Assembly: GCA_964632485.1 (NCBI GenBank)
Contig: CAZWDO010000003.1
Coordinates: 218,204 to 282,203 of the forward strand
Length of the DNA stretch: 64,000 bases
Direction: 5' to 3'
DNA from: an uncultured bacterium
GTDB lineage: Bacteria; JAGOEH01
Shown here: in pieces, positions 1 to 64,000 of the stretch
How positions within the stretch are numbered: the first letter of the stretch is position 1
Layout of the letters: every line of letters begins with the position of its first letter
Made by a program: the position numbers and the translations under genes
Notes under the pieces: model-generated
Seen by the model: only the letters and a program-made list of their open reading frames with translations
Told to the model about the DNA's origin: nothing
The model's database searches: none

Positions 1-3000
1 GGTACGGCTGGCAAACCTACGTTGAATTCGGCCGTCCGGTCGACATTCAGAACCTCAACGCCGGCGCCACATTGCCGTTTATCCGCTTCTGGGTTGCTGC
101 TCGTCCTTCTGGCTGTTGCGACAGTCCCGAAGGTTCGATGGATCCCAGTTTGGGTGTGGATCTGGCTAACGCCGCAATGACCAATCGCGCCAATTGGGGC
201 GATGAATTCTTTTTTGGAATGTTCCCGGATCTGTTTGGTCCGTGGATGGGTACTCAGGACGGAGAAGCCTATTCTCCATACCGTATCCTTCCCGGAACCG
301 ATTACACAGCTTGTCCGGAGATTCTGGGCGGCGGCACAACCTGGGAACCGGATCTCTTCGAGGTTCGTCCGTCCCTGTTGCTGCGTCCCCGCACCAAAAC
401 CGGCGCCGCGGCCTGGACCACGGTTGACGGTTCGGAAGCTTCGTGGAACAACAAGGCCAATGATAATTCCGTTCCCGCCATGTGGGATGTCCCCGGTTTG
501 ATTCATGGTTGGCAAGGTAATGTGGGTCCTGTGGTCGCCATTGTTGACCCGATGGTCTCCACTGCCTATGCCACTGTTGATTACACCGATGATGGCGATG
601 CAATTTATGAAGCGGCCGACTGGGCTGACGACATGGCGATCCCTACCGGGAACCGTTATGCCTATTCCAGCCAGCAGACTGCTACTCAGGGTGGCGTTTA
701 TACCAACGTCCCGCCTTACACAACCGATTCGATTCAGGTGATCACCTGGGTGATGCAGGATCTCGACAACTGCGCGGATGACACTACGATCCATATCGCC
801 GTTGATACGGGTAACTCCGTATTTGATAACAGCGCCGACTGGTTTGGCAGCGCCGCCAGCGCCGCCGGTATCACCAATAGCGATGCGATCCATTTGGGTA
901 TCGACTCGGTGATTTTCATTGATGACGATAATCGCGGAATCAATCAACGGACCAATGAATTGGGCAACGTGATCGATTATTCGACCGTCAACAATGATCC
1001 GTCCACCTATGCTGATGCTCGCGCTTTATTAGCCATGGGCGGCGCCGGCGCGCATCCCTTCGTGGTTACCAACCGCGCCAATTGCGGTGTGACGTTGATC
1101 CGCGATACCGCGTTATGCGTTGATACCTTGATTTTCAATATCTACCACACCGATATGAATTTGACCGCGGTCGGCGAAACCGATCTGCGCGATTTCGTAT
1201 GGCGTGATGGTATGGTTGTGACTGCCCGGTTGTATGTGAAAGACCGCGGCGGAAATACTGTTTATACGAATTACAGCAAAGCTACCGTTAATAACAATTT
1301 TGTCGGCCGTCCGACTGAAGCCTGGATTACAGCCGGCTATGTGGAAACACGCTTTGCCGTCGATTTGTCCGCGCCGATCGCCAAGATGACTTGCCCCGAG
1401 TACATCAACCGTCCGGGACTCGATTATCAGCCGATACGCGTGGTCAATACGACCGATCCGATTATTCGCATTGAAATCAAAGATGCCTTTTTAAGCGACA
1501 CCACCAATTCTGCGACTAAAGTGGTCAATTGTAATGGTGAAAACCTTTACCCGACCTACCAGCGCAGTGGCGGTATTAATTCCAACGCGATTTATGTGCA
1601 TGATGACAACGCGCATTGGGATGACGCGCTTGCTTACCATTCACCGACGTATGCCCAGTTGACCTCCGGTATCTGGCGTACGAACAATGGTCGCGATGCG
1701 ACACTGGCCCCGGCTCCGGGAACCGGTTTCGATACAACCAACTTCGCGATTCTTTTGACCGTATGGGATTGCGATAACAGTTTAGCGACCGATGACCGCT
1801 TCGATCCGACCAACTTCGGTTGGGATGACGATGAAGATTGGGACACCGACGCCCAGGGTATCTGGGAAGGCGCCGCCGCTCAGGTTTTTATCTGGGAAGT
1901 GGAAGCCGCCAATGGCGTAACGTACGCCAAAGATGCGACTAATCCTCAGAATGGTATCCTCAGCATCAATCTGGCTGATGATTATTTTGACGCATTGGGC
2001 GCCGATACTGAAGACGGCGATGTGATCCTGGTAGAAATCGTCGATGCCGCCCTGGTAGCCGCAAATCGCGTTGCCTGGGGTCATGCTGCTGTTCGCTCCG
2101 ACGGTATTCATGATCAGCCGAATATTCTCTGGAGTCGTTATACCATTAATGATAACCAGTCTTCTACTGATCTGGATGCTGACGCTGAACCAGATTATGC
2201 CGCCGCTACCGCAAACGCGGATGATAACGGCGTATTCCTGCGCGACGACAACTGGTGGTACAACCCGTTGGATGCCCAGAATGTCCCGTTGAACTACCAG
2301 ACGTTTAATTTTCCTACTGGCGTCAATGGCGCCAACCATGAAGCTTTTAATGAAGAGCTTTGCGAACGTTTTAAATTCCGTTTTGGCAATTTTCAGGCCA
2401 ATTTCAACTATGCGTTCGGCAACCCGAACAAGCATTTCCTCCGTTTGGATGAAACCGACAGCGACGATGACGGCGATCATGACGCTCCGGAATACGAATG
2501 GCAGGTTGGGCTTGCCGGTGCCGGTGCCGAAGGTGATTTCCTTGGCTTAGGCTGGTATTTCGCCGATGACGCGCTGCTCGACGCCAATTTGGATGTCGAT
2601 GGCCGCGAACAAGACGGTTATACCTACGCTTCCGATACTCTCGGTTGGTTCTACGTTGATATGACCGGACCAATCGTTGATCTGGAATCGGTATATCCGT
2701 TTATGCGCCGCACCGATGATGGCGATGCCACTTGGTTTGAAAATAACATTGACGGCGCTGTCGCCGGTCATGATGAAGTGGCTACCAATGCCGAAAATCT
2801 TTATTCCTATACTTCCGATCCGTATCAAGTTATTTCGCTTGATCTGGCTGATCTTTCCTGCCGTTTCTATTCGCGCGATTTCGCGGCCGGCATGTCGATG
2901 AGCTCGGTAAAGATGCGGATTAAAGTAACCGCGTGCGACGGTACTTACCACCCGTGGTTTGGACCGAACGGAACGGTTTTCTCGATTGGCAATGGCAACC

Positions 3001-6000
3001 TGGTATCGGCTGATGAGGCCCCTGCTGATTGCCCGGCCTTCTATTTCGACCGTCCCACTGATCTGAACGAAGGCGCTGATGGCGCTGTCGTAACCGATCA
3101 GGCCGCTGACCGCGATCTGGACGATGACGGAACCCCCGATATCGTTGAGAAAGTATTAGGCCGCGTGGGTGGTACAAATGCAGACGATTATGATCTGGCT
3201 GCCGTAACACCGCAGACCCGTATCGTTTTCGACGCGCGTTTAGGCGCCCGTGACACCGAAAACCGCTTGGGATTCGGCACGAGCGAACCTCGTTATCGTT
3301 TCCGCGACGGTGATATGGTTTGCGTGAGCGTGTACGCAACCGATGTCGCCACTGGCGATTGCGACGATAACAATATCGGTAATGAAATCATCAATGAAGC
3401 CGCTTCTGAAAACGGCAATGTAATTACCGATAGCAATTATTTCAAGTACACCTTTGCCGTAGATACCAAAGAACCCACTATTGCCATTCAGAACAGCAAT
3501 AACTGGATGGAATTGGGTTGTAATAACGCGTATGTAGATATCCGCCTCAGTGATGTCTGTGACGAATGTTTTCAGAGCAACCAGTGCGGTGATGTGGCTG
3601 CCGGCGTTGATTCGCTTTTCCTGCAGCTTGAATTCACCCCGCAAGGCTCTGCAACATCGCAACTCAATCGCATTGCCGTCGGTATTTCCGATCTCACCAA
3701 TGCCGCTAATGAATGGGATCCGGTGCTTGAATGGCTGAACCCCGGCATGGAGTGGAATCTGAATAACGCCGCTGCGACTGATCTGTACGGCGCTTTCCTC
3801 GAAGATGCCGAGATCACGGCTGATGCAGCAGTTGATGCGGATTTGCATAAGCATAATGAGTATGCCAGTTCAGCGAACGAAAAAGCAAAATTTAACCATT
3901 ATACCTTGCGTTTATGGTTTAATTGCGATTACGTTGATGATGGCGATATGATCAAAATTTCTGCCTGGGGCCGTGATGCGATTGATGTACCCTGGTACCC
4001 GATTAACAGCGGTTGGGAAAACGGCGGACAGCTCGGCGCGGCCGATCTATCCGAACACCTTTTCCCGCAGGCTTTTGACCGCGTTCAGCAATTGGGCGCC
4101 ATCAACCATTGGTCCACCGCCGATGGCGATTATTATTACGATGACGGCTTATACAATGATATCGAATTCGATACCTATAACTATCGTCGTCATTTTGAAC
4201 ATCCCAACTTCGATATCGACACCGCCCGTTTGAACGGGACGACAGCCGAATGGCGCTGGGATAACAACACGACGCCGACTCGCACCTGGGGTTATTTCAC
4301 TCAGAAGAGTCCGGCTGATTTCTGGTGGCAGGGTCCGTTATACGCCGTTGCCAATGGTACTAATGATTGGCGTACCGGTGTGAACGCTACTGCCGCTTTC
4401 TTGAAGGACAGCACAAACACCGTCGTCAGTTACAATTATGGTAACAGCGATACGCGCAATCGTATGTACGGATTCCAGTATATTCACTGGTACAACGTAT
4501 GTCCGTGGGCGCTGGATTATCTTGCGCAACGCGATTCGTTGCTGACTATCGGCGCCAACAAAGTCGGTAGCTACCGAATTGCCGGCGAACATGTCGGTGA
4601 CAACAACCTCTGGGATCGTGGCGATGTCGGAACGGTTGATGATGCCTGGGTGCCTGGTTCAAACTGGACAGATGTCTTCCAGTATGATATGACGGACTAC
4701 GATTGGACCGATCTGGATTCGATCATGGTAGCCAACGCCGTGCACCACAACTGGGCAAAGCCCGTGGAATCCAATACGATTACCGTCGTATCGAATTCCA
4801 ATCTGTCCCGTGTGTATGATGAAGACTGGAGCACTCGTACGGCTCATGAAGATTGGGCTTGGTCCAATCCTGCCGCGACCAATATCGCTCATAGCGCGCC
4901 TTATGCGGCGTCCTACGGTGATGTTATCCGCGCGGCTGTCGTTGGCAGCGATGTCGATGGCAATGTGATCCGTCAGTATCGCACTGGTTTAGTCGATACG
5001 ATTATGGTTGATTTCCGCTCATGCTGGGATTTCAACTATTGTCATGAACCGATTGCCAACGATACGACCGTCGGTTTTGCCATGGAATGTTACGACAAAG
5101 ACGGTAACATTAAATGGTACTGGCCGTACAAAGTAGATGATATCCGTTATGGCACGGGTAATACCCACGCCAACTGGGAAGCCGCGTTCGCGACCGATAA
5201 AGCCGCCGCTAATGCTAGCGGATTTGCTCCGATCGCTTATCGTTGGTTCGATTGCGATTGTCCCGGATGTAATGGCGTTCGCTGGGCCGCCCTGGCTGAC
5301 AGCGGCTATTGTGGCGCCAACAACTATCGTTTAACTGTTGATCTTAACCAGTTAATTACCTGGAAGACCAATGGCGATTCCGTATGGTTGTCCCGCGGCA
5401 ATACCACTACCGCCTATGCTGATGGCGACAGTGTAATTTGCTACACCTATCTCAGCACGACCGCGACCGATGTCAATGCCGATGATCACAAGATCATCAC
5501 CAGTTGGTACTATCTGATCGATCAGATGGCTCCAGTGGCTAATTTCAATGACATCGAAATGTACACTCCGACCACATCGACGCAGTTGGTTGGTACAGTT
5601 TTTGGTTGGAACTACTACAGTGGACCTTCCACCGGCAATATCGATATGGCCGTTACTGCCCGCACTGCCAGTCTGGCGACTCCAGAATTTTTGGGACTGA
5701 GCGCCAAGGGTGAACAGAACATGGGTCTGGAAGCCAAGCGTTACGATTTCGTACGTATGGGCTTAGCCAATGCCATGGACTATGAAACCCAGCGTACGAT
5801 CGCCGGAACGCAGTATATCTCCAAGGTCGGTTTGACCGGTACTGCCACCGATGTTCGCCATGTAATTGGTAAACAGGAAGCCGGCGTATTGCTGGATGGT
5901 AATGTTTGGACTCAGGATGCCCCTGATGCCAACGTACTGAATATCCCCAATACGATCTGGAACACCCATTACGGCGAAGCCTATGGCGGCGGATATCGCG

Positions 6001-9000
6001 ACACCACTTATTGGGGCGCTGTATATGTTCATGATCAACGCACCAATGTTCGCGAATACATTGATACCCTCAAGTTCTATCTGCAGGATCGTTTAGGCAA
6101 TACCTCGACCTATACCCGCACCTACGTCGTAGATAACATTCTGCCGAAGATGGTGTGGAACTATTGTAATGGTAATCTGAACAAGCAGATGAACCTGAAT
6201 GAAACCGGAAACGATGGTTATTTCGGTTACTGGTTGAATGGCGAAGGCACCAACACCGATTACGATTATACCAGCGAAATGGCTGATTTCGTCGATACGT
6301 TGGGTCTTGCTATTTATCAGGCCAGTGATGCCACGACCACCTGGGAATGGGTGGATGTACTGGCGCTCAAAGGCCATCGCAGTTATACCCCCAATACAGA
6401 CAATTCAGCGGCGGATGCCGATACGATTAAGAATGTCTGTAAGGGTCAAATTTATGTAGTCGTTAATTTTAACGATCTGATGTATACCTCCAAGCTTGAC
6501 GGACATACCTTCTCTTCCGCTGGCGCGGTTAAAATTAAACCGCAGACCGGAGCCTGGAAGAACGTCAGCGCGATTGCCGGAGACCAAGTGACTCGTTTTG
6601 CCGAGAAACTGGCCGGATGGGGCAATGTACCGATTTTGGTCGCACAGGCCAATATGGGTGAAGCCATCAGTGAAATCGCTGTTGCCGATTCCAAAGACCG
6701 CGAAATGCTGGCTGAAAAGTCGAAAAATGCTCAGTTGAGCGCGAAGTATTATGACCAGGATGGCTGGTTGGATGAAAATACCTGGGTTGGTGGCATTTAC
6801 ATCGATACCACTACCGGCTGGAACGGCACTGCCCGTATGTCGGTTGTTGGATTCTATGATAAAGCCGGCAACAAGATGGTAGAAGACACCAGTTTGTGTT
6901 TCTACATCGAGTTCATGACTTCCCAGGGCGACATCATCATCGCCAATCCGGATGCTGACGACATCTATCCAGATGCCGCCAACAGTTGTCAGAATTATAT
7001 TATGATGGAAGATACGGTTATCAACCGTTCCGCTGTCAGCTCCCATTACTGGTTCTACGCGACCAATGGCGTTTATGGTGGAGATTACGGCGCTGATAAC
7101 CAGTTTGACGCTCCGACCGCTTTCAATGCGTTTGGCAGCGTAACTCCCGCTACGAATGCCGCTACTCCGAAACGCGTGCTTTTGTCGCAGGACCGCGCGG
7201 TTGTTTACACCTATTTCCAGGGTAACGCCGCTACGTATACCGACGATTTCGTCACTCGTCAGGACGTCCAGTTCAAGGCCGCCATCGCCGGTATGTCCGG
7301 TTGTGTGGATTCGATTGCCAAGACGGTCGCTCCGATCGAAGTCGATTTCGAGGATCCCGCCGTTTCTATTCTGACTGCGGATATCAACGTGCGTACTGCT
7401 GTTAGCAGCTATCGCAACCTTTATATCGAATCAGAATATTACGACGATGTAACGGCTTACTACGATACCGATGACGCCACCCAGGCCGCCTTGGCTTTCG
7501 GTGAAATCACTGCCGTATCCTTTGCCGTTAAAGATATTACCCGTGGCGATGCTGCTTTCACAACCATAGATTATGCAACCTATACCGATCCGACGCCGGA
7601 AACCGGTTTAGGCTGGGCTTTGGAACTTGATTCCTTAGTAAAATATGGTTTGATTGCCAGCGTTTATGATTCGCTGCACATTCAGTTAACCGCGACTGAC
7701 AATGCGTGCAATACCGGCACCGCTGTCGTTCCGGTTCCGCGTTTGATCTACATGCCGGCTCTGCTGGTCCGTGGACGTTCGCATGTAACGGGCGTCGATC
7801 CGTTGGAAGACGCTGTTCGCTCCGCGAAGTTTGAAGGCCTTGGCGCGGGTTATGCCCGTGAAATCTGGCCGCCTTTCTTCATGTTCAACGAATCGATGGA
7901 AGCTACGGTTACCGATGCCTACACGACACCGGCCAACCCGATCCGTATTCTCGATAGCCTCCAGGTGACGACCTTCACCCATTACAATGAAGCCGATATG
8001 AATCCGGACGTCAATGATCCGTTTGGTCATCTGTTCACGACCACCAAGCGCGATTATCCGGGCGATTCGCTTTACCTTGTATATTTTGACGAAGGTAATT
8101 ATCTGGGAGCCACCGACGATGTTTTCTTCATCGTCGAAGGCGCTGAAGTTGCCAATGGTATCTACAATCCGGGCGTAAAATTCTCCGCTCAGGCTGAAAA
8201 TCCTGAATGGGAATTGGCTGCCCAGCAGACTACCGTTGACGGCGTTACTTTCTGGTATGCCAAGCTGGAACTCGAAGACGAAGACTATGACCAGGATCAG
8301 TTTGTCCAGGTTACCGTTCGCGTCGATACATTGACGACCGGCAAAGCCTACTCGAAGAAGTTCACCGATTATACTTGGTTCCTGTTGGATACCGAGGATC
8401 CGATTTATGATGTTACCTATACCGACGATCAAGGTGTTGATCTCAAACAGGTAGCGACTGCCGTTCAGGTGCTGAACACCGAATCGCAGGGTGGCTACTC
8501 AGTAGATAAGACTTTGGCCGACGCTGGCGACATGGTTTGGATTACCAATGGACAACGCATACACGCCCTGGTTGATATGAATCAAACCATGAGCGCGTTG
8601 GGCGAACCCGTTGAAGCTACTGCTCGTATGTGGAAGCATATTAACGTTGATTTTGAAGCTCCGACTCAGGTGAATATGCGTTCATCCGATGAAGCTTTCC
8701 AGATCGATGTTGATACGCAGACCTACAGCAATTTCAATAACTGGTTAGACAAAGATTCCGTCAAGATTTACGACTTCATGACCTTAATTAACAACAGCAA
8801 TCCTGCCAACAGCGGATTTGCCTGGGTTAAGGTTGAAGAGCGTGATGCCGCCGGTAACTATGTCCGCGACTGGTCAACTGACAAGTGCACGGGCTTGGTA
8901 GTCTATTTGGATACCAAGAAACCGAGCGCGCCGAATGCAGAAAAACTGGGCGCTTATGTCCCGACCGCTTTAGCTGCCAATAATGGTTATGGCGCTGATA

Positions 9001-10469
9001 AAGCCGGTATCCAGGTGCAAGCCATGGAATCCGGTGTAACCGTTTTCGGTTACGTAGGCGCTGCCATTGATGATAGCTGGCCGACTTCGCTGACCCAGCC
9101 CGATAACAGTGTAACGGTTTATATTTATGAAGATGCAACGACCGCCACTCCGTTGGCCACTGCGGTAGCCAAGAATGACGGTAGTTTCACCGTAAATATC
9201 GCCGATGCCACTGAAGACGATGTGTTCTATGTTGCTATCGCTGATTACGCCGGTAATATGTCCGATCGTACCATGGTCACCACCACCGCTATGATCACGC
9301 AGATGATTCCGCTCAATCAGGGCTGGAACCTCTTCAGCGTAAACGTGATGGGTGATGATCTGCAGAAAGTGCTGAAAAATGAGAACGCTGGCCTTTACGC
9401 CAACAGTTTCTTTTATTTCTACACTGAAATGCGCGATGGGACGATTAAATCCTATAAGAAAGAAGATATGGAAGCTCTGCAAGCGACCGATCTGACCGTT
9501 TCTTTAGGAGAAGATAATCTGGCTTACTGGATCTATATGCTGAATGCCGATACCCTGGAAGTTACCGGAACTCCTGTTGATCCGGTCACTGAGATCGAAT
9601 TGGCCGACGGCGTATGGAACTATGTGGCTTACCTGCCGACCACTTCCGCCAAGATTAGCGGCGCTTTCAGCGTAGCTACTCTGGAAAACGTTGATGCGAT
9701 CGCTTCCGATGCATGGCGTACCGATGTGGTTGAAGGTGTTGCCGCTTCCGACAATATGATGTACCCTGGTAAGGGTTATCTGGTTCTGCCTGGCGCCGAA
9801 GGCGTCACTATCGCTTATGCTGCTCAGGGCGCTTTGGCGAAAGCCGAAACCGCTCCCGCGCGCGTCAGCGAAATGGTTGCTTCCCGCTACATGCAGGCTT
9901 TTACCGGTGAAGCCATGTTCTATGGCAAACCCGCCTACGAAGGCGACAAGGTCGAAGTCTTCAACGCCAATGGCGTCAAGTGTGGCGAAGGCTCCGTTGA
10001 CAAAAACGGCCGCTATGAAATCCTCGTTTATGGTGATGATCCTGTCAGTGATGCCGACGAAGGTATCGCGTTGGGTGAAACCTTCATCGTTCGTATCAAC
10101 AACGAAGAAGCTGTTTTCGACAATGCGCCGCTGTATGCCGGTGACCTGAGCAAGAAAGCTCTGAACCTGAATGTTCAGAAACCGTTGCCGAAGGTTTTCA
10201 GCCTGAACCAGAACGTCCCGAACCCGTTCAATCCGTCCACGATCATATCGTACGATGTTCCGAAAGCTGCTCATGTATCCCTGGTTATTTACAATAATCT
10301 CGGTGAAAGAGTATGCGCTTTGGTGAATGGCGCCAAAGAACCTGGAACCTATACGATTCGCTGGAACGGCGAGAACCAAAAGGGCGAAAAAGTAGCCAGC
10401 GGTGTTTATTTCTACAAGATGAAAGCCGGGGATTTTGAAGATTCCCGTCAGATGATGCTTGTAAAATAA
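1..10469 (+). CDS. Giant secreted/cell-surface protein (>3465 aa, 5'-truncated by the window edge) with a C-terminal T9SS type-A sorting domain. It is Asp/Asn/Thr/Trp/Tyr-rich and carries multiple DxDxDG-like putative Ca-binding motifs.
   Basis: The reading frame is open from position 3 to the stop at 10469, with no in-frame stop upstream of the annotated TTG at 72. The C-terminus reads ...NQNVPNPFNPSTIISYDV...GVYFYKMKAGDF...LVK, typical of a Por/T9SS C-terminal domain. Acidic motifs include DYTDDGDA, DSDDDGDHD, DLDDDGTPD and DYVDDGDM. A terminator follows the gene. Confidence 0.8.
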   Translation, partial: YGWQTYVEFGRPVDIQNLNAGATLPFIRFWVAARPSGCCDSPEGSMDPSLGVDLANAAMTNRANWGDEFFFGMFPDLFGPWMGTQDGEAYSPYRILPGTDYTACPEILGGGTTWEPDLFEVRPSLLLRPRTKTGAAAWTTVDGSEASWNNKANDNSVPAMWDVPGLIHGWQGNVGPVVAIVDPMVSTAYATVDYTDDGDAIYEAADWADDMAIPTGNRYAYSSQQTATQGGVYTNVPPYTTDSIQVITWVMQDLDNCADDTTIHIAVDTGNSVFDNSADWFGSAASAAGITNSDAIHLGIDSVIFIDDDNRGINQRTNELGNVIDYSTVNNDPSTYADARALLAMGGAGAHPFVVTNRANCGVTLIRDTALCVDTLIFNIYHTDMNLTAVGETDLRDFVWRDGMVVTARLYVKDRGGNTVYTNYSKATVNNNFVGRPTEAWITAGYVETRFAVDLSAPIAKMTCPEYINRPGLDYQPIRVVNTTDPIIRIEIKDAFLSDTTNSATKVVNCNGENLYPTYQRSGGINSNAIYVHDDNAHWDDALAYHSPTYAQLTSGIWRTNNGRDATLAPAPGTGFDTTNFAILLTVWDCDNSLATDDRFDPTNFGWDDDEDWDTDAQGIWEGAAAQVFIWEVEAANGVTYAKDATNPQNGILSINLADDYFDALGADTEDGDVILVEIVDAALVAANRVAWGHAAVRSDGIHDQPNILWSRYTINDNQSSTDLDADAEPDYAAATANADDNGVFLRDDNWWYNPLDAQNVPLNYQTFNFPTGVNGANHEAFNEELCERFKFRFGNFQANFNYAFGNPNKHFLRLDETDSDDDGDHDAPEYEWQVGLAGAGAEGDFLGLGWYFADDALLDANLDVDGREQDGYTYASDTLGWFYVDMTGPIVDLESVYPFMRRTDDGDATWFENNIDGAVAGHDEVATNAENLYSYTSDPYQVISLDLADLSCRFYSRDFAAGMSMSSVKMRIKVTACDGTYHPWFGPNGTVFSIGNGNLVSADEAPADCPAFYFDRPTDLNEGADGAVVTDQAADRDLDDDGTPDIVEKVLGRVGGTNADDYDLAAVTPQTRIVFDARLGARDTENRLGFGTSEPRYRFRDGDMVCVSVYATDVATGDCDDNNIGNEIINEAASENGNVITDSNYFKYTFAVDTKEPTIAIQNSNNWMELGCNNAYVDIRLSDVCDECFQSNQCGDVAAGVDSLFLQLEFTPQGSATSQLNRIAVGISDLTNAANEWDPVLEWLNPGMEWNLNNAAATDLYGAFLEDAEITADAAVDADLHKHNEYASSANEKAKFNHYTLRLWFNCDYVDDGDMIKISAWGRDAIDVPWYPINSGWENGGQLGAADLSEHLFPQAFDRVQQLGAINHWSTADGDYYYDDGLYNDIEFDTYNYRRHFEHPNFDIDTARLNGTTAEWRWDNNTTPTRTWGYFTQKSPADFWWQGPLYAVANGTNDWRTGVNATAAFLKDSTNTVVSYNYGNSDTRNRMYGFQYIHWYNVCPWALDYLAQRDSLLTIGANKVGSYRIAGEHVGDNNLWDRGDVGTVDDAWVPGSNWTDVFQYDMTDYDWTDLDSIMVANAVHHNWAKPVESNTITVVSNSNLSRVYDEDWSTRTAHEDWAWSNPAATNIAHSAPYAASYGDVIRAAVVGSDVDGNVIRQYRTGLVDTIMVDFRSCWDFNYCHEPIANDTTVGFAMECYDKDGNIKWYWPYKVDDIRYGTGNTHANWEAAFATDKAAANASGFAPIAYRWFDCDCPGCNGVRWAALADSGYCGANNYRLTVDLNQLITWKTNGDSVWLSRGNTTTAYADGDSVICYTYLSTTATDVNADDHKIITSWYYLIDQMAPVANFNDIEMYTPTTSTQLVGTVFGWNYYSGPSTGNIDMAVTARTASLATPEFLGLSAKGEQNMGLEAKRYDFVRMGLANAMDYETQRTIAGTQYISKVGLTGTATDVRHVIGKQEAGVLLDGNVWTQDAPDANVLNIPNTIWNTHYGEAYGGGYRDTTYWGAVYVHDQRTNVREYIDTLKFYLQDRLGNTSTYTRTYVVDNILPKMVWNYCNGNLNKQMNLNETGNDGYFGYWLNGEGTNTDYDYTSEMADFVDTLGLAIYQASDATTTWEWVDVLALKGHRSYTPNTDNSAADADTIKNVCKGQIYVVVNFNDLMYTSKLDGHTFSSAGAVKIKPQTGAWKNVSAIAGDQVTRFAEKLAGWGNVPILVAQANMGEAISEIAVADSKDREMLAEKSKNAQLSAKYYDQDGWLDENTWVGGIYIDTTTGWNGTARMSVVGFYDKAGNKMVEDTSLCFYIEFMTSQGDIIIANPDADDIYPDAANSCQNYIMMEDTVINRSAVSSHYWFYATNGVYGGDYGADNQFDAPTAFNAFGSVTPATNAATPKRVLLSQDRAVVYTYFQGNAATYTDDFVTRQDVQFKAAIAGMSGCVDSIAKTVAPIEVDFEDPAVSILTADINVRTAVSSYRNLYIESEYYDDVTAYYDTDDATQAALAFGEITAVSFAVKDITRGDAAFTTIDYATYTDPTPETGLGWALELDSLVKYGLIASVYDSLHIQLTATDNACNTGTAVVPVPRLIYMPALLVRGRSHVTGVDPLEDAVRSAKFEGLGAGYAREIWPPFFMFNESMEATVTDAYTTPANPIRILDSLQVTTFTHYNEADMNPDVNDPFGHLFTTTKRDYPGDSLYLVYFDEGNYLGATDDVFFIVEGAEVANGIYNPGVKFSAQAENPEWELAAQQTTVDGVTFWYAKLELEDEDYDQDQFVQVTVRVDTLTTGKAYSKKFTDYTWFLLDTEDPIYDVTYTDDQGVDLKQVATAVQVLNTESQGGYSVDKTLADAGDMVWITNGQRIHALVDMNQTMSALGEPVEATARMWKHINVDFEAPTQVNMRSSDEAFQIDVDTQTYSNFNNWLDKDSVKIYDFMTLINNSNPANSGFAWVKVEERDAAGNYVRDWSTDKCTGLVVYLDTKKPSAPNAEKLGAYVPTALAANNGYGADKAGIQVQAMESGVTVFGYVGAAIDDSWPTSLTQPDNSVTVYIYEDATTATPLATAVAKNDGSFTVNIADATEDDVFYVAIADYAGNMSDRTMVTTTAMITQMIPLNQGWNLFSVNVMGDDLQKVLKNENAGLYANSFFYFYTEMRDGTIKSYKKEDMEALQATDLTVSLGEDNLAYWIYMLNADTLEVTGTPVDPVTEIELADGVWNYVAYLPTTSAKISGAFSVATLENVDAIASDAWRTDVVEGVAASDNMMYPGKGYLVLPGAEGVTIAYAAQGALAKAETAPARVSEMVASRYMQAFTGEAMFYGKPAYEGDKVEVFNANGVKCGEGSVDKNGRYEILVYGDDPVSDADEGIALGETFIVRINNEEAVFDNAPLYAGDLSKKALNLNVQKPLPKVFSLNQNVPNPFNPSTIISYDVPKAAHVSLVIYNNLGERVCALVNGAKEPGTYTIRWNGENQKGEKVASGVYFYKMKAGDFEDSRQMMLVK

Positions 10470-10494
10470 GCGCCTCACGCATAGACTGATAAGT

Positions 10495-10526
10495 GGGTCA
10501 GGGCGCGAGCCCTGGCCCCCTTTTTT
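10495..10526 (+). terminator. Rho-independent terminator after the giant gene
   Basis: GC-rich stem gggtcagggc/gccctggccc with a gcga loop, followed by cccccTTTTTT. Confidence 0.5.
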
Positions 10527-10664
10527 CAGTTATTGCCTTGCGATACCTGAAAAAAGGGAAGCACCAAATAAAACCGACCAAGAAAAGGAGGCGCTGCTTC
10601 GGATCTTTTACACACGTCTATTGTTTCAGTTAACCAAAAACGCTCGTCAAAACGGAGGGTTTAA

Positions 10665-12326
10665 ATGAGCTTGAAAAAAACCTTGATTCTTTTCATGATT
10701 CTGACGCTGGGATTGATTGGATCTCTCAGCGCCCAAGTACGTTACATCGATATCCAGGGAACGCAGTCCTTTTATAATTGCGGTCCCGTTGAACCCGGCG
10801 CCATTATTGAAGCCTATAATCAATATGACGTCAAATTGGCTCAAACGATTGTTATTAATGGCGGCCGCTATAGCATCCGTATATTTGAGGCCGATACGAT
10901 TAATCAGATTTTCGGTGTTCAAGAAGGCGAATTGATCAGTCTGGTTATCGATGGAAATGAAGTCATGCCTTATGGAGCATACGAATACCCCATCGTCTAT
11001 GCCAACGAAACCGGCGCCGACGTCATTGATTTTGAGTTTATGGCTCAGGATCCGGATGTTGTAACTAAATCCATCTATTTTATGACTTTTTCCAGTAGCG
11101 CAACCTATCTGAATGGCGGCTTAGTTCCTGTTGGAGCCATTGTTGAAGCGTTTATTCTAGAAACGGGAAAACAGATTGGAATAGATACCGTAAAGGTGAA
11201 TGGCCGATATAATATGAGCGCGTATGCCGATGCGGATATTACTGATTTCTGCGTTGAAGGCGCGCAAGCCGGTGACTCGATTGTTTTCACCATTAATGGC
11301 GCGATGGCCAAAGTGGTTGCCGGAAATGCGACATTTACCAGCGCTATGGATGTACAGACCGTTGATTTGTGCGCCAATGACGGCGTTATCGGCAGCGCGC
11401 AGAGTTGTTCATTTTACGGCGCCGTTTCGGTCAATGGCGTCAATGCCACGGCTGGTACTATTGTTACCGCCTATGATACCGATGGCATTGTTTGCGGACA
11501 ATTTACACTGACCCAGAATGGCCATTACAGTATGCTGGTATTCGGCGATGATGCCGCCACCGATGATGTATGCATGGATGAAGGCGCCCTCGAAGGTGAA
11601 GAGGTGGTGTTCTTTGTCGATGATGAGCCGGCTACCCAGTCTCCAGCCAATGTGACCTGGGTGCGGAATGGTATGTTGGAAGTCAATCTGACCGTCGGAC
11701 AGGCTCAGAGTAACAGTTGGTGCGATTTTATCGGCATCAATTGTAAATTTAACGGCGCTCCGCTTGCCCAGGGAATGACCGTCGCGGCTTATAATGCCCT
11801 TGACGATCAAATGTGCGGCACAGCGACCGTCGGCGCTCTCGGCGCTTTTACTATACGGGTGGTCGGTAAATCCGAGACTCCCGTTGTCGAAGGCCCGGAA
11901 GAAAATGATCCGATCTATTTTATGATTAATAACGAACGCGCTGCGGTTAAATCTCCCTATAACGATACTCTGTTCAGCAATTGGGGCAGTAAGTATGTTA
12001 CTTTGGAATCGCGCGTGGTTCCTGTAGTGGAAGATCAGAAAATCAACAAATCGTTGGAATTGAAACAGAATTATCCGAATCCATTCAACGGAACCACGGT
12101 AATTAGTTTCAATCTGCCTTCCGCGCAGAAAGTTTCCCTCAAAGTGTACAATATGCTGGGAGAGGAAATCTGCGTATTGGCGAACCGAACGATGTCCGCC
12201 GGATCGCATGAAATCGTTTGGGACGGCCAGGATCGTAATGGCCGCAGCGTTCCTTCCAGTATTTATTATTACCAGTTGTTGACGGGTCAGGAAAAACTCG
12301 TTAAACGTATGGTTTATATGAAATAG
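10665..12326 (+). CDS. Secreted T9SS cargo protein (553 aa) with four tandem ~100-aa repeats of an unassigned module and a C-terminal T9SS sorting domain
   Basis: RBS GGAGGG precedes the ATG. The N-terminus is a signal peptide (MSLKKTLILFMILTLGLIGSLSAQ). The module recurs four times with NG[RH]Y..GDD...EGA..GE..F.IN motifs. The C-terminus reads KQNYPNPFNGTTVISFNLP...YYYQL...VYMK. Confidence 0.8.
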   Translation: MSLKKTLILFMILTLGLIGSLSAQVRYIDIQGTQSFYNCGPVEPGAIIEAYNQYDVKLAQTIVINGGRYSIRIFEADTINQIFGVQEGELISLVIDGNEVMPYGAYEYPIVYANETGADVIDFEFMAQDPDVVTKSIYFMTFSSSATYLNGGLVPVGAIVEAFILETGKQIGIDTVKVNGRYNMSAYADADITDFCVEGAQAGDSIVFTINGAMAKVVAGNATFTSAMDVQTVDLCANDGVIGSAQSCSFYGAVSVNGVNATAGTIVTAYDTDGIVCGQFTLTQNGHYSMLVFGDDAATDDVCMDEGALEGEEVVFFVDDEPATQSPANVTWVRNGMLEVNLTVGQAQSNSWCDFIGINCKFNGAPLAQGMTVAAYNALDDQMCGTATVGALGAFTIRVVGKSETPVVEGPEENDPIYFMINNERAAVKSPYNDTLFSNWGSKYVTLESRVVPVVEDQKINKSLELKQNYPNPFNGTTVISFNLPSAQKVSLKVYNMLGEEICVLANRTMSAGSHEIVWDGQDRNGRSVPSSIYYYQLLTGQEKLVKRMVYMK

Positions 12327-12372
12327 TTGCTTTGGAAATCAAAGCAGTCTTTGTTTTAAAAGTCATCATTAC

Positions 12373-12410
12373 GCCGCCTTTATCCCAAACCGGGTAAAGG
12401 CGGCTTTTTT
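12373..12410 (+). terminator. Rho-independent terminator
   Basis: Stem gccgccttta ... taaaggcggc followed by TTTTTT. Confidence 0.55.
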
Positions 12411-12424
12411 GTTTAGTCAGGACC

Positions 12425-12592
12425 GTCATTCCGGGCTCGCGCCCGGAATCCACGGGTCACCTTCTGTCATTCCGGGCTTGACCCGGAATCCAACGATAAA
12501 CGATGGATGCCGGATCGGAGTCCGGCATGACGACGGATGATGGCATTCCGGCTTGACCGCCAGCGCGGCTCGCGCCCGGAATCCACGGGTCA
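12425..12592. repeat. Cluster of at least 4 GC-rich palindromic REP/MITE-like hairpin repeats (GTCATTCC-stem-loop-GGAATCC family)
   Basis: Perfect hairpins are present: gtcATTCCGGGCtcgcGCCCGGAATcc at 12425-12451, gtcATTCCGGGcttgaCCCGGAATcc at 12466-12491 and ATGCCGGAtcggagTCCGGCAT at 12507-12528. The segment ctcgcgcccggaatccacgggtca is duplicated at 12564-12592. Confidence 0.6.
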
Positions 12593-12605
12593 AAAAACCA
12601 ACTAT

Positions 12606-14351
12606 ATGAAAGGAACAAGCATGAGAAGAGTTTTTCAATATCTTCTGCTAATATTAATATCTATTATATCGGTCAGCCAAGCCCAGCAGTCCTGGAGAGT
12701 TGGATTTAAGCTGTATGTATTTATCGATAGCGTCAAAGCGCCCATTCATACAATCGTTGAAGTAAGAGATGTTAATGGTAGTCAATATGATAGTCAAAGT
12801 AAACCCTATGCGTCTCCAATAGTCTCAGAAGTTGAAACATCCTTAGGTACGGCTTTTATTAATGCTCTGGGCGATAATCCGAATACTTCCACAGTACAGG
12901 AAGGCGGATTTACTATTGGCCAAAAAATTTATTTCTATGTCAATAGCAAACGGGCAACAGTTAAGTGTAAGAGCCCGAGTAGTAATTGTGATCTTTATAC
13001 TAACCCTTCTGATCCTACGTTTCCCCCTTCCCAACGGGAGCTGGAAATTTACATTTCTTCCCAGCAACAGACCATTGATACATGTACTTTTACAGGCAGT
13101 GTGTTCATCAACAATGCGCCGGCTCCGGCAGGCTCCCAGATATCGTTTCACGACAAGAACAATCCTACAACATACACCTGGAAAACGATCGCCACTTCGT
13201 CATTGGGCTCATACACGGTAAAAATTGCGGAAGATGATCCGGAAACTACCGGTAAGCAAGGTCCTCTTGATGGAGACACTTTGATTGCGCGAATAAATAA
13301 TTTGTCCGCCGGATCGGATATCCCGCTTATTTTCCGTCCGGGACAAACCCAAATGGTAAGTCTTTCCTATACGGACCCTGACACTTTGCTGTGTACATTT
13401 AATGGAATGATGTGTATGCTGGACGGTCAATTCATAACGTCTCTGGTAACTGTGGAGGCCTTTAATAAGTACAATAAAGTGTGCGGCGCGGCAATCGGGA
13501 CATCCACTCCGGTTCCGGGTTCGTTTACCTTGAATGTTCGCAAAGAAAAAGGCGATAATACCGGTGTCGTAGAAGGCGATTCTGTTTATTTTAAGTTTAA
13601 CGGAGGCAAGGCCCGAACGACAACCATGAGTCCGACGCTTTCTCCATTTTTTTGTTATGAGGATTCCTCATATATGGTGGTTTTGGAAGCAACAACTCCG
13701 CCGCCACCCCAACCGGATACTAATTTTTTTATGCAGTTGTCCGGAACATTGTATGCCGGAGGAGCAGTGGCCAAGCGAAATCTGATTACTGTTAAAACCA
13801 GCGGGAAGACCATGGCTTGTACCACCGCTACCAACGATAACGGACAATTTATCCTGAAAGCCTGGGGCGATAGTCCGTTGACTACCGATGTGGTTGAAGG
13901 CTTTGAGGATGAAGATACCCTGACTTTTTACCATCTTTACAACGGAACAAATCAACCCGTTCAGATGCTCTATCCGACGACGCCCATCACATATGAATTG
14001 TTTGGACTGATTGCGAATATTATGATTTATAACAGTATCGTCGATATAGAAGCAGAAGAAACGCTGATCAAATCTCCAGCTCTGCTTTTATCCAATATTC
14101 CTAATCCGTTCAACCCCGGTACAAATATCCGCTTTAATTTAACAGAACGAACCAATGTGCAGATAACTATATTTAATGTGTTGGGGAATGAAATCAGGCG
14201 ATTGTCAAACCAGCTTTTCCCGGCGGGTGAACACCAGCTCTACTGGAACGGTTGCAGCGATCAGGGTGAACCTCAGTCCGCTGGTATCTACTTTGTCCGT
14301 TTACGGGCAGCGGATATGCAGCATACGCAGAAAATCACACTGATGAAATGA
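12606..14351 (+). CDS. Secreted T9SS cargo protein (~580 aa) with repeated modules related to the upstream neighbour. The start is probably ATG 12606 or 12621, not 12537, which lies inside the repeats.
   Basis: Signal peptide MRRVFQYLLLILISIISVSQAQ. The internal modules carry DNGQFILKAWGD...VVEGFEDEDTLTF-type motifs. The C-terminus reads LSNIPNPFNPGTNIRFNL...GIYFVRL..., a T9SS CTD. GC content is lower than in the flanking genes. Confidence 0.75.
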   Translation: MKGTSMRRVFQYLLLILISIISVSQAQQSWRVGFKLYVFIDSVKAPIHTIVEVRDVNGSQYDSQSKPYASPIVSEVETSLGTAFINALGDNPNTSTVQEGGFTIGQKIYFYVNSKRATVKCKSPSSNCDLYTNPSDPTFPPSQRELEIYISSQQQTIDTCTFTGSVFINNAPAPAGSQISFHDKNNPTTYTWKTIATSSLGSYTVKIAEDDPETTGKQGPLDGDTLIARINNLSAGSDIPLIFRPGQTQMVSLSYTDPDTLLCTFNGMMCMLDGQFITSLVTVEAFNKYNKVCGAAIGTSTPVPGSFTLNVRKEKGDNTGVVEGDSVYFKFNGGKARTTTMSPTLSPFFCYEDSSYMVVLEATTPPPPQPDTNFFMQLSGTLYAGGAVAKRNLITVKTSGKTMACTTATNDNGQFILKAWGDSPLTTDVVEGFEDEDTLTFYHLYNGTNQPVQMLYPTTPITYELFGLIANIMIYNSIVDIEAEETLIKSPALLLSNIPNPFNPGTNIRFNLTERTNVQITIFNVLGNEIRRLSNQLFPAGEHQLYWNGCSDQGEPQSAGIYFVRLRAADMQHTQKITLMK

Positions 14352-14373
14352 TCTTCATTCCCGCCTCACTCCT

Positions 14374-14398
14374 GTCATTCCTGCGTAGGCAGGAATCC
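14374..14398. repeat. Single REP-like hairpin of the same family
   Basis: gtcATTCCTGCgtagGCAGGAATcc is a perfect 8-bp stem. Confidence 0.5.
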
Positions 14399-14433
14399 AA
14401 GAATCTGGGAATCGGTGAACAAGGGATAACTGT

Positions 14434-14721
14434 ATGGATCAGGCTTATGTTTATATATTAGCCAGTAAAAAAAATGGAACATTGTATGTTGGAGTGACCA
14501 GCAATTTGCTCCGACGAATTTGGGAACATAAAAATGATCTTGTAGAAGGATTTACAAAGAACTACAATGTCCATGTGCTGGTTTTTTATGAAATTTTTAG
14601 TGAGATGTATCCGGCAATTACTCGTGAAAAGCAGTTGAAAAAATGGAAAAGAGAATGGAAGATAGGACTAATAGAGTCTATAAATCCGCAATGGAAAGAT
14701 TTGTATGAAAGTCTTTTATAA
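14434..14721 (+). CDS. GIY-YIG nuclease family protein (95 aa, UPF0213/YhbQ-like)
   Basis: YVYILASKKNGTLYVGVTSNLLRRIWEHK followed by ...REKQLKKWKREWKIGLI match the GIY-YIG catalytic core pattern (GIY...YVG...R...E). Confidence 0.8.
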   Translation: MDQAYVYILASKKNGTLYVGVTSNLLRRIWEHKNDLVEGFTKNYNVHVLVFYEIFSEMYPAITREKQLKKWKREWKIGLIESINPQWKDLYESLL

Positions 14722-14724
14722 AAG

Positions 14725-14850
14725 ATGGATGCCGGGTCAAGCCCGGCATGACGGCGGTGGCTCATGGATGCCGGGTCAAGCCCGGCATGACGGCGGTGAC
14801 TCATGGATGCCGGGTCAAGCCCGGCATGACGGCGGTGATTTATGGATGGC
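14725..14850. repeat. Tandem array of ~3.3 copies of a 39-bp unit. Each unit contains the hairpin ATGCCGGGtcaagCCCGGCAT, the reverse-orientation variant of the 12.4 kb REP family.
   Basis: Unit atggatgccgggtcaagcccggcatgacggcggtgRctc at 14725-14763, 14764-14802 and 14803-14841, plus a partial fourth copy. The loop tcaag is the reverse complement of cttga in the 12466 copy. Confidence 0.7.
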
Positions 14851-14892
14851 GCATCATGCGCAATATGACAATACACAGATAAGGTAGGTTTC

Positions 14893-16410
14893 GTGGATCA
14901 GGTGAATTTATTTTCAATGCTTGACTGGATAGTTTTGGGAATTTATGTTATTGGATTAATCGCTTTAGGATGGTGGGTAAGTGGACGTCAAACAGGTGTA
15001 AAAGATTATTTTTTGGGAAGCCGGCAAATACCCTGGTGGGCTGTCGGTATTTCCATCGTTGCCGCTGAGACCAGCGCGCTCACCTTCATCGGCGTCCCCG
15101 CCATGGCATACGCTCAAGGGGGCGATCTTTCCTATGCCCAGATACTCATTGGCTATATCCTGGCGCGCATCATTCTGTCTATCATCATGGTCCCTGCCTA
15201 CTTCAAAGGTGAAATCTATTCTGCCTATCAATTGATCGGCAATCGTTTCGGCAAGGCTCCGCTGATTCTTTGCTCGTTGTTTTTTTTAATCGGCGGATCA
15301 TTGGCTGCGGGTGTGCGTGTCTATGTTACCGCCATACCGCTCCAGCAGATATTAAATGTTGATGTTTCCGTTGCCATTGTTGCGTTTGTTGCCATTGCTT
15401 TGTTTTATAGTATCAAGGGAGGTGTAAAATCAGTGATTTGGACTGATTTTATGCAATTTGCTTTATTTATCGGGGGAGGAATTTTCACCTTGTTTTATGT
15501 TCCTTCGCGCATGCCCGGCTTATCCTGGAGCGCTATATTCAGCCAGGCTGCCGCTGCCGGAAAAATGCGCTGGTTTTATCCTGAATTTTCCTTTCAAGCT
15601 CCGTTTAACATCTGGATGGGATTGATTGGCGCGACAATCGGAGTCATATACAGCCACGGGGTCGATCAATTACTCGTGCAGAAAGTGCTCTGTTGCAGGG
15701 ATGTTCGGGATGGGCGCAAAGCTCTCATTCTTTCAGCGATCATCGTATTTCCTCTATTCATGATTTTTTTGCTGGTAGGAGTTATGTTATTCGTTTATAC
15801 TTCAAATTACCCATCGGCGATAACATTGCCGTTGAACGCCTCGGGGATCCCAAAATGGGATTACATATTTCCCCTGTTTATTGTCGGACAGATGCCGCCG
15901 GTTATCAAGGGCGTATTAATTGCAGCGATATTGGCGGCTGCTTTATCCTCTATCAGCGGCGCTTTGAGCGCATTGTCATCTGTATGGACCATGGAATTCT
16001 ATCGTCGGTATTTAAATACGAAGCGGGACGAGAGAGGTTACCTTAATTATTCGCGCCGGGTGATGGGGGTTTTTAGTATTGTTTTGGCGGCAATTGCTTT
16101 TTTGAGTCAGAATGTGCCATTGGTATTCAATTTGGCCTTTTCTTTAGCTGGACTTACAGCCGGGGCTTTGCTGGGCGCGGTTATACTCTCTTTGTGGGGA
16201 CGTGAACGGCGGGCATGGCCGGTTTTAACCGGGATGGGTGTCTCTTTTGCTTTGATGAGTGTGATTGTGGTGATGAATCTGCAGCATAAGTTGTCGATAT
16301 TCTGGCCCTGGTACCCGATGATCGGTATGCTGGCCATGCTTTCTGTAACGATTTTTTTGCAGAAAATCGCCTGTCAAAAAAGTGCTGTACGGAACAACTC
16401 TGATGATTGA
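14893..16410 (+). CDS. Sodium:solute symporter family (SSF) transporter
   Basis: Multi-pass membrane protein. The N-terminal region FLGSRQIPWWAVGISIVAAETSALTFIGVPAMAY is typical of SSF/SglT/PutP-like carriers. GTG start with a nearby alternative ATG. Confidence 0.8.
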   Translation: MDQVNLFSMLDWIVLGIYVIGLIALGWWVSGRQTGVKDYFLGSRQIPWWAVGISIVAAETSALTFIGVPAMAYAQGGDLSYAQILIGYILARIILSIIMVPAYFKGEIYSAYQLIGNRFGKAPLILCSLFFLIGGSLAAGVRVYVTAIPLQQILNVDVSVAIVAFVAIALFYSIKGGVKSVIWTDFMQFALFIGGGIFTLFYVPSRMPGLSWSAIFSQAAAAGKMRWFYPEFSFQAPFNIWMGLIGATIGVIYSHGVDQLLVQKVLCCRDVRDGRKALILSAIIVFPLFMIFLLVGVMLFVYTSNYPSAITLPLNASGIPKWDYIFPLFIVGQMPPVIKGVLIAAILAAALSSISGALSALSSVWTMEFYRRYLNTKRDERGYLNYSRRVMGVFSIVLAAIAFLSQNVPLVFNLAFSLAGLTAGALLGAVILSLWGRERRAWPVLTGMGVSFALMSVIVVMNLQHKLSIFWPWYPMIGMLAMLSVTIFLQKIACQKSAVRNNSDD

Positions 16411-16458
16411 TAGCCGCTAAGTATCATCGGAAAGCTTTTCGGATTTGAGTTACCAGTC

Positions 16459-16485
16459 GGCCGAGTAAAATTTTTTTACTCGGCC
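16459..16485. terminator. Perfect 12-bp-stem hairpin downstream of the symporter gene, followed by a partial direct repeat. It is a possible terminator or regulatory element.
   Basis: GGCCGAGTAAAA ttt TTTTACTCGGCC; a ~24-bp segment (aaatttttttactcgRcMattSaac) is repeated directly at ~16500-16525. No T-run follows beyond the stem, so the terminator assignment is tentative. Confidence 0.35.
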
Positions 16486-16810
16486 ATTGAACGCGCAGCA
16501 AATTTTTTTACTCGACAATTCAACAAATTTTTAGTCATAAATATTTTAATTTTGATTTGAGTATGTAAAGGTTTTTTTTCTAAATGAAATTCTATAGTAA
16601 GTTTAGTTGAGTTTTAAAAATTAACTTATTATTAATCAATCACATCGAAATATATTTGTTTATTAAATACACAGTATTTGCCATTTGAGGACTCGCTTTT
16701 GGCAGCAAATTTTTATATATGGACACAAATCAGACAAATTTCACTCCTGAAAGTGGTCAGGAAAAAACTTGAGTTTTAAGTTGGAATGAAAAATGCAATA
16801 TTGTACATGT

Positions 16811-18052
16811 ATGAAAATTAGAAGTCGAATTATACTCAGTTTCCTTCCTTTCCTTCTCCTTAGCGGAACCATGGAGGGACGGGTCTGGTTGGTAGCGGTC
16901 GGTATCGATCGATACCTCGATGCCCGCATCCCGTCTCTCCACTATCCGTCAGCCGATGTAAGCTACGTGCTTGATGTATTAGCTGTAAATCCCAGTCGCG
17001 TGATACCCCGTCAGTTGCTGAATGAGGAAGCGACCTGGCGCGGATTGCGAAGTCTGCTACTAAATACATTGCAACGGCAAATGGTTGATACTGATACCCT
17101 GGTTTTCTATTTTTCAGGGCATGGGCATTTTCTGGAGGACTCGAAATTGGGCAATCATCAATATATAGCGCTCTATGACAGCTCGCCGGATGATATGAGT
17201 ACCTACCTTAATGAAGATGAATTAGCCGGATGGCTTGATCGGATTCACTGCCGTTTGAAAATTCTTATTTTTGATTCCTGCTCACCGATGGACTTTCGAA
17301 TTGAGGCAATTTCAACACTGCCGTTAAATAATCCCCGAAGTTTAAAGAATATGCTTATATGGTCTGCCAATCAGGAGCAGGGAAAAACATGGGAGGTACC
17401 ATTTCTCAACCATTCGGCATTTACGTTTCTTCTGATGCAAGCATGGAAAGGTTACGCCGATGCGGATCGTAACGGTAAAGTCAGCGTTAAAGAGACCCGT
17501 CGTTATCTGGACTCGATGATCCTGAAAATTCCAGGCGCTGCCGAATATCGGCCACAAACCGTCGTCAATGGCGATCCGTTGACATTAAATGATTTTCAGT
17601 GGGTTTATCCGCCGCAGATTATATCACAGGCGATAGTGGTTGCAATCGACAGCAGTCATGCTGTTATTGACATGGGTAGAGAAAATTTGCCATCCAGGAA
17701 TGCGATTTGCTATCATCCCGCCACTCAGCAACGCTATAAATTTTTAGAGATACTGGATTATGCTGCTATGATCGAACGCAACGGCATGTTAAAAATGGGA
17801 GATCGGTTGGAGATTAAAATGCCGGATGCAGGTGGGGAATTGATTCTGGAAGTTAAACCCTGGGCCATGGCCGAATTGAATCAACGCCCCTACGGTTATA
17901 CTCCCCTGCGAATCAAAGATTTAGCTCCCGGCGAGTATAAGTTGCGCTTGACTCATCCGGAACTGGGCGCCCGGGTTCTTAATTTTTCGTTGACGCCTGG
18001 CGAGCAAAAACGACTTTTTATCAATTTTGCTGAACTACCGGAGTCGGAATGA
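16811..18052 (+). CDS. Secreted caspase-like cysteine peptidase (peptidase C14/CHAT-like fold) with a C-terminal PEGA domain
   Basis: Signal peptide MKIRSRIILSFLPFLLLSG. The caspase His/Cys dyad context is present: VGIDRY...YFSGHGH...ILIFDSCS. The C-terminal PYGYTPLRIKDLAPGEYKLRLTHPELG matches the PEGA motif. A 4-bp ATGA overlap joins it to the next gene. Confidence 0.7.
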   Translation: MKIRSRIILSFLPFLLLSGTMEGRVWLVAVGIDRYLDARIPSLHYPSADVSYVLDVLAVNPSRVIPRQLLNEEATWRGLRSLLLNTLQRQMVDTDTLVFYFSGHGHFLEDSKLGNHQYIALYDSSPDDMSTYLNEDELAGWLDRIHCRLKILIFDSCSPMDFRIEAISTLPLNNPRSLKNMLIWSANQEQGKTWEVPFLNHSAFTFLLMQAWKGYADADRNGKVSVKETRRYLDSMILKIPGAAEYRPQTVVNGDPLTLNDFQWVYPPQIISQAIVVAIDSSHAVIDMGRENLPSRNAICYHPATQQRYKFLEILDYAAMIERNGMLKMGDRLEIKMPDAGGELILEVKPWAMAELNQRPYGYTPLRIKDLAPGEYKLRLTHPELGARVLNFSLTPGEQKRLFINFAELPESE

Positions 18053-20073
18053 AAATTCGTTACTTAATTGCCGGTATCATTTTTTCCCTGCTGATGCTAT
18101 TTACGTTTACTCCCTGGTATAGTGAACTTGAATTTTGGTGTTATGATACATTAGCAGGTCATTTATCGCGGACGGTCAGTGATTCAGTGGTATTAATCGC
18201 TGTTACGCGGGATGATTTAGAGGCATTGCAGAGTTATCCGATCGCCGATGACTATTGGGCATTGCTAATTGAGGGATTGGACCGGGTACAGGCCGGCCAG
18301 GTCATTATGGATATGTTTTTTCCTCCCCGTAAGGCGGATGATTGGGATATTTTGGGTTTAACGCTGGCGCGGACCCGTATTCCGGTTATTTTTTCAGTAC
18401 CTTGCGAATGGGTTGAGCAGAATAACCCGTTACCCTACCAACAATGGGTGAAGTATGGTTATAGTAATATCGATTTGTCGGTTGACGGGTATGCCCGTTC
18501 ACTTCCCTCCCGAGGACCCTGTTCACTCCCTGCATTATATCAGGTTGCCCTGGATTTGCCGGATCAATCCCAAGCTGCGAGTTGTTTACTGATTCCCCCC
18601 TATCCGTTTATAGAGGATTACCGTCATTATACACTGAACGAGGCGCTCAATCTGCTGAATCAGCCGGAAAGTTCCGATGCTTTTTCCCATAAGCGTGTTT
18701 TTGTTGGATATCATGTCCCCGGCATTGCCCCGTTTTTTCAAAGTCCTGCCAGCGATCAAGTATGTTCCGGACTTAATCTGCAGGCCAATTACGTAAATGC
18801 AATTCTGACGGGGAGTCGGATCGTCCGGCCTGAATTCAGCATACAACGCTTATGGTTATTTTTTTGGTGGATATTATTGAGCCTGGGGGTGTTATTTTTA
18901 ACTCGTAAACGAAGTATTATTTCTTTTTTAAGCATTTCATTTTTGTTTACGCTGATGATGCTTATAGTTTTATGGACAATGGGAGTTTATTTACCGTTGC
19001 TTTTCCCCATGATTGGCGGTATTTTTCTTTATATCATGTTAGGGTTTACGGTGGCGTTTGAACGGGAAAAAGAATTGCGAACCCGCTTAACGTCACAAAA
19101 CCACATTATCGAGCAAATTATCGCGAATCTGCCCGGTTTAGCAGCCTTGATGAATGAAGAAGGCGTGATTATATATAGAAATGGACGTGAAGGCGTCGGA
19201 ATCAGGCGAGAGGAAATAGATGATCGATATTGGCGGACGATTTTTGCCGGGAAGGAATCTGAAATCTGGTGGCAGCAGAAGGTGAATGGCCGTGATTATC
19301 GAATGATGCTGATTCGACTCTCCGGTCTAAAAGATTTTTGTGGACAAACCCGTGTACTTTTATTATCTTATGATATAACGGAGAATCTGGAATTGGAAAG
19401 TAAACTGAAACAACAGGAACATTTAGCTTCATTGGGTCGAATGGCGGCCAATGTGGCGCATGAAATCCGCAATCCATTGGCCGGTATGGAATTGACTGCC
19501 GCAAGTATCAGGGAAAAGGTATCGGATCGGCCGGAAGTTACTGCGTATGTAAATAATATGGCTTTAGCTCTCAACAGCTTAAACCGATTTGTCAGTGAAT
19601 TTTTAAAATTTAGCCGAAGTTTTCAGCTTAATCCGATTTATTGCGATTTGATACCAATTATCACCGAAGCCCTTGATCAAATTGATCGGGAGGGAAAACC
19701 GATCACAATTGAACGGAACGAGCCGGAACTCTTAATGCTCAGCGCCGATTGTGATCGTTTACGTCAAGTGATGATCAATCTTTTACAAAACAGTGTTCAG
19801 GCCATTCGTAATAATGGAGAAATTCGTATAGAAGCGCGCCAGATTGAGGATAGGGCAGTTATTACTCTGGCGGATAACGGAGAAGGTATAGACCCGGAAG
19901 ACCTGGAGAAAGTGATGGAGCCTTTTTTTACGACTCGGGCGCGCGGGATTGGATTGGGTTTGTCGATTTGCCGACAACTGATCGAGGCGCATGACGGACA
20001 GTTACAGATCGTCAGTCAACGGAATCTGGGAACGAAAGTGACAATTACCTTGCCGATTGGGAGTGAGTTATGA
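18049..20073 (+). CDS. Sensor histidine kinase with an N-terminal CHASE2 extracytoplasmic domain, a TM segment, and HisKA + HATPase_c domains
   Basis: N-terminal TM, then VLIAVTRDDLEALQSYPIADDYWALLIEGL...VIMDMFFP (CHASE2-like). H-box HLASLGRMAANVAHEIRNPL. G-boxes DNGEGIDPE...GIGLGLSICRQL. Confidence 0.8.
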   Translation: MKIRYLIAGIIFSLLMLFTFTPWYSELEFWCYDTLAGHLSRTVSDSVVLIAVTRDDLEALQSYPIADDYWALLIEGLDRVQAGQVIMDMFFPPRKADDWDILGLTLARTRIPVIFSVPCEWVEQNNPLPYQQWVKYGYSNIDLSVDGYARSLPSRGPCSLPALYQVALDLPDQSQAASCLLIPPYPFIEDYRHYTLNEALNLLNQPESSDAFSHKRVFVGYHVPGIAPFFQSPASDQVCSGLNLQANYVNAILTGSRIVRPEFSIQRLWLFFWWILLSLGVLFLTRKRSIISFLSISFLFTLMMLIVLWTMGVYLPLLFPMIGGIFLYIMLGFTVAFEREKELRTRLTSQNHIIEQIIANLPGLAALMNEEGVIIYRNGREGVGIRREEIDDRYWRTIFAGKESEIWWQQKVNGRDYRMMLIRLSGLKDFCGQTRVLLLSYDITENLELESKLKQQEHLASLGRMAANVAHEIRNPLAGMELTAASIREKVSDRPEVTAYVNNMALALNSLNRFVSEFLKFSRSFQLNPIYCDLIPIITEALDQIDREGKPITIERNEPELLMLSADCDRLRQVMINLLQNSVQAIRNNGEIRIEARQIEDRAVITLADNGEGIDPEDLEKVMEPFFTTRARGIGLGLSICRQLIEAHDGQLQIVSQRNLGTKVTITLPIGSEL

Positions 20074-21458
20074 CCGCTCAGATACTGGTTGTGGATGATG
20101 AACTCTATATGCGGGATACGATTGCCCATATATTAATGGATGAAGGGTACCGCGTGATGACTGCCGGTGATGGCGCAGAGGCGCTTAAAGAGATCGAAAA
20201 AACGGCGTTTGATGTCGTTTTAACCGATTTGCGCATGCCGGGTGAGATTAATGGTATGAAACTGCTTGAAATGATAAAGCAACGTGAATTTGAAACAAAA
20301 ACTATTATGATGACGGCTTACAGTAGCGTGGAAACCGCTGTTGACGCTATGCGGTTTGGAGCTTTTGACTATATACAAAAGCCGTTTCAACCGGTGGAAT
20401 TGAAAGTCAGAATCCAGCGGGCAGTGGAATCGATCCGCCGTCAACGGGTGGCGGAGAGTCAATTAGAGGAAGTGGATCAACGTTATACACTCATTGGTTT
20501 ATCACCGGCAATGGATGAAATCCGCCGATCGATCAAAGAGATCAGTCAAACAGATTTTCCTGTGTTGATTACCGGAGAAAGCGGTACGGGGAAGGAGTTG
20601 GTAGCGCGGCAGATTCACTTACAGAGCCGACGGCGGGAACAGCCTTTCGTGGCGCTGAATGTATCCACAATGAATGGTAATCTGGTTGAAAGCGAACTTT
20701 TCGGCCATGAAAAAGGGGCGTTTACCGGCGCTGTGAACCGGCGGATCGGGAAATTTGAACTGGCAACTGATGGCTCGCTTTTTCTTGACGAAATCGGTGA
20801 TTTAGACCTCGAAATGCAAACTAAATTCTTACGTGTATTACAGGAAAAAGAGTTTCATCGTGTGGGAGGCAATCAGTTGATTGTAACAAACACTCGCATT
20901 ATCGCCGCTACATTGCAGGATCTCTCTACCATGATTCAGGAAAATCGGTTTCGAGAAGACTTGTTTTACCGTTTGAATGTATATCCAATTCACATGCCGC
21001 CATTACGCCGACGCAAAGAGGATATCCCATTGCTGTTGGAACATATAGTCCGCAAGCATGAAGGCCAGATACCCCAACCCGTTGAACGCGTGGAGCCGGG
21101 TGTTGTCGATCGATTATGCGCGTATAATTGGCCCGGGAATGTGCGGGAATTTGAAAATGTCATAATTCGTATGCTGATCAGAACTCGGGATGGCGTGTTA
21201 CGGGCAGAGCAGATTCCGGCAGACATCGGTGGAACGGGCTTCATGCTGCAAGAAGGAGATAAGGAAACGTTGGAACAGTTAACCGATCGCTGGTTGGATA
21301 AAGTGATGCAAACAGGGAAAAACAAACCCCTGATGCAGTTCATCGAAAGTCTGATTGCTCAACGGTTTTTTATGCTTCACGGGGAAAAACAACGCGCGGC
21401 CGATTTGTTGGGCATTTCAAAACCGACCTATTTTAAATGGTTAAAGCGAGAATTATGA
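20070..21458 (+). CDS. Sigma-54-dependent response regulator (NtrC family: REC, AAA+ with GAFTGA, HTH)
   Basis: DDELYMRD...TDLRMPG (REC domain), GESGTGKE Walker A, EKGAFTGA sigma54-contact motif, and a C-terminal HTH (LLGISKPTYFKWLK). Confidence 0.85.
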   Translation: MTAQILVVDDELYMRDTIAHILMDEGYRVMTAGDGAEALKEIEKTAFDVVLTDLRMPGEINGMKLLEMIKQREFETKTIMMTAYSSVETAVDAMRFGAFDYIQKPFQPVELKVRIQRAVESIRRQRVAESQLEEVDQRYTLIGLSPAMDEIRRSIKEISQTDFPVLITGESGTGKELVARQIHLQSRRREQPFVALNVSTMNGNLVESELFGHEKGAFTGAVNRRIGKFELATDGSLFLDEIGDLDLEMQTKFLRVLQEKEFHRVGGNQLIVTNTRIIAATLQDLSTMIQENRFREDLFYRLNVYPIHMPPLRRRKEDIPLLLEHIVRKHEGQIPQPVERVEPGVVDRLCAYNWPGNVREFENVIIRMLIRTRDGVLRAEQIPADIGGTGFMLQEGDKETLEQLTDRWLDKVMQTGKNKPLMQFIESLIAQRFFMLHGEKQRAADLLGISKPTYFKWLKREL

Positions 21459-22693
21459 AAAAAATTGCTCTTTGTTTATTCCTTTGCGTAACATCCTTGG
21501 TCGCTCAATCCTGGGTAGCGCGTGTCCAGATTCTAAAAGGACAGGCTTTTTTAAATCGGGAACGGCTTAAAGTGGGACAGGAAATCAACCTTGCGCCCTC
21601 CGATACAATCCGCTGTGGCAAAGCAAGCCGTCTGGACCTTGAATTGACAGGGCTCTGCCACCTATCCCTGAAGGATTCAACAGAATTGGTTTTTCAGGAT
21701 CTCTATTTGCAGTTGCGATTAGGCATCATGCGACTGCGCCTGCCGGCAAAGGCAGAAGGTGAGCAACCATGGATTGTAAAAACCCGACAATTGCAAACAG
21801 CCGCGTTACAAGGCCGTAAATCCAGCGATTTCGCATTGTTAGCCAACGAAGATACAACCATTATTGCTGTTTACCAGGGCGATTCTTTACAGGTTCAACG
21901 TATGGATAATGGAGAAAAAGGTCTGGAAATCCTTTATCTAAAACCCTGGCAGGGATTCAGGCGCTTTTATGACCAGTGGGGCGGTCGCATCAACTGGCGC
22001 AATACACGGCTTGATATTACGATATGGGGCAAAGATTTATTGTATAACGACTGGTTAGAAAAACAATTATTGATAGATGAAGCCGCTTTTAATCTGGATT
22101 CTCTGATTAGCGACGGAAATCTTGATAGTTCTGATTTACATAATGCCTTGATGAAACGCGCTTATTTCGCTCTTTACGATAATGATCAAAAAGTTGCGGA
22201 AGATGCTATCCGGCAGGTATTGACGACAAATCATGAGTATCAGTTACCAGCAGATTTACAGTCTCCGAAATTTAAGGATCTATATTACCAAGTGATGGGC
22301 CAGGTTTCACAAGAGGCGGGATTAACTCCCCGGGCGGTTTCTTTATGGAATCCTCTCGTACCTGGATTGACCCAGCTAAATTGCGGCCAAACTTTGAAAG
22401 GCACTGTACTTTTAGGTACTCAAATGGTATTGCTGGCTGGGTTCTGGTACAATCAGACCCGGCAGGCTGATTATGAAAACCGGATGCGCCTGGCCACAAC
22501 TGCCGCGGATGTTGATCGTTATTATCAACAAAGCTTGCATCATTATGACCGGAAACAGGTTTTCTTTTATACCGCGTTAGGAGTTTATGCGTTCAATCTA
22601 CTGGATGCCTTCCATACCCGACATCGCTGGCAAGCGCAATTGCGGGCTTCACTTGAAAGTATTAACGTTGGAGTAGCCTGGAAGTTCGAATGA
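21455..22693 (+). CDS. FecR-like domain protein with a signal peptide (probably periplasmic or membrane-associated)
   Basis: Start at the ATGA overlap with the regulator stop. Signal MKKIALCLFLCVTSLVAQ. The beta-sandwich-like region (SRLDLELTGLCHLSLKDSTELVF...WIVKTRQLQTAAL...IIAVYQGDSLQV) resembles the FecR fold. Hydrophobic C-terminal segments are present. Confidence 0.45.
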   Translation: MKKIALCLFLCVTSLVAQSWVARVQILKGQAFLNRERLKVGQEINLAPSDTIRCGKASRLDLELTGLCHLSLKDSTELVFQDLYLQLRLGIMRLRLPAKAEGEQPWIVKTRQLQTAALQGRKSSDFALLANEDTTIIAVYQGDSLQVQRMDNGEKGLEILYLKPWQGFRRFYDQWGGRINWRNTRLDITIWGKDLLYNDWLEKQLLIDEAAFNLDSLISDGNLDSSDLHNALMKRAYFALYDNDQKVAEDAIRQVLTTNHEYQLPADLQSPKFKDLYYQVMGQVSQEAGLTPRAVSLWNPLVPGLTQLNCGQTLKGTVLLGTQMVLLAGFWYNQTRQADYENRMRLATTAADVDRYYQQSLHHYDRKQVFFYTALGVYAFNLLDAFHTRHRWQAQLRASLESINVGVAWKFE

Positions 22694-22703
22694 CCTTTCC
22701 CCA

Positions 22704-23753
22704 ATGGAATCCCGGATGATGACTAATAGATTTTGGATATTAATTATAGAATTGGCAATAATCATCGGATATAGTGTTTCCTGTTTTAATAAACCGATCA
22801 AACCGGACTTGCCGCCTGAGATTGTATGGTTTCAACCGTCCGATGGCATGAGCGTCATTGAGGGATCAACTGTGGTTTTTGAACTTAAAGGTCAGGATGA
22901 CCGTCGATTGGAGATGATTAAACTTTATTTGGATGGAACAATCGTTGATTCGGTTTTTAGTGATTCAATTCGGTATTCCTGGGTGACGACCGGGGCTGAG
23001 GGAGTGCATTCATGGTATTTTTATTTGCGTGATACTCATGATCAGATTATACAGACCGAATTGGCTTTGCTAACGGTGCAACCTTTTTCTTTTCAAGTGA
23101 TGGCGCCGGACAATGATTATTTTATAGTGGATACCCTTTCTTTATGGTTGAGATGCGAGAATTGGCAATTGGGGGGGCAATTGAGTGTCCTGGGAAATGA
23201 AATTCAACTTAATGAACCCTTCGATCTTCATAAGAAATTCCAAATTTCTTTAGATCAATTTTCTTCCGGAGCATACAATACAATGATTCGCATTTTGGAT
23301 AACCGGCAACAGCTATTAACAGAACAGGAATACACATTAATAAAAGTTAATGATGCCGTCCTGTCGTTTCCCGACACCCTGTTGGCCCGGGAACCGTACA
23401 ATTTTGTTTTACCGTTAAGAATTCAGGCGGTCCAACGACTTTATTCGCTGGATTTTAAAGTTTTATTTTACAAAGATGTCATTGTCATTGACAGTGTTAA
23501 ACCTGAGGGCGTGACTTCACAATACCTGGCATTTTCAACTACGCTGCTGAGCTCTCCGGAGCAAATGTCGGTTACATTTCGGGCGAAACCGGGGCAATTT
23601 GTTGATGGCGACCATCAGTTGTTTAAGTTTTTTGTCCATCGGGGCGCGCAATCCTACAGTGATCGTGTGAGTTTATTAAAATTTACCGGTATTTTGGGAA
23701 ATGGCGGCGCTTTATCTGTTTATGGCAACAACTGCCGAATCTGGTTTGAATAG
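22704..23753 (+). CDS. Membrane-anchored hypothetical protein (N-terminal TM, probably extracytoplasmic Ig-like beta domains)
   Basis: N-terminal hydrophobic anchor FWILIIELAIIIGYSV. The remainder is beta-rich. No recognisable catalytic motif. Confidence 0.45.
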   Translation: MESRMMTNRFWILIIELAIIIGYSVSCFNKPIKPDLPPEIVWFQPSDGMSVIEGSTVVFELKGQDDRRLEMIKLYLDGTIVDSVFSDSIRYSWVTTGAEGVHSWYFYLRDTHDQIIQTELALLTVQPFSFQVMAPDNDYFIVDTLSLWLRCENWQLGGQLSVLGNEIQLNEPFDLHKKFQISLDQFSSGAYNTMIRILDNRQQLLTEQEYTLIKVNDAVLSFPDTLLAREPYNFVLPLRIQAVQRLYSLDFKVLFYKDVIVIDSVKPEGVTSQYLAFSTTLLSSPEQMSVTFRAKPGQFVDGDHQLFKFFVHRGAQSYSDRVSLLKFTGILGNGGALSVYGNNCRIWFE

Positions 23754-23768
23754 ATTAGGGAGAGAATT

Positions 23769-25289
23769 ATGCAACGAATGATTTACACAGTTATATTTTT
23801 AGGTTTTATATTAGCAATGAGCCATCGCGCATCTACGATTTTAGTGGGGCCGGGCGGAGATATACAAAGCGCGATTGATCAATCGGTATGGGGCGATACG
23901 GTTTTATTAGAAAAGGATTTCCGCATTGTTCCTTCCTTGAGATTAAAAGATGGCGTCATTTTGCGTGGAATCAGAAAAGATAGTTGTATTTTAAATTTTG
24001 GCGGGGATGATTATTTCATCAGCGTGGAAAATACCAGTCGCAATGTTATTGAAAATTTAACAATTATCAGCATAGGCGTCTTGCCGAAATCGATGGTCTA
24101 TACAGATCAATGTCGGTATTTGAGTCTAAAAAACGTGGAGTTCCAGGGTGGAAATCTGTCAGTTTTCGCGAGGGGTAGTTATCTTTATATTGATAACGTT
24201 TTATTTTCCAATCGCCAGACAAATCTTGAATTGGAACTCAGCGGCGGGATTATTCGAAATTCCCGTTTTATGAGTGATAATAGCGGATTAATTATTAAAG
24301 GAAACGTTCGCGATTCATTGATTGTTGAAAATAATCGGTTTGAAACGGGGAAATCCATTGTATATTGTGAGAATGCGGGAAATGGATTACGCTTTCTTCA
24401 TAATGAATTTTCAGCGCCATCAGCGAATATGATGATCAATGCGATCGGCAGTTCGCTGGAGCTGGCATTCAATCGAATCCTGTTACAAACTAACGCGACG
24501 GGGATAGCGCTTTCCGGTTCATCTATGGCATATTTTCATCATAATGTTTTCCTCAGCGAGCAAAGCGGGAGCGCCATTGCGGCTGTCAACTGCGAAGCAG
24601 TTCTCTGCCATAACAATACATTTTTAAATTTTAGCAATGTATTGGCCGGATATGAATCGTATCTTTCTTTTGTCAATAATATTTGCGCCAATACATCGCT
24701 CATTGGCGATACGGCCATCCAATTGGTGAGTTCTAAAAAAAATGTGGTTCGATATAATGATTTTTGGGGATTTGAAGCAGATGTGAGTGGAACACTTGAC
24801 ACAGCATTATCAGAACATAATATATTTGCTGATCCTTATTTTATCAGCCAGGATTTTTCCGATACGCTCAATTTTTTATGTCTGGATTGTCAATCCCCCT
24901 GTATAGATAGCGGGGATCCAGCATTTGATGCTGGAAAAGAGCCGGATAATAGTATAATTGACATGGGATTTACCGGGAATACCGTGAGGGGCTGCGGTTA
25001 TAAAGCCGTCTCGGTCGATGAAGATAGCAGACAGCCGGAGGAAGATTTTAAATTAGCAGTTTATCCGCTTCCAGTTGACGACCATATTACCATCCGCTGG
25101 GGGGTTGATGAATTTGCAAGAGAAGTTTCGATTTATAATTTAATAGGGGAACGTGTGGCATGTTTTCCAGTTTCACCAGGATCAGTAAATTTTAGCTTTA
25201 ACTGTTCCAGGTTTCCTGCCGGGTGTTATTTGATCAGAGTGTTATCCGGCGGAAAAGCGCTGTATGCCAGGTTTATGATTTGCCGGTAG
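23769..25289 (+). CDS. Right-handed parallel beta-helix repeat protein with a C-terminal T9SS sorting domain
   Basis: Signal peptide. Repeated N-rich turns (NNVFLSE..., HNNTFLNFSN..., VNNICANTS...) typical of PbH1/pectin-lyase-like folds. The C-terminus reads KLAVYPLPVDDHITIRW...SIYNLIGERV...GCYLIRV, a T9SS CTD. Confidence 0.7.
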   Translation: MQRMIYTVIFLGFILAMSHRASTILVGPGGDIQSAIDQSVWGDTVLLEKDFRIVPSLRLKDGVILRGIRKDSCILNFGGDDYFISVENTSRNVIENLTIISIGVLPKSMVYTDQCRYLSLKNVEFQGGNLSVFARGSYLYIDNVLFSNRQTNLELELSGGIIRNSRFMSDNSGLIIKGNVRDSLIVENNRFETGKSIVYCENAGNGLRFLHNEFSAPSANMMINAIGSSLELAFNRILLQTNATGIALSGSSMAYFHHNVFLSEQSGSAIAAVNCEAVLCHNNTFLNFSNVLAGYESYLSFVNNICANTSLIGDTAIQLVSSKKNVVRYNDFWGFEADVSGTLDTALSEHNIFADPYFISQDFSDTLNFLCLDCQSPCIDSGDPAFDAGKEPDNSIIDMGFTGNTVRGCGYKAVSVDEDSRQPEEDFKLAVYPLPVDDHITIRWGVDEFAREVSIYNLIGERVACFPVSPGSVNFSFNCSRFPAGCYLIRVLSGGKALYARFMICR

Positions 25290-25483
25290 CTTTGATTTGT
25301 AAAAAGAAGCATCGGTTTCCAATCTATACTATTTTTTGTATGGTATCTCACCGGTTAAACTAAAGGCTGATTGATTAGTCCCGTGGAATGACGCGAATTG
25401 TAATATGTTATGGCCGAATGGGTCTGACTATCCGTTTGCAGACTCATTTTAATTTGCAATGATATAAAAAGAAAGGAAAGAGA

Positions 25484-26371
25484 ATGGAGAAAAGTAATTT
25501 AATTGGCGTGATTGGCGGGAGTGGATTTTATAAACTGGATGGTCTGAAAGTGATTGATCAAAAAGTAGTAGAGACTCCGTATGGAATGCCATCCAGCCCG
25601 TATATTATCGGGACGTATGAAGGGAAAACCATTGCATTTCTGGCGCGGCATGGTTTGAACCATCAGTATATCCCCAGCGACGTGAACTATCAGGCAAATA
25701 TATACGGATTCAAATTGTTGGGCGTGGAAGAAATTTACAGTTTCAGCGCAGTGGGTTCTTTGCAGGAGCTTTATAAGCCGGGAGATTTTGTTATAATCGA
25801 TCAATTTTTTGACCGTACAAAGAAACGGTTGGACACTTTTTTCGGTGGGGGAGTGGTCGCTCATGTCGGATTTGGCCAACCTGTCTGCCCTGTGATGCGA
25901 CAACGGATTTTGACCGCTTCCAAAGGGCTGGACGTTGCCGTACATGACGGCGGCGCTTATGTCTGCATGGAGGGACCAGCCTTTTCAACGCTGGCCGAGT
26001 CGCTTTTCTATCAGCGGCAGGGCTTTGCGGTGATCGGAATGACCAATCTGACAGAGGCGAAGCTGGCGCGGGAAGCGGAAATCTGTTATGCCTCGATTGC
26101 CATGGTGACAGATTACGACTGCTGGCATGAGAGCGAAGAAGCCGTCAGTGTCGAAATGGTGGTTCGCGTTCTGAAAGCCAACACCGCCCATGCGCATGGA
26201 TTATTGAGCCGCCTATTGGAAATGAGTGTTGGTGGAAGAGTTGAATGCGAATGCAGGGATGCCCTGAAAAATGCGATCATGTCGGATATCAGCAAAGTAT
26301 CACCGTCAGCGGTGAACCGTCTTAAAGCGATTATTCAACGCTACCTGCCTCATGACCAGCATGGGGATTAA
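25484..26371 (+). CDS. mtnP: S-methyl-5'-thioadenosine phosphorylase
   Basis: IGVIGGSGFY...GMPSSPY...GMTNLTEAKLAREAEICYASIAMVTDYDCW are conserved MTAP/PNP-family motifs. Confidence 0.85.
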   Translation: MEKSNLIGVIGGSGFYKLDGLKVIDQKVVETPYGMPSSPYIIGTYEGKTIAFLARHGLNHQYIPSDVNYQANIYGFKLLGVEEIYSFSAVGSLQELYKPGDFVIIDQFFDRTKKRLDTFFGGGVVAHVGFGQPVCPVMRQRILTASKGLDVAVHDGGAYVCMEGPAFSTLAESLFYQRQGFAVIGMTNLTEAKLAREAEICYASIAMVTDYDCWHESEEAVSVEMVVRVLKANTAHAHGLLSRLLEMSVGGRVECECRDALKNAIMSDISKVSPSAVNRLKAIIQRYLPHDQHGD

Positions 26372-26641
26372 AAAGTAACGTGTTACGGGAAAAAAGAATC
26401 CACCCATGAACCCAGCGTGAAAGCCGAGTACATCAGCCAGAGCTGAGCGACAATCCGTTTGAAATCGCGTTGAGTCTTTTGTGGAAAGATACTAAAGTAC
26501 CTTTTTGGGAACAAAAAGGAGAAATTGTAGTTAAATTGATCAATTTGGGTTATAATGAAGAGGATATCTTACAACTGGAAGTTTGAGTAGTTGTGAAAAC
26601 AGTTGTTTCGGCGGCATTTTGTTGGATGAATGAAAAAAACC

Positions 26642-26670
26642 TTGACAAATGAATTGAATTTATGTAAATT
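26642..26670 (+). promoter_or_regulatory. Sigma70-type promoter for tmRNA
   Basis: TTGACA - 17 bp - TAAATT, ~25 bp upstream of the mature tmRNA 5' end. Confidence 0.45.
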
Positions 26671-26694
26671 GGTAACAGGAGTGAAGTAGATTTT

Positions 26695-27043
26695 GGGGGC
26701 GAACATGGTTTCGACGGGGAAAAAGAAGTGCCGGTTGCATACCGAGGACCCTGAGGCCTCGTAAAAAACAGGGAACAAGTTAGCTGCGAACGATTACTCG
26801 TACGCCATGGCTGCCTAATTCGCGGCCTCCCTATTTGCTTTCTCCCCTGATGGGAAGTGAATCGGGTCGATTAGTCAGGGTGCTGCGCAGCCCGAGTCTG
26901 AGGGTCAGGCCTAAGAACAAACAGACTGGTCAGCAGTGACGTTGGCTTTCTCTCTTACTGCTGATGAGATTAAAAGAAAGCTATGTATGTAGACGCTGGT
27001 ATGGAAGATTCTTCGGACGTGGGTTCGACTCCCACCGCCTCCA
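26695..27043 (+). ncRNA. ssrA: Transfer-messenger RNA (tmRNA, SsrA)
   Basis: The 5' end GGGGGCGAACAUGGUUUCGACGGGG is the tRNA-like acceptor/D analogue. An internal ORF follows the resume codon: GCG AAC GAT TAC TCG TAC GCC ATG GCT GCC TAA, giving tag ANDYSYAMAA. The 3' end ends GGGUUCGACUCCCACCGCCUCCA (T-arm, acceptor strand complementary to the 5' GGGGGCG, discriminator A); CCA is not encoded. Confidence 0.85.
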
Positions 27044-27046
27044 TTC

Positions 27047-27084
27047 GCAAAAAAGCCCGGATTAACGTTATTCCGGGCTTTTTT
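27047..27084 (+). terminator. Rho-independent terminator of ssrA
   Basis: aaaaaaGCCCGGAttaacgttatTCCGGGCtttttt. Confidence 0.6.
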
Positions 27085-27106
27085 ACTTATAGGAGGAGAG
27101 CTTATT

Positions 27107-28339
27107 ATGAAAATTCTGCACACATCCGATTGGCATTTGGGACGAAGTCTCAACGGCCGCAAACGTTATGAGGAGCAAGAGGCGTTCCTTGACTGGTTGG
27201 CTGAAACCATTGATCGTGAAGGGATCGATGCATTATTGGTGGCTGGCGATCTTTTTGACGCCAGTACTCCCAGCAACCGCGCTCAGGAACTCTATTACCG
27301 TTTTATGTGCCGAGTGGCGTCCTCGCCCTGTCGGCATGTGGTCGTTATTGGCGGCAACCATGATTCACCCTCCTTTCTTGACGCGCCCAAAGAATTGCTC
27401 AAGTCGCTGAATGTTCACGTTGTCGGCAGCATTACTGATAATCCAGACGATGAGGTGATCGCGCTCGCCGATGCGCGGGGAGCTACTGAATTGGTCGTAT
27501 GCGCCGTGCCTTACCTGCGTGATCGTGATATCCGCTCAGCGGAAGCAGGTGAGAGTATAGAGGACAAGGAACGCAAGCTGGTCGAGGGAATTCGCAATCA
27601 TTATGCAGAAGTCACGCGTTCGGCGGAATCTAAGCGCGCCGAAGCGGGCGGCAATATCCCGCTGGTCGCCATGGGGCATCTGTTCACCGCTGGTGGGTTG
27701 ACCGTCGCTGAGGACGGCGTGCGTGAACTCTATGTAGGATCGTTGGCCCATGTCCGCGCTGACAATCTGCCCGCCAGTCCTGATTATTTCGCATTGGGCC
27801 ATCTTCATGTTCCGCAAACTGTCGGCGGGTCTGATTATATCCGCTATTCCGGATCGCCCATTCCCATGGGATTTGGCGAAATCAATCATGCCAAAAGCGT
27901 GGTCATCGTGGATTTTTCGGATGGAATTCCGCCGCGGATATCGGAGATTCCCGCGCCGCTGTTTCAGCGAATGGAACGTGTTCGCGGAGATTGGTCTCAA
28001 ATTGAGGCCCGACTTCGGGAACTGGCCGCCGCCGGAGTCTCGATCTGGCTGGAAGTAGTTTATGAAAGCGACGAAATCATGGGCGATCTGCGCCAACGCG
28101 TGATGGAACGGGTCGAGAATACCTGTCTCGAAGCGCTGAACGTAAAAAATCCCCGCGCCATTGAAAAAGCCCTGGAACAATCCCAGTGCCATGAATCCCT
28201 CGAGGAATTAGATGAGTACCAGGTGTTCGAACGTCTGCTATCGTCCCGGAAGGCGCCGGAAGAGCAGAGATCGGCATTGATTCATACCTATCGCGAAGCG
28301 GTTCAGTCGCTTTACGACGATGATGCGAATGCGGAATAG
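27107..28339 (+). CDS. sbcD: Exonuclease SbcCD nuclease subunit D (Mre11-like phosphoesterase)
   Basis: RBS AGGAGG. MKILHTSDWHLG...LLVAGDLFD...VIGGNHDS are the calcineurin-like phosphoesterase motifs I-III. Confidence 0.85.
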   Translation: MKILHTSDWHLGRSLNGRKRYEEQEAFLDWLAETIDREGIDALLVAGDLFDASTPSNRAQELYYRFMCRVASSPCRHVVVIGGNHDSPSFLDAPKELLKSLNVHVVGSITDNPDDEVIALADARGATELVVCAVPYLRDRDIRSAEAGESIEDKERKLVEGIRNHYAEVTRSAESKRAEAGGNIPLVAMGHLFTAGGLTVAEDGVRELYVGSLAHVRADNLPASPDYFALGHLHVPQTVGGSDYIRYSGSPIPMGFGEINHAKSVVIVDFSDGIPPRISEIPAPLFQRMERVRGDWSQIEARLRELAAAGVSIWLEVVYESDEIMGDLRQRVMERVENTCLEALNVKNPRAIEKALEQSQCHESLEELDEYQVFERLLSSRKAPEEQRSALIHTYREAVQSLYDDDANAE

Positions 28340-28348
28340 GAGGATTTG

Positions 28349-31300
28349 ATGCGAATATTGCATATTCGATTCAGGAATTTAAATTCATTGGTTGGGGAAT
28401 GGTGTATCGATCTGACCCATCCCGAGATTGTTTCAAATGGGATTTTTGCGATCGTGGGTCCCACGGGTTCCGGAAAAACGACGATACTCGACGCCATCTG
28501 CCTGGCGCTTTATGGCTGCACTCCTCGCTTGGGGAAAATCAGTTCCAGTGATAATGAAATTATGTCCCGTCAAACCGTTGAGTGTTATGCCGAAGTAACT
28601 TTCGAGACCCAGAAAGGGCGCTATCGCTGTCACTGGAGCCAGCATCTGGCGCGACGAAAACTCTCGGGTCCCTTGCAACAGCCTCGGCATGAACTGGCCG
28701 ATGCCAGTGTTGAACCCGCGAGGGTTTTGGCCAACGGCAGTGAAGTGGTCAAGTGCGTCGAGGAAGCGACGGGCATGGACTTCGGACGTTTCACCCGTTC
28801 CATGCTGCTCGCTCAGGGCAATTTCGCCGCTTTTCTGCAATCGAAAAGCGATGATCGTTCCGCTCTGTTGGAAGAGATTACCGGTACAGATATATACAGC
28901 CGCATTTCACTGCGTGTTCATGACCGGCGCAAGGCGGAACGCGATAAACTGGACCTAATGAATGATAAAGCGGAAGAGATTGAACTGCTCTCTTCCGAAG
29001 ATGAACGGCAACTGGCGGCGGCCTTGGAAATTGATGCTAAACGGGAACAGGAACTCAACGCTGAAATCGGACTCAGGAATCAGGCGATTGTGTGGCTTGA
29101 TGGCATGGTGCGTTTGGAAGAGGAGCTGATAAAGATCGATGAATTGCAAGGGGCTTGGGAAACGCGCATGGCAGCGTTCGCTCCGGAACGGGAACGACTC
29201 CGGCTTGCCCGGTTGGCGGGGGAACTCGAGATTGATTTTAAAAATTTAAGCCGTAGTCGCCGGGAATTTGAAGAAATCCGGCGCCAACTGGATGAAAAAC
29301 AATCCTCTCTGCCGAAGGTTGAAGCGGACGTTTTTCTGGCTGATGATGCGATGAAAGCGGCGAACGATCGCCTGAATGCCGCTAAACTGGAACGTCAAAA
29401 CATGAAACCGGTTATCGATAAAGCTCGTGAGTTGGATACGAAGATTGTCGAAAAGGAAGTTCCGATTCGTACGCAAAGAGACGATTTCCATAGGAGTGAA
29501 TCCGAGCTGGGGCGGATGACTGAGCAGCGGGATGAGATCGCCTCGCAGCTCGGGCGAAGCAGCCATACCTTTGATCAGTTGCTGCAATGGCAGGAGCGAA
29601 ATTCGGCAGATGAGCGCTTGATCAAACAGCTTAGCGCGATTGAAAATCGTTTTGACGCCCTACGGGAGTCTCATCATCGCTACCGCAATAGCCTGCAAGA
29701 ATCAGGGAACGCCGAAAAGCAATTGCAAGCCGAGACTTGGCTTATGCAAAAAGCGCAGGAAAAACTGAAGCGCCGCCAGGAGGAACTGGAACGAATTCAG
29801 CAGGAGCTGTCCGTTGGGGAAAGAGAATGTAAACTCTTACTTGGCGATCAGGTGTTAGCCGGATGGCGGAACCGGCAAATACGATTGATTGAGCGCAAGG
29901 AATTACTCAATCGCCTCGGAGAGGCATTGCGGCGCGTCGGTGAGTCGGAAGCTGTTATCGAGAAATCGGAAGGCCGGGACCGGGGAAGTCAGACGCAGTA
30001 TGACGAATTGAATACTCGCTTGGCCGGTTTGATGGAAAAACGCCCGACGTTGGAATCGGAAGTTGAACTGCTGGAAAATCAATTGCTTCTGCTCAAACGG
30101 ATTGAGGATTATGAGACTGCCCGCCACCAGTTAATGGACGGAGAGCCCTGCCCTTTGTGCGGCGCAAGGCAACATCCCTTCGCCCAGGGCAATATCCCTG
30201 TTCCCGATGCCACGCGCCAGCGTCTGGATGCCGCGCGCGGTGAGTTGAAATCGGTTAGCGACGCGCTATCCAAGCTCCGAATCCGACTGGCGCAACTTGA
30301 TCAGGAGCTGAAACATGAAGAAGCGAAACGCCGGGAACATCGCGAACGCATAGCAGCCGCTCGCGCGAATATAGCCGAAATATGCGAACAAGTGCCGGAT
30401 GAACTGAATGTGAGCGCAGGAGATCCCGATTTGTCCTCGAATATTGAGCGCTTGCGGAACGAAAATCAGCAGGAGTGGAATCAAGTATCAAAAATTGTCG
30501 AATCCGCTGAAAGCCTCGAAACTCAATTGCAAACTCTTCATCAATCCCTGCTGAAAACAGGAAAGGCGGTCGGGCAGGCCGAACGCGAAATGGGGGACGC
30601 TATGCATCGACGGAATTTGACAGATCAGTCCCTCTCACGTCTGAAAAGCGAAATGGAAACGCTAGGCCTCCGTAATGAAGAAACTCTCACCGCGTTGAAC
30701 CGGGAAGTGGAGTTTTTCGGGATAAAGGACTTAACGATCGATAGACTGGATTCTGTGAAAACTGCGCTGAAAGAGCGATGCGAACAGTGGCAGGTTAAGA
30801 GTCGGGAACGGGACGACCTTGAGAGAAAGATCGCCAAGTTGGAAAACTCGGCGGTTGCGTTATCGGAAAGCATGGAAAAAACAGAAACGGAACTGAACGC
30901 TAAACGGCGGCAATTGGAAATTCTGGAACGTGAACAGGAGGAGTTGCATCGGGAACGGTGGGACCTCTTTGGCGACAAGCGCCCCTTTGATGAGGAAATG
31001 CGCCTGGATGCGGCTATTGCTTCTGCGGAAGATGACTCTGATAAAATCCGAGATCGACTTTCCAAAGCGCGCGAGTGGCTTGGCGGGGTGCGCGCCGCTA
31101 TGGAACAGTTGACGATACGCTTGCGTGAACGGGAGGCGCAGGTAGAGTCAGAAACTGGGCAATTCCGGAAACGGTTGGAGGAAAAAGGATTCGTCAATGA
31201 GGAAGGTTATCTGGGCGTTTGTTTGACGGCCGTTGAACGGGGGAATCTCGAACAGCGCGAGCGGATCCTGGCCGATGAGAATCTCGAATTGTCGTCCCGA

Positions 31301-32053
31301 CGGCGCGAGAAATCGGATCAGTTGGACTTGGAACGCCGGAAGCGGATCACGGAAGAGGAGTACACAGCGCTCCGGGAAGCGATAGTTATGCTAGGCGATG
31401 AGCAACGGCAAGCGCAGCAGCGGATCGGCGCTGTCCGCCAGCGGCTCGCTGAAAATGAAGGCAGAAAACAGCGCTGGCAGGAACAGATGGATGCGATTAC
31501 CGCGCAACGGTTAGAATGCGCGCGGTGGGACGAGTTGCATGCGCTGATCGGTTCGTCCGATGGCAAGAAATACCGCAATTTCGCCCAGGGGCTGACGTTC
31601 CAGGTCATGGTCAATCACGCCAATGATCAATTGCAGAAAATGAGCGATCGCTATTTGTTGACCAGGGATAGAGGGGAACCATTGGAATTGAAAGTGATGG
31701 ATGCCTATCAGGCCGGAGAGGAGCGTTCCACCCGTAATCTCTCGGGTGGTGAAAGTTTTATTGTTAGTCTGGCCTTGGCCCTGGGGCTTTCCCGCATGGT
31801 GAGCCGCAATGTGCGGGTCGATTCGCTGTTTCTGGACGAGGGTTTCGGTACGTTGGACCCGGAAGCGTTGGATATGGCCCTCAACACACTCTCCAATTTG
31901 CAACAGGATGGTAAGCTGATCGGGATCATCTCCCATGTGGGGGCCATGCGCGACCGGATATCCGCCAGGATTCAGGTTAAACCGGTTTCCGGCGGGTGGA
32001 GTCTTTTGGAGGGCGCGTGTATTTCTCGTCCGAGTCAAGCTTCGAAAACGTAA
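28349..32053 (+). CDS. sbcC: Exonuclease SbcCD ATPase subunit C (Rad50-like SMC)
   Basis: Walker A GPTGSGKTTILDAICLALYG, a long coiled coil, the zinc hook CPLCGARQHP, the signature LSGGESFIVSLALALGL and Walker B SLFLDEGFGTLD. Confidence 0.85.
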   Translation: MRILHIRFRNLNSLVGEWCIDLTHPEIVSNGIFAIVGPTGSGKTTILDAICLALYGCTPRLGKISSSDNEIMSRQTVECYAEVTFETQKGRYRCHWSQHLARRKLSGPLQQPRHELADASVEPARVLANGSEVVKCVEEATGMDFGRFTRSMLLAQGNFAAFLQSKSDDRSALLEEITGTDIYSRISLRVHDRRKAERDKLDLMNDKAEEIELLSSEDERQLAAALEIDAKREQELNAEIGLRNQAIVWLDGMVRLEEELIKIDELQGAWETRMAAFAPERERLRLARLAGELEIDFKNLSRSRREFEEIRRQLDEKQSSLPKVEADVFLADDAMKAANDRLNAAKLERQNMKPVIDKARELDTKIVEKEVPIRTQRDDFHRSESELGRMTEQRDEIASQLGRSSHTFDQLLQWQERNSADERLIKQLSAIENRFDALRESHHRYRNSLQESGNAEKQLQAETWLMQKAQEKLKRRQEELERIQQELSVGERECKLLLGDQVLAGWRNRQIRLIERKELLNRLGEALRRVGESEAVIEKSEGRDRGSQTQYDELNTRLAGLMEKRPTLESEVELLENQLLLLKRIEDYETARHQLMDGEPCPLCGARQHPFAQGNIPVPDATRQRLDAARGELKSVSDALSKLRIRLAQLDQELKHEEAKRREHRERIAAARANIAEICEQVPDELNVSAGDPDLSSNIERLRNENQQEWNQVSKIVESAESLETQLQTLHQSLLKTGKAVGQAEREMGDAMHRRNLTDQSLSRLKSEMETLGLRNEETLTALNREVEFFGIKDLTIDRLDSVKTALKERCEQWQVKSRERDDLERKIAKLENSAVALSESMEKTETELNAKRRQLEILEREQEELHRERWDLFGDKRPFDEEMRLDAAIASAEDDSDKIRDRLSKAREWLGGVRAAMEQLTIRLREREAQVESETGQFRKRLEEKGFVNEEGYLGVCLTAVERGNLEQRERILADENLELSSRRREKSDQLDLERRKRITEEEYTALREAIVMLGDEQRQAQQRIGAVRQRLAENEGRKQRWQEQMDAITAQRLECARWDELHALIGSSDGKKYRNFAQGLTFQVMVNHANDQLQKMSDRYLLTRDRGEPLELKVMDAYQAGEERSTRNLSGGESFIVSLALALGLSRMVSRNVRVDSLFLDEGFGTLDPEALDMALNTLSNLQQDGKLIGIISHVGAMRDRISARIQVKPVSGGWSLLEGACISRPSQASKT

Positions 32054-32135
32054 AAATAATTCCGATCTCAGTGTCATGCCGTTCGCGCCGGGTTGCGGCA
32101 TCTATCTTTGATAAGATGTTTCCTCTGCTTGCGAA

Positions 32136-32208
32136 GGAATCCCCTCACCCTGCCCTCTCCCCAATGGGGCGAGGAGATAAGAGGGGGCGCGGGAATGACA
32201 GGAATGAC
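32136..32208. repeat. Reverse-orientation copy of the GTCATTCC/GGAATCC hairpin-repeat family, with a degenerate copy also at ~32073-32100
   Basis: GGAATCC...cgGGAATGACaGGAATGAC (minus strand reads GTCATTCCtGTCATTCCcg...GGATTCC), and atgccg...cggcat at 32075-32100. Confidence 0.4.
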
Positions 32209-32213
32209 GGGGA

Positions 32214-33950
32214 TTAGGGCGCTTGAGTCACCTCTAGTGAAATCAACCAATAGGATTGGCCATAGTAATGTTGTCGTTGGATAGATAGTTTGGGTTTCCA
32301 GCTCGTATTTCCTAATATCTGAAAATGCATCCCGGCTGAATATTCATGCTCTCGATCCGTGCGCTCATAAGCATTCTGTCGATATTTGCGATAATCGGTA
32401 TAGCGTTGTGAAAAAAATAACTGTCCTTCTATTTTCGGATAACGAACCGTCAGTTTGCCTTCGATATATTGGCGGTCACGCAGGTTTTGGCGCAGAAACC
32501 GATACTCTTTTTCTTTCAAGAGGATATAAGGACCATAGTCGCGCTTCTGATTATTATTGGCAAAAGACACCGTCCAATTTGATGATATTTTATAGTTTAT
32601 CCCGAGAAGATAATCGAGCGACCGTAGAAGAAGATTATTGTCCGGGATAAAATGGTAGTAGTTGTAGTTAGCTTCCCATCTTAATCCGTTCGATAAAAAC
32701 AAATTGTCTGAGATGGTGATTGACCATTCTGTTTTTAATTGAAAAACATCTTCGGTAAAATTTCCCGCTGAAAGATATTGAGAAATATAGACCAGTTTTT
32801 TACGTGAATTGCGGAATTCACAAGCAAAGCGCCAGGTATGACCCGGCGGAGCCAGCTCACCTTTGAGCGCAATAACCAGCCTGAGTTGGTCGTTGTCACT
32901 CAGATTGAGCGGATCGGTAAAATAAAAAGCATCCTTTTCAATTTGTTGGGTAAATTGAAATGACGCGTACCCGGGCTGCCAGTTCCAGCCTGTTCCTAAA
33001 AGCGCATATTCATAATAGAAATTGTTGAAACTATTTAAAAAAAAACTTTCCGTCCGTGTATAGGCATGTTGGAGATGAAGGTCTAACCGACGTAAACATT
33101 GAAATTGAAAATCGCCTTGTTGACTAAAATAATGACGGTTCCATTTTTGAGTCGGTAAATGATGAAGTGTTGAATAATAACCGACCCATTCAGTAGAATC
33201 GATTGTCAAAATTTGGGTGTATTCCATACTTTTTAGGCGGACTTTCCACTTGGAACCGATTTGATAACCATGGGCTTTTTTCTCTTCGGCAATTGTTTCA
33301 CGAAGATATGTATGGCGGGATTGGAGATAATGGAAAAATATCTGGGGTTCAACCCAGGAATAGATAGCGGACCACTGGTGGTTGAAGCGGGTGATATAGT
33401 AGGGCAGATCCTGTTGTAAATTGAGTTCCCATTTTGCGTCACTCATATTTGACCAGCTTGCCCAAGCCAATTTATTTCGCAATTGAAGTATATGATAATA
33501 CCCTCGGTTATCGATCCGGTGGTTGATCTCCATCGAACGGTAATAATATTGATCGCTTTTGTAACCACTTTCCAACGTTCCGTCAATCAGAGAGTTGTCC
33601 GGGATTTGACAGAAGATGCCCATTGTATAGAGATTTGAATTTATTATATAAAGCGAACTGACATCTTTTTGCAATTGATAGCGAAAAAATGGTCGAATGA
33701 TTGAATTTGGAATAATATAGGTCTGGATTAGATTTTGACGCTGATATTTGTTAAGAGTGCGGTTATATGTTTGTTCGCTGCTGATTGTAAATTGTACAGG
33801 CAGGAAGTCGGTTTGGTGATAACTGAGTGAATCATTCAGCTCATAGCGGTCGTTGTTTTGATTAAATTGCAGTTGGTGGAATAATGGAAATGACGGACTT
33901 GAACTTACCCATAAGATTATAAGGAGGAAAACCGGTCCGAAATAGTTCAT
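32214..33950 (-). CDS. Hypothetical secreted protein, Tyr/Asn/Trp-rich; putative outer-membrane beta-barrel
   Basis: Signal peptide MNYFGPVFLLIILWVSSSPSF. Aromatic-rich alternating pattern throughout and an aromatic-rich C-terminal region. No catalytic motifs. Confidence 0.45.
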   Translation of the reverse strand: MNYFGPVFLLIILWVSSSPSFPLFHQLQFNQNNDRYELNDSLSYHQTDFLPVQFTISSEQTYNRTLNKYQRQNLIQTYIIPNSIIRPFFRYQLQKDVSSLYIINSNLYTMGIFCQIPDNSLIDGTLESGYKSDQYYYRSMEINHRIDNRGYYHILQLRNKLAWASWSNMSDAKWELNLQQDLPYYITRFNHQWSAIYSWVEPQIFFHYLQSRHTYLRETIAEEKKAHGYQIGSKWKVRLKSMEYTQILTIDSTEWVGYYSTLHHLPTQKWNRHYFSQQGDFQFQCLRRLDLHLQHAYTRTESFFLNSFNNFYYEYALLGTGWNWQPGYASFQFTQQIEKDAFYFTDPLNLSDNDQLRLVIALKGELAPPGHTWRFACEFRNSRKKLVYISQYLSAGNFTEDVFQLKTEWSITISDNLFLSNGLRWEANYNYYHFIPDNNLLLRSLDYLLGINYKISSNWTVSFANNNQKRDYGPYILLKEKEYRFLRQNLRDRQYIEGKLTVRYPKIEGQLFFSQRYTDYRKYRQNAYERTDREHEYSAGMHFQILGNTSWKPKLSIQRQHYYGQSYWLISLEVTQAP

Positions 33951-34159
33951 GGCTAACGGAAATAGTTGCGGTATTTCGTGATAAGCCTATCATACAGATA
34001 AAATAGAAGCGCAAAATATTGCGATAGCCGGATCGAATTGTTATTTGCGCAACAGTTAGCCAAACAGGTGTTGATCCATTGGATCAAATAGGAGTGATGA
34101 TTAACAAGAAGCGGTACGTACATGAGGCAAACCAGCTCTCTGGGGAGAATGAAATAGGA

Positions 34160-34855
34160 TTACCAGCTACCGGAGGCGCCACCTCCGCCGAAACTACCGC
34201 CGCCGCCGCTAAATCCGCTGCCGCTACTGCTAGACCAGCCGCCGCCACTGGAATAGAAGCGTCCGCCTTTTCTGCTGCCGAGTCTGAAAATAAGTGAAAA
34301 AAAGATAAAAATCGTGATGAATCCGATCCACACGGCAATTGGGGATGCTTCTTTATTTTCTTTTTCAAGCTCGGTGAAAGCCGAGGAATCACCAGCGATC
34401 GCCGCCCCCATGATTTTAAAAGACTCTGAAATCCCCTGGTAGTAGTCGCCGCTGCGAAAGGCTGGAACCATGATCTGACGGATAATAGACCCGCATTTTC
34501 CATCGGATAGAATGCTTTCCAGTCCATACCCCACTTCAATGCGGATTTTCCGTTCTGCCTGGGCAACAACTAGGATCAGACCATTGTCCTGGTCTTTTGT
34601 GCCGATCTTCCAGGCTTCCGCGGTGCGCATGCTGTATTCCTCCAGAATTTCACCGTCCAGAGATGGTATGCTAAAAAAAACCATTTGGGATGATGTATTG
34701 GCTTCAACCGATGCGAGATAATCGTTTAATTCTCTTTCCTGCGAGGGAGTCAGCAAATCGGCGTAGTCGTTGATACGGCCTTTAAGCGGTAGAAGATCGA
34801 GCGCCATCAGCGTGGGAACGAAAGCGCACAGGAAGATAAATAGTAGTTTTTTCAT
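34160..34855 (-). CDS. TPM-domain protein (YgcG-like) with a C-terminal TM segment and Gly/Ser-rich tail
   Basis: Signal peptide. INDYADLLTPSQERELNDYL...QMVFFSIPSLDG...DNGLILVVAQAERKIRIEVGYGLE matches the TPM/TLP18.3 domain. The tail reads GGRFYSSGGGWSSSSGSGFSGGGGSFGGGG. Confidence 0.75.
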   Translation of the reverse strand: MKKLLFIFLCAFVPTLMALDLLPLKGRINDYADLLTPSQERELNDYLASVEANTSSQMVFFSIPSLDGEILEEYSMRTAEAWKIGTKDQDNGLILVVAQAERKIRIEVGYGLESILSDGKCGSIIRQIMVPAFRSGDYYQGISESFKIMGAAIAGDSSAFTELEKENKEASPIAVWIGFITIFIFFSLIFRLGSRKGGRFYSSGGGWSSSSGSGFSGGGGSFGGGGASGSW

Positions 34856-34857
34856 GG

Positions 34858-35523
34858 TTATAACTCGATGATGGGGTTATCGCTTAACTCATTGACATCG
34901 TCCGGCTGGATCGGAAATAACGGCGCTAAGTGTTCGCCGCAGTTTTGAATCTGGGTGGATAGAGCGTCGATAAAGCGGTTTTCTTTGATTCCGCGAATAA
35001 TTTCATCAACATTATTTTGCCAGGTTTCCTCTGGAATCTGAGCGGCTATCGCTGTGTCAACGAGTAGCTCGACTCTTCGTTCAAAAAATGAGATATAAAA
35101 GAGGACTCCGGTGGCTCCCTGGGTCGCGCCAATCTTGTGACGGTAAAATGCGGATTCGGCAGAAGTACGGACAGTGTTTGCCAGCACATTGCGGGGAATC
35201 AGATTGAACTTGAGCCATGGAATATGCCCAATCAGCCAAATGATTATAAACAGTAATGATTGTGTTAATAAGAAAAATACCAGCGCCAGAGTCAAATTTG
35301 TTTCCCAATAAAAAGAATGGATCCATGAAACCCATGTTTTTCCCGATAGGATCAGCGCGATAGAAAATATGAGCGTAATCAATACGGCAAATATCAAACT
35401 CACAGAAGCGTAATTGTCAGATTTGCGGGCAATGACTGTCACAATTTCAGCGGATGTTTTTTTCTCCGCGATTTGTGTCGCTTGAGTAATCTTGTCAAGA
35501 TCGGTTTGAGTGAAACGACGCAT
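34858..35523 (-). CDS. TPM-domain-containing membrane protein
   Basis: Classic LemA-TPM-TPM operon arrangement. Central TM helices. An N-terminal TPM-like segment (ITQATQIAEKKTSAEIVTVIARKSDNY). Confidence 0.6.
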   Translation of the reverse strand: MRRFTQTDLDKITQATQIAEKKTSAEIVTVIARKSDNYASVSLIFAVLITLIFSIALILSGKTWVSWIHSFYWETNLTLALVFFLLTQSLLFIIIWLIGHIPWLKFNLIPRNVLANTVRTSAESAFYRHKIGATQGATGVLFYISFFERRVELLVDTAIAAQIPEETWQNNVDEIIRGIKENRFIDALSTQIQNCGEHLAPLFPIQPDDVNELSDNPIIEL

Positions 35524-35538
35524 ATTGTGTGTATCCTG

Positions 35539-36108
35539 TTAAAATTCTACTTTAGGGGCTTGTTTGGCGCTTTCGTCAGCTTTGAAGTAGTCGTATTGGT
35601 TGATATTAATTCCACGCAGGCTGACAAAAAAAGAGTTGGGAAAGGCTCTTGCATATTGTCGAAATAGTTCCACTTCTCCGTTATACCGGCGTCGTTCGAC
35701 ACTGATTCGGTTTTCTGTACCGCTGAGTTCATCCATTAGTTTATTAAACGATTCATTTGCTTTGAGGTCCGGATAGTTTTCGCTAAACACCAGCAAACGG
35801 GAAAGAGCGCCCTCAAGGCCCTGTGCGGCGGCAATTTTTTCGTTGGGTGTGGGGGCGGAGAAATATGCCTGTCGCGCTTTCGCCAGATCGGTGAAGATTC
35901 CTTCCTCATGTTTGGCGTAGCCCTTAACAGTCGCGACCAGATTCGGAATCAAATCATAACGTCGCTGCAGAACGTTTTCCACATCGCCCCAGGCTTTGCG
36001 GACATTTTCTTCCATGATGACCGGCTTGTTATAGCTTGATACAAAACATGAACCGAAAATAAAAATTATAACGATCAATACCAGACCAATAATGAGTCCT
36101 TTTGACAT
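35539..36108 (-). CDS. lemA: LemA family protein
   Basis: N-terminal TM, then ...RRYDLIPNLVATVKGYAKHE...ENYPDLKANESF...RRRYNGEV, conserved LemA motifs. Confidence 0.8.
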   Translation of the reverse strand: MSKGLIIGLVLIVIIFIFGSCFVSSYNKPVIMEENVRKAWGDVENVLQRRYDLIPNLVATVKGYAKHEEGIFTDLAKARQAYFSAPTPNEKIAAAQGLEGALSRLLVFSENYPDLKANESFNKLMDELSGTENRISVERRRYNGEVELFRQYARAFPNSFFVSLRGININQYDYFKADESAKQAPKVEF

Positions 36109-36332
36109 ATATCCTCCCGGTTAAATCCGATTTATCCACTGGTTAACGGTTTGTAAGTTATCATCTCTATATATTAATATAAAAAAATAAGGAAGTCAAG
36201 TTTTTTTTAAATTTTGAATGCTGAATCCCGTACTTATTTCACAACTGTGTTTTTAAACTGAAATTCGCTTTGCGTGATAAAATGAGCCAATGAGCTGAGG
36301 AGAAGGTTTTTTTTTAGAGTAATGCTTTAGGC

Positions 36333-36371
36333 TTGACTTGGAGCTTAAAATGTGTTAATTTATATTTAACA
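36333..36371 (+). promoter_or_regulatory. Promoter of the metal ABC transporter operon with an overlapping Zur/Fur-like inverted repeat
   Basis: TTGACT - 17 bp - TAATTT. The palindrome TGTTAAtttatatTTAACA (36353-36371) overlaps the -10 element. Confidence 0.35.
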
Positions 36372-36380
36372 GGATAAATT

Positions 36381-37148
36381 ATGGATTATTTAGTGGAAGT
36401 CGAAAATCTGTCGATCGCTTATGAAAACCAGCTCGTTTTACGGGATATTACATTAAATATTGAAGAAGGTGATTTCTTGGGGATTATCGGACCCAATGGC
36501 GGTGGGAAAACCACTCTGTTGAAGGCGTTGCTGGGATTAGTATCGTTCCATAAAGGAACGATCCGTTACAATTTGAAGGGAGGCGGAAATGCGCCCCGGC
36601 TATATGGGATTGGGTATTTACCTCAGATAAAAAATTTTGACCAGCAATTTCCGATAACAGTACAGGATATCGTTTTATCTGGATTGATGAAGGGGGGAGG
36701 ATGGTTTTCACATTTTTCTCGAGATGAAAAAAAACGCGCATCTTTATTATTAGAGCGGTTAGGAATATCCCGACTGGCCCATCGTTCACTAAATGATTTG
36801 TCGGGGGGACTGTTACAACGGGTTTTTCTGGCCCGCGCTTTAATCGGCGCTCCCCGTTTGTTGCTGTTGGACGAACCGAACACTTTTGTCGATAAGGATT
36901 TTGAAAATCATCTCTATCAGATATTGAAAGACCTTCATCAAAAGGAAGGAATATCTATTGTCCTGGTTACTCATGATATTGGTGTGATCTCTTCTTATGT
37001 AAAAAATATTGCGTGTGTGAATGGGACTTTATTTTACCATGGCGGCAATGAAATGACTGAGGCGCTGGTTGATCGCTATAACTGCCCGATCGATATTATT
37101 ACGCATGGCGTTATCCCTCATCGAGTATTAAAGAGACATGATGGTTGA
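36381..37148 (+). CDS. znuC: Metal (Zn/Mn) ABC transporter ATP-binding protein
   Basis: Walker A GPNGGGKTT, signature LSGGLLQRVFLARAL and Walker B LLLLDEP. Adjacent to a ZnuB-type permease. Confidence 0.75.
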   Translation: MDYLVEVENLSIAYENQLVLRDITLNIEEGDFLGIIGPNGGGKTTLLKALLGLVSFHKGTIRYNLKGGGNAPRLYGIGYLPQIKNFDQQFPITVQDIVLSGLMKGGGWFSHFSRDEKKRASLLLERLGISRLAHRSLNDLSGGLLQRVFLARALIGAPRLLLLDEPNTFVDKDFENHLYQILKDLHQKEGISIVLVTHDIGVISSYVKNIACVNGTLFYHGGNEMTEALVDRYNCPIDIITHGVIPHRVLKRHDG

Positions 37149-37968
37149 ACTCTGGCATTATCAGTTCTTCCTTCATGCGATGGCCGCTATTGGATTGGGG
37201 AGTATTGTGTGTGGGGTGATTGGCACTTATATTGTCAGTCGGCGGATGGTCTTTATTGCCGGCGGAATAACGCACAGCGCCTTTGGAGGAATTGGCCTTG
37301 CGTGGTATCTGGGGTTTCCTCCCTTGTTGGGCGCTACGTTAGTTGCCGTTGCCGTTAGTCTTATCACAGAACACTCCATCCAGCATCGTGAATTCCGTCA
37401 GGATACAATGATTGGCATTCTTTGGTCAATCGGTATGGCTTTCGGGATTGTTTTTGTATCGCAGACGCCCGGGTACGCGCCCAATCTAATGAGCTATCTT
37501 TTTGGAAATATTCTATTGGTCAGCCAGTTCGATTTGTACTTTATGAGTGGTTTGGCCGGATTGGTTATTCTGATTAATTGGGCATGTTATCGGCAAATTA
37601 TATATACAGCGTTTGACCGGGAGTTCATGCTCACCCGGGGTGTAGCGGTAAAGACGATTCAAGTTGTGATGAGCATCCTGATTGCTCTGACCATTGTAAT
37701 TATGATACGGATTGCCGGCATTATGCTGGTGATTTCTCTGTTGACAATTCCCCAAACGACGGCAAATCTTTTTTTTCGTTCCTATAAAAAAATTGTTGTC
37801 GCGTCGATCTTATTAGCTTTAGTTTCAGGGCTGGGGGGACTCGTGGGGGCCTATTATTGGAATTTGCCAACCGGCGCGGCAATTATCATTTTTGCCACAT
37901 TGGTTTACCTCTTGGCAAAATTGGCAAAGACTGGGTTTCGCTTGTGGAAAAAAGTAGATCATGAATAA
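37138..37968 (+). CDS. znuB: Metal ABC transporter permease (ZnuB/TroC family)
   Basis: Eight-TM ABC-3 family permease. Overlaps znuC by 11 bp. Confidence 0.75.
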   Translation: MMVELWHYQFFLHAMAAIGLGSIVCGVIGTYIVSRRMVFIAGGITHSAFGGIGLAWYLGFPPLLGATLVAVAVSLITEHSIQHREFRQDTMIGILWSIGMAFGIVFVSQTPGYAPNLMSYLFGNILLVSQFDLYFMSGLAGLVILINWACYRQIIYTAFDREFMLTRGVAVKTIQVVMSILIALTIVIMIRIAGIMLVISLLTIPQTTANLFFRSYKKIVVASILLALVSGLGGLVGAYYWNLPTGAAIIIFATLVYLLAKLAKTGFRLWKKVDHE

Positions 37969-37973
37969 TATTA

Positions 37974-40019
37974 ATGGATAAAATTCCGGAATTGTTAGCG
38001 CCGGCAGCGTCCCGAAATGCTGCCCTTGAAGCATTTCAGGCAGGCGCAGATGCTGTTTATCTGGGGGTCCCGCGCTTAAACGCGCGCTTGAGGGCGGCAA
38101 ATCTTTCGTTGCATGAGTTGCGCGAATTGTTGCCGCAAGCCCATAAAATGGGTAAAAAAATTTATCTGACTTTAAATACCTTAGTGAAACCCCAGGAATG
38201 GCCCCAATTGAGACAAATTGCCCAGTTTTCACTGATTTTTGGTGTGGATGCGCTTATTATTCAAGATTGGGGTGTTTTGCGCTATTTGCGGGATTTATAT
38301 CCTGAACTCCCTATCCACGCTTCCACTCAAATGTTTACTTATCATCTTGCGGCGTTACAGGAACTAAAAGAGCAGGGTGTGCAGCGGGTAATTCTGCCCC
38401 GTGAGTTGAGTCGGGGCGAAGTCGCCTGGTTGGCGTCGCGTTCACCCCTGGATTTGGAAATTTTTGTTCATGGCGCTCTTTGTTTCTCTTTCTCTGGCGC
38501 TTGCTGGATTTCTGAACTGTTTTATGGAGATTCCGGCAATCGTGGATTATGCCGCCAGATATGCCGCCATCCGTTTCAAACGCGGCAAGGTACGATCCGT
38601 CCGTTTGCCCTGAAGGACTTAGACAACCATCTTCACTTGGATGAGTTTGCCCGTTTGGGTATTGTTTCGCTCAAAATTGAGGGCCGCTTACGATCACTTT
38701 CCTATTTGCGGGAGACTGTCACTATGTACCGCCGTCTGTTAGATGGCGAGAAATTTCAACCAAGGTTTCGTTTTTCCCGTCCCGGAACGGATGGGTATTG
38801 GCGAGGAGAAACCGGGGATTCACTCCTGGCGAGTTCTGATGATAATCAATTGGGCGAGTATGTAGGAATAGTAAAAAATGGCTGGGGTCGGGAGCTTATT
38901 ATTCAGGCTGGAGAAACCCCCTCAATTGGCGCCTCCTTGAGGCTGGTTGCTGAAAACGGCAGGTTTTCAAGCAACGTAACGGTAATTTTTTCAGAACAAA
39001 TAGGAAAAAATATTCAGCGATTGAAAACTGATAAAAATATGGATCGGATTCTTCCCCAAAGCCTGGTTTACTTGACAAACGACCCTCGGGCTGACTTGTT
39101 GATGAAAGCTGCGGTATCTCCTGATGTCAGATTGAAAGGCGAGAGTGAGATTAACCTTCGTATCATCCAGGAAATTGGGAAGCTGCAAGTGTATGGACGT
39201 TTTGTTTTTCCCCGGTTAGCTCCTCTTGACGTTGTGGCGATTGTAAATACGGTAGAGGAACCACTTGTCGCTGAATGTGATGCGCAAATCCTGCAGCAGG
39301 TATGGGGACAGACGGGGAATTATCCCTGGCGGGTAAACTCGGTGGAGTTGCATGTTACTCAAAATTTTGGCTATCGCTTTTGGAAGCGGACGCGGAGGGA
39401 ACTCTTCCAGCAGTTCCATATTCAATGGCAACACTATCAACGTGAACAATTGCGCCGGATTGAACCAGTTGCATTTTCGTCAACCATCTCTGCGCCGGTT
39501 TTTCAGTTGCGTGAACTTTTCAATATTCCTAATGACTTTACCGTAACCTCCAATGATACGTTCCTTGGATCCCAGATTCTGGCGACTCAACTCCTGGAGC
39601 GAGGGATGGAGCCGGGGCGGCTTTGGGTGCGATTGCCGCTTTTTTTTTCCCCCTTGCATGAAGAAGATTTTAAAATTAAAATGGAGGAATGGGTCAGAAA
39701 AGGATGTAATTTATGCTTAACTCATTGGGGACAGATCCCTATGGCGCGATCTCTGAATATTAAATGGATTGGCTACTATACGCTCAACTGTATCAACCCT
39801 TTGATGGAGAAATGGTTGAGCAGTCAGGGGATGTCTGGTATTGTGATCCGGCCTCTGGCTCCTGTTGTCGAACCCCGGAGAGCGGTTCTTCTCGATACAT
39901 CCCGAGTTCTGGCTATGATCTACCGGCCAGATGTATCTCCTTGTGAATTAGGTTATAATGGCCGTACTCTTTATGTGGAAAAGGAAGATGAAGCTCACCT
40001 GCTTTGGGCTGGTTTATGA
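37974..40019 (+). CDS. Peptidase U32 family protein (YhbU/RlhA-like) with a ~250-aa C-terminal extension
   Basis: LLAPAASRNAALEAFQAGADAVYLG...IYLTLNTLV...IIQDWG...IHASTQM...IEGR are U32 core motifs. Confidence 0.75.
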   Translation: MDKIPELLAPAASRNAALEAFQAGADAVYLGVPRLNARLRAANLSLHELRELLPQAHKMGKKIYLTLNTLVKPQEWPQLRQIAQFSLIFGVDALIIQDWGVLRYLRDLYPELPIHASTQMFTYHLAALQELKEQGVQRVILPRELSRGEVAWLASRSPLDLEIFVHGALCFSFSGACWISELFYGDSGNRGLCRQICRHPFQTRQGTIRPFALKDLDNHLHLDEFARLGIVSLKIEGRLRSLSYLRETVTMYRRLLDGEKFQPRFRFSRPGTDGYWRGETGDSLLASSDDNQLGEYVGIVKNGWGRELIIQAGETPSIGASLRLVAENGRFSSNVTVIFSEQIGKNIQRLKTDKNMDRILPQSLVYLTNDPRADLLMKAAVSPDVRLKGESEINLRIIQEIGKLQVYGRFVFPRLAPLDVVAIVNTVEEPLVAECDAQILQQVWGQTGNYPWRVNSVELHVTQNFGYRFWKRTRRELFQQFHIQWQHYQREQLRRIEPVAFSSTISAPVFQLRELFNIPNDFTVTSNDTFLGSQILATQLLERGMEPGRLWVRLPLFFSPLHEEDFKIKMEEWVRKGCNLCLTHWGQIPMARSLNIKWIGYYTLNCINPLMEKWLSSQGMSGIVIRPLAPVVEPRRAVLLDTSRVLAMIYRPDVSPCELGYNGRTLYVEKEDEAHLLWAGL

Positions 40020-40124
40020 TATCGCTTGAAAATTATGGGTAAACTATGATTATAAGTATTGAAATCATGGACGAATGCTTATTGACAATCTATCAGCAAT
40101 TTTCGGAAAAGGGATAAAAAAATC

Positions 40125-40153
40125 TTGACAAATACTTAATAGTTTTTTATTAT
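40125..40153 (+). promoter_or_regulatory. Sigma70-type promoter upstream of the SIS-protein gene
   Basis: TTGACA - 17 bp - TATTAT. Confidence 0.35.
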
Positions 40154-40290
40154 TTAGCATTAAGATTGCCGAACGCTCTATAATGTTTGAATTAAAGAAG
40201 GAGCAATCTGGGCAGATTCCGTGTGTGAATGTATAACTTGCTATGGTGCAATGATGAATGATTGTTTGAATAATAGAAGGAGGCTCTTCG

Positions 40291-42033
40291 ATGACATTAT
40301 CCAGCATTACGGAAATGGCCAACGAATTGACAGATGAGATTGATATTGCTTCGGCGGAAGAGATGCTGAGATTGTTGAGGCAAACGGATCAGCAGATGTT
40401 TGAAGGATATAAAGCTTATGAAAGTATGAAGGATCAGCCTTTCCGGGATCGGCTGGCGCGCGCGGTAGCGCTTATTCGTCAGTTTGAAAATGCAGCTAAG
40501 GAAACAGACCAAAAATTTAAGATCATTTTATCTGGCGCCGGGACGTCGGGCCGTTTGGCCATGTTAATCGCCCGGCAATTCAACCAGGCTCTTGCCGGAA
40601 GCGGCGTAGCGGTAGAGTTTGATTATCTGATCGCCGGTAGTGATTTAGCTCTGATCAAGGCGCAGGAAGGGGCCGAGGATGACCCGCTTCAGGGACGCCA
40701 GGATTTGTTGGAAAAGACCCAGGGCACGAATATTTTTATCTATATTGGAATTACATGCGGATTTTCCGCTCCGTATGTAGCCGGGCAGTTGGATTATGCC
40801 GTATATGAACGTAACCAGGCGGCTTTTCTAATTGGCTTTAATCCTCCGGATCGGGCCCGTCGCAATACCCCTGAAAATTGGGATAAAAGTTTTTACCAGG
40901 TTGTCAATGAATTAATTGGCAATGAGCGGTTTGAGCTGCTTAATCCAGTCGTGGGCCCGGAACCGATAACCGGATCGACCCGCATGAAGGGTGGCAGCGC
41001 GACCAAGATGATTCTTGAGATTTTATTCACTCTGGCTTACTTGCCCAGGGCTGAATCTCTCTGGCCTGAGTTGGCTGTTTTAGGCGTCAATGAGCCAATG
41101 GATGGATATCGCAGTTTATTGGCCGGATTTCAGCGCGCTAAAGATTATGTGTATGAGCAGACTGAAAAGATTGCGCCGGCGCTAATTTCAGCCGGAGAAT
41201 CGTTGAAACATAATGGACATATCTATTACTTGGGTGAAGATGTCGCCGGTTGTCTGGGGATTGTTGACGCTTCTGAATGCCCTCCGACTTATGGCGCTGA
41301 TTTTCATGATATTCGTGGATTTATTGAAAATGGTTGGGCGGGATTCTCTCCCACCAGTCGTGATCTCTCTACCGTAGATTCGCTTTTTGACATCGGTTTT
41401 GATAGTTTTCAAGCTCATTGTCTGCCAACACTGGGGATCAATGATTTAGTCGTCATAACCGGAAGCGACGGGTTCCATGCGAAGCAGGTCCAATGGATTG
41501 ATGTCTGTAAGGAAAAAGGCGCTCGATTATTCCGAGTTTTATTGGCGCAAAGGCGGCATACCAGTTCTCTAACTGATTTCGACCTCGTTTTGGATGCCAA
41601 TGAATTTCAGGCAACAACACCGTGGGAAATTGGATTGGCCGTCAAGTTAGTTTTTAACGCAATTACGACTGCTGCCCACGTGTTTAAAGGCAAGGTTTAT
41701 AAAAACCGTATGGTTGATTTGCGTATCAGCAATAATAAACTTTATTATCGCAGTATTAATATTATTAAGGAACTGATGCGCGTTGATAGTGAACGGGCTG
41801 AAATCTGTGTCCTGCGGGCTATTTACGGGAGCGATACTATTTCTGAGGAGACGCTTACTGCGCCTATTTCACACCATGTGGCCCATGCGGTCGCACAGGG
41901 GAAAATTGTTCCACTGGCGCTGATTATGGCGGCGAGCGATTCTACCTATAACCAAGCTCTCGATCATTTAAGCCGGCAACCGGTGATTCGTCATGTCGTT
42001 GAAGAATTCCAGAAGGAGCAACGCCATCTATGA
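40291..42033 (+). CDS. Double-SIS-domain protein of the MurQ/glucokinase-regulatory-protein (GCKR) family
   Basis: GAGTSGRL (N-terminal SIS) and GIVDASECPPTYGADF (MurQ/GCKR hallmark) are separated by ~230 aa. Length 580 aa, compared with ~300 aa for MurQ. Confidence 0.6.
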   Translation: MTLSSITEMANELTDEIDIASAEEMLRLLRQTDQQMFEGYKAYESMKDQPFRDRLARAVALIRQFENAAKETDQKFKIILSGAGTSGRLAMLIARQFNQALAGSGVAVEFDYLIAGSDLALIKAQEGAEDDPLQGRQDLLEKTQGTNIFIYIGITCGFSAPYVAGQLDYAVYERNQAAFLIGFNPPDRARRNTPENWDKSFYQVVNELIGNERFELLNPVVGPEPITGSTRMKGGSATKMILEILFTLAYLPRAESLWPELAVLGVNEPMDGYRSLLAGFQRAKDYVYEQTEKIAPALISAGESLKHNGHIYYLGEDVAGCLGIVDASECPPTYGADFHDIRGFIENGWAGFSPTSRDLSTVDSLFDIGFDSFQAHCLPTLGINDLVVITGSDGFHAKQVQWIDVCKEKGARLFRVLLAQRRHTSSLTDFDLVLDANEFQATTPWEIGLAVKLVFNAITTAAHVFKGKVYKNRMVDLRISNNKLYYRSINIIKELMRVDSERAEICVLRAIYGSDTISEETLTAPISHHVAHAVAQGKIVPLALIMAASDSTYNQALDHLSRQPVIRHVVEEFQKEQRHL

Positions 42034-43154
42034 AAATAATAGTGTTAATTTTTTCCGTGTTTATTTTAGTCAGTTGTTATCCTTTTAAAAAACAACCGGT
42101 CGTCAGCCTGACGCCCCGGGAACTTGAATTGGCTCAGGCGCGGGGAATCGACGGCGAAGATCTGGCCCGCTGGCAGGCTCTACCCCTTAATAAACTGACT
42201 CCACTTGAGCTGGATCGCTATCTGGGTTTTATCCATGAATTCATTCCGAATCTGCGCCAACGAGTTCAATATTTGGCCCGAAAAAATTTAGGCCAGCCTT
42301 ATCAAATTTATCTTCTCGGAGAATTTCCGTTTGAAATTTATGATGAACAACCGCTTTTTTGTCTTGAAAAAAGCGATTGCGTCGTTTTTTCTGAGCATAC
42401 CTATGCCATGGCTTTGGCTCAAAATTGGCGCGAGTTTTTTATTATTTTGCAACGGATTCGTTATAAAAACGGAATAATCGGAATGCTGACACGTAACCAT
42501 TATACAGAATTGGATTGGGATAAAAATAATAATTGGCTGGTGGAAGATATCACTGATTCGATTGCTTCTCAATTTGCGAAAAGGGATACGGTTATTATCG
42601 ATAAACGTAAGTTTTTTAAGCGGTTTAATATTGGACAGGAATTACTTGCCGACACCTTGGAATTGAGCTACATCCCGGCAGAATATGTAAAAGATGTCCT
42701 TCAATTTCTGCAACCGGGTGATTTTGTAAATATTGTACGTGGACCTGAAAACAGTAAGGATGGCGATAAATATGTCGGGCATGTGGGATTGATCACGCGT
42801 AAAAGTGATGGAACCGTGTGTTTTCTCCATTCAACCTGGCCCCAGGTGATGGAACAACCGCTGACCAGTGTTTATTTTCCCTATGATGAATATAATGGGC
42901 GGCGCAAAGCTGAAAATGATGAAATTCGCCAGTATAATGAAGGAATTCGCAAGAAATATGCCGGAAATGAGCAGCAAATAAAGAAAAAAATTAAAGCCGT
43001 CAAGCCCTTGTTTTATGGTTTTAAGTTCTTACGGTTACGGGAAAATCCGTTAGGGACGCTAAAATCGTTGGAAAATGAGAACGATAGTCTGTTGATCCGT
43101 TCCGGAGTAGCTTGGCCTGAATCTATTACCATTAATCCTGAGACGGAAAAATGA
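42030..43154 (+). CDS. Lipoprotein, DUF1460-like (putative amidase/peptidase-like) hypothetical protein
   Basis: Lipobox ILVSC. ATGA-coupled to the upstream SIS gene. Weak resemblance to the DUF1460 family, often found near murQ. Confidence 0.35.
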   Translation: MKIIVLIFSVFILVSCYPFKKQPVVSLTPRELELAQARGIDGEDLARWQALPLNKLTPLELDRYLGFIHEFIPNLRQRVQYLARKNLGQPYQIYLLGEFPFEIYDEQPLFCLEKSDCVVFSEHTYAMALAQNWREFFIILQRIRYKNGIIGMLTRNHYTELDWDKNNNWLVEDITDSIASQFAKRDTVIIDKRKFFKRFNIGQELLADTLELSYIPAEYVKDVLQFLQPGDFVNIVRGPENSKDGDKYVGHVGLITRKSDGTVCFLHSTWPQVMEQPLTSVYFPYDEYNGRRKAENDEIRQYNEGIRKKYAGNEQQIKKKIKAVKPLFYGFKFLRLRENPLGTLKSLENENDSLLIRSGVAWPESITINPETEK

Positions 43155-44107
43155 GCTCTTCTCGATCGAAATATTTCTGGTTTTGGTTAAAACTCACCAT
43201 TACCGCTCTATTGATCCTTTTTTTGATTTGTATGTTCGATTGGAATCGGATTTTCGATATCATTCAACATTTATCGATATTCGATCTGTTTATAGCGGCA
43301 TTTGTCTGGATTATTTCACTTTTAGTAACAACTTCACGTTGGTATATCCTGAGTATTCCTCTGCAATGCAACACGCGATTTTGGCAATTGTTCCGGTTTT
43401 ATTATATCGGATTCTTTTTCAATACTTTTTTACCTTCCAGTATTGGGGGTGATCTTTACCGTATCTATCGTGTTAATAAAGAATTATCTTCGAAAAGCCA
43501 GGCAGCGGCCCTTGTTTTTGTAGAGCGCTTGATCGGTTTTTTTGCAATTGCTTTTATGGCCTCATTTTCGCTCTTTTTTATTCAAATCAACAAATTCAGT
43601 AATGAGTTCCGCTATCTTGCGTTTGGTTCTTTTTTAATCTTGTTAGCTGTTCTGCTCTTGAGTTTCAATGAACGGGTTATACTCCACATGTCGCGGTTGT
43701 TGAAAAAAATTTCTTATTTTCATCTTGGTGAACGGTTGAATCAGTTTTATGAAAAAATTTACCATTTTCGTAATTATAAATTATATTTATATATGGGTTT
43801 TATCATTTCCATTATTTATCAGTTGATTGTGATTTATCTTTTTTATTTTGTCGCGCGGGCTATGGATTATACAATAGGATATATGTATATGGTTTTATTC
43901 GTTTCACTATCGAGTATTGTCAGTCTGATTCCTTTCAGCTTGGGCGGGTTCGGATATCGGGAGATCAGCTATGCGCTACTCTTTCAGGCGATCGGTTTAG
44001 CGCGTGAAGATGGAATTGCTTTGTCAATAATCGTCGTAGTGATAACTTCAATCATCAATGCCGGGGGAGGTATTTTTTATATATTGGATAAAAATTTAAA
44101 AAGTTGA
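43151..44107 (+). CDS. UPF0104/flippase-like (lysyl-PG synthase TM-domain-like) membrane protein
   Basis: Multi-TM protein; the ...FLPSSIGGDLYRIY... motif is characteristic of the TIGR00374/LPG_synthase_TM family. ATGA-coupled upstream. Confidence 0.6.
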   Translation: MSSSRSKYFWFWLKLTITALLILFLICMFDWNRIFDIIQHLSIFDLFIAAFVWIISLLVTTSRWYILSIPLQCNTRFWQLFRFYYIGFFFNTFLPSSIGGDLYRIYRVNKELSSKSQAAALVFVERLIGFFAIAFMASFSLFFIQINKFSNEFRYLAFGSFLILLAVLLLSFNERVILHMSRLLKKISYFHLGERLNQFYEKIYHFRNYKLYLYMGFIISIIYQLIVIYLFYFVARAMDYTIGYMYMVLFVSLSSIVSLIPFSLGGFGYREISYALLFQAIGLAREDGIALSIIVVVITSIINAGGGIFYILDKNLKS

Positions 44108-44152
44108 CAGATACTGAAAATGGATTATATTAAATAAAAAAGGAGGGTCTGC

Positions 44153-44968
44153 ATGGCTAATGATAAAGTTGATCTGAGATCAAAAGATGATCTGGTTGAA
44201 CGCTTGCGGATGTCGATTGACAAATTAAGTTATTTTATTCGCATCGCCGAAGAGATCGCTGAGAATAAAAGTTTATCTCCTCAAGTGCAGGAATTTATTG
44301 AGGTGCTGAAGGATATCAGGATGGTGCCGGATGAATTGGGATCAACGCCATTGTTAATTGAAGAAACGATCAAATTTGTGGAAGGAATTGTGGGAGAAGT
44401 CCACCTTGTTCGAGTTCAGATTGAAAATAGTTTTTCTGAAAGCGGGGCATTAAAAACAGCGGTGCAAACTCTGGATCTGATTCCCGATTCGACCTTACGC
44501 GCGACAGACCAGATACTGAATACTTTGGACAATATCATGGCGCGGGAAGGTGAAATGTCGGAAATTATCAATCAACTGACTGAGAAAAAATCGGAATTCG
44601 ATGAAACGATGCAAGGGAATGTTGATCGGTTGCAGGAAATATTTACTGAGAATCAAAACGAACATTTTGCGATCATGGATGCGCTTCAGTTCCAGGATAT
44701 TACTACCCAGCAAATTCAGCATGTGAATGATTTGCTTGAAAATACTGAAAAAAAATTGAATGAACTGGCTTTGAAATTGAAGGGACTTGATGAAGCGGAT
44801 ATTCGCAATATTATCAAGGCAGCATCAAAACCGGAACGGGTTTATGACCCGAACGCTGAATTCAAGCATCGCGAATCCGAACAGAACTTTGCGGATGAGT
44901 TGTATGAGCAAAAAGAAACGATGAAGCAGGACGATATTGAATCTCTTTTATCGCAATTCGGGAAATAG
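44153..44968 (+). CDS. Acidic coiled-coil hypothetical protein with a CheZ-like phosphatase active-site motif
   Basis: ALQFQDITTQQIQHV, compared with E. coli CheZ DFQDLTGQVIKR (catalytic D and Q with identical spacing). Otherwise predicted helical. Confidence 0.35.
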   Translation: MANDKVDLRSKDDLVERLRMSIDKLSYFIRIAEEIAENKSLSPQVQEFIEVLKDIRMVPDELGSTPLLIEETIKFVEGIVGEVHLVRVQIENSFSESGALKTAVQTLDLIPDSTLRATDQILNTLDNIMAREGEMSEIINQLTEKKSEFDETMQGNVDRLQEIFTENQNEHFAIMDALQFQDITTQQIQHVNDLLENTEKKLNELALKLKGLDEADIRNIIKAASKPERVYDPNAEFKHRESEQNFADELYEQKETMKQDDIESLLSQFGK

Positions 44969-44973
44969 TCATT

Positions 44974-45348
44974 ATGCAATTGGCTGAATTAATCGAAAAA
45001 CTCCAGGGGGTTTGGTTGACGAAGGAAATACAAAGCGCGGTTGATGTCCATTATGTGGGGGCCGCTGATTTGATGAGCGATATTTTAGCGTTAACTTCCC
45101 ATCCCATGTTGTTGATCACCGGATTGACCGCTATTCAAACCGTACGAACCGCTGAAATGTCCGGGCATATTCAGGCAATTGTGTTTGTGAGGGGGAAAAA
45201 CGCCGATATCAATACAATCCGTTTAGCTGAAGAAAACGAAATTCCATTAATTACTACCCGTTTGACAATGTATGAATGCTGTGGTATTCTATATCAGGCG
45301 GGGATATTACCAGTTCCTTTAAAGCAACACCATGATACAAGCCTTTAA
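44974..45348 (+). CDS. DRTGG-domain protein
   Basis: HPMLLITGLTAIQTV...IQAIVFVRG...IPLITTRLTMYE matches the DRTGG fold pattern. Confidence 0.5.
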   Translation: MQLAELIEKLQGVWLTKEIQSAVDVHYVGAADLMSDILALTSHPMLLITGLTAIQTVRTAEMSGHIQAIVFVRGKNADINTIRLAEENEIPLITTRLTMYECCGILYQAGILPVPLKQHHDTSL

Positions 45349-45790
45349 TAATGGCACAATCCGTGTCAAGTTTTCCATTCTTAAAGATTTTTCTTCGGCG
45401 GGTAATGCTTCTTCCGGTTTAAAGAAGATTTTAAAATCGGTGGGAATCGTTCCTGATTTGATTCGGCGGGCAGCAATTGCCTCTTTTGAAGCTGAGGTGA
45501 ATGTTGTCGCTCATGCCAACGGCGGAGAGATGGATGTCTTGATTTCGCCTGAAAAGCTGACGGTAGTAATTCGTGATAAAGGACCCGGTATTCCGGATAT
45601 TGAAAAAGCGATGACTCCCGGTTTTTCTACAGCGAATGATGAAGTTCGCAGTATGGGGTTTGGCGCGGGGATGGGGTTACCCAATATTAGAAGTAATACC
45701 GATGAAATGCGCATCGATACAGAATTGGGCATCGGTACAGTATTAACCTTTGTGATTTTTCTGCAAGGAGATGGGCGTGCGGTCACATAG
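45332..45790 (+). CDS. Anti-sigma-factor-like serine kinase (GHKL ATPase, RsbW/SpoIIAB family)
   Basis: EAEVNVVAHANGGEMDV...IRDKGPGIPDIEKA...GFGAGMGLPNI are the N-, G1- and G2-boxes. Confidence 0.6.
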   Translation: MIQAFNNGTIRVKFSILKDFSSAGNASSGLKKILKSVGIVPDLIRRAAIASFEAEVNVVAHANGGEMDVLISPEKLTVVIRDKGPGIPDIEKAMTPGFSTANDEVRSMGFGAGMGLPNIRSNTDEMRIDTELGIGTVLTFVIFLQGDGRAVT

Positions 45791-46994
45791 TATTCAGTTA
45801 TTGGAAGAACGGTGCCTGGGGTGTACCAATTGCTTAAAAGTCTGCCCGGTGCAAGCCATTCGGGTTCGTGACGGAATTGCGCATATTAACGAGAAGCTAT
45901 GCATCGATTGTGGCGAATGTGTCCGGGTTTGCCCCTATCATGCGCATGAAATTATTACAGACGATCTGTCGCTGGCGCGGAAAAGCTCTTTTCGGGTTTT
46001 GATTGTTCCGACAAGTTTTTGGGGCCAGTTTCCGTTGCTTCCTGTGGAGTTGATCCTGGCCGCTCTCGAGCAACTGGGATTCCAGGCTGTTATCAGCGAG
46101 AATGTCGGATTTTCCCTTTTTGAACAACAACTACATAAATATTTGCAGGAGCATTCCTATTCCAATCGCACCTATATATTACCGAATTGTCCGGCCGTTG
46201 TCCGTTTAATCTTCATCCGCTTTCCCAGCCTTATCGCTCATATCCTGCCGGTAAAAAATACGTTAGAAATGACGGCGGCCTATGCCGATTACTACTTTCG
46301 AGATGTTCTGCATATTCCTGACCCGTCTATTTTTTATTTAAGCACATGTTCGGCTAAGGTTACCGCTATCAGTTCTCCGATTGGTGAACGCAATTGCATA
46401 GTGAAAGGCGCTTTTTCCATTAAGACGTTGTTTAACCGGATTAAGGCCATGGAAAGTCAAAAGCCGGTTTTAAGCGAGAAATTTATATTTTTATATACGC
46501 CTTTTCAGCGGACAACCATTTTGAATGAATATGACCGGTTAAATCTGACGGGAGTGGATTATATTCTGGATATTTTTGATAAGCTCGAAAACAATCAAAA
46601 CTATCAATTAGATCTGATTAACCCGTATTATTGTGTGAATGGATGCCGCAATGGCATTTTACAGGTTCAGAATCCATTTTTAGCCAAGAAATTTTTATCC
46701 CGTAAAAATTGGATTCGTGAGCCTTTGGATGTTAAATTGAGCGATTTGCCCTTTGATTTGTATTTATCGCAGAATATTCACCAAATCCGTCTGGTGGAAG
46801 AGGAGACCGATTTGCTTTCAAAGCTTCAACGCTTACAAAAAATAGAGGATTTATATCGCAACTTACCCCATTTGGATTGTGGCAGTTGCGGTTCGCCAAA
46901 TTGTTATGCGTTTGCAGAAGATGTTGTCCAGTGCCAAGCCCAAATCTCGATGTGCGCGTTCCATCAAAATGAGGAGGCGGAAAATCATGACTGA
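45771..46994 (+). CDS. [FeFe]-hydrogenase-like Fe-S protein (two ferredoxin 4Fe-4S motifs, degenerate H-cluster domain, C-terminal Cys-rich Fe-S domain); likely sensory/regulatory
   Basis: CLGCTNCLKVCP and CIDCGECVRVCP. Hydrogenase-like segments LPNCPAV / STCSAK / CVNGCRNG are in the positions of motifs L1-L3 but incomplete. The C-terminus reads LDCGSCGSPNCYAFAEDVVQC. Confidence 0.55.
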   Translation: MGVRSHSIQLLEERCLGCTNCLKVCPVQAIRVRDGIAHINEKLCIDCGECVRVCPYHAHEIITDDLSLARKSSFRVLIVPTSFWGQFPLLPVELILAALEQLGFQAVISENVGFSLFEQQLHKYLQEHSYSNRTYILPNCPAVVRLIFIRFPSLIAHILPVKNTLEMTAAYADYYFRDVLHIPDPSIFYLSTCSAKVTAISSPIGERNCIVKGAFSIKTLFNRIKAMESQKPVLSEKFIFLYTPFQRTTILNEYDRLNLTGVDYILDIFDKLENNQNYQLDLINPYYCVNGCRNGILQVQNPFLAKKFLSRKNWIREPLDVKLSDLPFDLYLSQNIHQIRLVEEETDLLSKLQRLQKIEDLYRNLPHLDCGSCGSPNCYAFAEDVVQCQAQISMCAFHQNEEAENHD

Positions 46995-47331
46995 TTTGAA
47001 ATCGATTGTACAAGCGCTTCAATTGACTGTGGTTACAGGGCTCGAACAATTAGACCGTCCTGTAACCGGTGTGTATATTTCCGACTTATTGAGTGATGTG
47101 ATGGGGAAGTCGCAAAGCGGCCAACTCTGGTTGACGATACAGGGCCATACTAACGTAGTTGCCGTAGCGGTTTTAAAGGATTTACAGGGAATCATCCTGA
47201 CCGGCGGCAATGAATTTGATGCGGGAGCGATTCAAAAAGCGAAGGATGAGGAAATTATACTGTTGAAATCGACGCTTTCCACGTACGCCGTGGCATGCGC
47301 TCTGTTTCAGCAGGGTCTTTTGCCTGAATGA
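46987..47331 (+). CDS. DRTGG-domain protein (second copy)
   Basis: LTVVTGLEQ...HTNVVAVAVLKDLQGIILTGGNEFD; start inferred at the ATG overlapping the upstream stop. Confidence 0.5.
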   Translation: MTDLKSIVQALQLTVVTGLEQLDRPVTGVYISDLLSDVMGKSQSGQLWLTIQGHTNVVAVAVLKDLQGIILTGGNEFDAGAIQKAKDEEIILLKSTLSTYAVACALFQQGLLPE

Positions 47332-48047
47332 ATCCATTTCCGATCGACCTGCATATTCATTCTGTGCTCTCTCCCTGCGCGGATTTAAATATGTCTCCAC
47401 GGATGATTGAACCGTTTTTAGTGAAATATGGGATTCGTATGATAGCGATCGCCGATCATAATTCTGTGTTGAATTATCCGGCATTTGTTCAGTTCGAACA
47501 GCGAGGAATCACCATCATTCCGGCAATGGAGCTGACTACACGTGAAGAACTGCATTTGTTGTGCTATTTTCCGGACTATGCATCGGCATTGCGCTGGCAA
47601 AGCCGCGTGGACCAATTGAGACTTCCGTTGCCAAATTCCTCCGGACTGTTTGGAGAACAATTGATTATCAATGAGAATGAAGAGATCATCGGCGAAGAGC
47701 CGATCCTGCTCAACCAGGCGATTGCAATTTCGCTGGAGGATGCCGTTGAGAGTATTCATCAGTTGGGCGGGCTTGCGGTTCCGGCGCATGCGGAAAAACC
47801 GCGGTTCAGTGTTGTTTCCCAATTGGGATTTCTACCGTCCGATCTGGCGGTGGACGGATTGGAACTCTTTGATCCCCAGTCGCTCGACATTTATCAGACA
47901 CACTATTCTGTGATTTTTTCTTCCGATGCTCATGCGTTGGAGATGTTAAGGCCGCCGCGTACCTGTTTGTGGGCGGAACGTCCGGTTTTTGACGAGTTGA
48001 AATTGGCTTTTGCGCGTCAGGCTGGAAGGTATTTTCAAACATTATGA
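47328..48047 (+). CDS. PHP-domain phosphoesterase
   Basis: IDLHIHSVLSPCAD...IADHN...AHAEKP give the His/Asp-rich PHP signature. ATGA coupling. Confidence 0.65.
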   Translation: MNPFPIDLHIHSVLSPCADLNMSPRMIEPFLVKYGIRMIAIADHNSVLNYPAFVQFEQRGITIIPAMELTTREELHLLCYFPDYASALRWQSRVDQLRLPLPNSSGLFGEQLIINENEEIIGEEPILLNQAIAISLEDAVESIHQLGGLAVPAHAEKPRFSVVSQLGFLPSDLAVDGLELFDPQSLDIYQTHYSVIFSSDAHALEMLRPPRTCLWAERPVFDELKLAFARQAGRYFQTL

Positions 48048-48616
48048 TGAAAGAAATTTCCCTTCATCTGCTGGATTTACTCGAGAACTGTGTGAAGGCA
48101 GAAGCCACCTGCGTTTCTCTGGCAATATCCATCGATACGCGTATGGACCGATTGTCGGTGGAACTGAAGGATAATGGTAAAGGAATTCCGCCTGCAATGC
48201 TGGATAAAGTGTTTGACCCTTTTTATACCACGCGAACAACCCGGCGAATCGGTTTAGGCCTGCCCTTGATCCGTCAGACAGTAGAGGCTTGTGAAGGTTC
48301 CCTAACACTCGATTCCCATGAAGGGGAGGGAACTGAATTGTGTTTCCAGATGCGTTACTCGCACTGGGATCGGCCCCCCATGGGGAATCTGGTCGATACG
48401 TTGCTAACTTTTTTAATTGGAAATAAATATATTGACTTTTATTATAAACATGATTATAATAAGTCGTTATTTGTTTTTTCAACGAAGGATTTGGAAGCGG
48501 AACTTGGAGATTTGGGGTTTCTGGATCAACCGGAAGTATATGAATTTTTGCGTCAATATTTGTGGGAAAACTTAACCGCTATTTATGGAGGAGATACTAA
48601 TGAAGTCACTAGCTGA
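48044..48616 (+). CDS. GHKL-type ATP-binding protein (histidine-kinase-like ATPase, no HisKA)
   Basis: HLLDLLENCVKA...LKDNGKGIP...RRIGLGLPLIRQ. ATGA coupling. Confidence 0.55.
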   Translation: MMKEISLHLLDLLENCVKAEATCVSLAISIDTRMDRLSVELKDNGKGIPPAMLDKVFDPFYTTRTTRRIGLGLPLIRQTVEACEGSLTLDSHEGEGTELCFQMRYSHWDRPPMGNLVDTLLTFLIGNKYIDFYYKHDYNKSLFVFSTKDLEAELGDLGFLDQPEVYEFLRQYLWENLTAIYGGDTNEVTS

Positions 48617-48977
48617 TTTACGAGCGATCAAGGAAAAGGCTTTGAAGAATATGCAATCGCGGGAGAGTGGGCAGGCAAGATTTCGGATTGTGGTTGGAAT
48701 GGGAACCTGTGGGATTGCTGCTGGCGCGCGCGATGTTTTACGGGCAATTATGGATGAAATCCAAAAACGGGATTTGATCAACGATGTGGTTGTAACTCAG
48801 AGCGGTTGCGCCGGGTTTTGTACCAATGAGCCTATGATCGTCGTCCACGATGCTAAGGGCAATCAGGTCACTTATGAATTAGTTGATCCCGAAAAGATTT
48901 GTCGGATTTTCGATGATCATATTGGCCGTAATGTTGTCGTTAGCGAATATGTTTTCAATATTCAAACCAAAGGGTAA
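48600..48977 (+). CDS. Thioredoxin-like [2Fe-2S] ferredoxin (NuoE/HndA-related small subunit)
   Basis: RBS GGAGGA before ATG 48600. VGMGTCGIAAGA...QSGCAGFCTNEPMIVV resembles the NuoE-type cluster-binding segments. Confidence 0.5.
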   Translation: MKSLADLRAIKEKALKNMQSRESGQARFRIVVGMGTCGIAAGARDVLRAIMDEIQKRDLINDVVVTQSGCAGFCTNEPMIVVHDAKGNQVTYELVDPEKICRIFDDHIGRNVVVSEYVFNIQTKG

Positions 48978-48985
48978 TTTGGGTG

Positions 48986-49204
48986 ATGAGTAAGCTCAGT
49001 TTTGAGGAAAATCTTTCCCAACTTGAAAAAATTGTGGAGCAGATGGAGAAAGGCAATGTGACTCTGGAGGAATCGCTGGAACTTTTTGAAAAAGGGATCA
49101 AACTTACGCATGAATGTCAAAAATCTCTCGATAAAGCAGAAACGAAAGTTCGAACTCTGATCAAAGATGAGGCTGATGGGTATCAATTACAATTGTTGGA
49201 TTGA
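48986..49204 (+). CDS. xseB: Exodeoxyribonuclease VII small subunit
   Basis: SFEENLSQLEKIVEQMEKGNVTLEESLELFEKGIKL is a canonical XseB sequence. Confidence 0.8.
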   Translation: MSKLSFEENLSQLEKIVEQMEKGNVTLEESLELFEKGIKLTHECQKSLDKAETKVRTLIKDEADGYQLQLLD

Positions 49205-49212
49205 GGTTTCCG

Positions 49213-50094
49213 ATGGAATTTAAAGAACTGGTTGGGTCGTTAACAGAAATTCAGCGGCGGGTAGATGTTGAGTTAAGTTGTTTGTTGCCCCGGGAAGATT
49301 GCGCGCCGCCCCGCATCCATCAGGCTATGCGCTATTCCATTTTTGCCGGAGGCAAACGGCTGCGTCCATTTTTAGTCTGGCTGGGCGCCCAGGCAGCGGG
49401 AGGCAGGATAGATGATCGGCGGGTTTTTGCAGTAGGCGCCGCGTTAGAGATGATCCATACTTATACACTCATCCATGATGATTTGCCATGTATGGACGAC
49501 GATGATTTGAGGCGCGGAAAACCAACTTGTCATAAACAGTTCGACGAAGCGACCGCGGTCCTGGCAGGTGATGCGCTTTATGCCCAGGCGTTTGTGGTTC
49601 TGGCTGAATCAGCCAACTTGCCAGTCATTAAGTTAATCGCTGATATGAGCGGATCCTGTGGGATTGTTGGCGGTCAAATTATGGATATTGCGGCTGAAGG
49701 TCAGTCGGTGACTCCGGAGATGTTAGAATATATCCATACGCATAAAACCGCGTTATTTATCAGCAGCTCCCTCCAGGCCGGCGCGATGCTTATTGACCCT
49801 GATCATTTTATGATCCCCTGTTTGAAAGAATATGGTGATCGTATCGGCCTGGCTTTTCAGATCGTGGACGATATTTTAGATATTACCAGTAGCGAAGAGA
49901 TGCTCGGTAAACCTATCGGGTCTGATGTCGGGCTAAATAAAGCGACCTATCCCGCTCTTTTCGGTTTGGAAATTTCCCGACAAAAAGCGCAAAATCTGAT
50001 TGCCGAAGCCCTGGAAATTGTCCGGAGAGATCAACTGAGTCCGCAAATTATCTATACGCAACTGGCTCAATATTTCATCGAACGGCAACATTGA
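49213..50094 (+). CDS. ispA: Polyprenyl (farnesyl/geranylgeranyl) diphosphate synthase
   Basis: FARM motif LIHDDLPCMDDDDLRRG and SARM motif FQIVDDILD. xseB-ispA synteny is conserved. Confidence 0.8.
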   Translation: MEFKELVGSLTEIQRRVDVELSCLLPREDCAPPRIHQAMRYSIFAGGKRLRPFLVWLGAQAAGGRIDDRRVFAVGAALEMIHTYTLIHDDLPCMDDDDLRRGKPTCHKQFDEATAVLAGDALYAQAFVVLAESANLPVIKLIADMSGSCGIVGGQIMDIAAEGQSVTPEMLEYIHTHKTALFISSSLQAGAMLIDPDHFMIPCLKEYGDRIGLAFQIVDDILDITSSEEMLGKPIGSDVGLNKATYPALFGLEISRQKAQNLIAEALEIVRRDQLSPQIIYTQLAQYFIERQH

Positions 50095-50101
50095 ACACAC
50101 T

Positions 50102-51052
50102 ATGGAAATATTTTTAGCGACCTTTCAATCGATCGCCACCCTTCTGGGTCTGGGATTTATTGGTTTTATCATTATTGCGCGTCGGATTGTCCCGCAAAAC
50201 ATCAGTTTGGTTCTTTCCACATTAGCGATTGATATTGCATTGCCATTGCTGGTTTTTGAAAATATTATCACCCAATTTAATCCCGAAAAACAAAGCAATT
50301 GGTGGCTTTTTCCATTATCCTGGGCAGGATTTATGCTGGCGCAACTGGTTTTAACCCGGCTTTCTGTACGATTCAGCGGAACAAAGTTTCCCCGGGAATT
50401 GGGAATGGCTCTTTTTTACCAGAACGCTACCTTTGTACCTCTGGCAATTATTACCGGGCTGTGGGGAATGGATAGTTCAATGCTTTCTTATTTGTTTTTA
50501 TTTACACTTTTCAACGCTACTCTCCTTTTCTCCACATACCATCTTTTTTTTAACCAGCAGGAACAAAAAATTAATTTGCGCAAAATTGTGAACAATGTTT
50601 TATTAGCGACAATTGTCGCTTTGTTGCTTAGTTTAACCCATTTGCAGCTTTGGATTCCCAAATTTGTGGTTGCTGTTAGCCGGATGGTTGGAAATATGGC
50701 ATTGCCTCTGTTGATGTTTGTTTTGGGGGGAAGCATCTATATCGATTTTAAAGAACGTGGAAAATTGTATTGGGGCGAGATTTTGCGTTTTTTTCTACTG
50801 AAGAATATTCTGTTCCCGTTTGTGTTTATCGGATTGTTATGGATCATAAAACCTGCGCCGGAACTAAGTTGGCTCATATTTATCGAGAGCGCGGTTCCTC
50901 CGATCATCTCTGTTTCGATTTTTACCCAGATGTGTGGAGGAAATCGACAAATCGCTAATCAATATCTTGTTGCCAGTTTTTTGGGATCATTGGTTTCGAT
51001 TCCCTTTTTATCCTGGATTTATTCGTTAGTGTTAACTATCCCATCAATGTAG
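50102..51052 (+). CDS. AEC (auxin-efflux-carrier) family membrane transporter
   Basis: Ten-TM protein with an N-terminus typical of AEC/malate-permease-like transporters. Confidence 0.65.
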   Translation: MEIFLATFQSIATLLGLGFIGFIIIARRIVPQNISLVLSTLAIDIALPLLVFENIITQFNPEKQSNWWLFPLSWAGFMLAQLVLTRLSVRFSGTKFPRELGMALFYQNATFVPLAIITGLWGMDSSMLSYLFLFTLFNATLLFSTYHLFFNQQEQKINLRKIVNNVLLATIVALLLSLTHLQLWIPKFVVAVSRMVGNMALPLLMFVLGGSIYIDFKERGKLYWGEILRFFLLKNILFPFVFIGLLWIIKPAPELSWLIFIESAVPPIISVSIFTQMCGGNRQIANQYLVASFLGSLVSIPFLSWIYSLVLTIPSM

Positions 51053-51061
51053 GAATATTTT

Positions 51062-51508
51062 ATGGAAATAATACCGATAGAAATTAAGATTTTATGTCCC
51101 GAACGGAATATAAATTTACCGCGTTATATGACGACCCATGCCGCCGGAATGGATGTGTCCGCGTGTTTAGATGAACCCTATTCTTTGAATGCGGGTAGGA
51201 TTGGATTGATCCCTACCGGCATCGCTTTGGGGATTCCTGATGGTTACGAAATCCAGGTACGACCTCGTAGTGGACTGGCGATCAAACATGGAATTGGCGT
51301 GTTAAATTCACCGGGAACGATTGATGCGGATTATCGGGGTGAATTGAAAGTGATTGTGTTTAATTTTAGCGAAACCGATTTTGTCATCCAACATGGAGAC
51401 CGGATTGCTCAACTGGTGGTTGCCAAGGTATTTCACGGTCAGTGGCTGGAAGTGAATGAACTTGCCGCCACATCACGGGGTGAAGGCGGTTTCGGGCATA
51501 CCGGATAA
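51062..51508 (+). CDS. dut: dUTP diphosphatase
   Basis: AGMDV...RPRSGLA...[10 protein letters not shown]...RIAQLV are dUTPase motifs 1-5. Confidence 0.85.
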
Positions 51509-51733
51509 AATGAACGAGAAATAGTTCAGCAAGCGGTAACCCATTGGATGTTTTCAGATTTCATTGATTCTACTTAGTTATTATGGATTTGAACGTTATC
51601 AATAATATCCCTTGATTTGCTATAATGTCAGTATGAAAGTTAGGATTTAATATAGTATTTATTTAATAGTATGTGAAGGTGTAGCTATTTTATAAAGTAA
51701 AGAGTCAACGATTTAAATATTTGTTTTTGCTGC

Positions 51734-51762
51734 TTGACAAGAATGAGTCAATGTGTTATATT
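51734..51762 (+). promoter_or_regulatory. Sigma70-type promoter upstream of the small ORF and mutase cluster
   Basis: TTGACA - 17 bp - TATATT. Confidence 0.4.
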
Positions 51763-51819
51763 TAGTTACATGGTTTTAGTTAACGTTGGCTATTAACAGT
51801 AATTATTACAGGAGCCGGT

Positions 51820-52107
51820 ATGAGTATTGACGAACTGACAATTCGGTGGGAGGATGAGAATGGCGTGGAAGCGACCCGGGAGATTGATAAAGTTGTTTTG
51901 ACTCGGGGAATGTGGGTCACGATTATGTTTCTTTATCAGGTATTAGACAAGAAGACAGAAGAGTATGGAGAGCCTCAAGCCCGTATTGTACGTTATAAAA
52001 AGATCAAAGAGAATTATGTCGCGCAGAGTAAATTTAATATTTCCGGTAAAAAGCAGGCGATGCAGATCGTTGAACAACTGCAGCGCTGGTATAGCCCTCA
52101 GGAATGA
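51820..52107 (+). CDS. Small hypothetical protein (95 aa)
   Basis: ORF with a reasonable RBS (ACAGGAG) directly upstream of the mutase gene. No recognisable motif. Confidence 0.4.
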   Translation: MSIDELTIRWEDENGVEATREIDKVVLTRGMWVTIMFLYQVLDKKTEEYGEPQARIVRYKKIKENYVAQSKFNISGKKQAMQIVEQLQRWYSPQE

Positions 52108-52122
52108 GAAGGAGGAAAACGG

Positions 52123-53790
52123 ATGAACTATGAAGAGATGAAAAACCGTCAGGATGAGTGGCGGGAAAAAACACTGAAAAAATTTGTTGCCAAAGTACCG
52201 GAGCAGCGTTCTGTATTCCTTACCGGTTCATCGGAAGAAGTGGATACTCTTTATACTCCAGTTGATGTTAATGCTGACACATATTTGGATGAAATTGGAT
52301 TCCCCGGCCAGTACCCCTTTACTCGGGGTATTTATCCCAATATGTATCGCGGCCGTTTTTGGACCATGCGTCAATATGCAGGTTTTGGAACGGCAGAGCA
52401 ATCCAATCAACGCTACAAATATTTGTTGGAACAAGGTCAAACCGGACTTTCCGTTGCTTTTGATCTGCCTACCCAGATTGGTTATGATTCCGATCACCCT
52501 TTATCCGAAGGTGAAGTGGGAAAGGTGGGCGTCGCCATTGACAGTTTACATGATATGGAAATTCTTTTCGATGGGATTCCCCTGAATAAGGTTTCCACGT
52601 CGATGACAATTAATGCGCCGGCGGCGATTCTTCTCGCTATGTTAATCGCGGTGGCGGAAAAACAGGGAGTGCCGGCATCCGAATTGCGGGGGACGATTCA
52701 AAATGATATTTTAAAAGAGTATATCGCCCGGGGCACTTATATATTCCCCCCCAAGCCTTCTATGCGTTTAATTGTTGATACTTTTGCCTATTGCGCCAAG
52801 GAATTGCCTAAATGGAATACGATCAGTATAAGTGGGTATCATATTCGTGAAGCGGGATCAACAGCCGCGCAGGAAGTGGCGTTTACGCTAGCCGATGGAA
52901 TTGAGTATTGTCGGGCGGCGCAGAAAGCGGGTATGGATATAGACGAATTTGCCGGCCAGTTGAGTTTTTTCTTTAATGCCCATAACGATTTGCTGGAAGA
53001 AGTCGCCAAGTTCCGAGCGGCTCGACGACTTTGGGCAAAAATCATGAAAGACAAACTACAGGCCAAAAATCCCAAGTCCATGATGCTGCGCTTCCATACG
53101 CAGACCGCCGGTTCAACCTTGACGGCTCAGCAACCGGAAAATAACGTCATTCGCGTTACACTTCAAGCGTTAGCCGCTGTGCTGGGGGGTACGCAGAGTC
53201 TGCATACAAATTCATTGGATGAAGCGCTGGCGCTTCCTACGGAAAAATCAGTTCAAACTGCTTTGCGCACTCAACAGGTAATCGCGCATGAATCAGGCGT
53301 GATTAGTAATGTTGATCCGTTGGCTGGTTCCTATTATGTTGAATCCCTGACTGATAAAATCGAAAATCAAGCCCGCGCTTATATTGAAGAAATTGAAGGG
53401 ATGGGCGGGATGGTCGGCGCTATTGAACGTGGATATGTCCAAAAAGAGATTCAACGCTCTGCCTATCAGTACCAACAGCAGATTGAGAAACAGGAACGGA
53501 TTATTGTTGGGATGAACAAATTTTCAGTAAAGGAAGAACCGCCAAAAGACCTTTTAAAAGTTGATCCTGCGATTCAGGGAACACAAATAGACAAAATCGA
53601 AGCTGTTAAAAACCGTCGGAACGCTGACGAAGTCCAGAGAATTTTAAGGGAAATCGAAATCGCTGCGCAGGGGACGGATAATCTGTTGCCTTTGTTTGTA
53701 AAAGCGGTAAAAGCCTATGCGACTCTGGGTGAAATTTGCGGCGCATTACGCGCGGTTTTTGGCGAATATGAAGCTCAAGTCTTTTTTTAA
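52123..53790 (+). CDS. Methylmalonyl-CoA mutase, large (catalytic, TIM-barrel) subunit
   Basis: [53 protein letters not shown] is a signature MCM substrate-domain sequence. Confidence 0.85.
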
Positions 53791-53801
53791 GGAGAGATGC
53801 T

Positions 53802-54215
53802 ATGGATAAAAATAAAATTCGGATTTTAATCGCAAAAGCGGGCCTGGATGGCCATGATCGGGGCGCTAAATATATCGCCCAGGCTTTGCGTGATCGCGGG
53901 TATGAAGTCATCTATACTGGAATTCGTAAAACTCCGGAGGAAATTGCTAATATTGCCATCCAGGAAGACGCGCGTTTTGTGGGATTGAGCCTGCTCTCAG
54001 GCGCTCATAATCAGCTTTTTCCCAAGGTTGTCCAATTGCTGATGGAAAAAGGCGCGGATGATATTATCGTTTTTGGTGGCGGAGTGATCCCCGTTGATGA
54101 TATTCCCTTTCTTAAGAGCCAGGGTATCCGGGGAGTTTTTGGTCCCGGCACCACAATCGATGAGATGGAAATTTTTATCGATGAATGTTTGAACGAGAGA
54201 GCTGCGTTTGCATAA
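53802..54215 (+). CDS. Methylmalonyl-CoA mutase B12-binding subunit
   Basis: IRILIAKAGLDGHDRGAKYIAQALRDRGYEVIY gives the DxHxxG cobalamin-binding motif. Confidence 0.85.
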   Translation: MDKNKIRILIAKAGLDGHDRGAKYIAQALRDRGYEVIYTGIRKTPEEIANIAIQEDARFVGLSLLSGAHNQLFPKVVQLLMEKGADDIIVFGGGVIPVDDIPFLKSQGIRGVFGPGTTIDEMEIFIDECLNERAAFA

Positions 54216-54216
54216 T

Positions 54217-55203
54217 ATGGAGCAATTGGCGGAAGGATTTCGCCGTCGCGAGTTGCGCGCCTTAGCCAGGGCTATAAGCTTAGCTGAAAATGATCCTGTT
54301 TCTGCCAGCGTGTTTATAAAGAATTTTGCTTCATCCCCAATGACCGGTTCTGGCCGGCCCAGCCGAGTGATTGGGTTGACCGGCGCTCCGGGAGCGGGAA
54401 AGAGTACCCTAATTCGGGCGTTGCTGGAAGAAAGTCAAAAAAATGAACAACGTATCGCCGTTCTGGCAGTGGACCCCAGCAGTCCTTTCTCCGGTGGCGC
54501 GCTGCTGGGTGACCGATTGCGCATGACAGTGAAAAATTGGGATCCCGAACGTGTGTTTATTCGTAGCCTTTCCGCCCGGGGACATTTGGGTGGACTTTCT
54601 CAAGGGATTCGAACTTCCATTCGATTGCTTCAATATTACGATTTTGACTGGATTTTGCTGGAAACTGTTGGGGTCGGGCAGGATGAAATTGAAGTGGTCT
54701 ATTTAGCCGATTGCGTGATTGTGGTTTTAGTACCGGGTTTGGGCGATGAAATCCAGGCAATGAAAGCGGGATTGATGGAAATCGCCGACCTTTTTGTCGT
54801 CAATAAATGTCTGAATAGTGGCGCGGATAAACTGGTGGGTGAGCTGGAAGGAATGATCGCCTTTTCACCCCGCTATGAACAACCTGGAATCTGGCGGCCT
54901 CCGGTAAAGGTTACAGATGCCTTGCATTGTATTGGAATTAACGAACTTTGGGAAACGTTACCACAACTCTTTAACGATCCGTTATTTAAAGGGCATTACC
55001 AAAAAAAAGTTGCGCGGCAGTATCGTTTTTATATTGAGAACAGTGTGCATGCGGCGTGTGATTATTGGCTGAAAAAAAAATTAGATGAGGTTGAATGGCA
55101 TGAATTGGACGAGAAACAGTTTTTACTTTTAGCCGAACAGACATTGGATGAAGTTACCGAATCATTATATATGCAAAGGAGTTATTATGTTAAAAAAAAT
55201 TGA
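54217..55203 (+). CDS. meaB: Methylmalonyl-CoA mutase-associated GTPase MeaB/ArgK
   Basis: GLTGAPGAGKSTLI (P-loop), LETVGVGQDE and VVNKCL. Confidence 0.85.
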   Translation: MEQLAEGFRRRELRALARAISLAENDPVSASVFIKNFASSPMTGSGRPSRVIGLTGAPGAGKSTLIRALLEESQKNEQRIAVLAVDPSSPFSGGALLGDRLRMTVKNWDPERVFIRSLSARGHLGGLSQGIRTSIRLLQYYDFDWILLETVGVGQDEIEVVYLADCVIVVLVPGLGDEIQAMKAGLMEIADLFVVNKCLNSGADKLVGELEGMIAFSPRYEQPGIWRPPVKVTDALHCIGINELWETLPQLFNDPLFKGHYQKKVARQYRFYIENSVHAACDYWLKKKLDEVEWHELDEKQFLLLAEQTLDEVTESLYMQRSYYVKKN

Positions 55204-55597
55204 CCATATCGGGATCGCGGTCAGTTCATTGAGCGAGAGTGTCCCCGTTTTCCAGAAGATGGGGTTGAGCTATTTGGGAGAAGAAGAAGTGGCAGAACAA
55301 AAAGTAAAAGTAGCGTTTTTTGATATTGGCGGTGTACATATTGAATTACTGGAACCAACCGCCCCAGATAGCCCCATCGCGATCTTTCTTGAAAAAAAAG
55401 GTCAGGGCATTCATCATCTGGCCCTCGAATCAGATGGTCTGGAACAGGAAATTAACCAATTGATCAGTAATGGAATCAGTATGATTGACATGAAACCCCG
55501 GACGGGAGCCCATAATAGCAAGATCGCTTTTATTCATCCCAAATCGAGCGCAAAGGTATTAACTGAATTATGCGAACACTGTAGCGAGGGACATTGA
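55187..55597 (+). CDS. mce: Methylmalonyl-CoA epimerase (VOC/glyoxalase fold)
   Basis: IDHIGIAV...HIELLEP...GIHHLA. Start inferred at the ATG with an AAAGGAG RBS. Confidence 0.8.
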
Positions 55598-55598
55598 G

Positions 55599-57149
55599 AT
55601 GGCGATGAATGAGGCGATTCAAGAATTGAATGAACGGCGGAATCGCGCGTTGCTGGCCGGTGGAGAAAAAAGGTTGAGTTCCCAGCGTCAAAAAGGGAAA
55701 ATGACAGCGCGTGAACGCATCGAGACGCTTTTAGATGCCGATAGTTTTGTTGAATTGGATATGCTTAAGCAGCATCGGTGTCATGATTTTGATTTGGAGA
55801 ATGAAAAATATCTGACTGATGGAGTGATCACTGGTTTCGGCCGGATTCAGGGTCGGAAGGTTTTTGTTTTTTCACAGGATTTTACAATTTTTGGCGGTTC
55901 TCTTTCGGCAACCTTTGCCGAAAAAATCAATAAAATTATGGATTTAGCGGCGAAAACCGGATGTCCCGTCATCGGTCTCAATGATTCAGGTGGCGCTCGT
56001 ATCCAGGAAGGAATGGAATCTCTGGCCGGTTATGCGGAAATTTTCTTGCGGAACGTGATCTATTCAGGAGTGGTGCCCCAAATCAGCGTGATTATGGGAC
56101 CTTGCGCGGGTGGAGCTGTATATTCTCCCGCTATCACCGATTTTATTATAATGGTTAAGGATATCAGCTATATGTTTGTGACCGGCCCTAAAGTCGTTAA
56201 AACAGTTACCAATGAAGAAGTGACAACTGAGGAGCTGGGCGGCGCAATGATCCATGCAGGGAAAAGCGGTGTAACTCATTTTGTTGCTCAAAATGATCAG
56301 GACGCTTTAGAATTATTGAGGCGTCTGCTTGGTTATTTGCCGTCTAATAATGTTGAAAATCCGCCTTTTATATCCAATTCTGATCCTCTCGATCGCCTGA
56401 CTCCTGAATTGAATGCGCTGATTCCTGAGAATCCGAATAAACCTTATGATATGCGGGTTGTAATTTTACGCACGGTGGATAATGGAGAGTTCCTCGAAGT
56501 CCACCGCAACTGGGCTGAAAATATTATCGTTGGATTTGCCCGTTTAGGTGGATATTCAATTGGTATAATCGCCAATCAACCAATGGTTATGGCGGGTGTG
56601 CTGGACAATAACAGCTCACGCAAGGCGGCTCGTTTTGTGCGGTTTTGCGATGCATTTAATATTCCGCTGGTGACGTTTGTGGATGTGCCGGGTTTTATGC
56701 CGGGAACCATCCAGGAATATAATGGAATTATCATCAATGGCGCCAAATTATTGTATGCGTATGCCGAAGCAACCGTACCCAAACTGACGGTCATTACGCG
56801 TAAAGCTTATGGTGGGGCGTATGATGTAATGAGTTCAAAGCATATTCGCGGGGATCTCAATTTTGCCTGGCCGACCGCTGAAATTGCCGTTATGGGCCCT
56901 AAGGGGGCTGTGGAAATCCTTTATGCCAAGCAGATCAAAGCCGCTGTGAATGGAGTGGAAGAAGCCGCCCAACTGGAAGAAGAGTATCGACGCCTGTTCG
57001 CAAATCCTTGGCGCGCAGCGGAGCGCGGCTATGTGGATGATGTTATTGAACCCATGGGTACGCGGCTGATGCTGATCCGCGGATTGCAGATGCTCGAAAA
57101 TAAACATGATGAAAACCCACCTCGCAAACATGGTAATATACCCTTGTAA
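55599..57149 (+). CDS. Methylmalonyl-CoA carboxyltransferase (propionyl-CoA carboxylase beta / methylmalonyl-CoA decarboxylase alpha family)
   Basis: Two crotonase-like CT domains: ...GGARIQEG...[13 protein letters not shown]... and GGAYDVM. Confidence 0.85.
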
Positions 57150-57161
57150 GGAGGATGAATA

Positions 57162-57509
57162 ATGATGGATATTGTCCGTCAGAGTATGTTGATCTGTGTG
57201 ATTGGACTATCAATCGTGTTTTTTGGACTGTTTCTGCTCTTTGTTATGACACGTCTGGTCAGCCGGCTTTTTAATTTAAAACCCCCACGGGTGATGTCGG
57301 AAGTCAGAACTCCGTCGGAAAGCGATGGTCAAACAGCATCGATTCAAGTACGGAGCGCTGATCCTATGGAAGAAATCGCTGCTATCTGCGCTGTATTGCT
57401 CTCCTTGAAAAAGAAACCAGTTTCCAAAAAGATCAGTGAGCCGGTTTTTAATCCCTGGGTGTATCAAAAACGCCTATCCGCTATGCCTCTTCATAAAAGG
57501 AAACACTAA
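57162..57509 (+). CDS. Small membrane subunit (OadG/MmdD-like) of the biotin-dependent decarboxylase
   Basis: Single N-terminal TM (LICVIGLSIVFFGLFLLFV); position between the carboxyltransferase and BCCP. Confidence 0.5.
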   Translation: MMDIVRQSMLICVIGLSIVFFGLFLLFVMTRLVSRLFNLKPPRVMSEVRTPSESDGQTASIQVRSADPMEEIAAICAVLLSLKKKPVSKKISEPVFNPWVYQKRLSAMPLHKRKH

Positions 57510-57510
57510 T

Positions 57511-57948
57511 ATGGAACAATACCAGTTTGAAATTAATGATCATACATATCATACGATCATCAAGCATAAAACGTATAATCGGATGGATGTGGAAGTCAAT
57601 GGCCAACTGTATAGCGTAAAAATCAATGCAAGTATGCCGACCGTAGAAAAACCGGAAGAATCGAAGGGTTCCGATGAATCAAATCTATCGACAGTTTCAT
57701 CTACCGGCACATCATCTTCGGCCATTAAACAGAATGCTAATATCCTGCCTTCTCCCTTGCCCGGAATGGTGACCCGGGTCAATGTTCGCCTGGAGCAGGA
57801 AATTAAAAATGGTGATCTGATTTGTACGATGGAAGCGATGAAAATGGAAAATGAAATTCGTTCATTTCGCGATGGACGGGTAACCAATATTTTTATTAAA
57901 GTCGGGGATGCGCTGCAAGAAGGCGCTCCGATTTGTGAAATCTCTTAA
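57511..57948 (+). CDS. Biotin carboxyl carrier protein (biotinyl domain subunit)
   Basis: TMEAMKMENEI biotinylation motif (the Lys in AMKM). Confidence 0.8.
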   Translation: MEQYQFEINDHTYHTIIKHKTYNRMDVEVNGQLYSVKINASMPTVEKPEESKGSDESNLSTVSSTGTSSSAIKQNANILPSPLPGMVTRVNVRLEQEIKNGDLICTMEAMKMENEIRSFRDGRVTNIFIKVGDALQEGAPICEIS

Positions 57949-57959
57949 AGGGGAATCTT

Positions 57960-60164
57960 ATGAAAAAATTTAATCGAGAATTTTTAGAAACATTTTTTAA
58001 ATTGTCTGTTCCCATGCCCATCAAATTTAAGGAATTGATTGAATTGCTGAAAGTAACCAAGAATAAAGACCAGCTTGTCCTCGACGGATTGCTGAGTGAG
58101 ATGGTTGCAGATGGCGTATTGACACGGACTAAAGGCCATCGTTTCGCCTATAGCCAATCTATGGGATTGATCATTGGCCAGCTTTCCTGCAACAGCAAAG
58201 GCGCAGGGTATGTCATCCCGGAAGATCCATCAATCGCAGATATATATATCGCCCGCGACCAGATGAATACAGCGATCCACCTGGATCGGGTGATGGTGAA
58301 AATATTGCGTCATCCTCCCAAACAAGCTGCTCAGGGCACAATTACTAAGGTACTCAAACGGACGATCCATACTTTTGTTGGCAGCTACCGAATCCAAAAA
58401 GATTTGGGGATTATGCGCCCCGACGATCCGAAACTTCTTTTTGAGATTATTATCCCTCCCGGAGAAGCGTTGAATGCGGTCGAAGGACAGAAAGTGATCG
58501 CAGAAATTACTGTTTGGGAAACTCCGACACTTAATCCGATTGGGCGGGTATTGGAGATTTTGGGTTTTGCCGATGATCCTGATATTGATGAGAAAATTGT
58601 CTTGCGTGAATTTAATCTAAACACAGAATTTCCTGAAACGGTAGAAGCTGAAGCTCAACGTTGGTTGAACGAATCTTTAGAAGAAGAGTATAAAAACCGG
58701 AAAGACTTACGTCATCTGCGCTGTATGACTATTGATCCGGCCGATGCTAAGGATTTTGACGACGCATTGAGCATTCAACAATTGAAAACCGGTTTTCAAG
58801 TAGGAATACATATTGCCGATGTCAGCCATTATGTGGTTCCCGGCAGCGCCTTGGACGAGGAAGCCTACCGGCGCGCAACTTCTGTGTATTTAGTCAACCA
58901 GGTAGTGCCTATGCTGCCGCATACACTTTCCAGCGATCTTTGTAGTTTACGACCTCATGTCGACCGACTGGCGATGAGTGTGTTGGTCGATATGGACAAT
59001 GATGGGAAGATTGTTAAATCCCAATATTTCCCATCAGTAATCAGAAGTTGCCGTCGTTTTACTTATGAAGAAGTTCAATCATTATTGAATAAAGAAGAGA
59101 ACCCCGATCTCACTGCCGAATTGACTGGGGATTTAGAGGAGTTAGACCGCTTAGCGAAAATATTGCGCCAAAAGCGTCTGGAAAGCGGTAGCCTGGAATT
59201 GAATATTCCCGAAGTGCAAATTATTATGGATGGCAATAAGGTTCGCGATATTTGCGTGAAGAAACGTTTGGATAGCCATCAGTTGGTCGAAGAATGGATG
59301 CTGCTGGCTAATCAATTAGTTGCCCATGCAATGAGTGATAAAAAATTGCCGATTCTCTACCGAGTGCATGATATCCCGGACCTTGAAAAAATTGAACAGC
59401 TCGGTAATATTTTGCGGTCACTGTCTTTACGTACGAATTTGAAAGAATACCGCAATCCAAAATCTTTACAAAAAGTTTTAAAACAAGTAGAAAATACCAA
59501 TTTCGGTTATTTGGTGGAACGAATTTTATTACGTACATTGAAAAAAGCCTGTTATCAAAGTGAAAATATCGGACATTATGCTTTGAATTTTACGTATTAT
59601 ACTCATTTTACTTCCCCTATAAGACGCTATCCTGATTTGTTAGTACATCGCATGGTAAAACAGGCCAAGTTAGTAAAAAAAAGTCAAAAGTATCTTAAAA
59701 CTGTTCATGATTGCATCGTTGCCTGGGGGGAGCATACTTCGGAATTGGAACGTAAGGCCGAAGAAGCCGAACGTCTATCGATTCGTCTGAAACAGATACG
59801 CTTTATGAAAGCTCACGAAGGTGATTTTTTTGATGGAGTTATTTCCGGTGTTACCAGTTTTGGAATTTTCATTGAACTTCCTCATAATTTGGCGGAAGGA
59901 ATGATTCACTTGCGCGAACTGACTGATGATTATTATTTGTTTGATGAGAAATTGATGGCCCTGGTGGGGAAACGACGTCGTAAAATCTATCGATTGGGCG
60001 ACAAGATTAAAGTTCAGGTCGTCAATGTATCGATTGAGAAGAAGCGGATTGATTTTGCCCTGGTAACCGAGAAAAGCAAGCAGGCTCCGGAAAAAAAGGA
60101 GGCAGCTCAGCCTACGGAAATCATTAAGAAGAAGAGACGTAGAAAAAAACATGTAACTCCCTAA
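57960..60164 (+). CDS. rnr: Ribonuclease R
   Basis: RNB catalytic motifs DPADAKDFDDAL and HYALNFTYYTHFTSPIRRYPDLLVHR, plus S1 domain and a basic C-terminal tail. Confidence 0.85.
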   Translation: MKKFNREFLETFFKLSVPMPIKFKELIELLKVTKNKDQLVLDGLLSEMVADGVLTRTKGHRFAYSQSMGLIIGQLSCNSKGAGYVIPEDPSIADIYIARDQMNTAIHLDRVMVKILRHPPKQAAQGTITKVLKRTIHTFVGSYRIQKDLGIMRPDDPKLLFEIIIPPGEALNAVEGQKVIAEITVWETPTLNPIGRVLEILGFADDPDIDEKIVLREFNLNTEFPETVEAEAQRWLNESLEEEYKNRKDLRHLRCMTIDPADAKDFDDALSIQQLKTGFQVGIHIADVSHYVVPGSALDEEAYRRATSVYLVNQVVPMLPHTLSSDLCSLRPHVDRLAMSVLVDMDNDGKIVKSQYFPSVIRSCRRFTYEEVQSLLNKEENPDLTAELTGDLEELDRLAKILRQKRLESGSLELNIPEVQIIMDGNKVRDICVKKRLDSHQLVEEWMLLANQLVAHAMSDKKLPILYRVHDIPDLEKIEQLGNILRSLSLRTNLKEYRNPKSLQKVLKQVENTNFGYLVERILLRTLKKACYQSENIGHYALNFTYYTHFTSPIRRYPDLLVHRMVKQAKLVKKSQKYLKTVHDCIVAWGEHTSELERKAEEAERLSIRLKQIRFMKAHEGDFFDGVISGVTSFGIFIELPHNLAEGMIHLRELTDDYYLFDEKLMALVGKRRRKIYRLGDKIKVQVVNVSIEKKRIDFALVTEKSKQAPEKKEAAQPTEIIKKKRRRKKHVTP

Positions 60165-60309
60165 AAAACAGGAAATCTTGAAGGGATGAATCAGGTGGAT
60201 GCCTCTTTGATAGCGTTGCTGGAAATTCGTTCTCTTAAAACTGTTTTTTAAAATATTTTAAGTGATTTCAATGAACTGATCACGTCAATTAATCCAAAAA
60301 AATGAGACC

Positions 60310-60337
60310 TTGCCATAGCTCTTAAAATGAGTACAAT
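60310..60337 (+). promoter_or_regulatory. Candidate sigma70-type promoter of htpG
   Basis: TTGCCA - 16 bp - TACAAT. Confidence 0.3.
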
Positions 60338-60455
60338 TCTATTGCTTGTGGTTTTTTAAGGCGATTCTGGTTTTTTTTTGGGAACCTGAACAAAATGTTA
60401 TCAGTTAATAATACTACAAAAAAAGTGAACCCATTTAAACAAGGAGATTCTATCT

Positions 60456-62354
60456 ATGAGTGAACAGAAACAGGAATTTGTTTTCCAGACGGAAGTTCAA
60501 AAGGTACTTGATATTTTAATCTATTCGCTTTACACGCATAAGGAAATTTTTTTGCGCGAATTGATTTCCAATGCGGCTGATGCTTTAGATAAACTCAATT
60601 ACCTTTTGTTGACGGATGCCAAAGAACAAATTATCGATAACGATTTGCCGTTGGAAATTCAATTGAGTTTTGATGAGAAGAAGAATATTTTAACAATTGC
60701 CGATACCGGAATCGGTATGACAGAAGCTGAATTGCAGAAGAATCTGGGGACCATTGCTCATTCCGGGTCTTCTGCTTTTTTGCAAGAAGTTGCCAAGGGT
60801 GGGGAGAAACCACTAGATTTAATTGGACAGTTTGGCGTTGGTTTCTATTCTGTATTTATGGTGGCTAAAGAGGTCCGTGTTTATAGTAAATCTTACACAG
60901 GTCAGGATGCTCACGTATGGATTTCTAGTGGGAAAGGAGGGTTTACTGTTGAGAGTACTGAGTTTCAAAAAAAACGGGGTACAAGTATTGAAATTTATTT
61001 AAAGGATGATGAAAAAGAGTTTCTTGAAAAATATCGACTGGAATCAGTGATCAATAAGTATTCAAATTTTGTTAATTTTCCCATTTTTATTCAGGGAGAA
61101 CAGGTCAATAAAATTGCGGCTCTATGGACGCGCAATAAAAACGAAATTACCCAGGAACAATACACCGAATTTTATAAATTTATCGCTCGAGCTGGAACTG
61201 AGTTTTTTACTCATCTGCATCTGAAATTTGATACTCCATTACAATTCAGTTCGATTCTGTTTATACCCAAAGAAAATATGGAAAAATTAGGGTTTATGAA
61301 ATATGAACAGGGTTTGCATCTTTATTGCAAGCGAGTCTTGATTCAAATCGACAACAAAGACCTTCTGCCTCCATATCTGAGATTTATCTATGGCGTTGTT
61401 GATTCCGAAGATTTGAATTTGAATGTGTCCCGTGAGATGATTCAGAATGATCCGATATATCAAAAAATCAAATCAAATTTGACAAAAAAGGCGTTGGATC
61501 AATTGGCGGAAATTGCGAAAACAGATGCAGTGAAATATGCGGAATTTTTCGATAGTTTTGGACGGTTCTTAAAAGAAGGACTCCATCTTGATTTTAGCCA
61601 TCGTGAAAAACTGGTAGAACTACTGCGTTTCCATTCTTCCAAGGGAGAGCAACTGGAAAGCTGGGTATCTCTTGAGGATTATTTGCAGCGCATGGATAGC
61701 GACCAGAAAGAGATTTATTACTTGACCGGTTCCGATCTTAAGTCAATTACCCGCAGTCCCTATTTGGAAATGTTTAAAAAAGCCAATATCGAAGTTCTTT
61801 TTCTTGACGATCCTCTGGATGAATTTGTTTTGGATATGTTGATGAACTATAAAGAGAAAAAATTTAAATCCGTTGAACAAGCGGATCTTGATTTTCTCAA
61901 AGAGACGGCAAAACGGGAGCATAATGAGGAAAATGAACTTACAGACGAAGAAAAAAAAGAAGTTGACAATTTGCTAAATTTTATCAAATTGACCTTGAAA
62001 GATGATGTCGTGGATGTTGTGGATTCGATCCGCTTAGTTGGTTCCCCGGCGTGTCTGGTAAATGCTGATCAGTCGCACAGCAGTCATGTTCAGAAATTAT
62101 TGAAGATGATGAATCCTGAGACAGCGCAAAGCAAGAAAATATTAGAAGTGAACCGCCAGAGTCCGATTATGCTTAATCTAGCGCGCCTTTATGCAAAAGA
62201 TCCGGCATTGCCTCTTCTGAAGGAATTGGTTTTTCAAATCTACCAGAATGCGCAAATTAGCGCGGATGGTATTGTCGAACAGCCGGATAATCTGATTAAA
62301 CGGATGGAGCGAATTATGAGAGAAACTGTTGATTTATTGTTGAACACTAAATAA
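60456..62354 (+). CDS. htpG: Chaperone Hsp90
   Basis: HKEIFLRELISNAADALDK...IGQFGVGFYS are Hsp90 N-domain signatures. Confidence 0.9.
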   Translation: MSEQKQEFVFQTEVQKVLDILIYSLYTHKEIFLRELISNAADALDKLNYLLLTDAKEQIIDNDLPLEIQLSFDEKKNILTIADTGIGMTEAELQKNLGTIAHSGSSAFLQEVAKGGEKPLDLIGQFGVGFYSVFMVAKEVRVYSKSYTGQDAHVWISSGKGGFTVESTEFQKKRGTSIEIYLKDDEKEFLEKYRLESVINKYSNFVNFPIFIQGEQVNKIAALWTRNKNEITQEQYTEFYKFIARAGTEFFTHLHLKFDTPLQFSSILFIPKENMEKLGFMKYEQGLHLYCKRVLIQIDNKDLLPPYLRFIYGVVDSEDLNLNVSREMIQNDPIYQKIKSNLTKKALDQLAEIAKTDAVKYAEFFDSFGRFLKEGLHLDFSHREKLVELLRFHSSKGEQLESWVSLEDYLQRMDSDQKEIYYLTGSDLKSITRSPYLEMFKKANIEVLFLDDPLDEFVLDMLMNYKEKKFKSVEQADLDFLKETAKREHNEENELTDEEKKEVDNLLNFIKLTLKDDVVDVVDSIRLVGSPACLVNADQSHSSHVQKLLKMMNPETAQSKKILEVNRQSPIMLNLARLYAKDPALPLLKELVFQIYQNAQISADGIVEQPDNLIKRMERIMRETVDLLLNTK

Positions 62355-62368
62355 AAATGATTGAACGA

Positions 62369-62402
62369 AGCCTGATCGCTAAGGAGTGATCAGGCTTGTT
62401 TT
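62369..62402. terminator. Bidirectional rho-independent terminator between the convergent htpG gene and the minus-strand gene
   Basis: AGCCTGATC gctaaggagt GATCAGGCT followed by tgtttt. Confidence 0.55.
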
Positions 62403-62408
62403 GGAGAG

Positions 62409-63581
62409 TCAGGGTTTGAGGGGATAATCCCATATCCGGTATTTTTTATAAGTTTCCCCCCCGATTTTATTGATTGCTTTGTTAATGGCTGTATTGTCCT
62501 CTAATTCCCACGAAAGCTCACCATGCCGAATTCCTAGTTTTTTGCCGTTAATAAAGGGAATGACGTAGAGGAAAATATCAAAACCCAGGTGCCGGTATTC
62601 CGGTAAAAGCCCGGCGATCAACATTCGGGCCCATTCGAATTTGGGTTTGGGTTTGAGGTATATGCGCCAGCCAATGGTGATTAATTGCAGAATTGATTGG
62701 ATAAAAAGCGGCCATCGATCAAATTTTCGAAGTCGATGGGTTACTTCATTGATATTGTACAGGGTCCCGGTGACGCCTACGGGTTGACCTTCATATTCAA
62801 TAAAAAGAATCAGTTCCGGTTCCGTGATCATCAATAAATTTTTTGCCATTTTTTCGATTTCGTGGTCGGTAATAGGTACATATCCCCAGTTATCTTTCCA
62901 GGCGCTGCGGTAAATTCGGCTGATATGCTGGACTTCTTCCAGGCTTTTTCTTTTATTGAAGGGGCGGATAACCAAGCCCAGGGGTTCATATTTTTTGCGA
63001 ATACGTTCCGAAAGTTTTTGCATGGTTTCCGGTATCGATTTCTGAACATCCAAATAAAACGCGATTAAATCCTTGCTTTTTATCATACCAAAAGTTTCGC
63101 AATGTCGGATATAATAGGGCGGGTTGTAGGACATCATGATGATGGGGCTTTTATCGAATCCTTCGATGAGCATCCCGCATTCATCATTGGTACCGAAGCT
63201 CATAGGCCCCCGCATATTATCCATTCCTCTTTGGATCAGCCAATTTTTTACAGCTCCAAATAATTGGTGGGCGACTTCAATATCGTCAATGGCTTCATAG
63301 AATCCCCAAAATCCTGTTTTTTCGTCATGATAGCGATTGTGTTCATGATCGATAATGGCTGCGATTCTACCGACAACTTCCTCGCCGCGATATGCCAGGA
63401 AATAGTTAACATCGGCATGTTCGAAAAAAGGATTTTTATGTGGGTTTAGACGATCCTTCATATCCATGATAATGGGAGGGCACCAGGCTAAATCGCACTG
63501 GTATATTTTCCAGGGAAGTTTGAGGAATCGTTGTTGATTGTGCTGAGTAGCCACTGTTTGGATTGTGATTGTTGGATTCAT
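62409..63581 (-). CDS. Hypothetical protein (390 aa), possibly a GNAT-fold acyltransferase-like protein
   Basis: Long ORF, convergent with htpG. No confidently recognised motif. Confidence 0.4.
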   Translation of the reverse strand: MNPTITIQTVATQHNQQRFLKLPWKIYQCDLAWCPPIIMDMKDRLNPHKNPFFEHADVNYFLAYRGEEVVGRIAAIIDHEHNRYHDEKTGFWGFYEAIDDIEVAHQLFGAVKNWLIQRGMDNMRGPMSFGTNDECGMLIEGFDKSPIIMMSYNPPYYIRHCETFGMIKSKDLIAFYLDVQKSIPETMQKLSERIRKKYEPLGLVIRPFNKRKSLEEVQHISRIYRSAWKDNWGYVPITDHEIEKMAKNLLMITEPELILFIEYEGQPVGVTGTLYNINEVTHRLRKFDRWPLFIQSILQLITIGWRIYLKPKPKFEWARMLIAGLLPEYRHLGFDIFLYVIPFINGKKLGIRHGELSWELEDNTAINKAINKIGGETYKKYRIWDYPLKP

Positions 63582-64000
63582 GGCGTCTCCGTTGATTTAT
63601 GAGTTGAAAGAATGTCCAATTGTTCGTTAATCCGTTTTTGCAATAGATGTTTCTGGTTAACCCAGGGTGGAGCAATGAGCAGGTCCCGACTATCTTCGCT
63701 AATACGTTCGATCACCATCTCGTCGGGCAGGAGGTAGATCAGGAGCGCCGCGCGTCGGATATATTCTTCCATGGAAATGGGTATCAGCTTTCCTGACTGG
63801 TGCCATTGCGCAAAGCGAGTATGGCGGACAATGGCTAAAGGGTGGATTTTTATTCCACGGATCTGGCATTCGCGCAAGAGAGTCGCTGTTCGCTTCAGGT
63901 GGTCATCTGTTTCGCCAGGTAACCCAAGGATTAAATGAGCGGATACTCGGATGGCTGGATTTATCGCCATTACTCGATGGCAGGCGTTCCGAAAATCGGA
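63578..64000 (-). CDS. Radical SAM protein, TIGR01212/YhcC-like, C-terminal part (gene continues past the right window edge)
   Basis: The frame stays open upstream of the annotated Met to position 64000. HLILGLPGETDDHLKRTATLL...GIKIHPLAIV is typical of the C-terminal half of the TIGR01212 radical-SAM family. Confidence 0.5.
   Translation of the reverse strand, partial: SDFRNACHRVMAINPAIRVSAHLILGLPGETDDHLKRTATLLRECQIRGIKIHPLAIVRHTRFAQWHQSGKLIPISMEEYIRRAALLIYLLPDEMVIERISEDSRDLLIAPPWVNQKHLLQKRINEQLDILSTHKSTETP

Follow-up and report, generated by a model that had tools for sequence, protein, structure and literature searches.

Type IX secretion system (T9SS) cargo proteins that carry a type-A C-terminal sorting domain (CTD) include the gingipains of P. 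gingivalis and RemA and ChiA of F. johnsoniae. The giant gliding-motility adhesin SprB of Flavobacterium johnsoniae (~6500 aa) differs in that its CTD is of type B and that it contains SprB repeats in long arrays. Large adhesins also leave the cell by another route: the T1SS adhesins LapA, SiiE and MpIBP (RTX/BIg type) consist of Ig repeats, dozens of them and nearly identical, followed by a C-terminal T1SS/RTX signal.

The 64,000-nucleotide stretch of DNA analysed here (the window) opens within a giant gene whose product is probably an object of an ordinary kind, a giant T9SS cargo; its function beyond export is what we infer. On the + strand, a frame without a stop runs from nt 3 to a stop codon at 10467-10469 (3488 sense codons). 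By our own arithmetic, the chance of such an open frame in random sequence is ~(61/64)^3488, or ~1e-73. Upstream of nt 72, where a TTG stands, the frame is still open and leaves the window at its 5′ edge, as expected of the 5′-truncated giant protein that had been proposed. Recovery of the gene from the source contig, in which window nt 1 corresponds to L002:2032, added 313 codons and gave an intact gene of 11.4 kb and 3801 codons, encoding a protein of 419 kDa with a pI of 4.2 and a net charge of ~-297.

3..10469, + strand: in-window part of the giant gene, 3488 codons plus stop out of 3801
L002:1095-2033, 5′ of the window on the recovered contig: first 313 codons, with the ATG, Shine-Dalgarno and signal peptide
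10495..10528, + strand: intrinsic-terminator-like hairpin and T-run, 10 pairs of which 8 are G-C, 26 nt past the stop

A strong Shine-Dalgarno sequence (AAGGAGG) precedes the ATG, and the recovered N-terminus is a Sec signal peptide with a putative cleavage site, MSKKMTWSLLIIFSLLMMVGSMMA/APQP. This is the sole hydrophobic segment in the 3801-aa protein. The gene has a promoter-like site of its own (11/12 matches), its terminator-like hairpin is strong, and it is apparently monocistronic. A search for a riboswitch or structured leader 5′ of the gene returned no Rfam match close to threshold, and folding of the leader gave a z of -1.1.

In the JGI record this gene appears as two overlapping gene calls (2969 + 834 aa), with a 10-N scaffold gap inside it, and a related sequence (L003) carries a stop and a frameshift close to its contig end. 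Both observations would fit an assembly chimera or pseudogene, in which two genes were joined by faulty gap filling, but the remaining evidence makes this explanation barely credible. Where the gap lies, the window reads five real bases, and a single frame is maintained over 3488 codons.

7813..7817, + strand: CTGTT, the 5 bases replacing the JGI 10-N gap; the frame is kept and they code for part of ...LEDAVRSAKF...

The peptide at this junction is conserved as LDEAVKSIKV in the relative P0003, which is colinear with the giant on both sides, and the 3801-aa product is present verbatim as an NCBI gene call on a contig of 316,876 bp. A second sample matches the C-terminal 1.5 kb of the gene with synonymous differences only. 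The 2969 + 834 split is an artefact of the N-gap, given that the window stays in frame through it, the junction peptide is conserved and the NCBI product is identical; neither frameshift nor pseudogenisation was found in the full gene.

The C-terminus provides the main evidence for the export route. The type-A sorting domain of the original prediction is confirmed by two profiles: TIGR04183 (NCBIfam) passes its cutoff of 23 with 25.7 bits over aa 3406-3483 of 3488, and FlgD_ig, the best-scoring Pfam model, scores 37.7 bits against a cutoff of 27. Por_Secre_tail (PF18962) falls below its gathering threshold (16.1 vs 27), as does CHU_C on the same stretch (25.7 vs 27), and TIGR04131, the type-B CTD model, is absent from the NCBIfam matches at E<=1. 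Four other cargo proteins have CTDs with the canonical motifs that align with this domain, and three of those four neighbours pass the Por_Secre_tail threshold.

10218..10466, + strand: T9SS type-A C-terminal sorting domain, aa 3406-3488, PNPFNPST ... SGVYFY ... MMLVK
9303..10202, + strand: conserved pre-CTD region, GWNLFS ... GVWNYVAYLP ... YPGKGYLV, followed by a ~95-aa unit
10665..12326, + strand: 553-aa T9SS cargo, with pre-CTD unit and CTD in common with the giant
12537..14351, + strand: 604-aa T9SS cargo, with pre-CTD unit and CTD in common with the giant

Genomic context is consistent with this assignment. T9SS-tailed genes flank the giant gene (2347 aa upstream; 553, 604 and 506 aa downstream), and in total five Sec-signal proteins with the same CTD type, the giant included, are encoded in 30 kb. 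The ~95-aa pre-CTD unit is common to the giant and the two small downstream cargo proteins of 553 and 604 aa; the pre-CTD region has no PDB or Pfam match. The giant thus resembles described type-A cargo in its Sec signal peptide, in its ~80-aa beta-sandwich CTD matching TIGR04183 with PNPFNP, GxYFY and a terminal K, and in being encoded amid other CTD-bearing genes. It differs in its length of 3801 aa, in a body that belongs to no described family, in its uncultivated, probably non-Bacteroidota host lineage and in its best Pfam model, which is FlgD_ig rather than Por_Secre_tail.

That last difference leaves room for a domain of FlgD-type Ig fold used for something other than type IX secretion, with export or anchoring by another route. 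The sole PDB similarity found by sequence and profile searches, a weak one, is likewise between the CTD and FlgD. SprA/Sov, PorV, PorU and PorK/L/M/N were not seen in the window or in ~10 kb on either side, and NCBI taxonomy places Delongiibacteriota outside the FCB group. Against this stand the TIGR04183 score above its curated cutoff, the position of the domain at the extreme C-terminus with the PNPFNP, GxYFY and terminal K features, and its recurrence, as one would expect for a sorting tag, on five Sec-signal proteins in 30 kb. We regard a non-T9SS use of the domain as improbable and treat the giant as predicted T9SS cargo. No PorP_SprF match was found among the neighbours, which are themselves CTD cargo.

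The comparison with SprB-class adhesins, also part of the original prediction, holds for size and secretion route: SprB is a very large surface protein that leaves the cell via the T9SS, as the giant is predicted to do, and sets a precedent for cargo of such size. It does not extend further, as the giant has a type-A rather than a type-B CTD, no SprB repeats (Pfam, E<=1-5) and no internal repetition.

The body of the protein proved as unusual in composition as had been suggested. Asp (10.0%), Asn (7.3%), Thr (8.3%), Tyr (5.4%) and Trp (2.7%) each reach ~2x their level in 13 neighbouring proteins. The proposed lack of tandem repeats was also upheld, with no internal repeats detected by phmmer tiles or hhalign slices; the best inter-slice hhalign probability was ~50% over 16 residues. 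With T1SS adhesins the giant shares its size, high acidity, probable surface exposure and possible cation binding, but it lacks repeats and has a Sec signal and a T9SS CTD instead.

Some 3300 aa of the body have no match in Pfam, NCBIfam, PDB, PHROGs or PADLOC, in keeping with the earlier view that no function could be assigned. A Pfam search at E<=5 on ten module-sized segments returned nothing but a Big_6 domain, the sole Pfam domain in the body.

9141..9284, + strand: bacterial Ig domain of the Big_6 family; aa 3047-3094 match best, with E = 2e-11 for the segment

Domain parsing with Pfam therefore did not reduce the protein to common Ig, FN3 or cadherin domains, and the giant is not, as repetitive adhesins of those kinds are, mostly a tandem of ~90-100-aa domains. 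AlphaFold2 models had mean pLDDT values of 26.9 (aa 1-1200) and 29.1 (aa 2289-3488), from alignments of 3 and 2 sequences, respectively, too low for the models to give a usable fold.

Three partial proteins are related to the giant at 35-37% identity, and a single Candidatus Delongbacteria MAG is the source of two. Their alignments are colinear with the giant and span aa 456-1688 and 2138-3801 of its full length; conservation is strongest at Cys, Pro, Trp, Gly and Asp. The ~3300-aa body is conserved along its length in this tiny, unannotated orphan family, and the giant is most likely a cell-surface protein.

Comparison with the relatives also bears on the acidic motifs. The protein had been credited with at least six thrombospondin-type-3-like motifs, and it does have short Asp-rich patches: DDGD is enriched (4 seen vs 0.27 expected), as is DxDxD (11 vs 3.3), and DxDxDG fits at two sites (0.29 expected). 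The claim nevertheless fails at the level of the repeat. The TSP3-type consensus DxDxDGxxDxxD, of 12 residues, has 0 occurrences in the giant, the TSP_3 Pfam profile gives no match even at E<=5, and the motifs are non-tandem and mostly unconserved. Four of the six lie in lineage-specific insertions missing from the relatives, one is partly kept, and only one, LRLDETDSDDDG-H-APEY (window aa 813-831), is conserved; it includes the DSDDDG that fits DxDxDG.

2439..2495, + strand: conserved acidic motif LRLDETDSDDDGDHDAPEY, aa 813-831; DSDDDG in P0005 and DSDDAG in P0001

The motif LRLDETDSDDDGDHDAPEY may be a single Ca2+ site of the DxDxDG type, and the sequence points to at most one such conserved site in the giant. 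A Ca2+-dependent giant adhesin organised around multiple TSP3-like or DxDxDG loops could draw on the DDGD and DxDxD enrichment, on this one conserved site and on the strong acidity of the protein. It is contradicted by the scarcity of DxDxDG fits, the absence of the consensus and of a profile match, and the placement of most motifs in insertions that relatives lack. In addition, several DGD triplets share the context DGD-x-Φ-x-Φ (RDGDMVCVSV, DDGDMIKISA, EDGDVILVEI), more suggestive of a strand start than of a loop. We find a multi-loop calcium adhesin a poor fit; the proposed calcium-binding repeats read, at the level of sequence, as mostly unconserved acidic loops.

A different short motif is better preserved. 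The Ig-linker-like pattern Φ-x-[VIL]-D-x-x-x-P occurs nine times, against 0.72 +/- 0.82 expected (1000 shuffles), and all nine of these module-boundary motifs are conserved in the relatives.

1353..1376, + strand: boundary motif 1, FAVDLSAP, aa 451-458; identical in P0001 and P0005
2649..2672, + strand: boundary motif 2, FYVDMTGP, aa 883-890
3453..3476, + strand: boundary motif 3, FAVDTKEP, aa 1151-1158
5511..5534, + strand: boundary motif 4, YLIDQMAP, aa 1837-1844
6123..6146, + strand: boundary motif 5, YVVDNILP, aa 2041-2048; preceded by DRLGN
7335..7358, + strand: boundary motif 6, IEVDFEDP, aa 2445-2452
8379..8924, + strand: boundary motifs 7-9, at aa 2793, 2880 and 2967

The conserved ninefold signature, D-x-x-G-N ... 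Φ-x-V-D-x-x-x-P, recalls arrays of Big_7, Big_13 and Big_6 domains such as that of P0004, a protein outside the family. Motifs 7-9 enclose two 87-aa modules, each as large as a canonical Ig domain, which together with the one Big_6 domain lie near the C-terminus. Elsewhere the likeness is limited. Boundary spacing is irregular, from 87 to ~690 aa, Big_6 is the sole domain-level match, and no homology was detected between modules. Only the motif 5 stretch matches the canonical Big_7/Big_13 Ig repeat of P0004, and when a Big_7 repeat HMM was run on the family, its match was confined to the last strand and linker of one module. The modules may be Ig-like, at least at their ends, as the 8-residue linker motif suggests.

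A conserved Cys cluster is found between motifs 3 and 4 and could be a disulfide knot or a metal site.

5244..5285, + strand: conserved Cys cluster RWFDCDCPGCNGVR, aa 1748-1761; retained in P0005 and, in the form DCRGCNG, in L003

Such motifs raise the possibility that the giant is a secreted multi-domain enzyme, for example one degrading polysaccharide or cell wall, with catalytic domains too divergent for profiles. Its ~3300 unannotated residues offer space for them, its richness in Trp, Tyr, Asn and Asp is like that of carbohydrate-active or carbohydrate-binding proteins, and several conserved motifs do not look structural (NPNKH-LRLDETDSDD, SYTSDPYQVI-LDL-DLSC, CDG-YHP--GPNG and DCDCPGCNG). 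Hydrolases are also common among T9SS exports. However, no catalytic family was matched in Pfam or NCBIfam (E<=1-5) or in PDB by sequence and profile, and no glycan-utilisation genes were seen next to the giant gene. An enzymatic role accordingly seems unlikely.

We lean, with moderate confidence, towards a T9SS-exported surface adhesin or structural coat protein with an orphan, non-repetitive body. Under this proposal, Sec would export the giant protein, which would fold in the periplasm, where the conserved cysteines may form disulfides. The type IX secretion system would then recognise the CTD and move the giant across the outer membrane, to be either surface-anchored once the CTD is cleaved or released. 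The C-terminal 700 aa, comprising the two 87-aa modules, Big_6, two more conserved domains and the CTD, may serve as a cell-proximal stalk. The N-terminal 2800 aa, whose modules are large, irregular and enriched in Asp, Asn, Thr, Trp and Tyr, would form the distal ligand- or cation-binding part, and any cation binding beyond one Ca2+ site would stem from bulk negative charge. A further reading, speculative and rather doubtful at this stage, is that the ~3300-aa body is not a divergent Ig stalk but a string of undescribed folds, perhaps enzymatic or metal-binding (DCDCPGCNG), and that the giant is the founding full-length member of a class of giant surface machines that use the T9SS for export and are specific to the lineage of Delongiibacteriota-like bacteria.

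No other locus supplies a full-length, validated sequence for this orphan family of giant secreted proteins. The remaining members are fragments on contigs of 3-5 kb, since such genes break short-read assemblies, and the present locus illustrates how an N-gap in a public scaffold can turn one 3801-aa gene into two mis-called genes. At present the giant is another large "hypothetical" T9SS cargo, as the calcium-repeat idea that set it apart fails. If its body does hold new folds or activities, it would offer an entry to the cell-surface biology of a scarcely known candidate phylum.

The plus-strand frame of the giant gene is open from nt 3 of the window for 3488 codons, up to a stop at 10467-10469; by our own arithmetic, such a run would arise by chance in random sequence with a probability of ~(61/64)^3488, or ~1e-73. 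A mechanical ORF list begins the gene at a TTG at nt 72; the frame itself is open as far as the window edge, as the original prediction of a 5'-truncated gene had stated. The source record (JGI 3300020048 Ga0207193_1000008, 316,795 bp) was reached through the downstream 553-aa gene, and the 5' end of the giant was retrieved via its JGI fragment P0002. The start ATG lies at L002:1095 (L002 is the stretch of the JGI record holding the 5' end), immediately after TAAGGAGGAAACTGA, and is followed by MSKKMTWSLLIIFSLLMMVGSMMA/APQP, the sole hydrophobic segment of the whole protein. Window nt 1 corresponds to L002:2032, and 313 codons therefore lie outside the window. At its full 3801 aa, the protein weighs 419 kDa and is strongly acidic (pI 4.2), its net charge being ~-297.

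The JGI annotation splits the giant into two overlapping genes (2969 and 834 aa) because a 10-N gap shifts its reading frame. Base-by-base comparison placed this gap (L001:7144-7153 = L002:9844-9853) exactly at window 7813-7817, where five real bases, CTGTT, are present. The window version keeps a single frame on both flanks. The junction peptide LEDAVRSAKF corresponds to LDEAVKSIKV in P0003, a partial relative colinear on both sides of the gap. A 316,876-bp NCBI contig likewise encodes the window proteins, and it carries the reconstructed giant verbatim as P0012 (3801 aa). Frame, conserved junction peptide and P0012 agree, and the window version of the gap is correct; recovery of the full gene thus revealed neither frameshift nor pseudogenisation.

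A 1035-nt AT-rich spacer separates the giant from an upstream gene bearing a C-terminal sorting domain (CTD); a 52-aa ORF is called inside this spacer (L002:1-1094). Promoter and terminator scans, which report consensus matches only, located a promoter-like TTGACA-17-TATTAT (11/12 matches) in the spacer ~190 nt before the ATG, and a 10-pair hairpin (8 G-C pairs) with a T-run 26 nt past the stop. Given the spacer and these two elements, the giant looks monocistronic. The leader upstream of it showed neither a riboswitch nor significant structure. The neighbourhood is as follows.

Features around the giant gene
Ending 1035 nt upstream of the giant, within the L002:1-1094 region: 2347-aa CTD-bearing gene with faint Ig_Rha78A_N, CHU_C and Por_Secre_tail matches
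Window 10665-12326 (553 aa) and 12537-14351 (604 aa): two small cargo genes of a type IX secretion system (T9SS), CTD in common with the giant
Window 14434-14721 (L001:13770-14057): GIY-YIG domain gene (95 aa) and 60-aa ORF, JGI calls, between the 604-aa cargo gene and a sodium:solute symporter
Window 16793-25289, plus strand: run of abutting or overlapping genes
Window 34160-36108, minus strand, adjoining: Psb32/TPM-like (34160-34855), unannotated 221-aa ORF (34858-35523) and LemA/MamQ-like (35539-36108)
L007:3530-13475, downstream of the window: mreB-mreC-mreD-PBP2-rodA operon and glycyl-tRNA synthetase, after htpG

The 2347-, 553-, 604- and 506-aa genes, all T9SS cargo genes, cluster around the giant. 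The run at 16793-25289 encodes caspase-like C14/PEGA, CHASE2 histidine kinase, sigma-54 response regulator, LB_137-like 418-aa, Big_7 and 506-aa T9SS-CTD proteins, and looks like a single signalling-plus-surface operon. GC3 is 0.557 in the giant (window 3-10469) and 0.56-0.57 in sbcCD (27107-32053), against 0.38-0.50 in the other examined genes; expression-linked bias, amino-acid composition or foreign origin are candidate causes.

Pfam and NCBIfam recognise only two parts of the giant: one Big_6 Ig domain (aa 3047-3094; window-based numbering unless stated) and the last ~80 aa. This tail scores 37.7 bits with FlgD_ig (cutoff 27) and 25.7 bits with the T9SS type-A sorting domain TIGR04183 (cutoff 23), while Por_Secre_tail (16.1 bits) and the type-B CHU_C (25.7 bits) stay below their cutoff of 27. 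It aligns with the CTDs of P0003 and of four further Sec-signal proteins encoded nearby, in the canonical pattern QNYPNPFNP-T-I-Y ... SG-YFY ... M-L-K, and three of the CTD-bearing neighbours exceed the Pfam Por_Secre_tail threshold. On this sequence evidence, the type-A call originally made is sound. Pfam on ten module-sized pieces at a relaxed E<=5 added nothing, the N-terminal 313 aa outside the window likewise gave no domain match, PDB searches by sequence and family profile returned only weak FlgD similarity of the CTD, and PHROGs and PADLOC gave no match. Domain parsing thus left the body unresolved into common Ig, FN3 or cadherin repeats.

Relatives were sought with a word index over 5.8 billion proteins and by exhaustive HMMER of the middle 1200 aa against 1.84 billion representatives. 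Beyond the giant's own fragments, these searches matched only four proteins:
P0001 (1182 aa) and P0005 (1498 aa), both partial: sludge-digester MAG GCA_017997825.1, Candidatus Delongbacteria
P0003 (1624 aa): 5.1-kb JGI contig
P0004: canonical tandem Ig array, matching over just one stretch of 40 aa

Among 185,579 GTDB species genomes, a pattern scan hit the same two Delongbacteria contigs only. In full-length numbering, P0001 aligns to aa 456-1688 (35 % identity) and P0003 to aa 2138-3801 (36 %). Because P0001 and P0005 overlap in coverage and are 64 % identical there, they are paralogues. All relatives are contig-limited fragments, which leaves the giant's locus as the sole full-length representative. 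The same strain in another sample (L009) differs at 3 positions in 1488 nt, both coding ones synonymous, and the organism also appears in the ENA ERZ27262927 and Logan SRR7760392 assemblies. In L003, a relative from JGI 3300036573, homology extends beyond the called start on its upstream side, in a different frame, and crosses a stop codon (L003:1-212); this stop and frameshift, ~100-130 nt from the contig end, may be an error at the end of the contig or a sign that this copy is decaying.

Conservation spans the whole length (20-64 % identity per 50 aa), broken by lineage-specific insertions, and is highest for Cys (61 %), Pro, Trp, Gly and Asp, a pattern that reads as that of a folded, disulfide-containing extracytoplasmic protein. 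Conspicuous is a W-F-D-C-D-C-P-G-C-N-G cluster, RWFDCDCPGCNGVR (window 5244-5285, plus strand, aa 1748-1761), kept in P0005 and L003; additional Cys are conserved at aa 1674, 1680, 1696 and 1770. The cluster could be a disulfide knot or could bind metal. The predicted lack of obvious internal tandem repeats held in phmmer on tiles (best i-E = 0.0025 at 9 bits) and in profile-profile comparison of 160-aa family-alignment slices, where the highest probability, ~50 %, fell on a patch of 16 residues.

The giant contains nine copies of the motif Φ-x-[VIL]-D-x-x-x-P, where shuffled sequences average 0.72 +/- 0.82 (at most 4 in 1000 shuffles), and each copy is conserved in all relatives covering it. 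The motif is the strand-plus-linker signature (...AGN...VTVDNTPP) of the Big_7/Big_13 array P0004, and divides the giant into modules of 87 to ~690 aa. The C-terminal order is two 87-aa modules, Big_6, a conserved GWNLFS...PGKGYLV region, a ~95-aa unit and the CTD. This pre-CTD unit (C-F-G...G-PA--GD-V...G--CG...G-Y---V-GDDP-TD--EG---GE...IN) is also carried, two or three times over, by the 553- and 604-aa cargo proteins, and matches nothing in Pfam or PDB. We infer Ig-like module ends rather than assign them as domains, because the Big_7 HMM covers one strand plus linker only and AlphaFold2 models of parts of the giant reach pLDDT 26.9 and 29.1.

The unusual composition is real: Asp (10.0 %), Asn (7.3 %), Thr (8.3 %), Tyr (5.4 %) and Trp (2.7 %) each stand at ~2x their level in 13 other window proteins; under-represented are Leu, Glu, Lys and Arg. 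The proposed six or more thrombospondin-type-3-like motifs did not survive scrutiny. Strict DxDxDG occurs twice (0.29 expected) and DDGD four times (0.27 expected); the TSP3-type 12-mer is absent, and Pfam gave no TSP_3 match even with pieces at E<=5. DDGDA, DDGDAT, DDDGTPD and DGDYYYDDG fall in insertions or unaligned stretches relative to the relatives, and DDGDM is retained just as DGD, within DGD-x-Φ-x-Φ-x-x-WGRDAI. As LRLDETDSDDDG-H-APEY is the only one of these acidic motifs conserved in relatives, at most one specific Ca2+ site is plausible.

The giant would be exported by Sec, fold in the periplasm with disulfide formation, be recognised through its type-A CTD and moved across the outer membrane by a T9SS, and then be attached to the surface or released. 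A C-terminal stalk would lie close to the cell, with the large acidic, aromatic-rich N-terminal modules distal as the interacting part. Neither the window nor the 10 kb downstream of it, which include the mreBCD-PBP2-RodA operon, contains T9SS machinery genes. NCBI taxonomy places Delongiibacteriota among candidate phyla, outside the FCB group, and the literature consulted offers almost nothing on the phylum.

SprB is the precedent for T9SS cargo of such size. A comparison with SprB stands for giant size, as originally noted, and for secretion route, but the giant is unlike SprB in sequence; nor is it a TSP3 protein or a repetitive Ig/FN3/cadherin adhesin. It shows both sequence-level hallmarks of type-A T9SS cargo and would work like such a protein. 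As a secreted surface protein with a T9SS tail, it is a known kind of object, and the evidence points to no new mechanism. Its non-repetitive body belongs to an orphan family of very few members, of which this locus is a solid, well-validated example and a useful full-length reference.

Follow-up and report, generated by a model that had tools for sequence, protein, structure and literature searches.

This locus raises the question of whether a small GIY-YIG nuclease gene and the hairpin repeats on both sides of it form one functional unit. The preliminary description of the stretch analysed (hereafter the window, 64,000 nucleotides from an uncultured bacterium) had allowed for a nuclease-associated repeat system and for a homing-type element that had inserted into a cluster of REP sequences. 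The former suggestion proved equivalent to the published Ssn/SRM system, which comprises single-domain GIY-YIG nucleases and NTS/SRM hairpins (Chenal et al. 2025, Nat Commun 16:2388, PMC11893778), as judged from the relationship of the protein to its Neisseria counterpart and from 80 homologous loci in 15 phyla. The locus is a real instance of a kind of system that is already known, first described in 2025, here in an uncultured bacterium. Very probably, it represents an Ssn-SRM module, that is, an Ssn-family GIY-YIG nuclease together with its hairpin recognition motifs. The features of the locus are collected in Table 1.

Table 1. Positions in the window of the ssn gene, the hairpin elements and the adjacent secreted-protein gene.
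Feature	Position	Strand	Sequence	Description
Hairpin	12425-12451	+	GTCATTCCGGGCTCGCGCCCGGAATCC	9-bp stem, 4-nt loop
Gene-less doublet	12466-12531			Forward hairpin 12466-12492, reverse hairpin 12504-12531; repeat family D4, 90%
Chimeric/partial hairpin copy	12545-12592	+		Repeat family D6, 100%
T9SS-sorted secreted/surface protein gene	12621-14351	+		Pfam Por_Secre_tail, FlgD_ig
Solitary left half-site	14354-14364	+	TTCATTCCCGC	10 nt ahead of the full hairpin at 14374
Upstream hairpin	14374-14398	+	GTCATTCCTGCGTAGGCAGGAATCC	8-bp stem, 4-nt loop, CCA tail; NTS / CGTC-1 type
ssn gene	14434-14721	+		95-aa single-domain GIY-YIG nuclease, Ssn family
Tandem array	14725-14848	-	GTCATGCCGGGCTTGACCCGGCATCCA	39-bp x3.2; 8-bp stem, 5-nt loop CTTGA; hairpins at 14727-14752, 14766-14791, 14805-14830
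Fourth array hairpin, degenerate	14843-14869	-	GTCATATTGCGCATGATGCGCCATCCA	Third copy of repeat family D1, 84%
Degenerate third cluster	32073-32208			Between sbcC and a convergent gene

A nuclease of the Ssn family

The Pfam search confirmed the GIY-YIG gene: PF01541 (E 1.2e-17) is the sole domain of the protein, covering residues 4-76 of 95, and no second or separate DNA-binding domain was recognised. The protein aligns without gaps to a 94-aa open reading frame of N. gonorrhoeae with 60% identity (BLASTP, E 3e-39), a value that refers to this gonococcal frame, taken as the SsnA orthologue, and not to the N. meningitidis sequence. The frame was taken as such because its length and its residues Y6, Y17 and E64 agree with those reported by Chenal et al. 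(2025). When the N. gonorrhoeae chromosome was searched by tblastn, the match to the window protein had an E value of 5e-28, and the protein falls within the limit (E < 1e-10) by which SsnA homologues were defined in the same study. In the alignment, Y6, Y17, R27, H31 and E64 of SsnA correspond to Y7, Y18, R28, H32 and E65 of the window protein. The catalytic residues are conserved throughout the family: these five positions (Y, Y, R, H and E) are unchanging in 82 of 82 aligned members. In N. meningitidis SsnA, cleavage is lost when Y6, Y17 or E64 is mutated (Chenal et al., 2025); the Ssn members with biochemistry are those of Neisseria and Wolbachia.

The AF2 model of the window protein (pLDDT 86) shows a compact beta-beta-alpha-beta-alpha-alpha arrangement with the GIY-YIG fold. 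According to Foldseek, the closest solved folds are 1zg2 (BH0048, E 4.6e-5) and Slx1 (4xlg and 7cq2), and the solved structures share 22-28% identity with the window protein; I-TevI matched the model with an E value of 0.55. The protein had been called UPF0213-like, which holds at the level of the fold, 1zg2 being the nearest structure, and not at the level of the sequence, E. coli YhbQ being 26% identical (E 5e-6). No solved Ssn structure was at hand for comparison, since the search of PDB sequences with the window protein gave zero matches. NCBIfam TIGR01453 was matched below threshold (E 1e-4, 22 bits vs. a cut-off of 56), and the matches to PHROG homing-endonuclease families were weak and at motif level (E 3e-4 to 3e-3).

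A classification by defence-system and phage libraries was dropped, because the matches were weak and at motif level only. Look-ups of the exact protein led to JGI Ga0207193_1000008, an ENA contig and Logan SRR7760392, all of them from one and the same organism as the window. The short-read Logan assembly ends within the 39-bp array.

Hairpins and their arrangement around ssn

The motif GTCATKCC-N-GGMATCC has seven strict matches in the window, with 0.02 expected from shuffles: the hairpin at 12425, both members of the doublet (motif matches 12466-12491, forward, and 12505-12531, reverse), the hairpin at 14374 and three hairpins of the array. All seven lie within 2.0 kb of ssn and none in the other ~70 kb surveyed; the survey covered ~74 kb of the genome, made up of the window and ~10 kb to its right (L104), where neither a hairpin nor a second ssn gene was found. 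They have a common architecture: the head is (C/T)GTCAT, the tail ATCCA, the stem has 8-9 bp and starts with AT, and the loop has 4 or 5 nt; all seven intact hairpins read (C/T)GTC-AT...AT-CCA. The stem measures 8 bp in six of the seven and 9 bp in one; the loop has 4 nt in two, 5 nt in four and 6 nt in one. Two structural classes can be distinguished, both with a stem of 8 bp: in the first (14374) the loop has 4 nt, in the second (12466 and the array hairpins) it is the 5-nt CTTGA; the copy at 12425 and that at 12505, which has the 6-nt loop, fall outside both. The occurrence of the repeats in both orientations was correctly noted before; the GGAATCC frame attributed to all of them is restricted to three hairpins (GTCATTCC/GGAATCC), and the remaining four have GTCATGCC/GGCATCC. 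As single-stranded DNA, the intact elements form the predicted fold, with z scores of -3.6 to -4.0 against shuffles; the values for the hairpin at 14374 are -7.7 kcal/mol and z -3.9, and the three array hairpins fold as well.

The published SRM, NTS and NTSvar strings were derived from 29 genomes, and NTS and NTSvar each allow at most one mismatch (Chenal et al., 2025). The SRM string HGTCWYN(0-2)YYVSBRHN(0-5)WNVSBRGN(0-2)RNCYNB has no match in the window, and no site in the window comes within six mismatches of the NTSvar consensus. The best NTS site (14373-14400) differs from the 28-nt Neisseria consensus at five positions: a compensated stem pair accounts for two, the ends for another two and the loop for one. 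The window hairpins are variants in which the stem either has a T:A pair or is longer and contains GGGC. In place of the published strings, a structural finder was used that looks for GTC followed by stem, loop, second stem arm and C. Because no published string matches and no hairpin is within three mismatches of NTS or NTSvar, the assignment to the repeat family rests on architecture. The SRM string misses real variants, namely the GGGC-stem pentaloop class and the T:A stem pair, the latter seen in the window and also at several loci of planctomycetes and Nitrospirota; for this reason the published repeat counts are probably underestimates.

On the upstream side, the hairpin at 14374, described before as 36 bp upstream, was confirmed; the gap between its end and the ATG of ssn is 35 nt. 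Solitary half-sites like the one that precedes it are also found ahead of full hairpins at four other loci (L013, L062, L067 and L077). On the downstream side, a tandem array had been reported to begin 4 bp after the stop codon with 3.3 copies; the 39-bp hairpin array is there, but it starts after 3 nt and Tandem Repeats Finder gives 3.2 copies (period 39, 96% matches, score 227). Its hairpins are NTSvar-like (CGTC-2 type) and in reverse orientation.

The upstream cluster lies 1.8 kb from ssn. Instead of at least four related hairpins, as previously counted, it contains three intact ones and a fourth, chimeric or partial copy (12545-12592), whose final 26 nt repeat exactly positions 12434-12459. 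In the doublet, the tails of the two hairpins face each other over an 11-nt spacer, and the 8 nt ahead of the reverse hairpin (ATAAACGA) are similar to ATAAAAGA, the terminal part of ssn together with its spacer. A further copy claimed at 32136-32208 turned out to be degenerate and not a clean hairpin. In fact, this part of the third cluster, in the gap next to sbcC (SbcC was identified along with SbcD), consists of GTCATTCC half-sites on the minus strand with a long G/C-rich insert; positions 32073-32103 form an imperfect forward hairpin, and the cluster folds weakly (z -1.2 and -2.0).

The arrangement seen in the window is maintained across phyla. Taken over all 80 homologous loci (15 phyla), the 30 bp upstream of the gene hold 41 forward hairpins and the 30 bp downstream hold 42 in reverse orientation. 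Hairpins are present on both sides at 44 loci and on at least one side at 67; the modal gap between stop codon and hairpin is 3 nt. Most loci that lack the strict motif have variant hairpins visible beside the gene. Canonical Neisseria NTS (at most one mismatch) occurs within 100 bp of the gene at 18 loci, a density 41 times that of the flanks. For SsnA homologues in general, an SRM nearby has been reported in 71% and SRMs on both sides in 42%, and ssn genes typically lie between NTS/SRM hairpins (Chenal et al., 2025).

SsnA binds NTS/SRM solely as single-stranded DNA and cuts just 5' of the hairpin; cleavage is orientation-specific, and double-stranded DNA is not cut (Chenal et al., 2025). 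By analogy with the Neisseria enzyme, the window Ssn would ignore duplex DNA and RNA. Once DNA is in single-stranded form, as at replication forks, in transcription bubbles or in the course of conjugation or uptake, the motif would fold into a stem-loop; Ssn would bind this in a single orientation and hydrolyse the strand some 3 nt to the 5' side of the (C)GTCAT head. Since the heads of the forward and reverse hairpins point outwards, the predicted cuts, one per strand, would fall just outside the cassette. That the window enzyme would cut both hairpin classes, and at these positions, we infer from the same parallel. One ssn gene can have two hairpin classes on its flanks, a point that matters for the reading of specificity. 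Candidate roles for the host may include the trimming of incoming or exposed single-stranded DNA near the T9SS gene and the maintenance or spreading of the repeats.

Possible spread of the repeats and alternative explanations

The Ssn-SRM explanation is compatible with, and could be supplemented by, the tentative idea that the cassette is a present or recent selfish mobile element mobilised by Ssn, with doublets and arrays as its non-autonomous derivatives, a GIY-YIG counterpart of RAYT/REPINs or of IS/MITEs. Chenal et al. (2025) put forward this hypothesis as well. Among neighbouring hairpin pairs at the 80 loci, the tails-facing arrangement with heads outward is the commonest (56 pairs, vs. 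36 with the opposite arrangement and 11 and 14 in forward and reverse tandem, respectively), and around the gene it accounts for 31 of 54. The inner flanks of gene-less doublets resemble the leader and trailer of the cassette at the same locus (6.6 and 8.0 of 10 nt, vs. 4.4 between loci), and the doublet spacers of L062 and L033 equal the leader of the cassette joined directly to its trailer, which in the cassette are separated by the ORF. Moreover, cassette homology between genomes ends at the hairpins (L035/L041, 84% over -43 to +50), one MAG holds two copies at different sites (L025 and L030), and mean protein identity is 62.4% within phyla vs. 62.1% between phyla.

Against mobility, a hydrolytic GIY-YIG nuclease works without a covalent intermediate, and strand transfer is not known for it. 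In addition, there is only one sense-oriented end per strand, and therefore single-strand excision of the IS200/IS605 type is impossible as such. At L025, L030 and L035, the duplicated unit is bounded by an outer 17-bp inverted repeat and by direct repeats of 11-12 bp, which points to another, DDE-type transposase. Many repeats belong to tandem arrays, such as that of the window and the one of 112-bp units at L062, for which slippage or recombination suffices without transposition, and within each of Thiobacillus, Neptuniibacter and Gallionella the cassette keeps its synteny. For the window locus no empty site was found: metagenome contigs scanned with the neighbouring SSF transporter gave relatives of at most 32% identity (one 31-residue fragment, 45%), so that no sister genome or empty site was at hand for comparison.

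The 17-bp inverted repeat of L025/L030 was also considered for the ends of the window cassette and rejected as lineage-specific, since the window and 97 of 100 loci do not contain it.

It is conceivable, though doubtful, that Ssn is the long-missing generator or spreader of the CGTC-tagged REP superfamily (Neisseria dRS3, NIMEs, Rickettsia RPEs). If this were true, hairpin-ssn-hairpin would be the autonomous form and the inverted doublets the internally deleted, non-autonomous form. The REPIN-RAYT lifestyle would then have a second, mechanistically independent solution (GIY-YIG, not HUH), and the window, with one cassette, one doublet and one tandem array, would represent a low-copy stage, either early or decaying. 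The gene-less doublets of other genomes that carry cassette leader and trailer offer a testable handle on Ssn-driven spread of the repeats.

We consider it rather unlikely that the host keeps the module as a device that trims single-stranded DNA near marked loci, thereby lowering replacement of the T9SS gene by homologous single-stranded DNA from outside or raising its variability. There is a parallel in N. meningitidis, where SsnA limits transformation, with a ~5-fold drop for NTS-bearing DNA, and NTS clusters flank surface-protein genes (Chenal et al., 2025). In the window, the Por_Secre_tail gene, which follows two further surface-protein genes, lies between the cluster at 12425-12592 and that at 14354-14869; the catalytic residues are intact, and housekeeping chromosome genes are all around. 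However, this is one locus only, and the bracketing may simply reflect a cassette and its derivative repeats in adjacent intergenic gaps. Furthermore, the structural finder detected no hairpin at 10470-10664, where the first surface-protein gene is followed by the second. Within the Ssn-SRM module as we define it, the T9SS gene is not included: it is a neighbour.

The homing alternative, in which a GIY-YIG endonuclease landed in a pre-existing cluster of unrelated REPs, is very improbable. GIY-YIG domains are indeed known in homing endonucleases, in keeping with the weak PHROG and TIGR01453 matches; but the domain spans residues 4-76 of the 95 and no DNA-binding domain accompanies it, neither an intron nor an intein context is present, and 50,697 phage records searched contain no homologue. 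Moreover, the characterised relative spares double-stranded DNA, and the same hairpins move with the gene, in fixed geometry across 15 phyla, instead of having been at this locus beforehand. Hardly any credence can be given to the view that the hairpins are ordinary terminators or RAYT-mobilised REPs whose adjacency to the nuclease is coincidental: they are intergenic and downstream of genes, and one array copy is terminator-like on the minus strand, but the terminator reading was rejected because T-runs are lacking behind the hairpins on the transcribed strand. The upstream gene has its real terminator in a distinct hairpin (12373-12404). Pfam finds no Y1 or other transposase domain in ~45 ORFs of the window (in line with the earlier remark that no RAYT was seen), CGTC-tagged REPs are not RAYT-associated (PMC3733652), and hairpins are strongly enriched beside the gene across phyla.

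Comparison with known systems

The minimal GIY-YIG fold is shared with UPF0213/YhbQ and Slx1, but no cognate repeat is tied to YhbQ or Slx1 in the literature consulted. Slx1 has an extra RING-type domain and works with the partner Slx4. With REP/REPIN-RAYT and IS200/IS605 systems, the window locus has in common a small nuclease gene between inverted copies of a hairpin recognised as single-stranded DNA; further common points are gene-less inverted doublets and clustered, BIME-like arrays elsewhere, and a gene that is usually single-copy per genome and partly vertically inherited. In contrast to these systems, Ssn is a hydrolytic GIY-YIG nuclease and not an HUH tyrosine transposase, the head of the window repeat is CGTC and not GTAG, and the Ssn system is not known to transpose.

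CGTC-tagged REPs were catalogued as CGTC-1 to CGTC-4 (Di Nocera et al. 2013, BMC Genomics 14:522, PMC3733652); they include Neisseria dRS3 and Rickettsia RPE-4 and RPE-6 and have no dedicated transposase. The window repeats agree with them in the CGTC/TGTC tag, the 8-9-bp stem starting with AT, the 4- or 5-nt loop and the CCA tail, as well as in their intergenic position and in having no associated RAYT. Inverted dimers with conserved spacers are favoured in both, although the "HH dimer" of the catalogue may differ from the tails-facing pair seen here. Whereas the 2013 catalogue lists no dedicated enzyme, the window repeats surround ssn, as in Chenal et al. (2025).

The closest system remains Ssn/NTS-SRM itself (PMC11893778), to which the locus adds one Ssn member from a poorly sampled lineage. 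The differences concern the host, which is uncultured, carries T9SS cargo genes and is not a pseudomonadote (for one housekeeping protein, the closest named relative is a Candidatus Delongbacteria MAG, 77%), and the repeats, which lie outside the SRM string and the NTS and NTSvar consensuses, number ~7-11 copies in 74 kb and not hundreds, and surround a single gene with both tetraloop and pentaloop classes and a 39-bp tandem array downstream. What is shared is a single-domain GIY-YIG protein of 94-95 aa with identical catalytic residues, oriented hairpins on both sides in which the head is (C)GTCAT, the tail ATCC and the 8-bp stem begins with AT, and intergenic repeat clusters beside surface-protein genes.

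The ssn gene, its hairpins and their genomic setting

The pattern GTCATKCC-N-GGMATCC was matched seven times in the 64-kb window, as compared to 0.02 matches expected from dinucleotide-preserving shuffles, and these hairpins bracket the small GIY-YIG nuclease gene, ssn, as the preliminary description had stated. When folded as single-stranded DNA, they gave z-scores of -3.6 to -4.0. Two structural classes were recognised, which share an 8-bp stem and differ in the loop, of 4 nt in one (14374) and the 5-nt CTTGA in the other (12466 and the array). The three intact hairpins and the chimeric copy of the upstream cluster lie 1.8-2.0 kb upstream of ssn, and the two clean hairpin clusters stand on either side of a gene for a T9SS-sorted protein (12621-14351).

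Coordinates of ssn and of the hairpins near it in the window
Feature	Position	Strand	Description
ssn ORF	14434-14721	+	95 aa; single Pfam match PF01541 (GIY-YIG catalytic domain), E 1.2e-17, residues 4-76
Upstream hairpin	14374-14398	+	ends 35 nt before the ssn ATG; 8-bp stem, 4-nt loop
39-bp tandem array, three hairpins	14727-14830	-	3.2 copies, 96% matches; begins 3 nt past the ssn stop codon
Fourth array hairpin, degenerate	14843-14869		
Intact hairpin	12425	+	9-bp stem, 4-nt loop; outside both structural classes
Intact hairpin	12466	+	8-bp stem, 5-nt loop CTTGA
Intact hairpin	12505	-	6-nt loop; outside both structural classes
Chimeric hairpin copy	12545-12592		

The further copy previously placed at 32136-32208 is a degenerate relative of these elements and not an intact hairpin, consisting of GTCATTCC half-sites around a long insert, with a weak fold. 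The degenerate cluster at 32054-32213 occupies the gap immediately past sbcD-sbcC (27107-32053), which may be a coincidence; SbcCD is a nuclease that cleaves DNA hairpins. The insert of the minus-strand element in this cluster is G/C-rich and palindromic (CCCTCTCCCCAATGGGGCGAGG...). A left half-site alone (TCATTCC...) was found 9-20 nt 5' of a complete forward hairpin both in the window (14354-14364 and 32192-32208) and in four homologous loci (L013, L062, L067 and L077); such solitary half-sites could be truncated neighbours or scars. A 60-aa ORF at 14705-14887, with WMPGQARHDGG repeats, is the hairpin array in translation, and the JGI version of the contig lists it among its genes (L083:2813-2995, L103:14041-14223).

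The window protein aligned without gaps to a 94-aa ORF of an N. gonorrhoeae chromosome mislabelled as a plasmid (60% identity over 89 residues, E 3e-39); this ORF has Y6, Y17 and E64 exactly as published for SsnA and canonical copies of NTS, the hairpin motif recognised by SsnA, on its flanks. The five catalytic-core residues were invariant in all 82 aligned sequences. The label "UPF0213-like" given earlier held only at the level of the fold, E. coli YhbQ being 26% identical. A Foldseek search with the AF2 model (pLDDT 86) ranked 1zg2 and Slx1 highest; no Ssn structure was found in the PDB. There are thousands of ssn homologues. The window contains one copy, and neither a second copy nor an extra hairpin was found in the 10 kb past its right end. 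On sequence grounds, the locus is a member of the Ssn family from an under-sampled lineage. The host is tentatively an uncultured, deep-branching bacterium, because the closest named relative of its methylmalonyl-CoA mutase, at 77% identity, belongs to a Candidatus Delongbacteria MAG.

A Pfam scan of about 45 window ORFs showed chromosomal housekeeping, signalling and surface-protein genes (e.g., methylmalonyl-CoA mutase, RNase R, HtpG, SbcCD and sigma-54 two-component genes). Around the single 3465-aa ORF at 72-10469, the scan covered only the neighbouring genes; the copy of the contig in JGI metagenome 3300020048 (Ga0207193_1000008) splits this ORF into genes of at least 2969 aa and 834 aa. 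With lengths of 316,876 and 316,795 bp, the versions of the contig are 81 bp apart. In the Logan short-read assembly of SRR7760392, the contig breaks exactly within the 39-bp array (window 14722-14892; sequence stretches L001 and L082): one contig stops 33 bp past the ssn stop codon and the next begins 84 bp before a transporter gene, and therefore the array breaks assembly. Many ssn homologues lie on contigs of 0.5-2 kb, probably owing to breaks of this type.

Association of hairpins with ssn across phyla

A homologue scan with one genome per species gave 593 confirmed loci, the best 80 of which (L002-L081; 58-70% identity to the window protein, 15 phyla according to record titles) were analysed; all counts in this paragraph refer to these best 80 of 593. 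The strict hairpin motif crowds beside the ssn homologues: the 50 bp upstream contain 33 forward copies and the 50 bp downstream 35 reverse copies, and in 62 loci the motif was present within 200 bp of the gene. On inspection, most of the loci devoid of the strict motif showed gene-adjacent variant hairpins with altered stems, such as GTCATACC, GTCATCCC and GTCGTCCC. A search by structure (GTC followed by a loop between two stem arms of at least 7 bp, and then C) detected 41 forward hairpins no more than 30 bp upstream of the gene and 42 reverse hairpins no more than 30 bp downstream of it, and the most frequent gap between stop codon and hairpin was 3 nt. Whether GIY-YIG paralogues consistently adjoin such hairpins had been raised as a question in the preliminary description; the homologues do so on at least one side in 67/80 loci and on both sides in 44/80. 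The window cassette (hairpin-ssn-hairpin), with gaps of 35 nt upstream and 3 nt downstream, is consistent with this layout. The canonical Neisseria NTS, allowing up to one mismatch, was found within 100 bp of the gene in 18/80 loci (41-fold flank density), which ties the homologue set as a whole to the published motif.

Beside ssn in the 80 loci, tetraloops are almost all GNRN (GAAA 30, GAAG 27, GCAG 22, GAAC 13) and pentaloops almost all CYTGW (CTTGA 11, CCTGA 6, CTTGT 3); eight loci have both loop classes beside one gene, as in the window. This constancy of the loop sequence across phyla suggests recognition of the loop by the protein.

Gonococcal ssnA shows the majority layout inverted, the closest hairpins running in reverse on the upstream side and forward on the downstream side, and 16 NTS copies occur in 3.3 kb. 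The N. gonorrhoeae records L101 (NZ_CP119140.1) and NZ_CP119142.1 are labelled plasmids and have the size of a whole chromosome (2.17 Mb). Two ssn copies occur 4 kb apart in an Anaerolineae MAG (L015:5001-9266), and a Chloroflexota chromosome has a tandem pair separated by 110 bp (L026:5001-5679); therefore, ssn is not always single-copy.

Possible mobility of the cassette

The cassette and the doublets (gene-less pairs of facing hairpins) might represent an autonomous element and its non-autonomous partner, like RAYT and REPINs, a reading that we consider rather unlikely. Neighbouring hairpins most commonly face each other with their CCA tails (56 FR vs. 36 RF, 11 FF and 14 RR, F and R being forward and reverse), the same arrangement that surrounds the ssn gene. 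The inner flanks of doublets matched the leader and trailer of the cassette of the same locus at 6.6 and 8.0 of 10 nt, as compared to 4.4 between loci, and in loci L062 and L033 the doublet spacer equals the cassette leader plus trailer, between which the ORF lies. Moreover, homology between cassettes of different genomes stops at the hairpins, and mean protein identity is 62.4% within phyla and 62.1% between them. However, the Ssn enzyme is hydrolytic, there is one sense-oriented end per strand, many repeats form tandem arrays and cassette synteny is found within several genera. In addition, a different transposase is indicated in one lineage, where the duplicated unit is bounded by an outer inverted repeat and direct repeats.

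In this lineage (L025:4890-5410 and L030:4890-5385, two contigs of one deltaproteobacterial MAG, and L035:4915-5330), the cassette is enclosed in a unit of about 515 bp that ends in a perfect 17-bp inverted repeat, CATAAGCGCTAACTTAA, followed by 11-12-bp direct repeats resembling target-site duplications. The L025 and L030 copies are 91% identical and their homology ends at the inverted repeats; judging from these ends, the cassette looks as if it had been mobilised by a classical transposase. The 17-bp repeat was absent from the window and from the loci other than these three. L062:4340-5900 contains at least 11 tandem units of about 112 bp, in each of which a conserved 27-nt spacer separates a forward hairpin with a tetraloop from a reverse hairpin with a pentaloop. 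In one unit, the spacer contains the ssn ORF of this locus, with TTAACC and AGTTGAA on its two sides, so that a gene-less unit is the cassette minus the ORF. In the window doublet at 12466-12531, 7/8 nt before the reverse hairpin are shared with the ssn gene end and spacer, a likeness that is no more than suggestive.

A GIY-YIG homing endonuclease, proposed earlier as a homing-type element in a REP cluster, is disfavoured, since the protein has no DNA-binding domain and no homologue in 50,697 phage records, its library matches are at motif level only and the hairpins accompany the gene across phyla. Terminators and RAYT-REPs are likewise disfavoured as readings of the window hairpins: T-runs are absent, the repeat head is CGTC and, as noted before, no RAYT, IS200 or other transposase domain was matched among the roughly 45 window ORFs scanned.

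Proposed working and relation to known systems

The other earlier proposal, a nuclease-associated repeat system, was right, and the system is the same as that published by Chenal et al. (2025; Nat Commun 16:2388, PMC11893778). There, the NTS, a 28-nt oriented motif (CGTCATTCCCGCGMAVGCGGGAATCYRG), has the Neisseria dRS3 palindrome as its core, and SRM are NTS-like motifs flanking ssnA homologues across bacteria, at least one being nearby in 71% of homologues and on both sides in 42%. SsnA is a 94-aa, single-domain GIY-YIG protein (CDD cd10448) whose binding to NTS is confined to ssDNA and whose cut lies a few nucleotides upstream of the motif; it is inactive on dsDNA, RNA and the reverse strand, and the mutants Y6A, Y17A and E64A keep binding and lose cutting. 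In N. meningitidis, SsnA reduces transformation by NTS-bearing DNA, and its role outside Neisseria was left open by the authors (PMC11893778).

By analogy with this characterised relative, when the DNA of our locus becomes single-stranded, the motif would fold and Ssn would bind it, recognising the sense strand only and cutting about 3 nt 5' of the (C/T)GTCAT head, a distance that is our reading of the oligonucleotide lengths in PMC11893778. Since the heads of the flanking hairpins face outward from ssn, a top-strand cut is predicted immediately to the left of 14374 and a bottom-strand cut immediately to the right of each unit of the array.

The SRM string, taken literally as published, has no match in the window, and the closest NTS match (14373-14400) differs at five positions, namely one in the loop, both members of a compensated stem pair and two at the ends; by these comparisons, the window hairpins are therefore family variants and not matches to the published search strings. 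The same hairpins had been classed as "CGTC-tagged REPs", which have 8-9-bp stems beginning with AT, a CCA tail, a preference for inverted dimers and loops of 4 nt in family 1 (including dRS3) or 5 nt in families 2-4, and which "apparently lack a dedicated transposase" (Di Nocera et al., 2013; PMC3733652). The tetraloop copy of the window fits CGTC-1 and the pentaloop copies are CGTC-2-like. The association of gene and hairpins is thus already known from the 2025 work, and the repeats from that of 2013; our locus adds a member from an under-sampled lineage, with hairpin variants missed by the search string.

Follow-up and report, generated by a model that had tools for sequence, protein, structure and literature searches.

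Why should a gene for an exported caspase homolog overlap the gene for a CHASE2 sensor kinase, and do the two belong, with their downstream neighbors, to a single signaling system? In the stretch of DNA that was analyzed (64 kb, called the window below), open reading frame calls place six genes, g1 to g6, on the plus strand between positions 16811 and 25289 (Table 1). An earlier note on this DNA had read them as one operon, with ATGA stop/start overlaps at positions 18049 (g1/g2), 20070 (g2/g3) and 21455 (g3/g4) and gaps of 10 bp between g4 and g5 and 15 bp between g5 and g6; the open reading frames agree with this description. By sequence, g1 to g4 are translationally coupled. Two genes have alternative starts, as a second in-frame ATG of g1 lies at 16793 (16793/16811–18052) and g4 has two start options (21437/21455–22693). 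Signal peptides and topology of the operon proteins were assigned by hydropathy and by eye only.

Table 1. Genes of the six-gene operon and candidate regulatory elements upstream of it (window coordinates)
Feature	Position	Strand	Basis or proposed role
g1, exported orthocaspase (Peptidase_C14)	16811..18052	+	Pfam, alignment, profile against structures
g2, CHASE2 sensor histidine kinase	18049..20073	+	Pfam, NCBIfam, hydropathy
g3, NtrC-family sigma-54-dependent response regulator	20070..21458	+	Pfam, NCBIfam, motifs
g4, exported FecR-like/TPR-like protein	21455..22693	+	Sub-threshold Pfam, NCBIfam LB_137, AF2 secondary structure
g5, lipoprotein with Big_7 Ig domain	22704..23753	+	Lipobox alignment, Pfam on orthologs
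g6, secreted right-handed beta-helix protein with T9SS type-A tail	23769..25289	+	Por_Secre_tail; Beta_helix in orthologs
Perfect 12+12 bp palindrome GGCCGAGTAAAA-TTT-TTTTACTCGGCC, core GAGTAAA-N5-TTTACTC	16459..16485		Candidate operator/upstream activator site
Second copy of right half-site, AAATTTTTTTACTCGACAATTCAAC	16500..16524	+	Direct repeat D1, 88% identical
Conserved block GGAATGAAAAATGCA, GG-N10-GC spacing	16783..16797	+	Candidate sigma-54 -24/-12 element

The hosts of this gene set are a few uncultured bacteria from digesters, relatives of Candidatus Delongbacteria, and the related loci are a handful of metagenomic contigs from about five lineages, of anaerobic-digester type where the source is known. 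One contig (L004) has all six genes, with neither their order nor the 4-nt overlaps altered, at protein identities of 36–60%, and a Ca. Delongbacteria MAG has all six split over two contigs (L002 and L007); partial loci hold g2-g3-g4-g5 (L006), g3-g4-g5-g6 (L005) and g3-g4 (L009). The gene order recurs in every related contig that is long enough, across four deep lineages, and no exceptions were found. The synteny exceeds the operon on both sides, with T9SS genes upstream and a PNP_UDP_1 gene downstream, so part of the conservation of order may reflect shared ancestry rather than selection. In its strongest form this would make the locus a chance or historical juxtaposition, an ancestral synteny surviving in a few relatives with a functional link for g2 and g3 only, and the small sample of about five lineages from similar metagenomes is, like the syntenic flanks, what such a history would predict. 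However, the 4-nt overlaps are retained even at 36–40% protein identity; the insertions peculiar to the window lineage (an SSF symporter and a GIY-YIG gene) adjoin the block and never interrupt it; and protein searches of billions of sequences found almost no relatives of g1 and g4 outside these loci, which makes both specific to this system. We consider mere juxtaposition very unlikely. Divergent relatives repeat both the order and the overlaps, which is more than chance would give, and the six genes very probably form one functional operon that joins a two-component system to accessory proteins.

The kinase and regulator are as first described. The g2 protein matches CHASE2 (PF05226) with 85.9 bits, above the Pfam threshold, as well as HisKA (43 bits) and HATPase_c (93 bits), and its H-box, HEIRNP, contains the phospho-acceptor His471. 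By hydropathy it has a TM segment at residues 3–21, an ectodomain of ∼245 amino acids and then three TM segments within residues 267–335; a cytoplasmic linker of ∼125 residues has no Pfam match and looks PAS-like by eye. The NtrC-type activator g3 matches Response_reg (107 bits), Sigma54_activat (229 bits) and AAA_lid_14 in Pfam, and has Asp53 (in VVLTDLRMPG) as putative phospho-acceptor, a GAFTGA loop at residue 216 and a weakly detected C-terminal HTH (HTH_23, E = 0.0022). Its score of 446 bits against TIGR01818 (ntrC) lies below the equivalog cut-off of 558.6, and it is therefore a member of the NtrC family and not NtrC itself. In NCBIfam the g2 kinase core is matched best by AtoS and ZraS, and g3 by NtrC, AtoC and ZraR, all below equivalog cut-offs. 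The AtoS/AtoC and ZraS/ZraR systems likewise combine a sigma-54 activator with an NtrB/NtrC-class kinase, and ZraS/ZraR has a periplasmic accessory protein, ZraP, the same general logic as that of the present operon; however, the sensor domain in these systems is not CHASE2 and the accessory proteins are unrelated. A tblastn search of the PLSDB plasmids with the CHASE2 region gave no match.

The g1 protein had been called a caspase-fold peptidase with an intact His/Cys dyad, and this is borne out by a Peptidase_C14 (PF00656) match of 27.7 bits (Pfam cut-off 21.4) and by His104 (in SGHG) and Cys157 (in DxC), which are invariant in a 16-sequence alignment and in both orthologs. We treat g1 as a putative protease. 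A single-sequence phmmer search with g1 gave zero matches in the PDB, and the structures were reached only by a profile of g1 and its homologs, which matches the metacaspase structures 6w8s (5e-21), 3bij (6e-18) and 4f6o (2e-16). In addition to the caspase domain, the protein has an EF-hand-like loop (DADRNG), a beta domain in its central part and a C-terminal domain that is PEGA-like. The PEGA domain named in the earlier note is visible as a similarity (PF08308, 20.0 bits) but in the window copy stays 0.8 bits short of the Pfam cut-off (20.8), and precomputed annotation grades the match of the L004 ortholog as “weak.” At the N-terminus a basic stretch precedes ∼13 hydrophobic residues, and hydropathy found no 19-residue TM segment; we infer a putative signal peptide, and hence export is predicted. 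Two further exported caspase homologs were inspected and neither has a CHASE2 neighbor. A 416-aa gene beside another exported caspase (contig L012) was tested as a relative of g4 and is not related to it.

Caspase and CHASE2 domains are linked elsewhere, in fusions from cyanobacteria (the Trichodesmium metacaspase-CHASE2; PMC3501461, PMC2853523) and in EACC2-caspase-CHASE2 systems (PMC8195603), and the best NCBIfam match of g1 is caspase_w_EACC1 (NF047832; 1e-13). The locus might thus be read as a conflict, abortive-infection or programmed-death system akin to the EACC/TRADD-N caspase-CHASE2 systems, in which CHASE2 would sense attack and the caspase would be the effector. That match, however, amounts to 51 bits where the cut-off is 140, and the PADLOC models match none of g1, g4, g5 and g6 and find in g3 the generic AAA+ core only. 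The published fusions are single polypeptides whose caspase, the presumed effector, is predicted to be cytoplasmic, whereas here the caspase is a separate gene product with a putative export signal and a PEGA-like domain, predicted to be exported to the sensor-domain side; the output of the present locus is a transcription factor, with no NTPase or effector-associated module. The GC content of the operon is that of its flanks, and its neighbors are housekeeping genes. A role in death or defense is most improbable. The earlier statement that both caspase-like and FecR-like genes recur beside CHASE2 sensors holds for FecR (PMC5192318, PMC9239204, PMC5498481), but for caspases the published cases are the cytoplasmic fusions (PMC3501461, PMC8195603).

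The g4 protein comprises a putative signal peptide, a beta domain that is FecR-like (residues ∼50–142), TPR-like helices (∼195–290) and a C-terminal part (∼300–410) made up of a DUF5683/LB_137-like helical hairpin and a terminal beta hairpin (DUF5683, E = 0.019 in Pfam; LB_137, 8.5e-8 in NCBIfam). Its designation as FecR-like survives as a sub-threshold resemblance, listed in four of five family members (best E 0.0035): the window copy matches FecR (PF04773) at E = 0.033 and 15 bits, under the cut-off of 24, although the alignment spans positions 1–94 of the 97 in the model and residues 50–142 of the protein. An hhalign comparison of the family with E. coli FecR was negative (probability 0.2%), a weak test since the template is one sequence. 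The AF2 model built on a 4-sequence alignment has a mean pLDDT of 55, with the FecR-like region as beta strands at pLDDT <50; Foldseek returned weak TPR matches only for this model (all E > 0.05), and the g4 profile gave only TPR-like matches, none of them significant, among PDB sequences. Only four full-length clusters of this family are present among 1.84 billion representative proteins, and a word-indexed protein search recovered the query alone; scans with the g4 alignment pattern added one locus from genomes and two from metagenomes. The family comprises four deep lineages with pairwise identities of 29–36%, and g4 directly follows g3 in every one.

This position invites comparison with other CHASE2 genes: in Burkholderia, Campylobacterota and Sinorhizobium these lie in clusters with genes that encode FecR-domain and TPR proteins (PMC5192318, PMC9239204, PMC5498481). 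The Burkholderia “BiofilmReg” operon encodes a response regulator, a LysM/FecR protein, a CHASE2 histidine kinase and a DUF4136 protein, and P. aeruginosa PAO1 has a pair of genes for a FecR protein and a CHASE2 kinase (PMC5192318). In both, as here with the FecR-like g4, a CHASE2 kinase is co-transcribed with an exported FecR-type protein from tightly spaced or overlapping genes, and in BiofilmReg, as here, also with its own response regulator. That regulator, however, is of the OmpR/CreB type whereas g3 is a sigma-54 activator; the BiofilmReg FecR protein clears the Pfam threshold and also has LysM, but g4 has TPR-like and DUF5683-like parts and stays below the threshold; and BiofilmReg lacks a caspase, an Ig lipoprotein and T9SS cargo, just as the present operon lacks DUF4136. 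When the BiofilmReg components were sought here with Pfam, only the CHASE2 kinase was in common, and LysM and DUF4136 were not detected. The Campylobacterota CHASE2 adenylate-cyclase cluster has a cyclase, a phosphodiesterase, a FecR protein of the outer membrane and a TPR protein (PMC9239204), and in S. meliloti CyaD1, CyaD2 and CyaK are associated with NsrA, SMc02177 (FecR) and SMb20495 (TPR) (PMC5498481, PMC13001267). These clusters also tie a CHASE2 ectodomain to FecR-domain and TPR extracytoplasmic proteins, but as separate proteins that in g4 are seemingly fused; their output is cAMP where here it would be a phosphorelay to sigma-54, and they contain no protease, in contrast to the exported caspase here. 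It is a protein to which the S. meliloti CHASE2 cyclases respond, by way of an outer-membrane protein (PMC13001267), in keeping with a sensor that acts through protein partners, and the FecR and TPR proteins there are not needed for signal perception (PMC5498481, PMC13001267). This protein signal relayed by envelope proteins is the sole characterized CHASE2 case that we found (PMC13001267), and the literature searched reports no direct ligand or sensing mechanism for CHASE2, in line with the earlier note. Nor does that literature describe this six-gene set, which the note had suspected of being new, or a CHASE2 kinase with translational coupling to an exported caspase.

Upstream of g1 lies a palindrome (Table 1) whose core has a single match in the window, with 0 expected by chance. 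A single copy of the core is also present between genes upstream of g1 in L004 (8668–8686) and in L002 (3843–3861), and the palindrome is thus common to three lineages. Its arms are conserved in sequence, without compensatory changes; as it is the arm sequence itself that is conserved, a protein-binding site is favored over an RNA hairpin. The two copies of the right half-site are spaced 32 bp from start to start. Nearer the gene, GGWATNWAAAATGCA is kept in three lineages, always 13 nt ahead of a conserved ATGAA start. The degenerate block found here is TGGAAT-N5-ATGCA and not the canonical TGGCAC-N5-TTGC; as a promoter the GG-N10-GC block would give a leader of only ∼3 nt, and it can alternatively be read as the A-rich context in which translation would start from the second in-frame ATG (16793). 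The search for canonical TGGCAC-N5-TTGC promoters proposed in the earlier note found no such site upstream of any operon gene. A sigma-54 consensus scan of the window gave 48 sites where 53 are expected, which is no enrichment, and a looser weighted scan found many equally scoring sites inside genes, so the sigma-54 score alone is uninformative. Sigma-70 and terminator scans did not rise above background, and Rfam found no RNA family within or upstream of the operon. Autoregulation of the operon through the conserved upstream elements is a tentative proposal, to which we give slightly less than an even chance.

The last two genes also encode exported products. The g5 protein, previously taken for a membrane protein, is instead a lipoprotein: Cys27 is invariant in a lipobox (three orthologs read VSC, GAGC and LAAC), the conserved motif CF.KP.KPDLPPE follows at this Cys, and the sole hydrophobic segment by hydropathy is the signal sequence, which together with Cys27 rules out an integral membrane protein. 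An N-terminal Big_7 Ig domain is found in all three orthologs and the rest is all-beta with an unfamiliar fold; the single-sequence AF2 model is unusable (pLDDT 35). The g6 protein had been described as a T9SS beta-helix cargo. The sorting tail is confirmed by Por_Secre_tail (PF18962; 32 bits, cut-off 27) at residues 431–504 of 506 and in all three orthologs; the TIGR04183 score, 20.1 bits, is below the cut-off of 23. The beta-helix is assigned from orthologs, two of three of which match Beta_helix (PF13229, 9.4e-6), and from a NosD NCBIfam match of the window copy (4.8e-5) far below the model cut-off; this copy has no beta-helix Pfam match at E ≤ 5. Immediately upstream of the operon come three further T9SS cargo genes, and L004 and L002 share this synteny. 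In the window, three proteins besides g6 have CTD-type tails; two pass the Por_Secre_tail cut-off, and the third, of 3,465 aa, has only FlgD_ig and a sub-cut-off CHU_C.

Such products raise the possibility that the exported proteins are outputs, so that the CHASE2/NtrC pair would sense an unrelated envelope or environmental cue and drive a cell-surface toolkit of protease, Ig lipoprotein, T9SS beta-helix adhesin or enzyme, and anchoring protein, maybe with the neighboring giant T9SS proteins. A T9SS tail with a beta-helix is typical of secreted enzymes or adhesins, the upstream cargo genes share the synteny, and operons that hold a regulator plus its regulated products are common. On the other hand, in every lineage g1 is coupled upstream of the kinase and g4 comes right after the regulator, a placement that points to a fixed stoichiometry relative to the sensor and away from bulk cargo. 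The recurrence of FecR-like proteins with CHASE2 sensors is specific and is seen in unrelated phyla (PMC5192318, PMC9239204), and the T9SS genes upstream possess conserved terminators of their own but neither the palindrome nor the GG-N10-GC block. We regard the toolkit explanation as rather unlikely.

We favor instead, at a probability of roughly 0.55, the reading that the locus is one transcription unit for an envelope-sensing two-component system and its own exported accessory proteins. The CHASE2 ectodomain of g2 would sense through protein partners and not a small molecule, and g4 would be its co-sensor, as proposed for FecR-domain proteins beside other CHASE2 sensors; the odds that g4 is a sensor partner of g2 seem evenly balanced. 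The g1 protease would act on the input side, where it could make or break down a protein ligand, or else cut g4, g5 or g6. Phosphotransfer from g2 to g3 would then allow g3 to activate sigma-54-dependent transcription, and its targets may include the operon's own promoter, via the palindrome and the GG-N10-GC block. That the beta-helix protein g6 is a signaling output can be put forward as a hypothesis. Proteolytic gating of signaling by g1, as suggested in the earlier note, is doubtful, and it is improbable that g1 is a dedicated signaling protease that switches g2 on or off by cleaving g4, a surface protein like g5 or g6, or a foreign protein that comes in.

With uncultured hosts, and limited to a few lineages, the system is one in which we infer every functional link past the kinase-regulator pair. 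If g1 were indeed such a switch, CHASE2, a domain of kinases, c-di-GMP enzymes and cyclases, would for the first time have a defined mechanistic input, and a bacterial caspase homolog would, also for the first time, be seen to serve as an extracytoplasmic signal processor, as opposed to a cytoplasmic death or defense effector. The operon is a compact and reconstitutable candidate for asking whether CHASE2 sensors use protein partners and proteolysis.

The operon comprises six open reading frames, all called on the plus strand, which encode in order an exported caspase-like protein (g1), a CHASE2 kinase (g2), an NtrC-type activator (g3), a FecR-like protein (g4), an Ig lipoprotein (g5), and a T9SS beta-helix protein (g6). 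Inspection of the junction sequences located ATGA start/stop overlaps joining the first four genes, and g5 and g6 are preceded by gaps of 10 and 15 bp, respectively; the earlier note had described this tightly coupled layout correctly. The GC content of the operon (0.42–0.47) is the same as that of its flanks, and its neighbors are ordinary chromosomal genes (sodium:solute symporter, PNP_UDP_1, SbcCD, ABC transporter, methylmalonyl-CoA mutase, and others). A conflict system is an unlikely alternative identity for the set, as no defense-system model matches. The operon is followed, at a distance of about 1.4 kb, by a full-length tmRNA gene (Rfam RF00023, 181.7 bits), which is situated between PNP_UDP_1 and sbcD.

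The gene set is genuine and evolutionarily conserved, but its occurrence is limited to a few uncultured lineages. The g1 protein has a sole full-length relative among 5.8 billion proteins (P0003, 36% identity), g4 has three among 1.84 billion representatives, and the sole full-length relative of g2 is P0043 (39% identity); within the g4 family, pairwise identities of 29–36% separate four deep lineages. All six genes, with order and 4-nt overlaps unchanged, are present in one related contig, L004 (37, 39, 60, 36, 37, and 38% identity for g1 through g6), and in a Candidatus Delongbacteria MAG from a sludge digester the cluster is split over two contigs (L002 and L007). Contig L006 carries g2-g3-g4-g5, L005 carries g3-g4, a short g5 (HMM E = 1e-12), and the beginning of g6 (a weak match, HMM E = 0.015), and L009 carries g3-g4. 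Source data sets that contain the operon are ERZ27262927, SRR7760392, and SRR19430209. Gene order is identical in every contig that reaches far enough, with no counter-example, bearing out the expectation that related genomes would share it. The flanks are also syntenic in L004 and L002 (upstream, a giant T9SS protein and a pair of T9SS paralogs; downstream, a 62% identical PNP_UDP_1 protein), so shared ancestry contributes to this conservation. Pure synteny, by which the genes would have stayed together through ancestry alone, is nevertheless unlikely, because in the window lineage a symporter gene and a GIY-YIG gene were gained beside the block and none within it, and because the overlaps are retained at 36–40% identity. 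In L004 the PNP_UDP_1 gene starts 15 bp past g6 and could be a seventh co-transcribed gene, whereas in the window the two are 194 bp apart.

The operon encodes a CHASE2 kinase and an NtrC-type regulator. The g2 protein consists of a transmembrane helix, the CHASE2 domain (85.9 bits), three further transmembrane helices, an approximately 125-residue cytoplasmic linker that matches no Pfam model and looks PAS-like by eye, an H-box with His471, and a HATPase_c domain, which is the sensor kinase originally proposed. The g3 protein, previously called a sigma-54 regulator, is indeed a full NtrC-type activator with receiver-domain Asp53, GAFTGA motif, and AAA lid; it scores under every NCBIfam equivalog cut-off and so was ruled out as NtrC, AtoC, or ZraR itself.

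The other four proteins are predicted to be exported, and one of them, g1, is a predicted protease with an intact catalytic dyad. Its Peptidase_C14 match (27.7 bits) lies above the Pfam cut-off of 21.4, and His104 (SGHG) and Cys157 (DSC; numbered from the ATG at 16811) are invariant in an alignment with 15 homologs, in keeping with the caspase-fold peptidase and His/Cys dyad first recognized here. A profile built from this alignment finds solved metacaspases (5e-21) and, from bacteria, the GSU0716 structure (6e-18). At the N-terminus of g1, basic residues give way to about 13 hydrophobic ones, a run in which no transmembrane segment was registered; because the run is below transmembrane length, we read it as a putative signal peptide. 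The gene anatomy in the earlier note was otherwise largely right, except that g5 had to be corrected and the PEGA and FecR domains downgraded to sub-threshold matches. PEGA in g1 narrowly misses its Pfam cut-off (20.0 versus 20.8 bits). The label FecR-like for g4 is plausible from sequence comparison: g4 has no Pfam match at E≤0.01, but at a lax threshold it matches FecR at E = 0.033 (model positions 1–94 of 97), and FecR is listed for four of the five g4-family members (best E = 0.0035), although hhalign comparison of the family with Escherichia coli FecR was negative. The middle region of g4 is TPR-like, and similarity to DUF5683 and to the Leptospira LB_137 family is seen in its C-terminal third; in its AF2 model (from a four-sequence alignment) the helical parts alone are confident. 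The g5 product had been called a membrane protein; we reject an integral membrane location, since its sole hydrophobic segment is a signal sequence ending in a lipobox; the lipobox Cys27 is invariant and is followed by a conserved CF.KP.KPDLPPE motif and then a Big_7 Ig domain. The predicted T9SS cargo, g6, carries the sorting tail in all orthologs, and beta-helix matches were found in two of three, the window copy having a weak NosD match.

Canonical sigma-54 sites (TGGCAC-N5-TTGC), for which a search had been suggested, are not enriched in the window and none lies upstream of the operon genes. The sole one-mismatch matches in the window lie inside coding regions (an ABC-3 permease gene and sbcD) and so are probably due to chance. 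Two footprints emerged when the regions upstream of g1 were aligned across three lineages. The first, a palindrome whose core reads GAGTAAA-N5-TTTACTC, occurs once in the 64 kb window (0 expected by chance), once in L004, and once in L002, always in this same intergenic region; in the window it extends to 12+12 bp, with a second half-site 32 bp further on. The sequence of its arms is itself conserved, with no co-variation, which favors a candidate protein-binding site, with the co-encoded g3 as the simplest choice of binder. The second footprint, about 75 bp downstream of the palindrome in L004 and L002 and about 320 bp downstream of it in the window, is a block, GGWATNWAAAATGCA, whose GG-N10-GC spacing is exact and which in every case precedes a conserved ATGAA by 13 nt. 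The block is consistent with a degenerate sigma-54 -24/-12 element (the context is AT-rich), although the mRNA would then be nearly leaderless. Its in-frame ATG (16793 in the window) makes it equally readable as a translation start rich in A. Ribosome-binding sites of the GGAG type are present at the other operon genes and absent at the 16811 start. We regard the promoter assignment as tentative, at slightly less than even odds.

Directly upstream of the operon lie a gene for a 3,465-amino acid FlgD_ig/CHU_C-tailed protein and two genes for paralogous proteins of about 550–600 amino acids with FlgD_ig and Por_Secre_tail domains. The synteny of these three genes with the operon extends to L004 and L002 (31–42% identity), and they might belong to the same functional neighborhood or regulon; they have neither the palindrome nor the GG-N10-GC block. 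A noncoding block, GAAAWAAGGGAAGC...AA.TAAA.C...AAAGGAGGC, is kept in the three lineages; it precedes the first small T9SS gene by about 50–100 nt and may represent a promoter or an element of the 5′ leader. An intrinsic-terminator hairpin, GCCGCCTT...AAGGCGGCTTTTTT, is kept between the two small genes in all three lineages, implying that these are separate transcription units. REP-like GC-rich hairpin repeats with the core CCGGGCTTGACCCGG (four copies versus 0.26 expected) flank the second small T9SS gene and the small GIY-YIG gene. In the window lineage three tandem repeats and the GIY-YIG and SSF genes lie in the interval between this T9SS gene and the operon; both genes are missing there in L004 and L002, so the stretch looks like a lineage-specific insertion.

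Positions of features in the window and in related contigs
Feature	Window	L004	L002	L012
Giant T9SS gene	72-10469
Small T9SS genes	10665-12326; 12537-14351
Upstream T9SS genes		1-8612	195-3784
Noncoding block	~10575-10625	~4905-4960	~80-135
Terminator hairpin	~12365-12412	~6845-6890	~2000-2045
REP-like repeats	12428-12492; 14375-14400; 14726-14840 (three tandem 39-bp units)
GIY-YIG gene	14434-14721
Palindrome core	16463-16481
Six-gene operon	16793/16811-25289
ATGA overlaps	18049; 20070; 21455
Spacer, g6 to PNP_UDP_1 gene	25290-25483
PNP_UDP_1 gene		17245-18132
tmRNA gene	26695-27046 (+)
One-mismatch sigma-54 matches	28177-28191 (-), sbcD; 37221-37235 (+), ABC-3 permease gene
Caspase-OMP gene cluster				2696-8128

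CHASE2 sensors are known to be encoded beside FecR-domain proteins, often with TPR proteins too (PMC5192318, PMC9239204, PMC5498481). Examples are the Burkholderia BiofilmReg operon and a Pseudomonas aeruginosa pair (PMC5192318), CHASE2 cyclase clusters of Campylobacterota (PMC9239204), and the Clr-regulon genes of Sinorhizobium meliloti, which include the FecR-domain protein SMc02177 and a TPR protein (PMC5498481); the S. meliloti CHASE2 cyclases answer a plant protein via an outer-membrane protein (PMC13001267). The statement that both FecR-like and caspase-like genes recur beside CHASE2 sensors therefore holds for the former, whereas caspase–CHASE2 links on record are fusions only, with the caspase on the cytoplasmic side (PMC3501461, PMC2853523, PMC8195603). 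Our literature search found no paper in which a CHASE2 kinase is coupled to a gene for an exported caspase and no description of this six-gene set, which agrees with the suggestion that the combination may be new. Two other exported caspase homologs that were looked up have no CHASE2 neighbor. One of them, in contig L012, is fused to an outer-membrane beta-barrel domain and has an ECF sigma factor on one side and a histidine kinase on the other (in order, ECF sigma factor, 210-amino acid protein, caspase-OMP fusion, 416-amino acid protein, and protoglobin histidine kinase); this context hints that exported caspases may recur in envelope signaling modules beyond CHASE2.

In the mechanism that we favor, g4 would serve the CHASE2 ectodomain as a co-sensor and g1 would work on the input side, cleaving a ligand or partner; phosphotransfer to g3 would then activate sigma-54 transcription, probably including that from the operon's own promoter. 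The main rival is that g1, g4, g5, and g6 are regulated outputs, a surface toolkit. Gating of the sensor by g1 proteolysis, as the earlier note proposed, would be an attractive hypothesis within this scheme. We class the operon as a variation on the documented association of CHASE2 sensors with FecR-type accessory proteins.

Follow-up and report, generated by a model that had tools for sequence, protein, structure and literature searches.

A predicted exported orthocaspase-type protease with a PEGA domain, encoded in overlap with a CHASE2 histidine kinase gene in a conserved gene cluster

The 64-kb stretch of DNA analysed here (the window) carries the gene for a common type of enzyme, a caspase-type cysteine protease with predicted export and activity. 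The gene for a CHASE2 sensor histidine kinase lies directly 3′ of it, and the two overlap by 1-26 nt in all six distinct loci of the family. It is this genomic context, not the exported caspase-PEGA architecture, that constitutes the main interest of the locus. The invariant overlapping order supports the functional tie to the CHASE2 kinase that had been suggested in the original prediction, which was made from the sequence alone. Since the kinase gene overlaps the caspase stop codon and the CHASE2 sensor shares the predicted compartment of the protease, we propose that the latter is a periplasmic accessory of the kinase, encoded by the first gene of an autoregulated six-gene operon. We hold this reading with slightly more confidence than doubt.

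The caspase-PEGA reading frame (16793 or 16811..18052; this and all other features lie on the + strand unless stated otherwise) specifies 413 amino acids counted from the Met at 16811. This ATG, also picked in the original prediction, is better supported than the ATG at 16793 that opens the longest frame, because the latter falls within a conserved promoter-like motif. From the N- to the C-terminus the protein is composed of a Sec-type signal sequence, a caspase-fold domain, a 90-residue family-specific β-domain and a PEGA domain. Modeling with AF2 on a six-member family alignment gave a pLDDT of 82 and a pTM of 0.73.

The signal sequence (residues 1-23, MKIRSRIILSFLPFLLLSGTMEG; 16811..16879) is evident from composition, hydropathy and alignment with the signal peptides of homologues. 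A charged segment (MKIRSR) with three basic residues is followed by an 11-residue hydrophobic core (IILSFLPFLLL) and a polar end (SGTMEG), which is the order of n-, h- and c-regions in a Sec signal; the core is too short to be scored as a 19-residue transmembrane helix. Its end aligns, just before the first β-strand, with the end of the classical signal peptides of the nearest homologues (...ANA followed by RVYLVSVGI), and AF2 assigns low pLDDT to residues 1-21. The N-terminal export signal claimed earlier is thereby borne out; the peptide would presumably be cleaved, and we infer that the protease resides in the periplasm.

The caspase-fold domain (Peptidase C14, orthocaspase-like; residues 24-240, 16880..17530) was assigned by profiles, alignments and AF2/Foldseek, and the assignment is well beyond chance. 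The Pfam Peptidase_C14 model (PF00656) scores 27.8 bits (E 2.5e-6) against a curated cut-off of 21.4, with 22.7-47.9 bits for the orthologues; the NCBIfam caspase model gives E 1.1e-13, and 6798 proteins were matched at E<=1e-3 when 1.84 billion representatives were searched. All of the motifs named in the original prediction were found: VGIDRY at residues 30-35, YFSGHGH with the catalytic His104 (codon CAT, 17120-17122) and IFDSCS with the catalytic Cys157 (codon TGC, 17279-17281). In the family profile the SGHG and DxC columns, which hold these two residues, fall on the SGHG and DSCHSG of the solved metacaspases AtMC4 (6w8s), Yca1 (4f6o) and TbMCA2 (4af8), so the caspase fold with His before Cys stands as predicted. 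By the same alignment Asp49 (16955-16957) and Asp155 (17273-17275) pair with D95 and D211 of TbMCA2, which we take to be its acidic S1 pocket residues. His104, Cys157, Asp49 and Asp155, together with Gly103 and Gly105, are invariant across the six-member family, and in a set of 118 homologues the first four are either invariant or conserved to at least 90%. A conserved pair of Asp residues in this pocket is the known signature of orthocaspases (PMC6426788), and an acidic S1 pocket formed by Asp49 and Asp155 predicts cleavage after Arg or Lys.

From these residues the protein is predicted to be a catalytically competent protease of the orthocaspase type. Its activity could be atypical, since Cys157 is followed by SPM (FPP also occurs in the family) in place of the usual HSG or YSG, and the Gly of the usual DxCxxG motif is missing. 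This departure, along with the pseudo-orthocaspases on record (PMC6426788), would suit a non-catalytic scaffold that only binds the CHASE2 domain or its ligand. The known pseudo-variants, however, have other residues in place of His and Cys, whereas both are retained here in 6/6 family members with the adjoining Gly and the pocket Asp residues, and we regard a pseudo-protease as very improbable.

The top NCBIfam match of the protein, “caspase, EACC1-associated type” (NF047832), would by its name point to the EACC-type conflict systems and hence to a caspase that acts in the cytoplasm in cell death or phage defence. That match reaches 51.2 bits, far under the 140-bit cut-off; among the genes of the locus, Pfam and NCBIfam profiles reveal no partner of the EACC, NTPase, TIR or toxin kind, and an export signal is present. 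We give this reading hardly any credence. PADLOC yielded no match for the caspase, and a defence-system interpretation was dropped.

Foldseek comparison of the AF2 model, in which the caspase core has pLDDT values mostly of 80-95, returned MALT1, GSU0716, Yca1 and metacaspases, and caspases 1 and 9 at E-values of 1e-12 to 1e-7, in keeping with the fold originally predicted. The top match, the paracaspase MALT1 (caspase-Ig3; E about 1e-12), likewise has a caspase domain followed by a β-sandwich domain. It is a eukaryotic, cytoplasmic protein with 10-14% sequence identity, and only the caspase core is truly comparable, because the full-length superposition is poor (rmsd about 17 Å). Prokaryotic orthocaspases such as Microcystis MaOC1 and GSU0716 (PDB 3bij) have in common with the window protein the caspase fold, the SGHG/DxC dyad and the two pocket Asp residues (PMC6426788). 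In contrast to these, the window protein possesses its own Sec signal, the family-specific middle domain and PEGA, carries SPM rather than HSG after the Cys, and belongs to a type that is always coupled to a CHASE2 kinase gene in the six family loci.

Helices 203-215 and 226-237 flank an EF-hand-like loop (DADRNGKVSVKE, residues 217-228; 17459..17494) that is embedded in the caspase domain. All six family members carry Asp217 and Glu228, and an alignment of 118 homologues shows the loop columns to be conserved. The strict PROSITE EF-hand pattern is present in 88 of 148 homologues and a loose version in 118 of them; Pfam EF-hand models match 5-6 of 45 homologues, and the family profile over this stretch matches calcium-binding proteins in the PDB. 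The loop probably binds Ca2+, and the protease may be dependent upon this ion.

The β-rich middle domain (residues 246-338; 17546..17824) was delimited by AF2 and by HMM matches limited to the family. With the family alignment its pLDDT is about 73-91, mostly 85-91, compared to less than 50 with a shallower alignment. No sequence match to it was found in Pfam or the PDB, and its HMM matches family members only among the 66 loci scanned.

The PEGA domain (residues 340-405; 17828..18025), with seven predicted β-strands, was assigned from Pfam, phmmer and AF2 (pLDDT about 90). The window protein scores 20.0 bits with the Pfam PEGA model (PF08308), just under the cut-off of 20.8, whereas four of five orthologues exceed it (27.6, 21.7, 26.5 and 28.9 bits; the fifth is below at 17.8 bits). 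In addition, phmmer matches residues 337-381 at E 3.6e-14 to P0155, a homologue with nine PEGA repeats that scores 566 bits on PF08308. Both the match to undisputed PEGA repeats and the predicted β-sandwich thus uphold the C-terminal PEGA domain of the original prediction; the literal PxGxY pattern cited for it is only approximate (APGEYKLRLTHPELG), and the name-giving position reads KPWAM.

Bacterial caspases that are exported and fused to PEGA had been described as uncommon, but neither property is. About 100 of the 132 close homologues with a complete Met-starting N-terminus have an N-terminal hydrophobic signal, and likely exported prokaryotic caspase homologues were pointed out as early as 2012 (PMC3501461). 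Caspase-PEGA fusions recur across bacteria and archaea: of 45 multi-domain homologues selected, 14 contain PEGA (P0155 among them consists of PEGA only), and caspases of Methanomicrobiales, Armatimonadetes and Poribacteria have PEGA-like repeats within or next to them. Many homologues are small secreted stand-alone caspases of about 245 residues, and PEGA domains occur in many unrelated exported proteins; both facts would fit a general exported protease for protein scavenging or envelope housekeeping, tied to the two-component system only as a regulated target. Such a role is improbable in our view, since the kinase partner and the gene overlap persist in every family member found, at caspase identities of 31-38%, and since the restriction of the middle domain to the caspase-PEGA family indicates a dedicated partner.

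The second gene of the cluster (18049..20073) begins within the caspase stop codon (ATGA). Its product consists of TM1 (residues 3-21), CHASE2 (residues 22-266), TM2-4 (residues 267-335), an H-box (HEIRNP at 471) and HATPase_c, with Pfam scores of 85.9 bits for CHASE2 (PF05226), 43.2 for HisKA and 93.1 for HATPase_c. Flanked as it is by TM1 and TM2-4, the CHASE2 domain is placed in the periplasm. The third gene (20070..21458) specifies an NtrC-type sigma-54-dependent response regulator (REC, AAA+, HTH) with GAFTGA at residue 216; Sigma54_activat scores 229 bits and Response_reg 107 bits, and NCBIfam describes it as ntrC/AtoC/ZraR-like. For the kinase core and the regulator, the best NCBIfam models are AtoS/ZraS and NtrC/AtoC/ZraR.

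The product of the fourth gene (21455..22693) is a secreted protein whose N-terminal β-domain is weakly FecR-like and whose C-terminal region resembles DUF5683 and LB_137: FecR (PF04773; cut-off 24) scores 15.0-16.8 bits in two of three orthologues with no match in the third, DUF5683 scores 15.4 bits, and NCBIfam LB_137 gives E 8.5e-8 with a score far under its cut-off. The PDB contains no match to this protein, and a word-indexed protein database search returned no relative besides itself. It is followed by a membrane-anchored or secreted Ig-like protein (22704..23753; Pfam Big_7, 25.1 bits) with an N-terminal hydrophobic segment at residues 10-28, and by a β-helix protein (23769..25289; weak match to the NCBIfam NosD family) with a T9SS C-terminal sorting domain (Por_Secre_tail, 32 bits), whose gene is the last of the conserved six-gene module.

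The caspase-PEGA family is rare and known from metagenomes only. Its six distinct loci (window, L001, L002, L004, L005 and L006/L059) are all metagenome-derived and come from Candidatus Delongbacteria-like MAGs. A scan of 185,579 species representatives with the family alignment gave two true family members, the other 49 loci being generic caspases, and a metagenome scan with the CHASE2 alignment added one locus of the same family (L059); tblastn of the CHASE2 domain against plasmids gave no match. The sigma-54 response regulator gene comes next after the kinase gene in every family locus where the contig continues, and the full six-gene order, including the weakly FecR-like, Ig-like and T9SS-tailed β-helix proteins, is retained in the window, L002 and L006, the three loci that reach far enough. 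In L001 the FecR-like gene holds the same position and is cut by the contig end. The six operon proteins diverge in parallel, with identities of 28-41% for five and 52-61% for the regulator. None of the 49 unrelated caspase loci has a CHASE2 neighbour, as judged by a family-derived CHASE2 HMM that very distant CHASE2 domains could escape. We propose from this gene order that the caspase gene is the first of a conserved six-gene operon.

A sigma-54-type -24/-12 promoter-like motif (TGGAATGAAAAATGCA; 16782..16797) in the GG-N10-GC register lies 13 nt before the ATG at 16811. In 6/6 family loci its distance to the ATG of the signal peptide is constant at 12-13 nt, despite protein identities of only 31-38%. 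The significance of the motif rests on this conserved position, because GG-N10-GC by itself is not enriched in the window (three found versus 2.9 expected). At the sequence level, the cluster therefore combines the -24 GG/-12 GC motif with a GAFTGA activator, as expected of a sigma-54-dependent operon. Further upstream is a perfect palindrome, GAGTAAA-N5-TTTACTC (16463..16481, no strand assigned), inside the larger GGCCGAGTAAAA/TTTTACTCGGCC. It has no second match in the 64-kb window even with three mismatches, and an extra TTTACTC half-site occurs at about 16507. L001 and L002 have the exact palindrome about 100 nt 5′ of the caspase start, and L005 has a copy with two mismatches, whereas the upstream regions of L004 and L006 lack it. 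It is a candidate binding site for the sigma-54 activator of the operon or, alternatively, a terminator hairpin of the upstream symporter gene.

In the mechanism that we propose, the exported caspase would act in the periplasm as an accessory protease to the CHASE2 histidine kinase, and proteolysis would set the activity of the kinase. The protease could act on the sensor domain of the kinase, on the secreted FecR-like protein of the same operon, or on an envelope protein that yields a fragment to the sensor; the processing of a CHASE2 ligand, suggested in the original prediction, is a hypothesis of this kind. The kinase would phosphorylate the NtrC-type activator, which would switch on the sigma-54-type promoter immediately in front of the caspase gene. 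Such an autoregulatory loop would also yield the Ig-like and the T9SS-exported β-helix proteins, and the PEGA and middle domains may tether the protease to its partner or the envelope. A more specific version, in which the CHASE2 receptors are protease-gated and a Ca2+-dependent periplasmic caspase cuts the sensor domain or the FecR-like partner and thereby turns the kinase on, is a tentative proposal that we think rather unlikely.

The conserved gene order would equally fit a co-regulated output enzyme. The CHASE2 system would then sense alone, perhaps with the FecR-like protein, and the caspase would be an envelope protease expressed along with it, maturing, trimming or turning over the surface proteins encoded nearby, namely the Ig-like protein, the T9SS-tailed β-helix protein and the T9SS cargos of the upstream genes. 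The operon does end in a T9SS-tailed protein in the window, L002 and L006, and T9SS cargo genes lie upstream in the window (three) and in L001 and L002 (two or three). T9SS cargo is processed by PorU, a peptidase of clan CD, which has the caspase fold. The caspase protein, however, matches C14 with no C25 (PorU) match; neither C25 nor Por_Secre_tail was detected in it with Pfam at E<=0.1. Lacking a T9SS C-terminal domain, it should stop in the periplasm, yet removal of such domains takes place at the cell surface. Nor are the upstream cargos conserved neighbours, L006 having Lon and PhoH genes there instead, and the overlapping first-position coupling to the kinase in 6/6 loci is more typical of a sensor accessory. 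We therefore consider an output effector a minority possibility. The other substrate raised in the original prediction, a T9SS cargo, is weaker than the CHASE2-ligand idea because the protein is without a T9SS C-terminal domain and not of the PorU/C25 type.

An accessory role for the protease has parallels in function. ZraP-ZraSR, which is sigma-54-dependent and autoregulated, and CpxP-DegP-CpxA both have a kinase whose activity is modulated by an accessory protein or protease in the periplasm; these are works-like analogies only, as the accessory proteins are not homologous to the window caspase. The literature searched contained no description of a caspase-fold protease as a kinase accessory, and nothing relevant on CHASE2 with CHAT domains or on PEGA with caspases. 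In Burkholderiales, FecR-domain genes adjoin CHASE2 kinase genes, and the “BiofilmReg” system of Burkholderiales and P. aeruginosa resembles the window in its CHASE2 kinase, response regulator and secreted accessory protein, which in BiofilmReg is of the FecR type (PMC5192318). The BiofilmReg operon is without a protease and has a CreB/OmpR-type regulator in place of a sigma-54-dependent one, and the FecR similarity in the window is weak.

Caspase-CHASE2 fusion proteins are on record (PMC3501461, PMC2853523, PMC8195603). Those of Trichodesmium erythraeum (a metacaspase) and the EACC2-caspase proteins have the same two domain types in the same order, N- to C-terminal there and 5′ to 3′ here. 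For the fusions a cytoplasmic caspase is predicted that forms the output of CHASE2, whereas in the window the caspase is separate, exported and on the sensor side, with a histidine kinase as output. Because their topology differs from that of the window system, the fusions lend only indirect support.

The signals recognized by CHASE2 domains are unknown according to the Pfam description quoted in PMC5192318, and the literature searched named no identified CHASE2 signal. An overlapping protease gene whose product is predicted to enter the CHASE2 compartment offers a concrete hypothesis, namely that proteolysis, possibly Ca2+-gated, controls the sensor. If true, a protease-gated CHASE2 would be a bacterial analogue of the protease-activated receptors and would give a first mechanistic handle on how CHASE2 domains are activated. 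It would also add a role in envelope signalling to the bacterial caspase homologues, which are mostly discussed for cell death and defence. Two other exported caspases that were sampled are likewise encoded among signalling genes: one follows an ECF sigma gene and an unannotated gene for 210 aa, and the other is surrounded by Ser/Thr kinase, FHA and PP2C genes, which hints at a wider role in signalling.

The open reading frame at 16793..18052 on the plus strand has a second Met codon at 16811, giving a protein of 413 residues in which the caspase motifs originally noted (VGIDRY, YFSGHGH and IFDSCS) are all found. Pfam Peptidase_C14 (PF00656) scores 27.8 bits, above its curated cut-off of 21.4; the nearest NCBIfam model is "caspase, EACC1-associated type," at 51 bits far under the 140-bit membership cut-off. 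The window is part of a 317-kb JGI metagenome contig, and the closest named relative, annotated "caspase family protein," belongs to a Candidatus Delongbacteria MAG. Alignment with 15 homologues, and then also with five full-length relatives, places His104 in the SGHG column and Cys157 in the DxC column, which bears out the proposed catalytic pair. The alignment profile matched the solved metacaspases AtMC4 (6w8s), Yca1 (4f6o) and TbMCA2 (4af8) with E values of 5e-19 to 1e-16, the two columns falling on the SGHG and DSCHSG motifs of these enzymes. The profile also sets Asp49 and Asp155 against the pair of pocket aspartates in metacaspases and orthocaspases, the role of which has been described (PMC6426788), a placement that predicts cleavage after Arg or Lys. 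The family shows no variation at His104, Cys157, Gly103, Gly105, Asp49 or Asp155, and each of these is invariant or at least 90% conserved among 118 homologues; invariance of the six makes it unlikely that the protein is a pseudo-enzyme. An atypical point is the sequence after Cys157, which is SPM here and FPP or SSI in the relatives, where HSG or YSG is usual.

Between the last two caspase-domain helices, residues 217-228 (17459-17494; DADRNGKVSVKE) follow the EF-hand loop pattern, with Asp217 and Glu228 invariant in the family. The strict PROSITE pattern occurs in 88 of 148 homologues and a looser one in 118, while Pfam EF-hand models match several. A loop of the type AD-x-[DN]-x-[DN]-G-x-[VI]-x-x-x-E occurs in most members of this bacterial and archaeal caspase clade (the window protein and homologues P0044-P0191), and EF-hand motifs are on record for some archaeal orthocaspases (PMC6426788). 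Putative Ca2+ binding by this clade may reasonably be supposed.

The N-terminus (MKIRSR / IILSFLPFLLL / SGTMEG) is organized like a Sec signal, and its hydrophobic core is not long enough to register as a membrane helix. The nearest small homologues have a textbook signal peptide whose final ANA directly precedes RVYLVSVGI, and MEG|RVWLVAVGI of the window protein aligns with this junction. Of the top 148 homologues 132 are complete, and about 100 of these have a segment of this kind. Export is thus well supported. The predicted signal therefore stands; the view that exported caspases are uncommon fails against these homologues and a 2012 report of likely exported prokaryotic members (PMC3501461).

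AlphaFold2 modeling with the six-member family alignment (mean pLDDT 82, pTM 0.73) yields a confident caspase core, with residues 1-21 unstructured or of low confidence. A middle domain (residues 246-338; pLDDT mostly 85-91) is seen only in this family, and no Pfam or PDB sequence relative of it was found. The C-terminal domain (residues 340-405) consists of seven strands with a pLDDT of about 90. PEGA (PF08308) scores 20.0 bits, just under the cut-off of 20.8, which four of five orthologues pass (21.7-28.9 bits); a search of 1.84 billion proteins matched residues 337-381 to P0155, a protein of nine PEGA repeats, with an E value of 3.6e-14. The supposed rarity of the caspase-PEGA combination does not hold: PEGA is present in 14 of 45 selected homologues (one being P0155, PEGA only), and Methanomicrobiales, Armatimonadetes and Poribacteria have caspases with PEGA-like repeats inside or next to them. 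The original observation of an exported caspase-fold protein with PEGA is nevertheless confirmed.

Full-length coverage extends to only four other 50%-identity clusters (P0044-P0047; 31-38% identity) out of 6798 caspase matches; together with P0002 and the window these represent six distinct loci. In all six, a CHASE2 histidine kinase gene follows immediately 3′ with an overlap of 1-26 nt. Where contigs are long enough (the window, L002 and L006) the order is caspase, CHASE2 kinase, sigma-54 response regulator, FecR-like, Ig-like and T9SS-tailed beta-helix protein. The unrelated genes upstream in L006 (Lon, PhoH) delimit this six-gene module, all proteins of which have diverged in parallel. 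No CHASE2 neighbor was found beside the caspase-PEGA proteins P0115 and P0025, or at 49 generic caspase loci in reference genomes. The longest frame of the FecR-like gene begins at 21437 (MVKARIMKK...); since orthologues begin at the MKK corresponding to 21455, the latter, which overlaps the regulator stop codon by 4 nt, is the more likely start.

A GG-N10-GC motif in the sigma-54 consensus register lies 12-13 nt 5′ of the signal-peptide ATG in all six loci: 16782-16797 in the window (TGGAATGAAAAATGCA), and L001 3914, L002 7942, L004 1885, L005 541 and L006 7973 (nGGnAT-N6-TGCA). The window as a whole shows no enrichment of this motif; the case for it is its retained position across six loci with only about one-third protein identity. 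Because ATG 16793 falls within the -12 element, the motif points to 16811 as the true start. It also implies a sigma-54-dependent, almost leaderless transcript. It further implies that several database gene calls start too early (P0001, by 19 nt; P0045; P0046) or too late (P0044 and the NCBI 380-residue version of P0002). Finally, it implies that the operon is probably driven by its own NtrC-type activator, which carries GAFTGA.

The perfect palindrome GAGTAAA-N5-TTTACTC, unique in the window (16463-16481), recurs about 100 nt 5′ of the caspase gene in L001 and L002, with an imperfect copy in L005. It may be a binding site for the activator; the copy in the window might just as well terminate transcription of the symporter gene upstream. 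Exact or near-exact copies also occur inside the CHASE2 kinase gene (L001 5669-5687, L002 9724-9742, L005 2274-2292) at the same codon position (about residues 172-180; a GKENLL-like peptide in L001 and L002), and could be AT-rich codon coincidence or an internal regulatory site.

The kinase comprises one transmembrane helix, a 245-residue CHASE2 domain, three transmembrane helices and a cytoplasmic kinase, a layout that would put the sensor domain in the same compartment as the exported protease. The best-supported reading is a caspase-type protease that is exported, active, directed at Arg/Lys and probably able to bind Ca2+, and that would act in the periplasm as an accessory of the CHASE2 two-component system, both within a self-activating sigma-54 operon. 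In the chief competing reading the protease serves as an output enzyme whose targets are the co-encoded surface proteins. Membership of a defence system is unlikely. The original interpretation is partly supported, and the conserved protease-CHASE2 coupling is worth following up. For the accessory reading, a precedent in logic is offered by ZraP-ZraSR and CpxP-DegP-CpxA, in which periplasmic accessory proteins or proteases act on kinases. Operons of FecR with a CHASE2 kinase offer another, as do caspase-CHASE2 fusion proteins, although the caspase of the fusions is predicted to be cytoplasmic whereas that of the window is exported. The two other exported caspases sampled, both in signaling clusters, are a further precedent. 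P0006, a caspase with a weak OMP beta-barrel match (L066 2696-5551), follows genes for an ECF sigma factor and an unannotated 210-residue protein, and P0013 (246 residues; L065 1-9371) has Ser/Thr kinase, FHA and PP2C genes around it.

Further upstream, window 72-14351 holds a 3465-residue reading frame with a T9SS-type C-terminal domain, after which come genes for two paralogous T9SS cargoes, each about 550-600 residues long (FlgD_ig / Por_Secre_tail). Synteny with L002 covers the whole arrangement, synteny with L001 the two smaller genes, and there is none with L006. Between it and the caspase operon, 14434-16410 encodes a 95-residue GIY-YIG nuclease-domain protein and a sodium:solute symporter; since the cargo genes lie directly 5′ of the caspase gene in L001 and L002, this stretch looks like an insertion. 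Between its two genes (14725-14869) a 39-bp unit is repeated in 3.2 copies, 96% identical, reading on the minus strand as HRRHAGLDPASMS repeats.
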